From: Flavobacteriales bacterium UBA6772
GTDB lineage: Bacteria; Bacteroidota; Bacteroidia; Flavobacteriales; UBA7430
NCBI GenBank assembly: GCA_002453265.1
Contig: DKGK01000015.1
Location: 6,816 to 40,685 of the forward strand
Direction of reading: 5' to 3'
Length of the DNA stretch: 33,870 bases
The position numbers were made by a program, and so were the translations under genes. Shown one piece after another: positions 1 to 33,870 of the stretch. The notes beneath the pieces are model-generated. The model was given only the letters and a program-made list of their open reading frames with translations, was not told the origin of the DNA and did not search any database. The stretch's first letter is position 1. The number at the start of each line of letters is the position of its first letter.

Positions 1-105
1 AATTCAAAACAATACAAACGCCAAGTATTCTTAAAAACAAACCTTTAATATTTAAGCATTTAAGTTTTTAACCTTTAACAACCAATTTTAAACTCTCAGA
101 AATCT

Positions 106-113
106 TACTTTTG
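106..113 (+). promoter_or_regulatory. Candidate Bacteroidetes sigma-A -7 box (TACTTTTG) for pgk
   Basis: Exact match to the TAnnTTTG consensus, ending 4 nt before ATG 118. No clean TTTG -33 element was seen. Confidence 0.3.
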
Positions 114-117
114 TCAA

Positions 118-1308
118 ATGAAAACAATAGACCAACTAAATTTTGAGGGCAAAAAAGCCTTAATAAGAGTAGATTTTAACGTGCCTTTAAACGATAAATT
201 CGAAATTACAGACGATACTAGAATTGCAGCTGCTATTCCAACGATCAATAAGATTATTAAAGATGGCGGTTCGGTTATATTAATGTCGCATTTAGGAAGA
301 CCTAAAAATGGTCCTGAAGCTAAATTATCCCTTAAACACTTAGTAAATCACCTTTCGAAAGCTCTTAACGTAAACGTAAAATTTGTTACAGATTGCATTG
401 GCTCAGAAGTGGAAACTACTGTAAGTCATTTAAAAGCTGGAGAGGTTTTATTACTAGAAAACTTACGCTTTTATGCGGAGGAACAAAACGGAGATACTGA
501 CTTCGCAAATAAATTAGCGAAATTAGCCGATGTTTACGTAAACGATGCCTTTGGAACAGCACACAGAGCTCATGCTTCTACTGCTGTAATTGCTAATTTT
601 GTTGGCGAAAACAAATGCTTTGGTTATGTAATGGCAAACGAAATTGTAAACCTAGAAAAATTGGTAAACGAAGGCGAGAGACCTATTACTGCAATTATGG
701 GTGGTGCAAAAGTTTCTTCTAAAATTACCATCATTACCAAATTGATGGATAAGGTTGATAAAATAATTATTGGTGGTGGAATGTCTTATACTTTTGCAAA
801 AGCAATGGGTGGTAAAGTTGGAGATTCTTTGGTAGAAAATGATAAATTAGATTTAGCACTTTCTTTAATTGCAGAAGCGAAAGAAAAAGGAGTGGAACTT
901 TTAATTCCTGTGGATTCTTTAAACGCTGATGCATTTTCTAACGATGCAAATACGGTTGTTACAGACATCGACAAAGTTGAAGATGGATGGATGGGATTAG
1001 ATATAAGCGATAAAACTAAAACGATTTATAGAGAAGCTATTTTAAGTTCTAGAACAATTCTTTGGAATGGTCCTATGGGCGTTTTTGAAATGGATAAATT
1101 TGCTGAGGGAACTAAATTTGTTGCCAACGCAATTGCAGACGCAACTGCGAAAGGAGCTTTTTCTTTAGTAGGTGGTGGAGATTCTGTTGCTGCAGTAAAG
1201 AAATTTAATATGCAAGACAAAGTAAGCTATGTATCTACAGGAGGTGGAGCAATGCTTGAGTATTTAGAAGGAAAAGAATTACCAGGTGTAAAAGCGATAA
1301 ACAGTTAG
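118..1308 (+). CDS. pgk: Phosphoglycerate kinase
   Basis: 396-aa ORF with the N-terminal RVDFNVPL motif, [17 protein letters not shown] and C-terminal GGGDS / STGGGA motifs. Length is typical of PGK. Confidence 0.97.
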
Positions 1309-1330
1309 AACACTCTCATTATAAAATACT

Positions 1331-1363
1331 AAATCCCCTCGAAGTCTCGAGGGGGATTTTTTT
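1331..1363. terminator. Bidirectional rho-independent terminator between convergent pgk and cvpA
   Basis: CCCCTCGA / TCGAGGGG stem (1335-1342 / 1347-1354), flanked by an A-run on the left and a T-run on the right. Confidence 0.75.
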
Positions 1364-1366
1364 GGT

Positions 1367-1894
1367 TTAAAGCTCTTCTAAAACATCTTCAACCTCTTTC
1401 TTTTGCTTTTCAAAACCCTCAATGATACTTGGGTAAATTGCTTCAGATTCCATAAGAATAGGATGGTATAAGACTGAAGAATACAGAATGTCATTTTTAA
1501 CAATTTCAAAATGAGTATTTATTCTATCGAAGAACATCAATAAAACAGAAAGAATTAGCAAGCCTTTTATGCCACCAAAAAGAGCCCCCGTTAATCTATT
1601 TAAAAGGCCTAATGCAACCATTTTTACGAGCATTGTTAATGCTTTACCCGTAAGTGTGATTACTAAAACAATTAACAAGAAGGTTAAGCCGTACGAAGCA
1701 AACTGCAAGTAAGAAGCCTCCACCTCTAATACTTCGCTTAAATACCCAAAAGTAATAGACGAAAAGTGCATTGCACCATATATACCCGCAACTAAAGCTA
1801 CTAAAGAAGCGAGTTCTAAAATAAGACCTTTGGTAAAACCTCTATACAAACCGTAAAAAATAGGGCAAACTAAAATATAATCTAAATAATTCAT
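1367..1894 (-). CDS. cvpA: CvpA family membrane protein (colicin V production protein-like)
   Basis: 175-aa ORF with about four hydrophobic helices. The N-terminal MNxLDxIL...G...G..KG pattern is typical of CvpA. Confidence 0.8.
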   Translation of the reverse strand: MNYLDYILVCPIFYGLYRGFTKGLILELASLVALVAGIYGAMHFSSITFGYLSEVLEVEASYLQFASYGLTFLLIVLVITLTGKALTMLVKMVALGLLNRLTGALFGGIKGLLILSVLLMFFDRINTHFEIVKNDILYSSVLYHPILMESEAIYPSIIEGFEKQKKEVEDVLEEL

Positions 1895-1936
1895 AGGATA
1901 AGTTACAAGTAGAAATGTAGATTAAAAAGAACGTTG

Positions 1937-1944
1937 TATTTTTG
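1937..1944 (+). promoter_or_regulatory. Candidate -7 box (TATTTTTG)
   Basis: Exact TAnnTTTG match. It overlaps the TTG start used by the ORF track, which argues for ATG 1960 as the real start. Confidence 0.35.
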
Positions 1945-1959
1945 TCGAAAAATAAACAG

Positions 1960-2313
1960 ATGAGAAATCAAGAATCGAAAGAAAAGTGGGAAAAACTAGT
2001 CGTTTTTATCTCTAAAGAATTTGGAGAAGGAGACACACTAGATCTTCAAGCCATTTTATTTCTTATTGGAATACAAGAATTAGGAACTGGCTACAGAGAG
2101 TTTTCTAAGGAAGAAAAAACAGACTTGCTACATATTGCCATTTGCAAATTATTGAGCACTTACGGATTTTACGAACTCGAAGGGCGCGATAAAGACGGCT
2201 GGCCTCATTATACAACAAATGAAAAACTTCCTCCACTAAAACCTGGCGAACAGACTATTTTAATGAAAGAAGCTGCAATTTTATACTTTGAAGAAAGTGG
2301 AATTATCCTTTAA
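1960..2313 (+). CDS. Hypothetical cytoplasmic protein
   Basis: Clean ORF with no recognisable motif. I moved the start from TTG 1942 to the in-frame ATG 1960 because the promoter-like box overlaps 1942. Confidence 0.6.
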   Translation: MRNQESKEKWEKLVVFISKEFGEGDTLDLQAILFLIGIQELGTGYREFSKEEKTDLLHIAICKLLSTYGFYELEGRDKDGWPHYTTNEKLPPLKPGEQTILMKEAAILYFEESGIIL

Positions 2314-2322
2314 AATAGCGAA

Positions 2323-2670
2323 TTACTCATAAACCACTAAAGAGACTTTCACTTCTTTATCTTCCTCTAAAACGAGTAAGTTTTCTCCTATATAATTTTC
2401 TTTTTCTGCAATAATTTTCATTATAGCAAGATTGTCAAACTCAAAAGAAACTACTCCATCAGAATTCGTATAAGCCTCTCTTCCAATTACGTGAACATCT
2501 TGAACATCTACGTCAGTGGTTACTTTAACCCCTTCCATCAAATTTCCATTATTATCAAGCACGGTTATTTCTGCGGTGTAAAAGTGTGTTACTTCCTCGC
2601 AGGAATTTAAAGTTAAAGCTGTAAAAAGAGCTATAAACAAGCTCATAATGCCGAATGATTTACGTTTCAT
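2323..2670 (-). CDS. Small lipoprotein, all-beta (carboxypeptidase-regulatory-like fold suspected)
   Basis: 115-aa ORF with a signal peptide ending in the lipobox-like LTLNSC. The remainder alternates beta-strand-like segments (ITVLDNNGNLMEGVKV...TNSDGVVSF). Confidence 0.6.
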   Translation of the reverse strand: MKRKSFGIMSLFIALFTALTLNSCEEVTHFYTAEITVLDNNGNLMEGVKVTTDVDVQDVHVIGREAYTNSDGVVSFEFDNLAIMKIIAEKENYIGENLLVLEEDKEVKVSLVVYE

Positions 2671-2765
2671 ATGTCCTTAATATTTAGTAATATTGTGCGT
2701 TGATAAAAGCCAAATATACAAATTTTCACTCATCATTTTTAAATTGATGAGATAAAGCTCAAAAC

Positions 2766-3785
2766 ATGCTAAACAAGATTAAGGAACATATACTTAAAGT
2801 TGAAAAATTTGAGGCTGAATCTCTAGAGCTTGTAGAAAAATTCAGAATTGATTACCTGGGTAAAAAAGGGCTTTTAAATACCTTTTTTGCAGCTTTTAAA
2901 GAGGTTCCTAATATTGAGAAAAAAGAGTTTGGTAAATTAGTTAATGAGCTTAAAAACAAAGCTCAAGAGAAAGTTAATCAACTCAAAGAAAATTTAGAGC
3001 AATCGCAAGAAAATTTGGGTTCTGGTTTAGACCTCACCATGACTGCTGAGTCAATGCGCTTAGGTTCTCGCCATCCATTGTCGATTGTAAAAAATGAAAT
3101 TGTTGAAATTTTTGCTCGTTTAGGCTTTACGATTTCCGAAGGACCAGAAATTGAAGACGACTGGCATAACTTTAGTGCATTAAACTTACCAGAAGAGCAC
3201 CCTGCAAGAGACATGCAAGACACCTTTTTTATACAAACCAATCCAGATGTTTTACTAAGAACACATACCTCGTCTGTACAGGTAAGATATATGGAAAAGA
3301 ATCCTGCACCAATACGCACACTTTCTCCAGGTAGAGTATTCCGTAACGAGGCTATTTCGGCTAGAGCACATTGTATATTTCATCAAATTGAAGGCCTATA
3401 TATAGACGAGAATGTTTCTTTTGCCGATTTAAAGCAAACCTTACTTCATTTTGCTCAAGAATTTTTTGGAAAGGATACAGAAATCAGACTTCGACCTTCA
3501 TATTTCCCATTTACTGAACCTAGCGCTGAGGTAGATATTTCTTGTAATATTTGTAAAAGTAAAGGTTGTAATATTTGTAAATATACAGGTTGGGTAGAGA
3601 TTTTAGGTTGTGGTATGGTAGATCCAAACGTATTGGAAAACTGTGGGATTGATTCTAAAAAATATAGTGGTTTTGCTTTTGGAATGGGAATCGAAAGAAT
3701 CACCATGCTTAAATATCAAATTAAAGATTTACGACTCTTTTTTGAAAACGATATTCGCTTTTTGGAACAGTTTACAAATGCTTAA
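2766..3785 (+). CDS. pheS: Phenylalanine--tRNA ligase alpha subunit
   Basis: 339-aa ORF with HPARDMQDTF, LLRTHTSSVQ, GRVFRNE, YFPFTEPSAEVD and GFAFGMGIERI class II aaRS motifs. Confidence 0.97.
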   Translation: MLNKIKEHILKVEKFEAESLELVEKFRIDYLGKKGLLNTFFAAFKEVPNIEKKEFGKLVNELKNKAQEKVNQLKENLEQSQENLGSGLDLTMTAESMRLGSRHPLSIVKNEIVEIFARLGFTISEGPEIEDDWHNFSALNLPEEHPARDMQDTFFIQTNPDVLLRTHTSSVQVRYMEKNPAPIRTLSPGRVFRNEAISARAHCIFHQIEGLYIDENVSFADLKQTLLHFAQEFFGKDTEIRLRPSYFPFTEPSAEVDISCNICKSKGCNICKYTGWVEILGCGMVDPNVLENCGIDSKKYSGFAFGMGIERITMLKYQIKDLRLFFENDIRFLEQFTNA

Positions 3786-3800
3786 CAGAAAGTTCAAAAC

Positions 3801-3831
3801 AAAAAAAAACACTCCAAGGAGTGATTTTTTT
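3801..3831. terminator. Bidirectional rho-independent terminator between convergent pheS and rnr
   Basis: CACTCC-AA-GGAGTG hairpin (3810-3823) with an A9 run upstream and a T7 run downstream. Confidence 0.75.
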
Positions 3832-3852
3832 GTTTTAAATAGTTGTGTATAA

Positions 3853-6000
3853 TTATTTAACCAACTGAAAGTCGATTTGCTTTTTAACTAAATCTACATT
3901 GCGAACACGAACTTTTATAGAGTCTCCTAATTGGAAACGTTTTTTAGTTCTTTTACCTACAAGACTAAAGGTCTCTTTGTGTAATTCATAGTGATCATCT
4001 TTAAGGTCGCGCAAAGAAACCAATCCTTCGCAAAGACTGTCTTTAAGCTCTATAAACATCCCGAACTCGGTAACACCAGAAACAGCCCCCATAAACTCCT
4101 GCCCTACTTTACCCATTAAATATTTTACTTGCATATACTTAATAGAAGATCGCTCTGCATCGGTAGATAATTTTTCCATTGCAGAAGAGTGTTTGCACTG
4201 CTCTTCTATCGCTTCTTTTTCGGTAACCTTTTCGCCATCTAAATAACGTTGTAACAAGCGATGTACCATTACATCTGGCCAACGGCGGATAGGAGAGGTA
4301 AAGTGAGAGTAGTAATCGAAACCTAATCCGTAGTGTCCTATATTTTCTATGGTATATTTAGCTTTACTCATAGTACGTATAGCTAAGAGTTCAACCATAT
4401 TTTCTTCTCGCTTACCAGAAACGTCTGCTAAAACTCTATTCATAGAGTTCGCAATATCCTTTGGCGTTTGTAAATTCATTTGGTGACCAAACTGATTTAC
4501 AAAGGTAGAAAAGTTATTAATTTTCTCTGGATCAGGATCGTCGTGAATACGATAAACAAAAGGTTTCTTACTTGGCGTTCCATCAGCAGCTTTTCCAATA
4601 AATGCAGCCACTTTTCGGTTAGCTAAAAGCATATACTCTTCTATAAGTTTATTGGCATCTTTAGCTTGTTTAAAGTAAACTCCCGTAGGGTTTTTCTTTT
4701 CGTCGAGCTGAAATTTAACCTCCACTCTATCGAATGTAATTGCACCTTCATCTATGCGTTTTGCACGCATAATTTTTGCGAGCTTATCCATTAGTAAAAT
4801 CTCTTCTGCAAACTTACCTTCTTTCTTCTCAATAACTTCTTGAGCGTCTTCATAGGTAAATCGGTGATCGGAATAGATTACTGTTCTACCAAACCATTCG
4901 TCTAAAACTTCTGCTTTATCGTTGATGGTAAATATGGCAGAAAAACAAAGCTTCTCTTCATTAGGTCTAAGCGAACAAACTTTATTAGAGAGTTTTTCGG
5001 GCAACATAGGTACAACTCTATCTACTAAATAAACAGAAGTAGCTCTATCGTATGCCTCGTCGTTTAATAAAGTGCCTTCTTGTACATAATGAGAAACATC
5101 GGCTATATGAATACCTATTTCCCATTTATCATCTGCAAGCTTCTGGATAGAAAGTGCATCATCAAAATCTTTCGCATCGTGAGGATCTATAGTAAAGGTT
5201 AAAACTTCACGCATATCTCTACGCTTGCCAATTTCCTCTTCAGAAATAGTTTCTGGAATAGATTCTACATAGGACTCCACAGATTCGGGAAATTCATAAG
5301 GCAAACCAAACTCAGCCAAAATAGCGTGAATTTCTGCATTATGATCTCCTGCAGCTCCCATAACAGTAGTAACTTCCGCAAAAGGGCTATTTGCTTTTTT
5401 CGGCCAATCTAATAAAGTAACAAGTACCTTATCGCCATTTTTAGCACCGTTTAACTTATCTTTAGGTACGTAAAAGTCTGTTCCAATTCGCGAATTATCT
5501 GGTGTCATAAAACTATGACGAGCATCAACTCTCATATTTCCCACAAAGGTTGTTCTTCCTCGTTTCACAATAGAAACGACAACACCTTCGGGATTTTTTC
5601 CGGTATGATTTCCAGTAAGTACTATACGAACTATATCGCCACCTAATGTTTGTCCTGCATTTCTAGCAGATACAAACACATCTTGATCCATGCCATCACA
5701 AATTACATAACCGGCACCTGAAGTAATTTTTTCAATTTTACCTTCGTAATATTCTTGAGTTGATTTTGCTCCGTATTTACCGTGTCCAATTTCTTTTATT
5801 GCACCATCTGTAACGAGATTTTTTATGATAAAGGAGGTTTGGTGTTTTGCAATTTTATCTTTTACCTGTAACTCTTTACAGATGTCCTTAAAGGTTACTG
5901 GCTTAATAGTGGCATTACACAAATCGATTATCGTACTTTTAAGTTCCTTTAAATTAGGAGACTTAGAAGCTTTTTTGTTGTTTTTTATGTTCTTTTTCAT
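3853..6000 (-). CDS. rnr: Ribonuclease R (RNB-family 3'-5' exoribonuclease)
   Basis: 715-aa ORF. It has RNB catalytic-region motifs (TIDPHDAKDFDDALS, HIADVSHYV, YLVDRVVPMLP, HYGLGFDYYSHFTSPIRRWPD) and a C-terminal S1 domain (GVTEFGMFIEL). Confidence 0.95.
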   Translation of the reverse strand: MKKNIKNNKKASKSPNLKELKSTIIDLCNATIKPVTFKDICKELQVKDKIAKHQTSFIIKNLVTDGAIKEIGHGKYGAKSTQEYYEGKIEKITSGAGYVICDGMDQDVFVSARNAGQTLGGDIVRIVLTGNHTGKNPEGVVVSIVKRGRTTFVGNMRVDARHSFMTPDNSRIGTDFYVPKDKLNGAKNGDKVLVTLLDWPKKANSPFAEVTTVMGAAGDHNAEIHAILAEFGLPYEFPESVESYVESIPETISEEEIGKRRDMREVLTFTIDPHDAKDFDDALSIQKLADDKWEIGIHIADVSHYVQEGTLLNDEAYDRATSVYLVDRVVPMLPEKLSNKVCSLRPNEEKLCFSAIFTINDKAEVLDEWFGRTVIYSDHRFTYEDAQEVIEKKEGKFAEEILLMDKLAKIMRAKRIDEGAITFDRVEVKFQLDEKKNPTGVYFKQAKDANKLIEEYMLLANRKVAAFIGKAADGTPSKKPFVYRIHDDPDPEKINNFSTFVNQFGHQMNLQTPKDIANSMNRVLADVSGKREENMVELLAIRTMSKAKYTIENIGHYGLGFDYYSHFTSPIRRWPDVMVHRLLQRYLDGEKVTEKEAIEEQCKHSSAMEKLSTDAERSSIKYMQVKYLMGKVGQEFMGAVSGVTEFGMFIELKDSLCEGLVSLRDLKDDHYELHKETFSLVGKRTKKRFQLGDSIKVRVRNVDLVKKQIDFQLVK

Positions 6001-6095
6001 TGTAGGTAAAAATAGAAAAAATACAAGCGAAATTGTACTTTGTATGCTTAGAATAAAAATAAATTGAACTTAGCAGTCAATTTATTTAGAATATG

Positions 6096-6103
6096 TATAT
6101 TTG
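6096..6103 (+). promoter_or_regulatory. Candidate -7 box (TATATTTG) for the M43 protease gene
   Basis: Exact TAnnTTTG match, 72 nt upstream of ATG 6175. Confidence 0.35.
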
Positions 6104-6174
6104 AGATTCTATCTGTGGAATGATTTATAGATTAGAAAAGCACTATTAATCAACAAGTAACTATCTCATAACAA

Positions 6175-8361
6175 ATGAAAAAGCTTATAGCAATTACATT
6201 TAGCTTATTTACGGTTATCTCAACAGCAACGGCACAACAATGGTGTGGTTCGATGGAACATCGCGACGAATTGAACTCTGAGCGTCCTGAAGTAGCCAAA
6301 GAAGTAGAAAAAAGATTCAACGCTTTTAACAAGCTACAGCAAGAAAATCAATCTGATGGAGTAAAAAACTCTAATCATTATGTGATTCCAGTTGTCTTTC
6401 ACATCATTCATAAAGGTGGGAATGAAAATATTTCGTTTGATCAAATTGAAGATCAAATGAGAAGTTTAAATGAGGATTTTGCATATATAAATGCAGATAC
6501 AATTAACACTCCTGATGCTTTTAAAGCTTATGCAGGAGATGCAAATATCGAATTTCGTTTAGCACAATTAGATCCTGATGGAAATTGTACGCAAGGTGTA
6601 ACTCGTACTTATTCTTTGCTTACCTCTAATGCGAACAATAATGTAAAAGAATTGATTCAGTGGGATCCTACAAAATACTTTAACGTATGGGTAGTAAGCA
6701 ACATAGATAAAGAGTCTAACTACGGTACAATTTTAGGATACGCTCAATTCCCAGACCAATTATGGGAATACGCTACTACTGACGGTGTGATATTAAGAGA
6801 TGATTACTGTGGTTCTATTGGAACTGCTTCTGCTCAAGTAGGTAGAACATTAACGCACGAGGCAGGACACTGGTTAAACTTACGTCATATTTGGGGTGAC
6901 GACACTTGTGGGAATGATCAGGTAAATGATACACCTATAGCTGCTGAGCCAAATTTTGGAATTTGCGGTTCGGACTATCCGTATCATGTAGGTCCTGCGA
7001 ACGGAGGATGTACAGCCGATACTACAACACAAACTATAGCTCAAGAAAATGGAGAAATGTTTATGAACTATATGGACTATTCTGATGATGATTGTATGAA
7101 TATGTTCTCTTTATTACAAGGAGAAAGAATGCGTTCGGCAATTGATGAATATAGACCAGAGTTAGTTTCTGAAGCTAATTTAATAGCTACCGGAACTAAC
7201 GACGCTTATGAAGCAGTTGTTTGTACCCCTACACCAGAATTTACTGCAGATTATATTTATGGTTGCCCTGGAGATGCCTATTCATTCTTCAGTTCAACTT
7301 ACAATGTTGATTATTCTTTAGATAGTATTGTTGCTTATGAATGGACTTTCGAAGGAGGAGAACCAACTTCATCAATGGATGAAAATCCAGAAGATATAAT
7401 CTTTGAAAATGCAGGGTTCTTTGCCGTTACATTAACAGCAACAAACTCAGCAGGTGAAAAATCATTAGTTAAAGAGAGTTATATTACAGTAACAGATGAT
7501 GAGGCAAATATGTCTTTCCCTTATATCCAAAACTTCGAATCTTCTGAATTCCCAACTTATCCTACAGAAAGTTGGAACTGGCTAATAGGTGCACAAACAG
7601 ACGAAACTTGGTCTAGAACTACAGAAGCTGCAAGTTCAACAATTACTGGAAATGATGGCGGTGTAAACACAGCTGCTTTAAGAATTAGAAGTGCTGAGTT
7701 TTCTGTGGAAGGAGAACTTCATACTCTTATTACACCTACCATTGATTTAAGTGGTGAATCAGCACCTATTAACGGATATTTCGATTTAGCTTATGCTAGA
7801 AAAAACCTAACAACGGATGACGTGCTTAGAGTATATATTAGTGAAGACTGTGGTAGAACTTGGATTGCAAAGAAGAACTATACTACAGAATCGTTAATTA
7901 CAAATGACAGCACGAATATATTCTTACCATTTGTACCAGCAGCAGATGAGTGGGATAGATTCCAAGTAAGTTTAAGTACTTTTGCAGGTGAAAAGAATGT
8001 TCAAATTAAATTTGAATTTATCGGTGAAAATGGAAACTGGTTATACTTAGATAACTTTATTGTTAGTAATTCTAACGAAGTTTCATTAACAGAAAATATT
8101 TTCGAAGAATTATCTATTTACCCTAATCCTTCTAAAGGAGATGTAACTATTGAATTTGAACTTTATAAAAAGGCTTCAATTAACCTCACTTTAAGTAATG
8201 TGTATGGTGCAACTTTAGCTTCAAGAGAAATGAACTTAGATGTTGCTAAAAACAGTGTTCAACTTAAAGAAATGTATCCAAGTCTTAAAGCTGGTGTGTA
8301 CTTTATTCAACTAGAACAAAATGGTTCTAGCATCACAAAAAAGATTGTTATTACAGAATAA
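6175..8361 (+). CDS. Secreted M43 (pappalysin/cytophagalysin-type) zinc metalloprotease with PKD-like and MAM-like modules and a T9SS type-A C-terminal sorting domain
   Basis: 728-aa ORF with signal peptide MKKLIAITFSLFTVISTATAQ. The zinc site HEAGHWLNLRHIWGD lies at 6856..6887 and a Met-turn region follows (FMNYMDY). A PKD-like segment is present (FFAVTLTATNSAGE). The C-terminal domain LSIYPNPSKGD...GVYFIQL...KKIVITE spans 8110..8358. Confidence 0.9.
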   Translation: MKKLIAITFSLFTVISTATAQQWCGSMEHRDELNSERPEVAKEVEKRFNAFNKLQQENQSDGVKNSNHYVIPVVFHIIHKGGNENISFDQIEDQMRSLNEDFAYINADTINTPDAFKAYAGDANIEFRLAQLDPDGNCTQGVTRTYSLLTSNANNNVKELIQWDPTKYFNVWVVSNIDKESNYGTILGYAQFPDQLWEYATTDGVILRDDYCGSIGTASAQVGRTLTHEAGHWLNLRHIWGDDTCGNDQVNDTPIAAEPNFGICGSDYPYHVGPANGGCTADTTTQTIAQENGEMFMNYMDYSDDDCMNMFSLLQGERMRSAIDEYRPELVSEANLIATGTNDAYEAVVCTPTPEFTADYIYGCPGDAYSFFSSTYNVDYSLDSIVAYEWTFEGGEPTSSMDENPEDIIFENAGFFAVTLTATNSAGEKSLVKESYITVTDDEANMSFPYIQNFESSEFPTYPTESWNWLIGAQTDETWSRTTEAASSTITGNDGGVNTAALRIRSAEFSVEGELHTLITPTIDLSGESAPINGYFDLAYARKNLTTDDVLRVYISEDCGRTWIAKKNYTTESLITNDSTNIFLPFVPAADEWDRFQVSLSTFAGEKNVQIKFEFIGENGNWLYLDNFIVSNSNEVSLTENIFEELSIYPNPSKGDVTIEFELYKKASINLTLSNVYGATLASREMNLDVAKNSVQLKEMYPSLKAGVYFIQLEQNGSSITKKIVITE

Positions 8362-8376
8362 TATTTACTGTATTTT

Positions 8377-8408
8377 AAAAAAAGCCACCTTTAGGGTGGC
8401 TTTTTTTT
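8377..8408 (+). terminator. Rho-independent terminator after the M43 protease gene
   Basis: GCCACC-TTTAG-GGTGGC hairpin (8384-8400) followed by a T8 run. Confidence 0.8.
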
Positions 8409-8465
8409 GTCTTAAAATTAATAGTTATAAATTAAGCATCGCAAAGACATAATAAAACAACTAAT

Positions 8466-9668
8466 ATGAAAATACTCCACACAGCCGATTGGCACCTAGG
8501 ACACAGACTACTTGAGCAATCTCAACTAGAAGAACAAACGCTATTTTTAAATTGGATTGAGAACCTTATTATCGAACAAAAAATTAATGTACTCTTAATT
8601 TCTGGTGATGTATATGATACTGGGTCACCATCTAGTCTGAGTCAGAAAATATACTACGATTTTTTAATAAAGTTAAAAAATACAAGCTGCCAATCTGTAG
8701 TTATTACTGGCGGCAATCACGATTCTCCTGGGATATTAAACGCTCCAAGAGAGGTGCTTCAAGCACTTTCTATTAATGTTGTAGGAAAGGCAACAGAAAA
8801 TATTAAAGATGAAGTATTTGAAATTAACATAAATGAGGAGGAAGTAATAATTGCAGCTGTACCGTATTTACGAGACGGAGATATTAGACGGGCAGTAGCA
8901 GGTGAAACTTTTGAAGAATTAAGCGATAAATACAAAACAGCACTAATTAAGCATTACGAAGAAATTTCAGCGCATTGTAAGGCCATAAATACGAATAAAG
9001 TCCCAGTTATAGCAATGGGACATTTATTTGCTATTGGAGGGTCTATTTCTGATAGTGAGCAAAATATTTATGTTGGTAGTTTGGGGCACATAGGAGCAAA
9101 TGATTTTCCAAGCTACTTTGATTATATTGCACTAGGACATTTACATAGGCCACAAATAATTGGCAAAAATAATAAGATTAGATATTCTGGCTCGCCACAT
9201 ATTTTAAGTTTTAGTGAACTAAATTATAATAAAAAAGTAATTGTACTAACATTACAAGACAAAGAAATAGTGACAATTGAGGATAAAGTAATTCCTAAGT
9301 TTAGAGAGTTTTATAGTATTAAAGGAACATTAAAAGAATGTATAGAAACATTGCCAGCTATTGTATCTAACACCTATAAATTAACACCATGGGTAGAAAT
9401 AATATTGGACGAAGACCATAATATAAATACCGATGACCTAAAAAAAGGGGCTGATAAATTCGGATTTGAAATACTTAAAACTGCCTTAAAAAATAGAAGA
9501 ATAGTTAGGGGGATAGAAGAATTAATAGACGAGACTAAATCTATTAAAGAACTTGTTCCTACAGATGTATTTAAACTAAAATGCGATGAAATTGGATTCA
9601 ATCTTGAAGAAAATCCAAAAGTAATGGATGCATTTTCGGAGATATTACAAAAGGTTAAAAATCAATAA
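8466..9668 (+). CDS. sbcD: Exonuclease SbcD (Mre11-family nuclease subunit)
   Basis: 400-aa ORF with calcineurin-like phosphoesterase motifs HTADWHLG, SGDVYD, GGNHDS and GHLH. It sits immediately upstream of sbcC. Confidence 0.9.
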   Translation: MKILHTADWHLGHRLLEQSQLEEQTLFLNWIENLIIEQKINVLLISGDVYDTGSPSSLSQKIYYDFLIKLKNTSCQSVVITGGNHDSPGILNAPREVLQALSINVVGKATENIKDEVFEININEEEVIIAAVPYLRDGDIRRAVAGETFEELSDKYKTALIKHYEEISAHCKAINTNKVPVIAMGHLFAIGGSISDSEQNIYVGSLGHIGANDFPSYFDYIALGHLHRPQIIGKNNKIRYSGSPHILSFSELNYNKKVIVLTLQDKEIVTIEDKVIPKFREFYSIKGTLKECIETLPAIVSNTYKLTPWVEIILDEDHNINTDDLKKGADKFGFEILKTALKNRRIVRGIEELIDETKSIKELVPTDVFKLKCDEIGFNLEENPKVMDAFSEILQKVKNQ

Positions 9669-9673
9669 GAATT

Positions 9674-12600
9674 ATGAAAATATTAAAAATTGAATTACAA
9701 AATATTAACTCCTTAAAATCTGAAACTAGTATTGTAATAGATTTTGAAAGTGAACAGTTTAAGGATGTAGGTTTATATGCTATAACAGGAGCAACAGGAG
9801 CAGGAAAAACAACAATTTTAGATGCCATAACAATTGCATTATACAACAGTGTTCCACGTTTTAAAGAATCTAAAGGAGCACTGATTGATGTGGTAAGTCA
9901 TGGAGCGGCTAAAGCATTTAGTAGAATTACTTTTGAAAATGAAAACAATACTTATGAGGCCTATTGGGGGATAAGACTTGCAACAATTAAAGGAAAAAGA
10001 CTCTCTAACCCACAGGAAGAAGTAAGTTTAAAAAATATAACTACTGGAAAAATTTTAGCAACACAAAAAAGAAACTTGATTACAGAGGTTGTAAACGTAA
10101 CACAGTTAGATTACAAGCAATTTTTAAGGTCTGTGTTGTTGGCACAAGGTGAGTTTACTTCATTTTTATCGGCTAAGGGAGCAGAGAAAGGAAGATTGTT
10201 AGAACAAATTACTGGAGAGGATATTTATAAAAAAATAGGAGAAGGAATTTTAATAAAAAAGGGGGAAGAAGAAAAGAAGTTATCAGATTTTAAATCTAAA
10301 ATTAATGGGGATGATGTACTTGATGAAGACCAAAAATTAGAATTGAATAGAAAGGATAAAGAATTAGATCTTCAAATTAAAGTCTGTGAAGAAGAACTAA
10401 AATCCATTGAACATAATGTTAACTGGTACAAGAAACATAAAGAGTTGTCTGCTGATATGACTAAATTAATTGCAGAAGGTAAGGAGCTAGATAAAACAAT
10501 AAATGAACATAAATTGGAAATCGATTTATTGGCTATAAACGATAAGGCAGAACCTTTTGGCGAATTGATAAGAGATTTGAATTCGAATAAGAAGCTAGAA
10601 AACAAAAATAGTGAAGATTTAAAGGCAATAGAATATGAATTATCTCAATTAACACCAAAGATTGAAATAGTAACTAAAAGGGTAGAACAAGAAGAAATAG
10701 AATTAAAAAAAGCCAACATTGAACTAAATTCTTGGTTACCAAAATTTGATATTATTACGAAACTAGAGAGTCAATTTTCGGCTGAACAAAATAATAAAAA
10801 TAAAGTCAAACAAAATATAACTGCAATAAAACTGAGTGAGAATAGTTTGCTAAAAGAAAGGCAAAGAATTAGCAAAGCAAGCACAGATACAAAAGCTAGT
10901 ATTAAGATTGATGAAGCTTATGTGAACAAGAATATAATTTTAACAAAGGTTCAAACAGAACTATCAAAGTGGAATACAAATTTAACCACTTTAAATGAAA
11001 CGAAAAAAACGGTTACTGAGAGCAATTCATTTCTAACTAAGAAAGATAGTGAAGTTAAAACTACGAAGCTTGACTTAGCAGAAAACAAAAATATTCTCAA
11101 GATTAAGTCATCAGAAATAACTAAAATTGAATTGGATATAGTTTCTATCGATAAGAAATTGGAGTCAAAAAAACTTTCTGATTTATTAGACTCAAAGACA
11201 AAACTAAATACCGAAGAATCTAACTGGAAACAGATTAAAGTTTACGCTGAAGAAAAGACAAAAAAGAAAATTACAATAAACAATGTATCTAAGAACCAGA
11301 AAGACTATACATCTAAATTAACAGAAATTACAAACAATATAAATTCTATAAAAATAAAAATTACGAGTCAAGAAACTTCAGTTTCTGATGCAGAAAAAAT
11401 ATTAAATTACGAACAAAGCATATTAAAATACGAGGATGATAGGCCGAACTTAATCAAAGGAGAGGCTTGTGGATTATGCGGATCTAAGGAACATCCGTTT
11501 ACCAAACACTTAATTCCAGGTGATGTATCGAAGTCGGAAGAAGAACTAAAGCAAAGGAATAGCAAACTAACTAATCTAAAAGATAAATATGCTGAATTAG
11601 AAAAGAAGGTTGTTGGATTATGTACAAATATTACGAATTGTAAGAAACAAATAAATGCTGCAAATGAGGAGTTAAAGTTGATTACTACAAATGCTAAGAA
11701 GATAGCAGTTGACTTTGATTTAGCAGACTTTACAGGAATTTTGAAGGTACTTGGAGGTATTACTGAGGATTTAAAAAAACTAGACAAAATAATCAAATCT
11801 TCGCAGAAATTGCAAAAGCAAAGAGAGGAATATAATACAATACTTAAAAAACAAAGTAAAGCTTGTAATGACCTCAAGAAAAAGGACACGACCTATAGCA
11901 CTGTATTAAAAGGTTTGAACTCGGAGATAAATACTAGAAAAATCTACTTGGATAGCCAAGTAGAGAAATGTACTAAAATAGAACAGAGTTTAGCAATAGA
12001 GCTATTAAAGTTCAATTATAAGATTCCAACAATAGAATACTCGGTTTCATTTATTAAAACACTTGAAAATAGTATTAGTACCTATACTAATACACAAACA
12101 AACTTAGAGAGTCTTAAAGCAGCAAACAAAAATCAGAATACTAATATAACAAATTTAGAAAAACAGCTAAAAAACGAAAGCATAGCACTAAAAAACGAGG
12201 AGGACAATTTTACTAAAATTGAATCTAAGTCTAAGCGAGTAGTTGAAGAACGAATAAAGATTTTACCAAAGGAAATAAGTGTTGAAATAAAACGGACAAG
12301 ACTGCAAGATTCTAGTAAGCTAGTAAACGAAAAATTTAAAGACAGTACTAAAAAGCTTCAGCAATTAATAATTACAAAAAAAGGAAGGGAAGTTAGTAAG
12401 GATAATACATTAAAAGGACAAAAGGATTTATTAGACGAATTAAATACTTTAATGTCATCTCTTAATAGCAGACTAGATGGCAGCAGTTTTGAATCGAAAA
12501 TAGCAATTGAAAATGCTTTACTATCAGTTGATATAAAGGCGGATTACGATGGGATAAAGAAGAAAATACATGAAGAACAACTTAGATTAAACACACTAAA

Positions 12601-13327
12601 TAAGAGAAATTCAGAAGCACTAGATATACTAATTATGTCAAAAGATTTTAGTGTTTCAGAAGAAGATAGTACTAAAACTCAAAAAACATCGGCTGCTAAA
12701 AAAGAGGACTGCTTGGCAGAAAAAGGAAAAATAAGTGAGGCTTTTAGAAAAGAACAAGAAATTAGGAAACGAAACGAGTCCGTTTACACTAAAATTGATG
12801 CTCAGGAAGCAATATGTAAAGTATGGAGGGATTTATTTAAGGTAATTGGAAATTCGAAGGATGCATTTAATGTGTATGTTCAGCGCTTAACATTGAAGCA
12901 TTTACTGGATTTAGCAAACGTACATTTATTCAAATTAAACAATAGGTATTCCTTAAAGCTAGAGTCAGGCTATAAACCAAAAGAAGAATTGAATTTCAAT
13001 TTAATCGATCACTTTCAAACTGATCAATGTAGATTGGTTGATACATCAAGTGGCGGTGAAAAGTTTATTATTAGTTTGGCGTTGGCACTAGGACTTTCCG
13101 ATTTAGCGAGTAAAAACGTAAAAATAGACTCGCTATTTATTGATGAAGGTTTTGGTACTTTAGACAAAAATTCTTTAGAAACCGTAATTTCAACATTAGA
13201 AACTTTACAGTCACAAGGAAAAATGATTGGAATAATTTCGCATGTTGAAAACTTGAAAGAACGGATTCCTACTCAAATACAAATACGAAAAAAGAGCAAT
13301 GGCGTAAGTGTTGTAGAAATGGAATGA
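9674..13327 (+). CDS. sbcC: Exonuclease SbcC (Rad50-family ATPase subunit)
   Basis: 1217-aa ORF. It has Walker A GATGAGKTT, a very long Lys/Glu-rich coiled coil and a central zinc hook CGLCGS (about 11468..11479). The signature motif SGGEKF and Walker B LFIDEGFG are near the C-terminus. There is a 5-nt gap after sbcD. Confidence 0.9.
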   Translation: MKILKIELQNINSLKSETSIVIDFESEQFKDVGLYAITGATGAGKTTILDAITIALYNSVPRFKESKGALIDVVSHGAAKAFSRITFENENNTYEAYWGIRLATIKGKRLSNPQEEVSLKNITTGKILATQKRNLITEVVNVTQLDYKQFLRSVLLAQGEFTSFLSAKGAEKGRLLEQITGEDIYKKIGEGILIKKGEEEKKLSDFKSKINGDDVLDEDQKLELNRKDKELDLQIKVCEEELKSIEHNVNWYKKHKELSADMTKLIAEGKELDKTINEHKLEIDLLAINDKAEPFGELIRDLNSNKKLENKNSEDLKAIEYELSQLTPKIEIVTKRVEQEEIELKKANIELNSWLPKFDIITKLESQFSAEQNNKNKVKQNITAIKLSENSLLKERQRISKASTDTKASIKIDEAYVNKNIILTKVQTELSKWNTNLTTLNETKKTVTESNSFLTKKDSEVKTTKLDLAENKNILKIKSSEITKIELDIVSIDKKLESKKLSDLLDSKTKLNTEESNWKQIKVYAEEKTKKKITINNVSKNQKDYTSKLTEITNNINSIKIKITSQETSVSDAEKILNYEQSILKYEDDRPNLIKGEACGLCGSKEHPFTKHLIPGDVSKSEEELKQRNSKLTNLKDKYAELEKKVVGLCTNITNCKKQINAANEELKLITTNAKKIAVDFDLADFTGILKVLGGITEDLKKLDKIIKSSQKLQKQREEYNTILKKQSKACNDLKKKDTTYSTVLKGLNSEINTRKIYLDSQVEKCTKIEQSLAIELLKFNYKIPTIEYSVSFIKTLENSISTYTNTQTNLESLKAANKNQNTNITNLEKQLKNESIALKNEEDNFTKIESKSKRVVEERIKILPKEISVEIKRTRLQDSSKLVNEKFKDSTKKLQQLIITKKGREVSKDNTLKGQKDLLDELNTLMSSLNSRLDGSSFESKIAIENALLSVDIKADYDGIKKKIHEEQLRLNTLNKRNSEALDILIMSKDFSVSEEDSTKTQKTSAAKKEDCLAEKGKISEAFRKEQEIRKRNESVYTKIDAQEAICKVWRDLFKVIGNSKDAFNVYVQRLTLKHLLDLANVHLFKLNNRYSLKLESGYKPKEELNFNLIDHFQTDQCRLVDTSSGGEKFIISLALALGLSDLASKNVKIDSLFIDEGFGTLDKNSLETVISTLETLQSQGKMIGIISHVENLKERIPTQIQIRKKSNGVSVVEME

Positions 13328-13408
13328 TGCGGTAGAATTAGTTTGAAAATTTCGATGAACAAATCAAATAGAAATAAACATGAACTATAGGTCTATGAAG
13401 AATGAAAT

Positions 13409-13801
13409 TTATAGTTTTTGTTTAATCTTTTCAGCAATAAGCAACATTTCTCCATCTTCAACTTTCAACTTAGGTCGCGAGAAATTAATATCTTCTACAG
13501 ATTGTAAAGGAATTAAATGAATATGAGCGTGAGGTACTTCTAAACCAATTACTGCTATTCCTACTCGTTTACACGGTATAGCCATTTTTAGAGCTTTAGC
13601 AGTTGTTTTAGCGAAAAGCCAAAGCATAGTGTAGTTCTCGTCCGAAAGATCAAAAATAGAATCTATTTCCTGCTTAGGAATTACGAGTACATGACCCTTG
13701 GCCAAAGGAAAAACATCTAAAAAAGCTAAGAAGTGTTCATCTTCAGCGATTTTAAAGGCAGGAATTTCTCCTTTTACAATCTTGGTGAATATACTAGCCA
13801 T
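13409..13801 (-). CDS. HIT family (histidine triad) nucleotide hydrolase
   Basis: 130-aa ORF with the histidine triad HAHIHLIP and an N-terminal IFxKIxxGEIP motif. Its ATG overlaps the greA stop codon (TAATG). Confidence 0.9.
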   Translation of the reverse strand: MASIFTKIVKGEIPAFKIAEDEHFLAFLDVFPLAKGHVLVIPKQEIDSIFDLSDENYTMLWLFAKTTAKALKMAIPCKRVGIAVIGLEVPHAHIHLIPLQSVEDINFSRPKLKVEDGEMLLIAEKIKQKL

Positions 13802-14274
13802 TAACGTGAGATGCTAATAACCTCAAACTTCATGAGTCCGGCAGGAACAGTAATCTCTGCGATGTCTCCAACTTTCTTTCCTAATAATCCAGTACCGATT
13901 GGAGAATTAATTGAAATTCTTCCAGTCTTAATATTTGCCTCAGACTCGGCAACTAAAGTAACAGTCATGTCTTTTTTTGTAGCTAAATTTTTAATTTTAA
14001 CAATAGATAGAGCTAAAACTTTATCGGTATCTAATAGCGATTCGTCTATAACACGAGCTGTAGAGTACATGCCTTCGAGTTTTGAAATTTTCATTTCCAA
14101 CATCCCTTGTGCTTCTTTGGCAGCATCGTATTCTGCATTTTCCGATAAATCACCTTTATCTCGTGCCTCTGAAATCTGATTAGAGATACTAGGACGTTCA
14201 ACGAACTTTAACTGCTCAAGCTCATCTTTGAGTCTCTTTAATCCTTCTTCTGTATAATATGATATTGTTGACAT
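13801..14274 (-). CDS. greA: Transcription elongation factor GreA
   Basis: 157-aa ORF with an N-terminal coiled-coil region (GDLSENAEYDAAKE) and a C-terminal FKBP-like domain (ISINSPIGTGLLGKKVGD). Confidence 0.95.
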   Translation of the reverse strand: MSTISYYTEEGLKRLKDELEQLKFVERPSISNQISEARDKGDLSENAEYDAAKEAQGMLEMKISKLEGMYSTARVIDESLLDTDKVLALSIVKIKNLATKKDMTVTLVAESEANIKTGRISINSPIGTGLLGKKVGDIAEITVPAGLMKFEVISISR

Positions 14275-14304
14275 AATAGTACTTTTTAAAAGTAAATAAA
14301 CGCA

Positions 14305-14333
14305 AAAAGAAGATCCGATAGGATCCTCTTTTA
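14305..14333 (-). terminator. Rho-independent terminator after the PorV/PorQ-like gene
   Basis: On the minus strand: AAAAGAGGATCC-TATC-GGATCTTCTTTTT. This is an imperfect 9-10 bp stem followed by a T-run. A shorter CCTCC/GGAGG hairpin lies at 14344-14357. Confidence 0.6.
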
Positions 14334-14363
14334 AATTTAGTATCCTCCCTTAGGAGGGAAATA

Positions 14364-15419
14364 TTATAGTGTTATTCTAGCACCTATTGAGTGAGGTGAA
14401 TCTAAAGGACTTGCCTTTCGGAAAGAGTAATCTAAACCAAAGCTAGTTCCATTACTCAAAGGAATTTCGAAAGTGAAACCTGCGTTTATTCCAGTGAATA
14501 CTGTAGAACGTGTTTCGGCCTCAAATATACCTTCTTCATAAACATAACCTGATCTAAGCATAAAGTAGGATTTGTATCCGTATTCAAAACCTAAACCATA
14601 TTGGTCTTTAGTAAAAGAATTTGACGTAAAATTACCCGCTAGTGTTAAACGGTTATCTTGATCGATAGTGAAATCGTAAGAACCACCAATATTTAATAAC
14701 GAAGGTAATTCGAAAGCAGCAGATCTAAGCTCATAAGTTTGATCATACTCCTGACCATTAGCTTCATCGTTTGTTAATCTCACACCATTACCATCACCTT
14801 CAAATTTCAATTTAGGACCTACATTTTTTAAAGAAACCCCAAATTTAATTTGACGATTTGCACCGGCCACATACTGAATACCAGCATCTAAAGACATTCC
14901 AGAAGCTTTCATATCTGGAGTGTTTTCAGAAATCATTCTTACAGTAGCACCACCAGAGATGTTGTCGGTAAATTTCTTAGCATAAGAAAGACCAATATTC
15001 ATTACAACTGGAGAATAGGTGGCTCCTGTTCCTTCTGGAGACTCAGAGTTTGTAATATCAATATCACCAAAGTCGATAGAGGTAATAGATAAACCAAGAA
15101 CTCCACCATCGCTAAGTGACTTAGAGAAACCAAAAGCATTTACTTGCATGTCGAAAAGCCAAGAAGTAGACGCGAAAATAAACTCTGTATTTTCGGTACC
15201 TGCCAAACCAGCAACATTTAAGAAAGTAGCTTCAAGCCCTTGAATAGAAGCAGTGTTAATACCACCCCAACCCGATGAACGAGCCCAAGGGTTGATTAAC
15301 AATTCAGTAGCCCCAGCCTGTCCCGAACGCTGTTCGTTACCTGCAAATGCACTACTAGAACAAAGTACTAATAAACCTGTTAAAAGAACAGGTAAGAGTT
15401 GTTTTGTATATTTTTTCAT
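14364..15419 (-). CDS. PorV/PorQ-family (FadL-like) outer-membrane beta-barrel protein
   Basis: Signal peptide MKKYTKQLLPVLLTGLLVLCSSSAFA. The mature N-terminus GATELLINPWARSSGWGG resembles the PorV/PorQ conserved motif. Alternating beta-strand pattern throughout. I chose the start at MKK (15419) rather than 15452. It lies 10-43 nt downstream of the 1339-aa gene. Confidence 0.7.
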   Translation of the reverse strand: MKKYTKQLLPVLLTGLLVLCSSSAFAGNEQRSGQAGATELLINPWARSSGWGGINTASIQGLEATFLNVAGLAGTENTEFIFASTSWLFDMQVNAFGFSKSLSDGGVLGLSITSIDFGDIDITNSESPEGTGATYSPVVMNIGLSYAKKFTDNISGGATVRMISENTPDMKASGMSLDAGIQYVAGANRQIKFGVSLKNVGPKLKFEGDGNGVRLTNDEANGQEYDQTYELRSAAFELPSLLNIGGSYDFTIDQDNRLTLAGNFTSNSFTKDQYGLGFEYGYKSYFMLRSGYVYEEGIFEAETRSTVFTGINAGFTFEIPLSNGTSFGLDYSFRKASPLDSPHSIGARITL

Positions 15420-15462
15420 AACCATAGTCGTATGAATTTTAGTCTTTAACAATATTGTTCTA

Positions 15463-18400
15463 CTAGAATGAATCTAAATCAATTGGACGAAGTGCACCAA
15501 ACCATTTAATAACTTTCTCACCGTATTCCTTTCCATCTACATGTATAATATATACACCCGATGCAATCGCAATATTGTAATTGTTCTTTAAATCCCAGTC
15601 CCAACCAGTAACATTTACTTCACTATCTAAATCTACACGTCTTACGAGAGTACCCGACACATTGTAAATAGAAATAGTACATACTTTAGGCAGATTAGTA
15701 ACTCTTACACGAGTATCTATTTGACCAAGTTCATAGTTATTATTACCGTAGTATGGATTAGGAACAACTTTAATAAGGTCCATAGCACTTTTAGCCGTTT
15801 CTAAATCATTCTTAACAGTCATGATAGATTCTGTAGAGAACGTTAATAAAGGATTACCATTGTTAATATCAGAGGCAGTACAATCATCGGTATCTTCTAA
15901 ATTATACCTAGAATAACTTTTAGAAACCCTAAGTTGAACCTCGATATTACCGTCAGACAAAATAGAATTTTGAGAGGTAAGTGGAATGGATGTCCAAGCC
16001 ATATCCTTGAATACTTTTACACTATTTACAAAAGAACTCATATTTATTAACCTACTGTATAATGGGTGATCCTCTTCATTATCTCCAGCATATTCGCTCA
16101 TGGCAACATATAAGTAATGACGACCACCAAGAATAAAACTGGTAGGATCAAAAATATCTCCATCTAATATAGTAGAAGTAGGATTCCAAATCATATCGTT
16201 CCCGTTATGGTCAGGTATGGTAGAAGCTTCACCAAACATCATGTTTACACGAATTCCTCTTTCTAAATCGAATGCATAACCAGGAAACCAAGAGAATCCA
16301 GTAGATCCAGAAGCTTCGTCCAATCCTTCTTTGTCAACAGATGGAGAAGATTTTAAAGTCATTCTATCATCTGTATCACCTGTTTCGATTACAGGAACAC
16401 GAGTCCAAAGCGATTTATCAGCTGTATAAACAATATCTACAGAAGATAATGTATTTAACTTTTCTCTAGCACTAATACTTGGAGCATGTGGGAAAGGAGA
16501 ATCGTCTTTATCATACCCCACTAAAGCATAAGGAGCCCACATACCATTAAGTACATTTTCGTAAGTAGAATTTTCATCTACCCAAGCATCAACATTTCCA
16601 AAATCAATATAAATAGGATCAGTAACAGAAGGGTCAGGATCTGGATTAGAAGCTGTACCAGAACGAATCCAATTTAATGGGTGTACGAATACACCATCTG
16701 GACCTTGAAAAAAGAAATCATTATCAGGAACAAAGTCTAACCAAGAAGTAGAATTATCTTTAATTAAGGTAGCACTAATTAGTCCATTTGTACCTTTAGT
16801 GTCATCACCAGCATCAATTCCATTTACGATTGTAACAGAAAGTCCCCAGTCTGCAATGATTTGCTCATTCTTAACACTCAATGTAGTGTCTGAACTTACA
16901 GAAACACCAGTTGTCTCATTTGTTAAGACCCATCTAGCAGTATCATTTACAGCATTCATTACAAAAGTAAAGTCTGTGTTTTCTGGAACACTTAAAGGAT
17001 CAATAACTTTAATATCTACTGGAGAACCATCAACAGCATAACCAGTACTAGTAGTACAAATTGAAGGATCTAGTAAAGCTAATTTCATTTCAGATGTAAA
17101 CTGTAGCTCTAAACCACCATTTCCTGAACCTTCTAAACGAGTCATATTAGGAATAGTTCCGTAATCTGCGTTTTGAATAGTACCGTTTGATTCTGCAGTT
17201 GTAATATGAGGAATGGCAGAATATTGCTTAATATTTTTACGACCAGCTAAGAAAGGTTTTTTCTGACCTTCGAAACTTCCTGCATAAATATTATCAGGAT
17301 CTGGCACTACATCTTGCTTATACTCAATGAATTCGTTATATCCGTAAGCAATAGCAGTAAAGTAGTACGTTTTATTATTAATTAAAGTACGATCTCCAGA
17401 TGCAAATAAATCTTGATTTACCACAAAGGAGTGGATAATTCCTTCATTTGCTGCTTGTAGCGTCATGTTTGTAGGAACATCAGCTTCTAAAGCTAAACTA
17501 AAATTATAGTTAGTAAGATTTGCGATAGGAGAAATAGTTTCTTCTGAAGTGACCATTCCATTATCGTCTCTATAGTTTTCAATATCACATTGGAAAACCA
17601 TTCTAGCTCTATCAATATCGTAAACGTCCGCAGCCGTAACTGTTTCGTCTTTTAATTGGAATATTTGATAACCTTCGAAAACGTAAGAGTCTCTATAAGG
17701 AAGTGTTTGTTCTTCGTCATAAAAGCCAGAAATATTAATTTGATCTTGTTCTAGATAATCTTCATTAGAATTTTGGCTGTTGTTAGAAATATTAGCAGCG
17801 TTAGATAAGGTAATAATAATTTCCTTATCTAGTTCTTGAATTGCCATATCTGGAGCATCAGGACCGTCAAGTACCTCGAAACAGATATCGAAAAGTTTTT
17901 GAGCTTTGTCATCTGCAATACGCATAAGCTCTACAGACGCCCATGCACCACCAGAATTAGCACGTGCCCAAACAACACCTGTTGTAATGGTGTTTAAAGC
18001 ACCAGGCTCAAGCGTAAAAGGACCTGCAGATTGGACAAAACGTCTATCATTTGGTACGTTTCCAGCAATTTGTTCTGTCCACTGCTCATCAAATGCAGGG
18101 TCAGTAGTTCCAGGGAACATATAATTACATAGTGGACTAGATGGGTTTCTACCATCAGCACCATAAGTCATTGGTTTATTATCTAACCATTTACCTTGTA
18201 AGTAATTGTAAAAGTCTTGTGCTAAGTCTGGATTACCAGTAACTGTACCATCGTTATTAAAGTACATAAACTTAGACATAATGATCTGTTCTCCGGCTTC
18301 ATCAATAATACCATCTAAATCATTATCAATACCATCACCTTCATCGGCAATAGGACCTCTAAAGAAATCTACTCCAATTGCAGGTGGATTTGAACCATAA

Positions 18401-19482
18401 CCAGCAGCAGTTTCATCGTCTTCATCACCATTGTAACAGTACCCTAAACCTCTGGCAACATCACAACCAACAAAATCATCTTGATAATTTCCTAAATCTG
18501 GATCAACATGAACCCCGAAGTACGCCTCGTTTAATGCATTATGAGAACGATTGATTAACTTATAGTTGTAAAAAGTCATGTTGTTAATCTCATCGTTGGT
18601 AGAAAAAGCAAAGGCTTGAGCCTGTATTTCTAAACCAATTGGCTCTATAGAACCAGAAGCAGTATGAGACTCACCTTTATCGTTATAAACCCACCAAAGC
18701 GTTTGATCACCAAAAAGTATATCTGCTTCTTGACAGTTAAAAGAACCATCTAGATTGTACTCTGGATAATCTCCAGCTGATGCATTATAAACACCATCTC
18801 CATTTACATCTCGGAAAGGAGCAAGCGTTTCCAATGCGTAATATGGACTTGTACCTACTTGTTCATCGTAACCGTCGAAAGCATTATCATTTTGATCATC
18901 GTCTTCACGGTTACCTGGGTAATTTAAAATAGAAAGCGGAATAGAGTAATCAGGAAATTCAAGACTTGGATTCTCTGAAATAGAATAAGCCACAAACTGC
19001 TCTACTTCTGCTCTAGTAATAACATGGTGGTAATCATACTTCGCACAAATATTAGCTTCAGTAGTACCGTATTTATTGTTAGGACTTCCATCTGCACTCA
19101 ATCGTACATTATCTATAGGTCCTGGCCAAAAGTCGTTACCAGATTGACGATATGTTTGAGCAGCAACTTTAAGTTGGTCATCATCGTCCATACCACCAAT
19201 CCATAGAGAACCAGCAAACAATGAATGTTTCCCACTATTTTTAGGGATTTCGTATTTCCCATCAGATAAATTCCACCACATATCACCACCATTCAAAATG
19301 GTAGTCTTAACATTATTAATATCTAATAATGTTTGAGCAGTACCAGCAGCACAATTAAAGGCCAACGACTGAGTTGGAGTAGTAACTTCGCCACCAGAAT
19401 AATTAACATTTTCTTTTGCTTGAGCTCCCAAACCTAGGGTTGCAAAGAAAACGTACAGCGTATTTTTGATTGTCTTTTTCAT
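15463..19482 (-). CDS. Large secreted protein of unknown function with a T9SS-like C-terminal domain
   Basis: 1339 aa counted from MKKTIKN (the ORF track starts 7 codons earlier, at 19503). Signal peptide ...ATLGLGAQA. An acidic Ca-binding-like loop DGIDNDLDGIIDE lies at about 18298..18348. The C-terminal domain VVPNPYYG...ISIYNVSGTLV...GVYIIHV...KVIKWFGALRPIDLDSF spans 15466..15778. Confidence 0.8.
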   Translation of the reverse strand: MKKTIKNTLYVFFATLGLGAQAKENVNYSGGEVTTPTQSLAFNCAAGTAQTLLDINNVKTTILNGGDMWWNLSDGKYEIPKNSGKHSLFAGSLWIGGMDDDDQLKVAAQTYRQSGNDFWPGPIDNVRLSADGSPNNKYGTTEANICAKYDYHHVITRAEVEQFVAYSISENPSLEFPDYSIPLSILNYPGNREDDDQNDNAFDGYDEQVGTSPYYALETLAPFRDVNGDGVYNASAGDYPEYNLDGSFNCQEADILFGDQTLWWVYNDKGESHTASGSIEPIGLEIQAQAFAFSTNDEINNMTFYNYKLINRSHNALNEAYFGVHVDPDLGNYQDDFVGCDVARGLGYCYNGDEDDETAAGYGSNPPAIGVDFFRGPIADEGDGIDNDLDGIIDEAGEQIIMSKFMYFNNDGTVTGNPDLAQDFYNYLQGKWLDNKPMTYGADGRNPSSPLCNYMFPGTTDPAFDEQWTEQIAGNVPNDRRFVQSAGPFTLEPGALNTITTGVVWARANSGGAWASVELMRIADDKAQKLFDICFEVLDGPDAPDMAIQELDKEIIITLSNAANISNNSQNSNEDYLEQDQINISGFYDEEQTLPYRDSYVFEGYQIFQLKDETVTAADVYDIDRARMVFQCDIENYRDDNGMVTSEETISPIANLTNYNFSLALEADVPTNMTLQAANEGIIHSFVVNQDLFASGDRTLINNKTYYFTAIAYGYNEFIEYKQDVVPDPDNIYAGSFEGQKKPFLAGRKNIKQYSAIPHITTAESNGTIQNADYGTIPNMTRLEGSGNGGLELQFTSEMKLALLDPSICTTSTGYAVDGSPVDIKVIDPLSVPENTDFTFVMNAVNDTARWVLTNETTGVSVSSDTTLSVKNEQIIADWGLSVTIVNGIDAGDDTKGTNGLISATLIKDNSTSWLDFVPDNDFFFQGPDGVFVHPLNWIRSGTASNPDPDPSVTDPIYIDFGNVDAWVDENSTYENVLNGMWAPYALVGYDKDDSPFPHAPSISAREKLNTLSSVDIVYTADKSLWTRVPVIETGDTDDRMTLKSSPSVDKEGLDEASGSTGFSWFPGYAFDLERGIRVNMMFGEASTIPDHNGNDMIWNPTSTILDGDIFDPTSFILGGRHYLYVAMSEYAGDNEEDHPLYSRLINMSSFVNSVKVFKDMAWTSIPLTSQNSILSDGNIEVQLRVSKSYSRYNLEDTDDCTASDINNGNPLLTFSTESIMTVKNDLETAKSAMDLIKVVPNPYYGNNNYELGQIDTRVRVTNLPKVCTISIYNVSGTLVRRVDLDSEVNVTGWDWDLKNNYNIAIASGVYIIHVDGKEYGEKVIKWFGALRPIDLDSF

Positions 19483-19505
19483 ATACATACAATTTTCTAC
19501 CAAGA

Positions 19506-22500
19506 CTAAAAGTCTAGTGTTACACCTAAACGAAGCGTTCTTGGACGCGTGTAATTATTTGGGTTATTTAACTTTAATGAATATAAGTCAACGTAAGAGT
19601 TTGGGTCAACTTTATTTGGAACATCGGTTAAACCAACGGCAGAAGTAAGATAACCATCGTCATCTGCATTACCAGTATATTGGTAAATAGACACAATATT
19701 CTTAGTGTTCAATAAGTTTTGAACTTGGAAATAAACATTCATAGAAGTCGATTTCTTATCCTCTCCTTCACCCCAAGAAATATCGAAGCTTTTGTTAACT
19801 CTCATATCCATACGGAATCTCCACGGTAAACGTGATCCGTTTACACTTCCCTCTAAGTTAGATCTATCGTTTTCTCCAAAAACAGCCTCACGAGTAACAT
19901 TTAACTGTCGTGAGAATGGCGTTCCCGAACCTGCTGTAGCAACAAGGTTTACACCTGCATTTTCGAATATTGGATATCCTTTTACAGTAGGACCGTTGTA
20001 TTTGTTTCCTGAACCGTAACGGAAATCCATACTTGCAGTTAAATTATGACGTTGATCGTAATCTAAAGGCAAAGTAGTTCTTAAGTTAGGTTGGTCAGAA
20101 TTTACAATGTTTACACCTGAAGTTGATGAAGAACCAGAACCATCTGCAAACTGTAAAGTATAGTTTGCATTAAAGCTAACATTTCCTGTTCTACGCATTT
20201 CGTATGCAACAGACAATCCTTTTACAGTACCAAAGTCAATATTACCAAAAGTAAAATAGTCTTTTGGGTAAGCAAAGGCAACTTTAGTGTACTGAATCAT
20301 GTCTCTCATTTCTCTATAGAAAGCAGATATAGAAAGAGCAGAACTAGAAGATAAAGTTTGTTTAAACCCTAATTCGTAATCAGTAGTACGTTGAGATTTT
20401 AAATTTGGATTATTAATAGTTGTAGCTGTTAAGTGAGCTAAGTATAAATAATCTGTAGGATCCATTCTGTTTCTACTCGGACGTTGCGTTAATACATCGT
20501 AGTGAGCATAGAAAATAGCTTCATCAGAAATAGGAAAGTTGAAAGAAATACGAGGCATGAAAGATACTTGCGGTGTATAATCTTCAAATGCATCAGCACT
20601 TAATCCAGCATTTAAAGGATCCGTACCGGAATCCGCATCAGGATCTGCCAACATTGGAATAACACCAGTAGAAACATCTAATACTTTAGGATCTGTAATA
20701 GGAAGACCTTCTGCATTGTACCAGTTATCTCCATTTCTATATCCTGTAATATACGCAGCACTTACGCTATTATCAACATACACAACATAGTCGTCGCCAA
20801 TATTTGTTGGATGAGTTCCAAAATCGTTAACCTCTCCAGCTGTAAGTACATTGTAAAGCGAGTACCTGTCTTTTAATACTTCTTGGTTGGCATCGTATCT
20901 ATCTACACGAACACCAATATTGAAGATTAAATCTTCGAAAGCGAATTTATCTTGAATATAACCCGCTACATAAATAGGTTGAAAAGCACCCATTTCACGT
21001 TTATAATCTCCATTTTCATCTTTGTCGGTTAAGAATTCTTTCATTCCTGGCTGAACCCCTTCCAATTTATTACCCTCTGTATCGTAACCGTACCATGTAC
21101 CGTAAGACGAATTAGGATTTTGGGTAAGTAACTCATCAGCACTAAACATAGAAATATCGAAGTCAGAAGGCAAATAAGTATGAATATCTACAATTTGGTC
21201 GTAGCCAATTTGATGCGAATCTCTAAACTTAGTTGCGAAACTTGTCATTTCGTCGTAGTTGTAAATGTTTTGCTGCCCAACAAGAGTACCTTGATCATTT
21301 AAAAATTCGTAAGAACCTTCTTCGAAACCAATGTATTTATTTACTTGCTGTTGAGCTAAAGTCCATAATCCTACCGGTGTAACACTGTAGTATCTATCGT
21401 CTCTTTGCTCGTATTCGAAACCAAACTGTAATGCATGGTCATTAATATCGGCAGATGCAGAACCTGTAAAACGGAATTGAGCATCTTTACTTCTGTTGTA
21501 TCCGTTGTACTCTCTACCAGTATTATACCACACAGAATAAACGTTATCTGTACGATCTCCGTTTACTGCAGCACCTATACCACTTACTTGTGCCAAGTTA
21601 GTAATCCCTTGATTATCTAAATAGTCGAAATAAGTTTGCGTATAATTTGTAGCATAAGGATTTAAATTAGCACCTTCGAAAGCATAATTTGTAATTACGT
21701 TCGTTTGCTCAGCAAAATTGTAAAAAGGTACATTTTGTTGTAATTCTTCGTCAAAGTAAAAGCCACCAACTTCTACCATAGTATCAATAACACCACTTGG
21801 TGTATTCCATAATACATTTAAACTATCATCTGGGCTCCAAGGAGTATTGTAGTCTAAATTACGTTCTGGCGTAAATTTACCAATATACCCATAGTTAAAT
21901 AAATTGTCTTTGTGATCTGAATCTTGAGTAGTCTCATTGTCTTGAGAATAATCTGCCTGTAAAGTAAAGAATGCATTCTTTAAAGTAGAAGAAGATTGCT
22001 CTTCATCTGACGCACCAAAACTCTGCTGTAAACGAGAATAAACTCTCCAAGAATTCTTTATCGTTTCAGGATTATTTTCAGGATTGAATAAGCTATATGT
22101 ATAAATATACCCTCTATTTTTCGAATAAGAAAAGTTACCACCTAGAGTAATGTTTGTATTTTTAGAAGGCTTAAAATCTATTTTACCTTGTAAACTCGCA
22201 TTTACTTTCCCAACATTCTCTTTAGTGTCAACATATTCAAGATCCTCCATAGTAACAAATTCGGAAGCTTTTAAAGCTTGAACCTCACCTTGGCTACTAC
22301 TAAACAATAATGGGTTTGCTTGTAGCTCAGCCATTACATCGTCTTTAACCTTATACATTCCAACGGCAGAAGGATCTTCATTCTTTATCTTTTCGTATTC
22401 ACCAGACAAAAAGAAACCTAAGATAGAGTTACCATCTTTCTTCTTTAAAGGACCCGACAAGTTGAAACCTAATAGATTGTATCCATAAGGATCAAGAAGG

Positions 22501-23219
22501 CTAGAAGTTACAACTTCTACCCCACCGAAGAAATCGTTCGATGGACCTCGTGTTGTTATACTAATTACACCACCCATAGCATCACCATAAGAAGCAGGTA
22601 AACCACCTGTAATTACAGTCATTTGCTCAATTGCAGATTGTGGTATTTTATTCGAAGCTCTTACCTTAACCCCATCGATATAAAAGAAAGTAGCATCAGA
22701 ACGTGCACCACGCACATTTAAATCTCCACCTTCATCCTCCTGATAAATACCGGCAGTTTGTGCAGCCACCGACTGAACATCACGCGTTGGTAATGCAGTA
22801 ATTTCTTCCTTAGTTTTAGTAGTACCAGTTTTATCTGGATCGATAAGAGGGACTACATATTCAACTAATTCTACCGTTCCCAATACATCGGCCTCAACTT
22901 TAAGACCTGCGTTGATAAAAGTAATCTTGCTAGAAGAAACCAAAACTTCGGTAATCTCTTTGGTTGCGAAACCAATAAAAGACACTTTCACGGTGTATCG
23001 ACCAGGGTCTATTGGTTTAATAGTATACTTACCATCAAAATCCGCAACAGCCCCATCAATGACGGTTCCATTTGATTCTATCACAATATTTGCCATTGGT
23101 ACAGGCTCTCCTGTATCAAACTCTGTGATTGTACCTTTTAAGGTACCTGATTGCGACTGTGCTATAGAATAGTTTGAAATCCCGAGCAAGGCAATCACAG
23201 CTAATAATTTTCGCAGCAT
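19506..23219 (-). CDS. TonB-dependent-receptor-like outer-membrane protein with an N-terminal carboxypeptidase-regulatory-like domain
   Basis: 1237-aa ORF with signal peptide ...NYSIAQ. A CarboxypepD_reg-like segment (GTLKGTITEFDTGEPVPMANIVI...DGKYTI..PGRYTVKVSFIGF) is followed by a plug-like segment (LNVRGARSD..FYIDGVKV...IEQMTVITGGLPASYGDAMGGVISITT). A long barrel ends in the OMP-type terminal motif LRLGVTLDF. No SusD-like partner is adjacent. Confidence 0.85.
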   Translation of the reverse strand: MLRKLLAVIALLGISNYSIAQSQSGTLKGTITEFDTGEPVPMANIVIESNGTVIDGAVADFDGKYTIKPIDPGRYTVKVSFIGFATKEITEVLVSSSKITFINAGLKVEADVLGTVELVEYVVPLIDPDKTGTTKTKEEITALPTRDVQSVAAQTAGIYQEDEGGDLNVRGARSDATFFYIDGVKVRASNKIPQSAIEQMTVITGGLPASYGDAMGGVISITTRGPSNDFFGGVEVVTSSLLDPYGYNLLGFNLSGPLKKKDGNSILGFFLSGEYEKIKNEDPSAVGMYKVKDDVMAELQANPLLFSSSQGEVQALKASEFVTMEDLEYVDTKENVGKVNASLQGKIDFKPSKNTNITLGGNFSYSKNRGYIYTYSLFNPENNPETIKNSWRVYSRLQQSFGASDEEQSSSTLKNAFFTLQADYSQDNETTQDSDHKDNLFNYGYIGKFTPERNLDYNTPWSPDDSLNVLWNTPSGVIDTMVEVGGFYFDEELQQNVPFYNFAEQTNVITNYAFEGANLNPYATNYTQTYFDYLDNQGITNLAQVSGIGAAVNGDRTDNVYSVWYNTGREYNGYNRSKDAQFRFTGSASADINDHALQFGFEYEQRDDRYYSVTPVGLWTLAQQQVNKYIGFEEGSYEFLNDQGTLVGQQNIYNYDEMTSFATKFRDSHQIGYDQIVDIHTYLPSDFDISMFSADELLTQNPNSSYGTWYGYDTEGNKLEGVQPGMKEFLTDKDENGDYKREMGAFQPIYVAGYIQDKFAFEDLIFNIGVRVDRYDANQEVLKDRYSLYNVLTAGEVNDFGTHPTNIGDDYVVYVDNSVSAAYITGYRNGDNWYNAEGLPITDPKVLDVSTGVIPMLADPDADSGTDPLNAGLSADAFEDYTPQVSFMPRISFNFPISDEAIFYAHYDVLTQRPSRNRMDPTDYLYLAHLTATTINNPNLKSQRTTDYELGFKQTLSSSSALSISAFYREMRDMIQYTKVAFAYPKDYFTFGNIDFGTVKGLSVAYEMRRTGNVSFNANYTLQFADGSGSSSTSGVNIVNSDQPNLRTTLPLDYDQRHNLTASMDFRYGSGNKYNGPTVKGYPIFENAGVNLVATAGSGTPFSRQLNVTREAVFGENDRSNLEGSVNGSRLPWRFRMDMRVNKSFDISWGEGEDKKSTSMNVYFQVQNLLNTKNIVSIYQYTGNADDDGYLTSAVGLTDVPNKVDPNSYVDLYSLKLNNPNNYTRPRTLRLGVTLDF

Positions 23220-23384
23220 AAACTTATCTTTTAGTTTGGCCTAGATTTTTTTTCAATCTGGTAAATATAGAACTAATTAAAGTTCTATTCTAATACTTTT
23301 TTCAAGTAATAATCGTTTCACCTAAATTATTTGTTGTTTTTTTGCACCAACGGAATCAAACAAACCTCAATATCAACTATTTGT

Positions 23385-23801
23385 ATGAAACGAATACTTT
23401 TCCTTATTAGCCTTCTATTACTAATATATAGCTGCGATAAAGATAAATACCAATTCCCAGACGCACAGGTTAACACATTTTTATACCCGAATAATGTCGA
23501 ATTTAACGGCTTGAACTTTCCCGGAGGCTCAGCTTATATTAACGGTGGTGTTAATGGTATTTTAATATTTCACGATCTTTTTGATAATTATATAGCCTAC
23601 GACAGAGCGTGTACAAATGAACCCTTAAATAATTGTGAGCAGATTTATATTAACACCGAAGAACTAAATACACTTGCCTGCCATTGCTGCGATTCTGAGT
23701 ATTTTATTTATGATGGTGCGGTAATGCAAGGTCCAGCAAATTACTCACTCCACAGATACAACACTAGCTTTGATGGGGTTAAGTTAAGTATTTTTAATTA
23801 G
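23385..23801 (+). CDS. Small lipoprotein with a degenerate Rieske-like domain
   Basis: I moved the start to ATG 23385 (MKRILFLISLLLLIYSC, a lipobox). AYDRACTNEP and LACHCCDSEYFIYDGAVMQGPA resemble the two Rieske ligand loops (CxH / CxxH...GPA), but with the His ligands replaced. Confidence 0.6.
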   Translation: MKRILFLISLLLLIYSCDKDKYQFPDAQVNTFLYPNNVEFNGLNFPGGSAYINGGVNGILIFHDLFDNYIAYDRACTNEPLNNCEQIYINTEELNTLACHCCDSEYFIYDGAVMQGPANYSLHRYNTSFDGVKLSIFN

Positions 23802-24031
23802 CTGAATAGGGTAAACTCAAGTGAAGACTGATACAAAAAACATATCGTTATTCTTTTTGCCGTCAAAAGAGATAAATGACCTAAAAGACTGCTATGGAGC
23901 AGGATTATAAAAAGTTGTGTATTGAGTTATAAGTTTTACTTGATAAATCAAATGATAATTAAGTTGTTTTGAATTCTTATTAAACACTCTGTAATAAATT
24001 TTCATTTCTCAGATAAAAAATGATTAAAATC

Positions 24032-24057
24032 AAAAAATCGCCCAAGGGCGATTTTTT
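24032..24057. terminator. Bidirectional rho-independent terminator (serves ahcY and possibly the upstream lipoprotein gene)
   Basis: Perfect AAAAAATCGCCC-AA-GGGCGATTTTTT palindrome. Confidence 0.75.
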
Positions 24058-24164
24058 GATTTTATGAAATTAAGAATGTTTTTTAGGATTTAGTATCTCC
24101 TAAAATTATTAGAGCAATAAATGAGCCTTAACACCTCTAAATTCATAACCACTTGTTATACATA

Positions 24165-25466
24165 CTAATAACGGTAGTATTCTGGCTTGTAAGGTCCTCC
24201 AACAGGAACACTAATATAATCAGCTTGATCGTGACTAAGAACCTCTAGTACTACACCTAACTTTGCCAAGTGTAAACGAGCTACTTTTTCGTCTAAATGC
24301 TTAGGTAAGGTATAAACCTTATTTTCGTACTTATCAGAGTCTAGCCATAACTCTAATTGAGCTAAAGTTTGATTCGCAAAAGAGTTAGACATTACAAAAG
24401 AAGGGTGTCCTGTAGCACAACCTAAGTTTACTAATCGTCCTTCAGCTAATAAAATAATATCCTTACCAGCAATTGTATATTGATCTACCTGAGGTTTGAT
24501 TTCAACCTTTGAAGCTCCGTGGTTGTTGTTCAACCAAGCAACATCAATCTCGTTATCGAAGTGTCCTATATTACATACAATAGCCTTGTCTTTCATGTTT
24601 TCGAAATGACGACCTACTATAATATCTTTGTTCCCTGTAGTGGTAACAATAATGTCTGCCTGCTTCACAGCATCCTCCATTTTTTTCACTTCGAAACCTT
24701 CCATCGCAGCTTGCAAAGCACAGATAGGGTCAATTTCGGTAACGATAACACGTGCACCAGAAGCTTGTAATGACTGAGCAGAACCTTTCCCTACATCACC
24801 ATAACCTGCTACAACAGCAACCTTACCTGAAATCATAACATCGGTAGCTCTACGAATACCATCTACTAAAGACTCACGACATCCGTATTTATTATCAAAC
24901 TTAGATTTTGTAACAGAATCGTTTACGTTAATCGCCGGCATAACAAGCGTTCCGTTTTTCTCTCTGTCGTATAGACGGTGAACACCAGTAGTCGTTTCCT
25001 CAGACAATCCTTTGATATCTGCAACTAACTCTGGAAATCTATCGAAAACCATGTTGGTTAAATCACCACCATCGTCTAAAATTAAATTTAAGGCTTTACC
25101 ACCTTTAAAAGATTGAAGTGTTTGCTCTATACACCAGTCAAATTCCTCGTCGTTCATACCTTTCCAAGCGAAAACTGGAACACCAGTAGCAGCAATTGCA
25201 GCTGCAGCATGATCTTGAGTAGAAAATATATTACATGAAGACCAAGTAACATCGGCTCCTAAGGCAACAAGAGTTTCAATTAATACAGCCGTTTGAATAG
25301 TCATGTGTAAACAACCTGCAATACGAGCTCCTTTTAAAGGTTGTGCTGCTGCATACTCTTCACGAATAGACATTAAACCGGGCATTTCTGCCTCAGCCAA
25401 ACGAATTTCTTTTCTTCCCCAATCTGCTAAAGAAATGTCTTTAACTTTGTATTGAACTGCACTCAT
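24165..25466 (-). CDS. ahcY: Adenosylhomocysteinase
   Basis: 433-aa ORF with [15 protein letters not shown], the NAD-binding GYGDVGKG motif, HFDNEID and C-terminal [10 protein letters not shown]. All are hallmark SAH hydrolase motifs. Confidence 0.97.
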
Positions 25467-25498
25467 AGTTTCGTAATTTTTTAATAAACTTTAGACCA

Positions 25499-25506
25499 CA
25501 AAGATA
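25499..25506 (-). promoter_or_regulatory. Candidate -7 box (TATCTTTG on the minus strand) for ahcY
   Basis: The plus strand reads CAAAGATA, an exact reverse complement of TAnnTTTG. It lies 33 nt upstream of the ahcY ATG. Confidence 0.35.
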
Positions 25507-25584
25507 CAATAATAGAACCAGTAATTAATCACTATTTTTAAGGAGCTTTGAAGTTATATAATATGAATTTACAGAAGGCAAATC

Positions 25585-26610
25585 TTAAACTATAAAATCT
25601 TCTTTGCTCATACCTAACCATTCCAATGCAGACTTACTTAAAAGTTGTTCTTTTTGTGCATCGTCCCATGGCATGTTATTTATCAATTGTCCAGGCTGCA
25701 ATTCCCCTAAGGGGAAAGGATAATCAGTACCTAAAGCAATTTTATCGGCTCCAATAACATCAACAATGTACTCCAGCATTTTAGGGTCGTGTACAAGACT
25801 GTCAATATAAAACTTTCCTATATAATCTCTAGGATGCTTTTTATTATCAACTGCACATAAGTCTGGTCTAACGTCAAAGCCATGCGAAACCCGACCAATT
25901 GTTGAAGGAAAAGAACCACCACCATGAGCAAAAGCAACACGAAGTTCTGGCAATCTTTCGAAAACGCCACCAAAGATAAAGGAACAAATAGCCCTAGAAC
26001 TTTCTGCGGGCATGCCCACCAACCATGGTAGCCAATATTTATCCATATGCTCCTTAGCCATCATATCCCAAGGATGTACAAATACGGACATATCTAATTC
26101 CTGACAGGCTTCGAAAATTGGGAAAAACTCAGCTTCGTTTAGATTCTTATTGTTTACATGCGTTCCAATTTGAATCCCTTTTAATCCAATTTTTTTACAA
26201 CGTTTTAATTCTTGTATCGCCAAATTAGTGTCTTGCATTGGCAAAGTACCCAAGCCTGCAAAACGGTTTGGGAAACGACTTACGATATCAGCAATATGGT
26301 CGTTTAAAAACTCCGCTACTTCTAATGTATCTTTAGGTTCTGCCCAATAAGAAAACATCACAGGAACGGTAGATAAAACTTGTACATGAACACCATGCTC
26401 ATCGCATTCTTTCATTCTACTTTCTGCAGACCAACAATTATCATCCACTTCACGAAAAAATGTGTCGTCCATCATCATTTTAGCACAGCAAGGTTTGTGA
26501 TGCTCTAAATTGATAAATCCTCCGTAACCAAATTTTTCTTTAAAATTAGGAATATCTTTTGGGAGGATGTGTGTATGAATATCTATGGTAAATAAATTCT
26601 TTTGAGGCAT
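25585..26610 (-). CDS. 2-amino-3-carboxymuconate-6-semialdehyde decarboxylase (ACMSD; amidohydrolase_2 family)
   Basis: 341-aa ORF. IDIHTHILPK, FGYGG, LSTVPVMFSYWA, GLGTLPMQ, VFVHPWDM, YWLPWLVGMPAE, FAHGGGSFP, GTDYPFPLGE are near-identical blocks to animal ACMSD as I recall it. It lies 8 nt downstream of the HAAO gene. Confidence 0.85.
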   Translation of the reverse strand: MPQKNLFTIDIHTHILPKDIPNFKEKFGYGGFINLEHHKPCCAKMMMDDTFFREVDDNCWSAESRMKECDEHGVHVQVLSTVPVMFSYWAEPKDTLEVAEFLNDHIADIVSRFPNRFAGLGTLPMQDTNLAIQELKRCKKIGLKGIQIGTHVNNKNLNEAEFFPIFEACQELDMSVFVHPWDMMAKEHMDKYWLPWLVGMPAESSRAICSFIFGGVFERLPELRVAFAHGGGSFPSTIGRVSHGFDVRPDLCAVDNKKHPRDYIGKFYIDSLVHDPKMLEYIVDVIGADKIALGTDYPFPLGELQPGQLINNMPWDDAQKEQLLSKSALEWLGMSKEDFIV

Positions 26611-26618
26611 AATAATTT

Positions 26619-27149
26619 TTAAATAAATCGTATATCAGTATCCATTTCAGTTCCACATTTGTCGCAGGTACGCAAGTTTTTATTTGCGTAAAAATCTTTA
26701 AAACGAGGAAGGAAATCTTTTTCAATATTTGTTAATGGGAAATAAGTTTCGTGTAATTTATGGTTACAATTATCACAAAACCATAAAAGTCCGTCCATAT
26801 CATCTGTTCCTTTACGAACCTTTTCTATAACGAGTCCTACAGAACCTTCGGAACGGGAAGGCGAATGAGGAATTTTCCCAGGAAGTAAGAACATCTCCCC
26901 TTCTTTTATAGGAATATCTATAGCTTTTCCATCTTCTTGAATACGAACATTAATATCACCTTCCACTTGGAAAAACCATTCTTCGCTTTTGTTATAATGA
27001 TAATCTTTACGAGCATTTGGTCCGCCAACAATCATAACAATAAAATCGCCAGCTTGTTTATACAGATTTTTATTTCCGACCGGAGGCTTTAATAAATCGC
27101 GGTTTTCCGCAATCCACTTATGTAAATTAAAAGGTTTTTGTATAGACAT
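26619..27149 (-). CDS. 3-hydroxyanthranilate 3,4-dioxygenase (HAAO)
   Basis: 176-aa cupin with GGPNARKDYH, EEWFFQVEGD and FLLPGKIPHSPSR (iron ligands). A C-terminal Cys4 rubredoxin-like site is present (CDNCNH...CDKCGTEM). Confidence 0.9.
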   Translation of the reverse strand: MSIQKPFNLHKWIAENRDLLKPPVGNKNLYKQAGDFIVMIVGGPNARKDYHYNKSEEWFFQVEGDINVRIQEDGKAIDIPIKEGEMFLLPGKIPHSPSRSEGSVGLVIEKVRKGTDDMDGLLWFCDNCNHKLHETYFPLTNIEKDFLPRFKDFYANKNLRTCDKCGTEMDTDIRFI

Positions 27150-27202
27150 AGCGTTATTTTTAGAATGAGCAATATAGTTCTTTTGATTGAGTCAAACCTT
27201 TG

Positions 27203-27224
27203 TAGTTTTGTAATTTTATATTTG
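27203..27224 (+). promoter_or_regulatory. Two tandem -7-like boxes (TAGTTTTG 27203-27210, TATATTTG 27217-27224) with an upstream TTTG (27182-27185)
   Basis: Both are exact TAnnTTTG matches on the plus strand. TTTG lies 17 nt upstream of the first box. No annotated plus-strand gene begins for another 180 nt. Confidence 0.35.
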
Positions 27225-27279
27225 CATTTTTAATAAGAATACTATCTTTACGGTTCAAAATTCGCTTTAAAACTTTTTC

Positions 27280-27346
27280 CCTCACCCTTTAAAACACTCT
27301 TCCTAATAGGGAGAGTGAAGTTTCGAAAGAAACAGGGTGAGGTTTT
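27280..27346 (+). ncRNA. Candidate structured RNA element: three-way junction followed by a T-tract (sRNA 3' end or leader attenuator)
   Basis: P1 is CCTCACCCT (27280-27288) paired with AGGGTGAGG (27334-27342). P2 is CACTCTTCC-TAATA-GGGAGAGTG (27295-27317, one G-U pair). P3 is GTTTC-GAAA-GAAAC (27320-27333). TTTTGCGTTTTG follows. Confidence 0.35.
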
Positions 27347-27390
27347 GCGTTTTGATCTTTTTAAGTCAACACTTGACAGTTCAATTTAAT

Positions 27391-27398
27391 TATCTTTG
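27391..27398 (+). promoter_or_regulatory. Candidate -7 box (TATCTTTG) for the DUF3109 gene
   Basis: Exact TAnnTTTG match ending 4 nt before ATG 27403. A TTGACA-like element lies at 27373-27378. Confidence 0.35.
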
Positions 27399-27402
27399 CA
27401 GC

Positions 27403-27972
27403 ATGATTTCTATAAAAAACACCCTTATTTCAGAAGACCTTTTAGAGAAGGAATTTGTTTGCGACCTAAGTGCCTGCAAAGGTGCTTGCTGTGTAGAAGG
27501 CGACGGCGGAGCTCCTTTAGATGAGAATGAACTTAATATTCTCGAAGACATTTATGAGGACGTTAAACCCTTTATGAATGAAAAAGGAATTCAAGGTGTA
27601 AAAGATCAAGGTAAATGGGTTGTTGGTGAAGATGGTGGAATGGAAACACCAATTTTAAATGGTAAAGAATGTGTTTACGTTTTTTTCGATAGAGATAATT
27701 ACGCTAAATGTGCCATTGAAGCTGCTTATAGAGATGGGAAAATAGATTACAAAAAGCCTATTTCTTGTGAATTATATCCAGTTAGAATTCAATCTTATCC
27801 TGAGTTTGATGCAGTAAATTACCATAAATGGCATATTTGCAAACCTGCTTGCGAATGCGGTGCGAAATTAAAAGTTCCTGTTTACAAATTTCTAAGAGAA
27901 CCACTTATTAAAAAGTATGGCGAAGATTGGTACAAAGGCTTAGAATTTGCCGCTGAAAAGCAAAATAGCTAA
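27403..27972 (+). CDS. DUF3109 family Cys-rich protein
   Basis: From ATG 27403 the N-terminus reads MISIKNTLISEDLLEKEFVCDLSACKGACCVEGDGGAPL, which I recognise as the DUF3109 signature. The ORF-track GTG start at 27337 lies inside the upstream RNA-like stem. Confidence 0.8.
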   Translation: MISIKNTLISEDLLEKEFVCDLSACKGACCVEGDGGAPLDENELNILEDIYEDVKPFMNEKGIQGVKDQGKWVVGEDGGMETPILNGKECVYVFFDRDNYAKCAIEAAYRDGKIDYKKPISCELYPVRIQSYPEFDAVNYHKWHICKPACECGAKLKVPVYKFLREPLIKKYGEDWYKGLEFAAEKQNS

Positions 27973-28401
27973 CATAGTAATGAAGCGGGGTTGCTGAACA
28001 ATTAAAAAATTTATCATTCAAGATTTCACTTGAAGCCACAACAAGCTATTAAATAAGTTTTAATCTTAAAACTTATGCCTATTTAAGTACAAAACTAGAT
28101 GAATTTTGAGTCCCTTAGAGCATATAACTCACAAAGTGTGATTTACTAATTACGGACTGTGTCTAAGTAAAATAATATTTCTTTTTAACACTTTTCAAAC
28201 AAGCTTAACTCTTTGTAAATAGGATATTTGAATAGGTTATAAACTATTTGTTGAAAACTAAATTAGCAATTTCAAAAAGCCGCTTGTTTCCCATTAATTT
28301 TATTGAAATATTTGTAAACCTTAATTTAAAAATTGAGTAGAATTACCTATACATTTTAAAGCCCTTAATTTTAAGGAGTTTTACTAAAAATAAGCATATT
28401 T

Positions 28402-29376
28402 ATGGCATTTATTGAACCTATTTTACAAGAAAATAAAGACCGATTTGTACTTTTCCCTATCGTACACGACGACATTTGGAAATTTTACAAAGAGGAAGAA
28501 GCTAGTATTTGGACCGCAGAAGAAATTGACCTTAGTCAAGATATAATCGACTGGGAGACGAAGCTAAACGATAATGAAAGACATTTTATAAAACACGTTC
28601 TTGCATTTTTTGCTGCTTCCGACGGAATCGTAAACGAAAATTTAGCTGAGAATTTCCTTTCTGAAGTTCAATATACAGAAGCTAAATTTTTCTATGGGTT
28701 CCAAATTATGATGGAAAATATTCACTCGGAGACCTACTCTTTATTAATCGATACTTATATTAAAGACAAGGTTGAGGCAGACAAACTTTTCCATGCAATT
28801 GATCATTTCGATGCTATTAAGAAAAAAGCTGACTGGGCTATAAAATGGATCGACTCACCAAGTTTTGCCGAACGTTTAATCGCTTTTGCAGCTGTAGAAG
28901 GAATTTTCTTCTCCGGATCGTTCTGTTCTATTTTCTGGATGAAGAAAAGAGGCTTGTTACCTGGATTAGCCTTTTCTAACGAATTAATTTCTCGTGACGA
29001 AGGATTACATTGTGATTTTGCCGTAATGTTGCATAACGATCACATCGTAAATAAAGTTCCAAAAGAAAGAATTACTCAAATTATTACTGAGGCTTTAGAT
29101 ATAGAGAGAGAATTCATTATCGAAGCCTTGCCTGTGCGTTTAATTGGAATGAATTCTGAATTAATGACTCAATACCTAGAGTTTGTTACTGACCGGTTAT
29201 TACAAGAGTTACACTGTGATAAAATCTACAATGTGGAAAATCCGTTCGACTTCATGGATATGATTTCTCTACAAGGAAAAACAAACTTTTTCGAAAAACG
29301 CGTATCAGAATATCAAAAAGCAGGTGTCTTAGGAAAAGAAGAAGATGCAGGTTTTACTTTTGATGCTGATTTTTAA
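28402..29376 (+). CDS. nrdB: Ribonucleoside-diphosphate reductase beta subunit (class Ia R2, eukaryote-like)
   Basis: 324-aa ORF with di-iron/tyrosyl ligand blocks ([38 protein letters not shown]) and the C-terminal R1-binding tail FTFDADF. Confidence 0.96.
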
Positions 29377-29398
29377 ATCCCTATAAATCCCTAATTAT

Positions 29399-31795
29399 AT
29401 GTTCGTATTAAAAAGAGATGGTCGTAAAGAGGCTGTTAAGTTTGACAAAATTACTTCCCGCATCCAAAAGATGTGTTATGGCTTAGATGACTTAGTGAAT
29501 TCTACTACGGTAGCCATGAAAGTTATTGAAGGTATTTACGAAGGAGTTACAACTTTTGAGCTAGATAACCTTGCAGCAGAAGTTGCTGCTTCGCTAACTG
29601 TAAAACACCCAGACTACGCAAAGCTTGCTGCCCGTATTGCGGTCTCTAATTTACATAAGAAAACTAAAAAATCGTTCTCCGAAACGATGACAGACTTGTT
29701 TGAATATGTTAACCCGGTTACTAACCAGGAAGCACCAATGCTTGCTAATGATGTACACCAAATTATTCAAGATAATAAAGAGGTTTTAGATTCTACAATT
29801 ATTTATGACAGAGACTTTAGCTACGATTATTTTGGATTCAAAACGCTGGAGCGTTCTTACTTACTACGTAGAAATGGTCAGGTAGCTGAGCGTCCACAAC
29901 ACATGTTGATGCGTGTTTCTATTGGGATTCACAAAGACGACATTCCGGCGGCTATTGAGACATACGAAATGATGTCGAGAAAGTATTTCACACACGCTAC
30001 ACCTACATTATTTAATGCAGGTACACCAAAACCACAAATGTCTTCTTGTTTCTTATTAACTATGAAAGACGATAGTATCGATGGGATTTACGATACTTTA
30101 AAACAATGTTCTAAAATTTCTCAATCTGCTGGGGGTATCGGATTAAGTATTCATAATGTACGTGCTAAAGGATCTTATATCCGCGGTACAAATGGTACTT
30201 CAAATGGAATTGTACCTATGTTACGTGTATTTAACGATACAGCTCGTTATGTAGATCAAGGTGGAGGGAAACGAAAAGGTTCTTTCGCTATTTACCTTGA
30301 ACCTTGGCATGCCGATATATTCGATTTCTTAGACTTAAGAAAAAACCACGGTAAAGAAGAAATGCGTGCGCGTGACTTATTCTACGCTATGTGGACTCCA
30401 GATTTATTCATGAAACGCGTTGAAGCTAATGGCGAATGGACTTTAATGTGTCCTAACGAATGCCCTGGTTTATCCGATGTTTACGGAGCTGAATTTGTTG
30501 AATTATACGAGAAATACGAAGCTGAAGGCAAAGGTCGTAAGACTATTAAAGCCCGTGAAGTTTGGGAAAAAATTGTAGAATCTCAAATTGAAACAGGAAC
30601 TCCTTATATGTTGTATAAGGATGCATGTAACGAAAAATCAAATCAAAAGAACTTAGGGACTATAAAGTCGTCTAACCTTTGTACTGAGATTGTTGAATAT
30701 ACTGCTCCAGACGAAGTTGCTGTTTGTAACTTAGCTTCTATAGCACTACCAATGTTTGTGAAAGATGGGAAGTTTGACCACCAAAAACTTTACGAAGTTA
30801 CCTATAAAGTAACTAAAAACTTAAACGTTGTTATAGACCGTAACTACTATCCGGTACAGGAGGCTCGCAACTCTAATATGCGTCACCGTCCAATTGGATT
30901 AGGAGTACAAGGATTAGCAGATGCATTTATACTATTGCGTTTACCATTTACATCGCCAGAAGCGAAACAGCTGAATAAAGATATTTTTGAAACACTTTAT
31001 TTTGCCTCATTAAAAGCCTCTAACGATTTAGCAAAAATAGACGGTGCTTATGAAACTTTCAAAGGGTCGCCAATTTCTAAAGGACAATTCCAATTCGATA
31101 TGTGGGGTGTGGAATCCAAAGACCTTTCTGGTCGATGGGACTGGGATACACTTCGTGAAGAGATAAAAGTTGATGGTGTGCGTAACTCGCTTTTATTAGC
31201 ACCTATGCCAACAGCATCAACATCTCAAATTCTTGGAAACAACGAATGCTTTGAACCTTATACCTCAAATATCTACACGCGGCGTGTCCTTTCTGGTGAG
31301 TTCATTATCGTAAACAAGCACTTATTAAAAGACTTAGTGAAGTTAGGTTTATGGGATGATGAGTTGAAAAACGAAATCTTACGCACCAACGGATCTATCC
31401 AAAATATCGATATTATTCCGCAGAACATAAAAGACCTTTACAAAACCGTTTGGGAATTGAGTATGCGAGACATCATCGATATGGCTGCAGAACGTGGGCA
31501 ATTTATCGACCAATCACAGTCGCTTAATTTATTTGTAGAAAATGCTAACCTAGGAAAACTTACCTCTATGCATTTCTATGGCTGGAAGAAAGGTTTGAAA
31601 ACTGGTATGTACTACTTGAGAACAAAATCGGCAGTTGATGCGATTAAGTTTACCGTTCAAAAACAATCTAAAGCTCAAACGAAACCTGTGGTTGCAGAAG
31701 TAACTGAGACTCCAGAAACACCGGAGCTTACGCCCGAAGAACAATTAGCTTGCTCTATTGAGAATCCAGACGATTGCGTTTCTTGTGGGTCGTAA
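29399..31795 (+). CDS. nrdA: Ribonucleoside-diphosphate reductase alpha subunit (class Ia R1, eukaryote-like)
   Basis: 798-aa ORF with an N-terminal ATP-cone ([16 protein letters not shown]). Active-site blocks are SSCFLL, SNLCTEI and [10 protein letters not shown]. The C-terminal redox shuttle is CVSCGS. Confidence 0.97.
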
Positions 31796-31825
31796 TTTCA
31801 ACTATGAAAACTATATATTAAAAAT

Positions 31826-31854
31826 CCTCTCGAGCAATCGAGGGGCTTTTTTTT
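31826..31854 (+). terminator. Rho-independent terminator after nrdA
   Basis: CCTCTCGA-GCAA-TCGAGGGG hairpin (one G-U pair) followed by C and a T8 run. Confidence 0.8.
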
Positions 31855-31957
31855 ACAATTAAAAAACTAGAATATTAGACTAAGTACAAAGACGCCAACA
31901 ATATAAAAATATTCGTGGAATAATATTTGCAAAGCAAATAATGATTAAACAAAAACA

Positions 31958-33870
31958 ATGAAACACTTATACTTCATCCTACTCAGTACTTTTTTACTTC
32001 TAACACCCTTAGCGAAAGCACAATGTGGAACTGCTGATACCGAAACTTTTATTAGCAGTCAAGCAACTTTAGATGAACTCTCTTCTTGTGAAGTTTTTCA
32101 GGGAGACCTTCACATATTAGGTAGCAGTATTATAAATATCGAAGCTTTATCTTCCTTATTAATTATACAAGGATCGATCTATATTTACGATACCGAAATA
32201 GAGAACATTGATCCTTTAAACGGTTTAATGAATGCTGAAGAAATTAATATTTACAACAATGATTTACTTGTCGCTTGTTGCGCCTCATTAGACTGGCAAG
32301 AAGCCATTTCTTTCGGAACTATACTCGCAATAAATATTATAGAAAATGCGGAAGGCTGTAATTCTTTTGCAGAGGCTCAGGCCACATGCTTAGGTTTAAT
32401 TCCTGGATGTACAGACGATAATGCCGTAAACTACAACCCTCAAGCTACTTTTGATGATGGTTGCTTGAACGGTCCAGATCTTCAAGTTTCTGTTAATACT
32501 ATTCTAAATTCTTTAGAAATAAACTCCTTTACAAGTTCTGATGAATGTTTAATTGCAGAAGGCTGTATAACAGGCTTAGGAGAACGAAAAACACTTCGCT
32601 TTACAACTTCTATTTCAAATTATGGAAATGAAGATTTTTACATAGGTCAATCTGGTGGAGCAGATAACTTAAACGATAATTTTTATTGGGACGACTGCCA
32701 TGGTCACGCCCATTATGAAGGTTATGCTAGCTATAGAATTTATACATATCCAAGCTTGGGTCCTAGCGAAACAATTGGACATAAAAATGGATGGTGTGTA
32801 ATGGATTTAGGTGGAGCTATTGCTAGTGAAGCTCCAGAAGGAGCAAATTACCCTTCTTGTACTTTTACCTATGGTTGCAGTATTATGGGAATTAGTGCTG
32901 GATGTTCAGACACTTATGGTTCAGGAATTTCTTGCCAGTGGGTTGATGTTACAGACCTAGAAGATGGAGAATATGTTTTAGCGGTTTCTTCGAATATGGA
33001 AACAGACAATTATGTTCCAATGTACGAGATAGATTTTTCAAATAACGTTGTTTATGTATTATTTGAAATTGAAACAAATGATCAGGGAGAAACAACAGTT
33101 TTAGCTGCTTCAGAATTTGATGGATCTTCAATAAGCGATGTATGTACACCCAATATTGATTTAGTTGATTTAGGCTATAATTTCGCAGACAATGTAGAGG
33201 TTAATGGAACTCAAGTACAAATGCCTAATGCATTTTTAAACGAGTATTATACCCAGCCAGTACAGTTTTTATTAACCGAAACATTAAATTTAAATGGTGA
33301 AATAATAACGATTGATTCTCTTGTAGTTAATGATATTTCTAACCTACCTTTAGGATTGAGTTGGGCTTGTGAACCTCTATCGTGTTCTTTCCAAGTCGGA
33401 AGTTCTTGTTTAGGTATTAGTGGAATCTCTACACTTACAGGATCGTTTGATGCGACAATTACCTCTACATTATATTTTACCGACAATCAAGGAAATATAC
33501 AAACCCTTGCACTTCCTTACGCAGGTGGGAATACTTGGGTAGATGCTATTTTGGATGAAGAATACTCGGTTTTCGAACCATTTAATCCTACAATAAATGT
33601 TACCGTAGAATTTCCAATTTATGGCTGTATGGATTCCTTGGCAATAAATTTCAATGAACTAGCTACTTATAGCGATGGCTCTTGCGAACTTCTTGACCTA
33701 GGCTGTACAGATCCTTTTTCTTTAAATTTTGATGAAGAGGCCAATACAGAAGATGGTTCTTGCGAATACTGTGCAGAAGGAGTAGAATGGGTAGCTCAAA
33801 TGAACTTATACGATTCTTATGGAGATGGCTGGAATGGAAATGAATACTCTATTATAAACCAATACGGCGA
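31958..33870 (+). CDS. Secreted multidomain protein with a lysyl-oxidase-like catalytic domain (3'-truncated by the window edge)
   Basis: This ORF is not in the supplied track. Hand translation from ATG 31958 gives 637 codons with no stop up to the window end. Signal peptide MKHLYFILLSTFLLLTPLAKA. The LOX-like blocks are WDDCHGHAHY, GHKNGWCVMD, CSDTYGSGISCQWVDVTDLEDGEYVL and NNVVYV. Confidence 0.85.
   Translation, partial: MKHLYFILLSTFLLLTPLAKAQCGTADTETFISSQATLDELSSCEVFQGDLHILGSSIINIEALSSLLIIQGSIYIYDTEIENIDPLNGLMNAEEINIYNNDLLVACCASLDWQEAISFGTILAINIIENAEGCNSFAEAQATCLGLIPGCTDDNAVNYNPQATFDDGCLNGPDLQVSVNTILNSLEINSFTSSDECLIAEGCITGLGERKTLRFTTSISNYGNEDFYIGQSGGADNLNDNFYWDDCHGHAHYEGYASYRIYTYPSLGPSETIGHKNGWCVMDLGGAIASEAPEGANYPSCTFTYGCSIMGISAGCSDTYGSGISCQWVDVTDLEDGEYVLAVSSNMETDNYVPMYEIDFSNNVVYVLFEIETNDQGETTVLAASEFDGSSISDVCTPNIDLVDLGYNFADNVEVNGTQVQMPNAFLNEYYTQPVQFLLTETLNLNGEIITIDSLVVNDISNLPLGLSWACEPLSCSFQVGSSCLGISGISTLTGSFDATITSTLYFTDNQGNIQTLALPYAGGNTWVDAILDEEYSVFEPFNPTINVTVEFPIYGCMDSLAINFNELATYSDGSCELLDLGCTDPFSLNFDEEANTEDGSCEYCAEGVEWVAQMNLYDSYGDGWNGNEYSIINQYG

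Follow-up and report, generated by a model that had tools for sequence, protein, structure and literature searches.

Organization and transcription of the locus

The window, by which we mean the whole stretch of 33,870 nt of Flavobacteriales bacterium UBA6772 that was analyzed, contains an operon of three tightly packed genes on the minus strand, placed by ORF calling at 19506–23219 (gene 1), 15463–19482 (gene 2), and 14364–15425 (gene 3). Their products are a TonB-dependent transporter-like barrel, a giant secreted protein that we call BIG, and a barrel of the PorV/PorQ family. Genes 1 and 2 are separated by 23 nt when gene 2 is counted from the ATG at 19482, and genes 2 and 3 by 37–43 nt, depending on whether gene 3 is counted from the ATG at 15425 or at 15419. 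All of the features described below lie on the same strand.

The promoter and 5' leader of the operon were placed at 23220–23290, where RNA contigs from four metatranscriptomes end (at 23240, 23246, 23258, and 23287), where contig depth drops more than 5-fold on the upstream side, and where a Bacteroidota -7-like box, TATATTTA, can be read from the sequence at 23269–23262. A sigma-70 promoter scan returned sites no more commonly than in shuffled sequence and is uninformative for this lineage. At the other end lies an intrinsic terminator (14305–14332) with a 12-pair stem and a T-rich tail; a terminator scan found none comparable between the three genes, and some RNA contigs read through it into greA.

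Both gene junctions are crossed by contigs of four marine metatranscriptomes that match the window at 99–100% (14584–18556 and 18527–23246 in run X1, 15521–22586 in X2, and 14818–16060 in X4). Contig depth over the operon is near the level of ahcY and collapses in the flanks (23675–24141 and 12000–13400, where depth is zero in two of the four runs), with the proviso that the depth of contigs reflects expression poorly and that metatranscriptomes can carry DNA. Together with the gaps of 23–43 nt, these contigs support the trio as one transcription unit that is transcribed in the sea. An earlier note, made from the letters of this DNA, had described three closely spaced co-directional genes with a terminator downstream and had read them as one unit; the ORF coordinates, the 23-nt gap, the stem, and the junction-spanning RNA all agree with that description.

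Gene 1: a TonB-dependent transporter

The product of gene 1 (19506–23219; 1237 aa) begins with a signal peptide that ends in ...SIA/QSQ. Behind it lie a CarboxypepD_reg-like N-terminal extension domain (aa 26–102; 22914–23144; PF13620, 55.8 bits) and a Plug domain (aa 133–218; 22566–22823; PF07715, 40.2 bits against a cutoff of 23.9), both of which are matched in all 28 orthologs. In the PDB, a profile of the orthologs matches the plugs of CirA and PfeA and also two N-terminal domains present there in isolation, one from a TonB-dependent receptor (6ytc) and one from a SusC homolog (9hfj). Between the N-terminal domain and the plug, the consensus of alignment A4 contains a conserved segment, EVExVEYxxPLID, which may be the TonB box.

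No Pfam barrel is matched in this copy at E ≤ 0.01, and NCBIfam models of TonB-dependent transporters give partial matches at aa 182–300 and 880–1082. The 22-strand barrel is instead predicted by way of the orthologs, since TonB_dep_Rec_b-barrel (PF00593) is matched in 20 of the 28 full-length sequences (best E-value 8.8e-18) and the present product aligns with orthologs over its full length at 41–72% identity. The CarboxypepD_reg, plug, and barrel segments that the earlier note had read here, the last two of which its model depended on, are in this way all accounted for, the first two directly and the third through the family.

Two better known transporter types were considered and rejected. 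For the SusC/RagA type, there is no SusC/RagA NCBIfam match at E ≤ 0.01, and the gene downstream of the transporter has neither a SusD Pfam match nor a lipobox, as expected from the remark in the earlier note that no SusD-like lipoprotein is adjacent. For the Oar type, OMP_b-brl_4 (PF25183) is absent from this copy and is matched in only 1 of the 28 orthologs. Judged by its profile matches, the gene 1 product is a TonB-dependent transporter of neither the SusC nor the Oar type.

Gene 2: the giant protein BIG

The ORF of gene 2 opens at a TTG (15463–19503; 1346 aa), and from the ATG at 19482 (MKKTIK...) it encodes 1339 aa (15463–19482), a protein of ~150 kDa with a Sec signal peptide, read from the sequence, that ends in ...GAQA/KEN. 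Homologs are numerous (6958 among 8000 scored candidates) and carry only names such as "hypothetical" or "T9SS ... sorting domain," where T9SS denotes the type IX secretion system. BIG belongs to no Pfam family: searches of Pfam and NCBIfam for a catalytic or family domain returned nothing beyond sub-threshold matches to its C-terminal domain (CTD), and a sequence search of the PDB returned no match.

The N-domain (aa ~40–725 of P0002; 17329–19386) is the part that BIG has in common with its distant homologs, and it defines a family of about 7250 protein clusters at 50% identity (E ≤ 1e-3). Its AF2 model (pLDDT 76) has a beta-supersandwich core and an acidic DGIDNDxDGxIDE loop, and a fold search of the PDB ranked highest the supersandwich domains that lie N-terminally in GH94, GH116, and GH63-type enzymes (E 2.5e-5). 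Because this match is local and poor in superposition (TM ~0.2, rmsd >9 Å), it is only a weak pointer to a glycan as the ligand of the domain. The central region (aa ~770–1220; 15844–17196) varies between lineages; it is confidently modelled (mostly pLDDT >90), has no convincing match among PDB folds, and is largely missing from the homologs of 1050–1140 aa found in other classes.

The CTD (aa ~1240–1333; 15505–15786) scores below the cutoffs of TIGR04183 (20.5 bits; cutoff 23) and FlgD_ig (19.1 bits; cutoff 27), and PF18962 is not matched in BIG. Among 14 members of the BIG family, 12 match TIGR04183, and the five listed individually score ~18–21 bits, below the cutoff. Elsewhere in the window, an M43 peptidase scores 43.7 bits on PF18962.

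In the AF2 model of the C-terminal half (pLDDT 85), the CTD is predicted to be an Ig-like beta-sandwich like those of solved CTDs, which in BIG is combined with the Sec signal peptide at the other end of the protein. Its best Foldseek match in the PDB is PorZ (5M11; E 1.3e-5, 122 columns, 24% identity), followed by PorU (6ZA2). By sequence, the NCBIfam PorZ model NF052228 matches it at model positions ~656–750 of 757 with 26 bits, which makes it the second-best match to that model in the genome after PorZ itself; in 7 of the 14 family members, as in BIG here, the PorZ match is limited to these CTD positions. A PDB sequence search with the CTD alone gave only a weak match to a FlgD Ig domain.

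Beyond the usual end of a CTD, BIG carries a conserved extension of 13 residues, WFGALRPIDLDSF (15466–15504), which varies little or not at all across alignments A1 to A3. Hydrophobic residues alternate along it, its last residue in distant homologs, that of Zixibacteria among them, is F, L, or Y, and the monomer model of BIG gives it low confidence. Second copies of BIG in Bacteroidia retain the tail, and the extra paralogs in locus L104 lack it.

Of the earlier note's description of BIG as a protein with a signal peptide and a T9SS-style CTD, the first half stands, and the second has to be modified: the CTD, rather than being a clear-cut type A domain, is PorZ-CTD-like by sequence and predicted fold, with an extra conserved tail. 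Since neither of the two type A models is matched above its curated cutoff, export of BIG through the T9SS is itself something that we infer. Two identities that would have made BIG a known protein were rejected. It has no match to NF033707 or Peptidase_C25 and is not PorU, which the earlier note had named as one way for its reading to fail; the true PorU gene lies on another contig (C78:14367–17708; 1232 bits on NF033707) and adjoins the canonical porV. Nor is it PorZ, the body of which is a beta-propeller, since the match to the PorZ model is confined to the CTD and reaches 26 bits against an equivalog cutoff of 260.

Gene 3: a PorV-like barrel

Gene 3 encodes 362 aa when read from a TTG (14364–15452) and ~353 aa from the ATG (14364–15425), with a signal peptide ...SAFA/GNEQ. 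The earlier note had recognized a PorV/PorQ-like protein, and the product passes the family model for these 14-strand-type barrels (PorV_fam, NF033709) with 145.4 bits against a cutoff of 90; its only sequence match in the PDB is PorV of F. johnsoniae. It falls far short of the equivalog cutoffs for canonical PorV, PorQ, and PorV2 (74/250 on NF033710, 63/220 on NF033711, and 30/325 on NF052325), PorV2 being another extra sorting paralog in Bacteroidia that NCBIfam already recognizes.

Phylogeny gives the same picture. The barrels linked to a trio are monophyletic with 100/100 support, apart from the PorV, PorQ, and PorV2 clades, and branching within their clade splits Bacteroidia from other classes; the remaining barrel clades of the tree score as PorV, PorQ, and PorV2 on their own models. 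A separate clade of the PorV family for the gene 3 barrel is strongly supported by these sequence comparisons, and the last gene is neither the canonical porV, a possibility raised in the earlier note, nor porQ.

Conservation and type IX context

The earlier note had proposed a survey of synteny. Across 79 related loci, gene 1 (the TBDR) is present in 75 and the barrel in 71, in the same order TBDR–BIG–barrel, and the loci that lack one or the other are contig ends or solo paralogs (L032 and L064), in which BIG has no adjacent transporter or barrel. The same order recurs in 6/6 distant genomes of the phylum and in one complete chromosome of Zixibacteria, so the adjacency is not due to chance. 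Several carriers have closed genomes. A single transporter and a single barrel can serve more than one BIG paralog; from the solo copies and the tail-less paralogs of L104, it follows that BIG can exist outside a strict trio. The lengths of transporter and BIG are weakly correlated (Spearman 0.24 among close relatives and 0.39 with distant ones included).

The genome has sprA, porU, porV, porQ, and porZ away from the trio, the true PorZ being encoded on contig C12 (279 bits on NF052228). In a sample of 301 genomes of the phylum, every BIG-positive genome has SprA, as does the Zixibacteria carrier, and the single SprA-less family in the sample also lacks BIG. A carrier without SprA, which would be a sign of autonomous export, was found neither among these 301 genomes nor in Zixibacteria; this co-occurrence discriminates only weakly, as SprA occurs almost throughout the lineages sampled. 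Conversely, the trio is missing from 26/26 genomes sampled in two sister families with a working-type T9SS (SprA present), and therefore it is not needed for secretion in general.

In the literature searched, we found no published description of the trio, of such PorV paralogs, or of complexes between the T9SS and a TonB-dependent transporter. The three-gene module is apparently unstudied, in keeping with the earlier note, which knew of no described function for it.

Comparison with known systems

Two proteins of the T9SS are known to retain the CTD, namely PorZ, which sits on PorQ, and PorU, which sits on PorV (PMC10202324). The trio resembles these pairs of Porphyromonas gingivalis in the proposed retention of a CTD held on the surface by a PorV-family barrel, and PorZ–PorQ in particular, in that the CTD of BIG is closest to that of PorZ (5M11; NF052228) and the partner barrel is of the same family (NF033709). 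The differences are considerable: outside the CTD, BIG resembles neither PorZ nor PorU and lacks a C25 peptidase domain; its CTD has the extra 13-residue tail; the barrel forms a separate clade; and the operon also encodes a TonB-dependent transporter, while the real PorU, PorV, PorQ, and PorZ are encoded elsewhere in the genome.

A second parallel is found in the operons of F. johnsoniae that encode Type B CTD proteins, SprF-like shuttles, and PorE (PMC12618676). There too, the substrate gene is directly followed by the gene for its private barrel (a PorP/SprF-like shuttle), the operon includes a third outer-membrane protein that sets where the substrate ends up, and one shuttle can serve several paralogous substrates whose CTDs are nearly identical. 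In the trio, however, the CTD is type A/PorZ-like rather than type B, the barrel comes from the PorV/PorQ family rather than from PorP/SprF, and the third partner is a TonB-dependent transporter rather than a peptidoglycan-binding PorE.

In other Bacteroidota transporters, the role of capture protein or lid is played by SusD, BtuG, and similar lipoproteins. As in SusC–SusD, RagA–RagB, and BtuB–BtuG, the trio places a TonB-dependent barrel with a CarboxypepD_reg-like extension beside a large extracellular partner, which could capture the ligand and cap the barrel. Unlike SusC–SusD and RagA–RagB, its transporter matches no SusC/RagA model, SusD is absent, and the partner has no lipobox; BIG would reach the surface through the T9SS and be kept there by a third protein.

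Proposed function and alternatives

We give an even chance to the reading in which this constitutively transcribed operon builds a stable outer-membrane complex, with BIG exported by the T9SS and tethered beside the transporter as its capture subunit. BIG would enter the periplasm via Sec and then cross the outer membrane through the T9SS translocon, with the C-terminal Ig-like domain as the signal. Its CTD would be left uncut and bound to the cognate PorV-family barrel, as PorZ is on PorQ and PorU on PorV, and the 13-residue C-terminal strand would probably give the pair added specificity. The gene 3 barrel would keep BIG on the cell surface next to the gene 1 transporter, where it would serve as an extracellular capture or lid subunit in the role of the SusD/BtuG-type lipoproteins; the beta-supersandwich N-domain hints at a glycan ligand, and import would be powered by TonB energy. 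We infer that the CTD is retained and that BIG physically touches both the barrel and the transporter, as well as the direction (uptake) and substrate of transport. BIG would then be a tethered capture protein feeding a transporter, one of the two options offered in the earlier note; none of the outcomes that the note had listed as refuting its reading was observed.

The alternative that survives best, although we regard it as unlikely, is that BIG and the gene 3 barrel form a secretion pair of their own beside an importer to which they are unrelated, with no physical complex of three parts. BIG would be ordinary T9SS cargo, such as an adhesin or a protein that degrades or binds a polymer, with its own shuttle or anchor barrel, and the transporter would work alone or merely take up what BIG releases. 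Pairs of substrate and shuttle genes are established for Type B CTD proteins (PMC12618676), and both the solo copies of BIG and the sharing of one transporter and one barrel by several paralogs fit such an arrangement. Yet the transporter gene lies directly upstream of BIG from Bacteroidia to Zixibacteria, which would be hard to maintain without functional coupling, and all three genes are on one transcript with gaps of 23–43 nt.

Lower still in our estimation is an outward-directed machine, in which the TonB-dependent barrel exports or assembles BIG, partly or fully independently of SprA, and the PorV-like barrel catches its tail. The precedent is the need for the TonB-dependent transporter Oar in secretion of the protease PopC in Myxococcus xanthus (PMC6434023), in which a barrel of this type with a CarboxypepD_reg N-domain is likewise linked to a secreted protein; the failure of the CTD of BIG to reach the type A cutoffs could be read in the same direction. 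By Pfam, however, the gene 1 family is not of the Oar type, as PF25183 is matched in 1/28 orthologs and the general TonB-dependent barrel in 20/28, and BIG, unlike PopC, has a T9SS-like tail, with the fold and motifs of T9SS proteins in its CTD, and a PorV-like barrel of its own. All trio carriers examined, including the Zixibacteria genome, also have SprA and the T9SS translocon.

Finally, it is highly improbable that the trio is an accessory of the secretion and sorting machinery, with BIG as a PorZ/PorU-like working part in a second complex of the attachment type (for instance, displaying a glycolipid or glycan to which cargo is anchored, with the PorV-like barrel as its seat and the plugged barrel as a conduit for the anchor molecule): the PorZ-like CTD, the PorV/PorQ-family barrel, the example of PorV2 as an extra sorting paralog, and a predicted supersandwich N-domain that could bind a glycan are compatible with it, but the genome already has a complete set of PorU, PorV, PorQ, and PorZ, BIG has nothing in common with PorZ or PorU outside the CTD, and the 26 SprA-bearing genomes of the sister families do without the trio.

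Significance

TonB-dependent transporters are major routes by which organic matter enters marine Bacteroidota, and the type IX system is the signature export route of this phylum. An operon that links the two would be a new way of building an uptake complex. This operon has been retained in a streamlined genome, its transcription in the sea is on a par with that of a housekeeping gene, and the BIG family comprises >5,000 clusters without a Pfam entry.

More tentatively, and with somewhat less than even confidence, we propose that the trio is the type example of a class of TonB-dependent machines across the FCB superphylum, in which a T9SS-delivered giant that is not a lipoprotein is permanently held by a private PorV-family barrel via an uncleaved PorZ-type tail domain and a C-terminal strand. 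The usual model organisms appear to lack the trio, which is why such a class would have been missed. If the proposal is true, the trio would bring the PorV family proper under the principle of a cognate barrel that acts as shuttle or anchor, and it would join T9SS sorting and TonB-dependent uptake, which have so far been studied separately, in one machine.

Operon Structure and Transcription

The stretch from 14364 to 23219 is occupied by three minus-strand open reading frames (ORFs), here called the trio. Gene 1 (19506-23219) encodes a TonB-dependent transporter of 1237 aa with an N-terminal signal peptide. Gene 2 (15463-19503) encodes a giant secreted protein, BIG, of 1346 aa if read from a TTG and 1339 aa from the ATG at 19482, the latter start matching the 23-nt spacing to gene 1 given in the earlier note. 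Gene 3 (14364-15452) encodes a PorV-like barrel with candidate ATG starts at 15425 and 15419. The proposed downstream terminator was recovered as a 12-pair structure 3' of gene 3 (14332-14305, minus strand), and no comparable terminator was found between the trio genes. Within the divergent region upstream of gene 1 lies a Bacteroidota -7-like box, TATATTTA (23269-23262, minus strand).

Several marine metatranscriptomes contain the stretch almost whole (93-98% of sampled words), and contigs from four of them were compared with positions 12000-26000 of the window. Each junction is spanned by single RNA-derived contigs: barrel/BIG by X1 14584-18556 and X4 14818-16060, and BIG/transporter by X1 18527-23246 and X2 15521-22586, X1, X2, and X4 being individual metatranscriptomes. 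RNA contig ends fall at 23240-23287, slightly 5' of the gene 1 start codon. Depth over the trio is about 9-75, similar to that of ahcY; it drops to about 1-6 at 23675-24141 and is zero over sbcC in two of the four runs. Depth on contigs is a rough measure and the contigs are unstranded; taken together, the junction-spanning contigs, their end positions, and the depth pattern point to RNA rather than carried-over DNA and argue for the single transcription unit that had been predicted, transcribed in natural communities.

Two RNA contigs (X1, 14133-14613; X2, 13786-14951) cross the terminator into greA (13801-14274, minus strand); termination may be leaky, or the assembler may have merged overlapping transcripts. 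A small divergent gene (23331-23801, plus strand; 156 aa, without a Pfam family) adjoins the operon promoter, and one metatranscriptome contig over it, with 13 mismatches and 4 gaps, represents a diverged strain. It holds the same position and orientation in 51/79 related loci, at 24-81% identity; a link to the module is possible, as is plain synteny.

The Transporter

In gene 1, aa 26-102 form a CarboxypepD_reg-like domain and aa 133-218 a Plug domain (40.2 bits, cutoff 23.9), and partial NCBIfam TonB-receptor matches lie at aa 182-300 and 880-1082. The N-terminal extension domain and plug are present in all 28 aligned orthologs, 20 of which match the general TonB-dependent transporter (TBDT) barrel and one the Oar-type barrel, and in the PDB the ortholog profile matches the plug domains of CirA, PfeA, and similar receptors. 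Gene 1 gave no SusC/RagA match and no SusD gene was found, which bears out the reading of a TonB-type barrel without a neighboring SusD. A conserved EVExVEYxxPLID segment occupies the position expected for a TonB box, and we infer that it is a putative one.

BIG and Its C-Terminus

BIG begins with a signal peptide and belongs to no Pfam family; the sole model matches, both sub-threshold, lie in its C-terminal part (TIGR04183, 20.5 bits, cutoff 23; FlgD_ig, 19.1 bits, cutoff 27). It was modeled with AlphaFold2 as two halves, using 51-row alignments. The N-terminal half (aa 28-740; pLDDT 76) is mostly beta and finds its closest PDB matches in the N-terminal beta-supersandwich domains of GH94 phosphorylases, GH116/GH63-type glucosidases, and a dextran dextrinase (E 2.5e-5, with a TM of only about 0.2). 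The (alpha/alpha)6 catalytic barrel of those sugar enzymes has no counterpart in this half-model. The match is a weak hint that the N-terminal half may bind carbohydrate.

In the C-terminal half (aa 730-1346; pLDDT 85), the central part is confidently modeled and has no convincing PDB relative. The best fold match of the terminal domain is the T9SS C-terminal domain (CTD) of PorZ (5M11; E 1.3e-5, 24% identity, 122 columns), followed by PorU (6ZA2). The NCBIfam PorZ model matches 7 of 14 BIG family members, always via its last roughly 90 positions, and the BIG CTD is the best match to this model in the genome after PorZ itself. Sequence and predicted fold thus agree on a CTD of the PorZ kind. 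The T9SS-style CTD claimed for BIG therefore holds in this PorZ-like form and falls short as a generic one, the type A model scoring slightly below cutoff in every BIG family member with a printed score. By comparison, an M43 metallopeptidase with a PKD domain in the same window (6175-8361, plus strand) has a clear, canonical type A tail (PF18962, 43.7 bits), whereas that of BIG is a variant.

BIG extends past the usual last CTD strand (…GEKVIK) with a 13-residue tail, WFGALRPIDLDSF, which is invariant in close relatives. In Rhodothermia-like, Ignavibacteria-like, and Zixibacteria homologs, its hydrophobic pattern alternates and the terminal residue is F, L, or Y. The tail is of low confidence in the monomer model, as would be expected if the segment folds on a partner. 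Duplication of BIG is frequent. Some Bacteroidia have second BIG copies with an identical CTD and tail; at five Bacteroidia loci (L035, L036, L038, L048, and L030) such a copy follows the barrel, with CTD and tail the same or near-identical in 5/5, and in the single pair compared (L036) the copies are 67% identical. Three extra paralogs after the trio of one distant genome (L104:11663-19003) are without the tail, and two loci (L032 and L064) carry solo BIG copies without barrel or cognate transporter.

The PorV-Like Barrel and the Known T9SS Set

Gene 3 scores 145.4 bits on the PorV/PorQ family model (cutoff 90), falls far under the equivalog cutoffs of PorV, PorQ, and PorV2, and has F. johnsoniae PorV as its sole PDB sequence relative. 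Maximum-likelihood analysis of 46 PorV-family proteins (12 genomes) places the ten trio-linked barrels in one clade (100/100 support), apart from the canonical PorV clade (100/100) and from two Bacteroidia clades scoring as PorQ (NF033711) and "PorV2" (NF052325). Gene 3 is thus a PorV/PorQ-like paralog, as proposed, in a clade of its own. Within it, Bacteroidia sequences split from those of other classes, in keeping with a module that descended vertically as a unit. The NF052325 clade ("putative type IX sorting system protein PorV2"), fourth in the family, occurs in other Bacteroidia (L135:376-1491, L137:485-1561); no member was seen in this 68%-complete genome. Non-Bacteroidia classes carry 10-16 PorV-family barrels per genome (G127, G035, G096, G111, and G012) versus 3-5 in Bacteroidia, which suggests many private cargo-barrel pairs in those classes of the phylum.

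The source assembly (1.28 Mb) also encodes, on contig C78, canonical porU (1232 bits) with porV (415 bits) directly after it; C97 carries a true PorQ (337.6 bits) and C12 a true PorZ (279 bits, cut by the contig end), and the translocon SprA is present too. The trio is consequently an additional module, distinct from the porU-porV pair, and we rejected it as the known attachment complex.

Conservation and Distribution

Among 8000 candidates scored, 6958 were BIG homologs, all unnamed or "T9SS ... sorting domain-containing"; the N-domain alone retrieves 7250 clusters (50% identity) at E<=1e-3 and 5688 at E<=1e-10 from a 1.84-billion-protein library. The transporter precedes BIG at 75 of the 79 related loci and the barrel follows it at 71, the exceptions being contig ends and the two solo copies. 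The flanks are largely syntenic too (greA-HIT downstream; the small divergent gene and ahcY upstream). The N-domain occurs in at least 51 genomes among 301 species sampled from the same GTDB phylum; 11 belong to the same class and 40 or more to other classes, where BIG is about 1050-1260 aa and only the N-domain and CTD match. Co-conservation of the trio extends to 6/6 distant genomes inspected, which keep the transporter-BIG-barrel order, and to a complete Zixibacteria chromosome (CP070777; 936, 1068, and 332 aa) that also has SprA.

The gene after the barrel encodes a GWxTD-domain protein in two distant carriers (L102:11717-13252, L104:10265-11629) and a multihaem-cytochrome plus TPR protein in two others (L101:12163-14331, L103:3100-5274); these may be lineage-specific fourth components.

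Proposed Function

PorU and PorZ are T9SS substrates that keep their CTDs and stay bound to PorV and PorQ; according to a proposal in a review (PMC10202324), cognate PorV-like barrels shield CTDs of this kind against cleavage. In F. johnsoniae, Type B substrates require an SprF-like shuttle encoded directly downstream and made in matching amounts, and the site to which they are finally taken can include a third outer-membrane protein from the operon (PMC12618676). The trio resembles these operons in its substrate gene followed by a private barrel gene, plus a third outer-membrane protein, and resembles PorZ, whose CTD is retained, in the kind of CTD predicted for BIG. From these likenesses, we propose that BIG would be exported by the T9SS, that its uncleaved CTD and tail would keep it on its own barrel, and that it would act beside or on top of the transporter as a capture subunit. 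We give this whole chain an even chance, anchoring being more likely than uptake. Elsewhere in the phylum, SusD, BtuG, and similar lipoproteins fill the capture role for transporters, and BIG would be their equivalent.

It is rather doubtful that BIG and its barrel instead form a secretion pair of their own, next to an importer that works independently: the solo BIG copies favor this, but the position of the transporter is deeply conserved. Outward transport, for which Oar-PopC is the precedent (PMC6434023), is unlikely, as the gene 1 barrel is not Oar-type by Pfam and no trio carrier without SprA was found in the 301-species sample or the Zixibacteria genome. Least probable is an accessory of T9SS sorting, given the full set of PorU, PorV, PorQ, and PorZ already in the genome and the absence of the trio from many T9SS-bearing lineages.

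A full-text literature search found no description of this module; each part is of a known kind, the combination is new, and the function is proposed. What we bring to it is co-transcription in natural communities, a four-clade PorV family, a PorZ-like tail by sequence and fold, the behavior of the 13-residue extension among paralogs, and an SprA-bearing Zixibacteria carrier. BIG is absent from 26/26 sampled genomes of two other families of the same order, all 26 with SprA; if the usual model organisms belong to these families, this would explain why the module has not been met at the bench.

Follow-up and report, generated by a model that had tools for sequence, protein, structure and literature searches.

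The window, which here means the entire stretch of 33,870 nucleotides that was analysed, ends within an open reading frame for a protein with a lysyl oxidase (LOX) domain. Direct translation of this forward-strand ORF yielded 637 sense codons and no stop codon, and the frame is still open at the end of the window. This is in agreement with a preliminary description of the same DNA, which had reported this codon count and had attributed the absence of the gene from the list of ORFs to the missing stop; running past the window end is indeed the sole cause, and all coordinates given there turned out to be exact on retranslation. The 3' end was obtained from a contig (L005; ORXF01001786) that, according to BLAST, has only the final 550 nt in common with the window, at 100% identity. 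The organism recorded for this contig is a marine metagenome. With this continuation, taken from position 704 onward of a contig that has 3x coverage and a chimeric or rearranged 5' end, the whole multi-domain gene product comprises 1,568 aa plus a stop, so that the window ORF covers about 40% of it. The 5' end of the contig carries an unrelated DISARM drmA fragment, which is joined to the LOX gene at codon 455. Furthermore, the whole gene is colinear with orthologues of 1,569 aa (L001) and 1,589 aa (L002), in which the position of the ATG and the length of the predicted signal peptide are the same, and the orthologue in a further assembly (L004) is split into 362 and 1,197 aa. The dN/dS values of the window ORF (about 0.08-0.17) indicate strong purifying selection.

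The gene lies directly downstream of nrdA (29399..31795), and the gene order DUF3109-nrdB-nrdA-LOX is common to the window, L001 and L004. nrdA is closed by a terminator-like hairpin with a T-run (Table 1), which hints at separate transcription of the LOX gene. The upstream region also contains a near-match to the Bacteroidetes -7 element TAnnTTTG with a spacing that is one base off, for which we claim no promoter. The upstream neighbours are housekeeping genes of Flavobacteriales, and the host, which had been described as a Flavobacteriia-type genome, is indeed Flavobacteriales/Cryomorphaceae-like. The genes that follow LOX are different in L001, L002 and L005, so that there is no conserved downstream partner, and neither the upstream nor the downstream neighbours include a conserved copper chaperone, catalase, aldehyde dehydrogenase or transporter as operon partner. 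Likewise, no conserved neighbouring gene at the loci compared points to a substrate or a pathway. GC content, GC3 and codon usage of the LOX gene match those of its neighbours, and a recent foreign origin was rejected because of this native composition.

Table 1. Features of the LOX gene and its upstream border; nucleotide positions refer to the window and residue numbers to the gene product.
Feature	Position	Strand	Basis
Intrinsic-terminator-like hairpin and T-run closing the upstream nrdA	31826..31855	+	8-bp stem, 5 GC pairs, T8 tail
First 637 codons of the 1,568-codon gene	31958..33870	+	Translation; continuation from L005
Predicted Sec signal peptide, aa 1-21, MKHLYFILLSTFLLLTPLAKA	31958..32020	+	Read from sequence
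N-terminal alpha/beta repeat domain, aa 22-148, Receptor-L- or leucine-rich-repeat-like	32021..32401	+	Sub-threshold
Two-cysteine linker CTDDNAVNYNPQATFDDGC, aa 151-169	32408..32464	+	First of the repeated CTDxxAxNYNxxAxxDDGSC mini-modules between domains
Lysyl-oxidase-family catalytic domain, aa 172-386	32471..33115	+	PF01186, AF2, Foldseek, dN/dS
D174-L175, presumed counterpart of LOXL2 Ca2+-site D549-L550	32477..32482	+	Motif position; D 42/43, L 41/43
Predicted copper-binding H248-G-H250-A-H252	32699..32713	+	Aligned to LOXL2 H626/H628/H630; 43/43
K276, predicted LTQ lysine precursor	32783..32785	+	Aligned to LOXL2 K653; GHKNGWC vs GHKASFC; 43/43
Cys-rich loop C280, C301, C307, C316	32795..32905	+	Comparison across 43 homologues
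Y320, predicted LTQ tyrosine precursor and fourth metal ligand in the precursor state	32915..32917	+	Aligned to LOXL2 Y689; 43/43
E357-I-D359-F-S-N362-N363, corresponding to the LOXL2 Ca2+ site E722, D724, N727, N728	33026..33046	+	Sequence alignment
Post-LOX beta-rich region, aa 387-555, possibly Ig-like	33116..33622	+	AF2 strands aa 442-520, low to moderate confidence
Two further Cys mini-linkers, aa 557-576 and aa 583-602	33626..33763	+	Sequence motif
Start of the first of four YDSYGDGWNG ... EISW modules	33770..33870	+	Motif, orthologues

Both ends of the protein carry predicted export signals. By inspection, the N-terminus has the classical n/h/c pattern of a signal peptide, MKH-LYFILLSTFLLLTPL-AKA, with Q as the next residue. 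Cleavage by signal peptidase I is predicted after AKA and would place Gln22 at the mature N-terminus, which fits the Q-rule for signal peptides of Bacteroidetes (PMC5837995, PMC10653852). The AF2 model has a helix at aa 2-14, and the signal peptide of the L001 orthologue is of equal length and likewise ends in KA/QC. The C-terminal domain for type IX secretion (T9SS) that the preliminary description had expected was found on the recovered 3' end, beyond the window, as a PF18962 sorting domain (cutoff 27 bits) that scores 40.3 bits; the corresponding values are 40.1 bits in L001 and 34.2 bits in L002. The window also encodes a member of the PorV/PorQ family (NF033709, 145 bits, which falls short of the equivalog thresholds) and, as second cargo with such a C-terminal domain, an M43 peptidase, and no core T9SS genes (sprA/sov, porKLMN) were found within it. 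The predicted T9SS export route and the setting of a surface protein hint at a role outside the cell, probably on its surface.

The catalytic domain was assigned by sequence and by structure. The Pfam profile Lysyl_oxidase (PF01186), for which the cutoff is 20.4 bits, matched at 80.3 bits (E = 2e-22), with aa 205-367 aligned to profile positions 47-190 of 204, and it scored 81.3 and 72.2 bits in the two orthologues L001 and L002; NCBIfam models gave no match to the ORF. In a phmmer search of the PDB, human LOXL2 (5ZE3) was the sole match (E = 6e-15). The AF2 model of the domain, with a pLDDT of 88.6 and a pTM of 0.86, also led to LOXL2: chains A and B of 5ZE3 were the only PDB hits that Foldseek returned at E <= 1e-3 (7e-13, TMq 0.64, 226 aligned columns). 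This resemblance is far beyond chance. The LOX domain is also the most conserved region of the protein, with 91% and 82% aa identity to the orthologues compared with 80% and 67% overall, and its dN/dS values against them, 0.045 and 0.096, are the lowest in the protein. It is the only recognisable enzymatic module.

To assign single residues, conservation was counted over 43 homologues, and the numbering of LOXL2 was checked against PMC5899467, according to which the construct begins at residue 318 and H309/H311/H313 of the chain correspond to H626/H628/H630. The motif WDDCHGHAHY occupies aa 244-253 (32687..32716) and NNVVYV begins at N362. The histidines, the lysine and the tyrosine that had been proposed as copper ligands and as precursors of the lysyl-tyrosylquinone (LTQ) cofactor fall into the LOXL2 columns H626/H628/H630, K653 and Y689 of the sequence alignment. 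These five cofactor and metal residues as well as four framework cysteines are invariant in all 43 homologues, distant ones included. In LOXL2 a Ca2+ ion is bound at D549, L550, E722, D724, N727 and N728 (PMC5899467). The second half of this site is well conserved among the homologues (E357 in 42, N362 in 41 and N363 in 42 of the 43; position 359 is occupied by either D or N). The HMMER alignment starts downstream of the first half, D174-L175, which we take to be the counterpart of D549-L550 from the position of the PDL motif.

The cysteines that form disulfides in animal LOX had been described as conserved in part, and for most of them this holds: within the five-disulfide framework of the LOXL2 catalytic domain, C625, C657, C673, C685 and C695 have counterparts in C247, C280, C307, C316 and C326, and the pair C573/C579 in C197/C203. 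The pair C732-C746 is missing from the aligned residues of the window domain, as judged by the presence of cysteines, and one counterpart has moved. The Cys-rich loop contains four cysteines as in LOXL2 (C657, C663, C673, C685), and it is the second of them, C663, whose position is shifted to C301. This shifted cysteine lies in the loop that follows the LTQ lysine, which exceeds that of the common Bacteroidota family by about 12 residues, and the arrangement is specific to the sub-family of the window protein. The greater loop length could alter substrate access.

The accessory, binding-type modules make up about 1,000 of the 1,568 residues. In the AF2 model of all 637 residues in the window, only the LOX core and a portion of the N-terminal domain are predicted with confidence. 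In the latter domain, strands and helices alternate with a pLDDT of 73-85 for aa 22-100, which drops below 50 for aa 101-147; neither Pfam nor the PDB sequences gave a significant match to the domain, and its Receptor-L score stays just sub-threshold (PF01030, 20.7 bits, cutoff 21.8). Short linkers with two cysteines separate the domains and are present in 7-9 copies in the full-length orthologues. Two papers on cysteine-rich repeats and HGT were examined for a connection with these linkers and set aside, as they treat different repeats and mention LOX only in passing. The post-LOX region is 74% and 60% identical to the orthologues, and the rest of the GDGW/EISW modules, a pair of EGWNLIS repeats and the sorting domain for T9SS export all fall outside the window. 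The post-LOX region, the GDGW/EISW modules and the EGWNLIS repeats had no significant match in Pfam or among PDB sequences. Presumably, and by analogy, the non-catalytic modules position or target the enzyme.

Taken together, these results support the core reading of the preliminary description, and we consider it likely that the gene encodes a genuine, T9SS-exported and catalytically competent amine oxidase of the LOX type, and it is the conserved residues that point to copper loading, LTQ formation and amine-oxidase activity. According to this reading, the protein would be exported by Sec and cut by signal peptidase I after Ala21, which exposes Gln22. The disulfide-rich domains would then fold, with Cu2+ bound by H248, H250, H252 and, in the precursor state, Y320, and with a structural Ca2+ held by D174, L175, E357, D359, N362 and N363. 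Copper and O2 could oxidise Y320 to dopaquinone, to which the epsilon-amine of K276 would add to form LTQ by self-processing. The C-terminal sorting domain would direct passage through the T9SS, and the protein would be released or anchored on the cell surface. Outside the cell, the LOX domain is expected to deaminate primary amines (R-CH2-NH2 + O2 + H2O -> R-CHO + NH3 + H2O2). The protein is giant, modular, predicted to be surface-displayed and equipped with adhesin-like accessory domains. As substrates we favour amines bound to polymers, peptidyl-lysine or others, that are located on particles or cell surfaces; this choice is the weakest step of the scheme. The action on host, algal or matrix proteins that the preliminary description had raised is speculative.

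A serious alternative, albeit a rather unlikely one in our estimation, is that the same enzyme acts at the cell surface on free small primary amines such as lysine, polyamines, amino sugars or taurine-like compounds and does not cross-link proteins. Its purpose would be to release NH3 for nitrogen scavenging, or H2O2 that serves as an antimicrobial or disperses biofilms. This is in line with the relaxed specificity of the only characterised prokaryotic LOX, which oxidises many small amines (PMC6452851). Moreover, the matching contig is of marine-metagenome origin, and dissolved amines are a nitrogen source in that environment. Marine bacteria are known to make H2O2 with the quinone-cofactor lysine-epsilon-oxidase LodA, and phytoplankton carry cell-surface amine oxidases. 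However, a modular surface protein of this size is a costly means to oxidise small solutes, and in the neighbourhoods compared no ammonium or amine transporter and no catalase is linked to the gene. These counterpoints do not decisively separate small amines from the favoured polymer-bound amines.

A pseudo-enzyme reading, in which the LOX domain has no catalytic function and serves structure or binding within an adhesin, is very improbable. The protein is adhesin-like overall, and native Haloterrigena cells were without detectable amine oxidase activity (PMC6452851), but pseudo-enzymes typically lose the very cofactor and metal residues that are invariant here, and dN/dS in this protein is lowest in the LOX domain. 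Although the split orthologue in L004 and the DISARM junction in L005 might hint at a pseudogene, a mis-assembly, eukaryotic contamination or a very recent transfer from an animal, such an artefact is effectively refuted by the uninterrupted window ORF, which is colinear with two intact orthologues, by purifying selection, native composition and housekeeping flanks with conserved synteny, by a sorting domain and a predicted Q-rule signal peptide that are specific to Bacteroidota, and by the low identity to LOXL2.

The presence of a LOX domain in Bacteroidetes is neither new nor surprising, since the family has already been reported and annotated in databases. The view that such proteins are rare and essentially uncharacterised in bacteria, as expressed in the preliminary description, is therefore overstated: Bacteroidetes were listed among five bacterial clades with LOX as early as 2015 (Grau-Bove et al., 2015; PMC4448552), there are about 2,757 LOX representatives at 50% identity, and relatives carry the GenBank label "lysyl oxidase family protein". 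Literature searches under the subjects "bacterial lysyl oxidase" and prokaryotic LTQ returned no papers. The physiological role of prokaryotic LOX has been called "enigmatic" or "cryptic" (PMC4448552, PMC6452851), and these enzymes are central to the debate on the origin of the animal matrix-cross-linking enzyme. With the window gene, the family gains an unambiguous case that is intact, under selection and has a predicted T9SS export route. Less ordinary is the way in which uncharacterised modules are combined in a giant surface protein. It is a rather doubtful speculation that T9SS-displayed LOX proteins, in the giant as well as in the ~780-aa form, might represent an extracellular amine-oxidase system throughout Bacteroidota. 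In marine Flavobacteriia, this system could serve the covalent, aldehyde-based modification or cross-linking of lysine-bearing polymers on particles, prey or the cell's own surface, or nitrogen harvest at the surface together with H2O2 production, and the GDGW/EISW modules would form a new substrate-targeting family. As no link between LOX and T9SS was found in the papers searched, the T9SS-LOX proteins of Bacteroidota could be a tractable entry point for finding the function of bacterial LOX, and they could also supply secreted protein-cross-linking enzymes for biotechnology.

Among the known systems, LodA of marine Gammaproteobacteria resembles the window protein in function only. This secreted enzyme with a quinone cofactor oxidises lysine at its epsilon-amine and yields H2O2 and NH3; the cofactor is cysteine tryptophylquinone, which is made by the partner flavoprotein LodB. 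LodA is a functional analogue with an unrelated fold and cofactor, no homology to the window LOX was found, and a LodB-like partner is absent from the window locus. The archaeal LOX of Haloterrigena has Cu-dependent, BAPN-sensitive amine oxidase activity towards polymers of lysine and numerous small amines (PMC6452851). Like the window protein with its predicted signal peptide, it combines a prokaryotic PF01186 domain with a signal peptide, and it differs in its archaeal origin, its simple architecture and the lack of T9SS export.

The animal enzymes LOX and LOXL1-4, with human LOXL2 (5ZE3) as reference, have the same catalytic fold, the H-x-H-x-H motif and the lysine and tyrosine of LTQ, and LOXL2 also shares the Ca2+-site residues, most cysteines of the disulfide framework and the secretion that is predicted for the window protein. 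However, the identity to LOXL2 is only about 25-27%, the window protein has neither SRCR domains nor a propeptide, and within the LOX domain it deviates by the absent C732-C746 disulfide, the displaced C663 counterpart and the longer loop after the LTQ lysine. In contrast to the animal proteins, the window LOX domain is located near the N-terminus of a T9SS-exported bacterial surface protein, whose substrates cannot be collagen or elastin. A further comparison is provided by the Bacteroidota "lysyl oxidase family proteins" of about 780-900 aa with PF01186 and PF18962 (e.g., HRH71085.1), which belong to the same phylum and share a LOX domain of 40-50% identity with the invariant residues, the T9SS sorting domain and a short Cys linker just upstream of LOX. 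These proteins are half the size and have a GDG-type module N-terminal to LOX, whereas in the window protein the LOX domain follows a Receptor-L-like domain, precedes about 1,100 residues of other modules and has another Cys pattern and another length of the LTQ-side loop. This long architecture is common to only a handful of close relatives.

The open reading frame at 31958..33870 (+), which is missing from the ORF listing solely because it runs off the window end, comprises 637 sense codons without a stop and encodes a protein with a lysyl oxidase (LOX) domain. A preliminary description made from the sequence alone had reached the same codon count and proposed a bacterial LOX with an intact Cu/lysine tyrosylquinone (LTQ) site; both its observation and its interpretation proved correct, and its coordinates are exact throughout, with WDDCHGHAHY at aa 244-253 (32687..32716), K276 at 32783..32785 and Y320 at 32915..32917. 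The Pfam model Lysyl_oxidase (PF01186) matches aa 205-367 with 80.3 bits (E = 2e-22; cutoff 20.4 bits), and no NCBIfam model matched the ORF. Human LOXL2 (5ZE3, E = 6e-15) is the sole match among all PDB sequences. In LOXL2, whose crystallised chain spans residues 318-774, H626/H628/H630 and Y689 bind the metal, K653 and Y689 form LTQ, a Ca2+ is bound by D549, L550, E722, D724, N727 and N728, and five disulfides stabilise the catalytic domain (PMC5899467). In the alignment to 5ZE3, H248/H250/H252 coincide with H626/H628/H630, K276 with K653, Y320 with Y689 and E357/D359/N362/N363 with E722/D724/N727/N728. Among the aligned homologues, 43/43 conserve the His triplet, Lys, Tyr and four framework Cys, and 41-42 of the 43 conserve the Ca2+-site positions. 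AlphaFold2 modelled aa 161-400 with confidence (pLDDT 88.6, pTM 0.86), and in a Foldseek comparison with the PDB no structure other than 5ZE3 (chains A and B) reached significance (E = 7e-13, TMq 0.64, 226 columns, 25-27% identity). Thus profile and alignment, which the preliminary description had named as the tests for refuting its proposal, favour a LOX, as does the fold.

Full-length orthologues are encoded at two genome loci, L001 in a Flavobacteriales MAG (1,569 aa) and L002 in a Cryomorphaceae MAG (1,589 aa), and both carry PF01186 plus a C-terminal Por_Secre_tail sorting domain for type IX secretion (T9SS). No other segment is as conserved as the LOX domain, with 91% (L001) and 82% (L002) amino acid identity compared to 80% and 67% over the whole protein; its dN/dS values of 0.045 and 0.096 are approximate because synonymous sites are near saturation.

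As judged from the sequence, the gene product is likely to work as a LOX-type amine oxidase with a Cu/LTQ site. Sec and subsequently the T9SS would export it, and on the cell surface, or after release there, it would turn primary amines into aldehydes with formation of NH3 and H2O2. Polymer-bound lysines are tentatively favoured as substrates because of the large adhesin-like scaffold. Free small amines are a less likely but serious alternative, for which the Haloterrigena enzyme HTU-LOX is a precedent; amine oxidase activity, Cu-dependent, BAPN-sensitive and of relaxed specificity, was shown for an archaeal LOX, whose native function was termed cryptic (Pestov et al., 2019; PMC6452851). A catalytically dead domain is very improbable, since the catalytic residues are invariant and dN/dS is low. 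That the gene is an artefact or a contaminant is hardly credible in view of synteny (the order DUF3109-nrdB-nrdA-LOX recurs in L001 and in a further locus, L004), composition (GC 35.9% versus 34.7% in the window, native GC3 and codon usage) and intact orthologues.

A 59-nt tag taken from the end of the window matched one marine-metagenome contig exactly (ORXF01001786, L005), and window 33321..33870 is identical to L005 704..1253 (BLAST, 100%). Joining the window ORF to L005 1254..4047 yields 1,568 aa followed by a stop, so that the window contains about 40% of the gene. This product is colinear with the L001 protein (77% identity) and ends with PF18962 (40.3 bits), which is the T9SS domain that had been expected beyond the window. 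Unrelated sequence occupies L005 1..703: a DISARM drmA helicase gene (PADLOC DrmA, 160 bits), represented by its 3' end, is followed by some 30 codons from a different gene, which continue in frame into LOX codon 455 (junction 703/704). Since the window stays colinear with both L001 and L002 at this point, the junction reflects either a chimeric assembly at 3x coverage or a rearrangement specific to a strain in which a defence island has truncated the LOX gene. In L004 (ENA ERZ1699696 contig_11032, 6001..10699), with otherwise identical synteny, the orthologue was called as two ORFs of 362 aa (LOX domain) and 1,197 aa (sorting domain); this split is a frameshift or stop, due to either sequencing error or real pseudogenisation.

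Features of the LOX gene, its protein and the T9SS context
Feature	Position	Strand	Remark
Terminator-like hairpin	31826..31855		after nrdA, opening the intergenic region
Predicted signal peptide	aa 1-21		putative cleavage between AKA and Q
N-terminal domain	after signal peptide		alpha/beta repeat; Receptor-L match sub-threshold
Two-Cys linker, 19 aa	32408..32464		before LOX domain
LOX domain	aa 172-386
Beta-rich region	after LOX domain		family not assigned
Further Cys linkers	33626..33763		after beta-rich region
Four YDSYGDGWNG...EISW modules, then two EGWNLIS repeats	beyond Cys linkers
T9SS sorting domain	C-terminal end
M43 (pappalysin-like) metallopeptidase	6175..8361	+	PKD domain and Por_Secre_tail; second T9SS cargo
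PorV/PorQ family protein	14364..15452	-	NF033709 145 bits, below PorV and PorQ equivalog thresholds
1,346-aa protein	15463..19503	-	no Pfam family; C-terminal T9SS sorting domain sub-threshold
TonB-dependent-like outer-membrane protein, 1,237 aa	19506..23219	-	CarboxypepD_reg and Plug

A 160-nt intergenic region separates nrdA from the LOX start codon, and the orthologues have the same start Met and a signal peptide of equal length. Predicted cleavage of the window protein at AKA|Q agrees with the Q-rule described for Bacteroidetes (PMC5837995, PMC10653852). Upstream lie housekeeping genes (SAH hydrolase, amidohydrolase, 3-hydroxyanthranilate dioxygenase, DUF3109, nrdB, nrdA). The downstream neighbours differ among L001, L002 and L005, so no operon partner points to a substrate. 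At 25585..27149 (-) the 3-hydroxyanthranilate 3,4-dioxygenase gene adjoins an Amidohydro_2 (ACMSD-like) gene, a kynurenine/NAD pathway fragment with no functional link to the LOX gene.

The PorV/PorQ family protein and the second sorting-domain cargo are consistent with a T9SS-proficient organism. The PorV/PorQ family gene belongs to a closely packed three-gene cluster (14364..23219, -), which is probably an operon.

Between the domains of the LOX protein lies a mini-module of about 20 aa (CTDxxAxNYNxxAxxDDGSC; 7-9 copies per protein), which forms the Cys linkers at 32408..32464 and 33626..33763, is not in Pfam, recurs in the L001/L002 proteins (aa 700-1180) and also directly precedes LOX in the common 780-aa Bacteroidota family (consensus GCxDPxACNYNPxA). 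It seems to be the cause of weak matches to T9SS, PKD and cohesin proteins that are otherwise unrelated (P0043, P0046-P0048). The four modules of about 100 aa share the motifs YDSYGDGWNG and E(I/T)SW(D/E)L, circularly permuted in one of them, and are followed by the two EGWNLIS repeats, each some 85 aa long; apart from the start of the first module (33770..33870), this region (L001 protein aa 605-1160 and the L005 continuation) lies outside the window, and neither type has a Pfam or PDB match. As a GDG-type module also flanks LOX in the 780-aa family, N-terminally, this suggests a recurring LOX-associated accessory domain.

LOX had been called rare and essentially uncharacterised in bacteria, but this overstates the novelty: Bacteroidetes are among five bacterial clades with LOX (Grau-Bove et al., 2015; PMC4448552), and GenBank lists HRH71085.1 as 'lysyl oxidase family protein [Flavobacteriales bacterium]'. 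Among 1.84 billion cluster representatives, scanned exhaustively with HMMER, 2,757 proteins matched at E <= 1e-3, 1,179 at E <= 1e-10 and 179 at E <= 1e-30; the family is sizeable, though uncommon in relative terms. Close relatives are mostly Bacteroidota proteins of ~780-900 aa with PF01186 and PF18962; the long architecture was found only in the homology-search match P0049, in L001, L002 and L004, and in fragments (P0001-P0005). The window gene is an added member of a known bacterial family with an unusual long architecture. Our literature search found no paper connecting LOX with T9SS, and the residual value lies in this unexplored link and in the unclassified accessory modules.

The LOX disulfide cysteines appear to be conserved in part. 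Counterparts of LOXL2 C625, C657, C673, C685 and C695 and of the pair C573/C579 are present (C247, C280, C307, C316, C326 and C197/C203); the disulfide C732-C746 has no counterpart in the window protein. Past the LTQ lysine, the loop cysteines of the common Bacteroidota family are spaced as in LOXL2 (C, C+6, C, C). In the sub-family of the window the C+6 cysteine has been lost, another has been gained further on (C301), and the loop is longer by about 12 residues.
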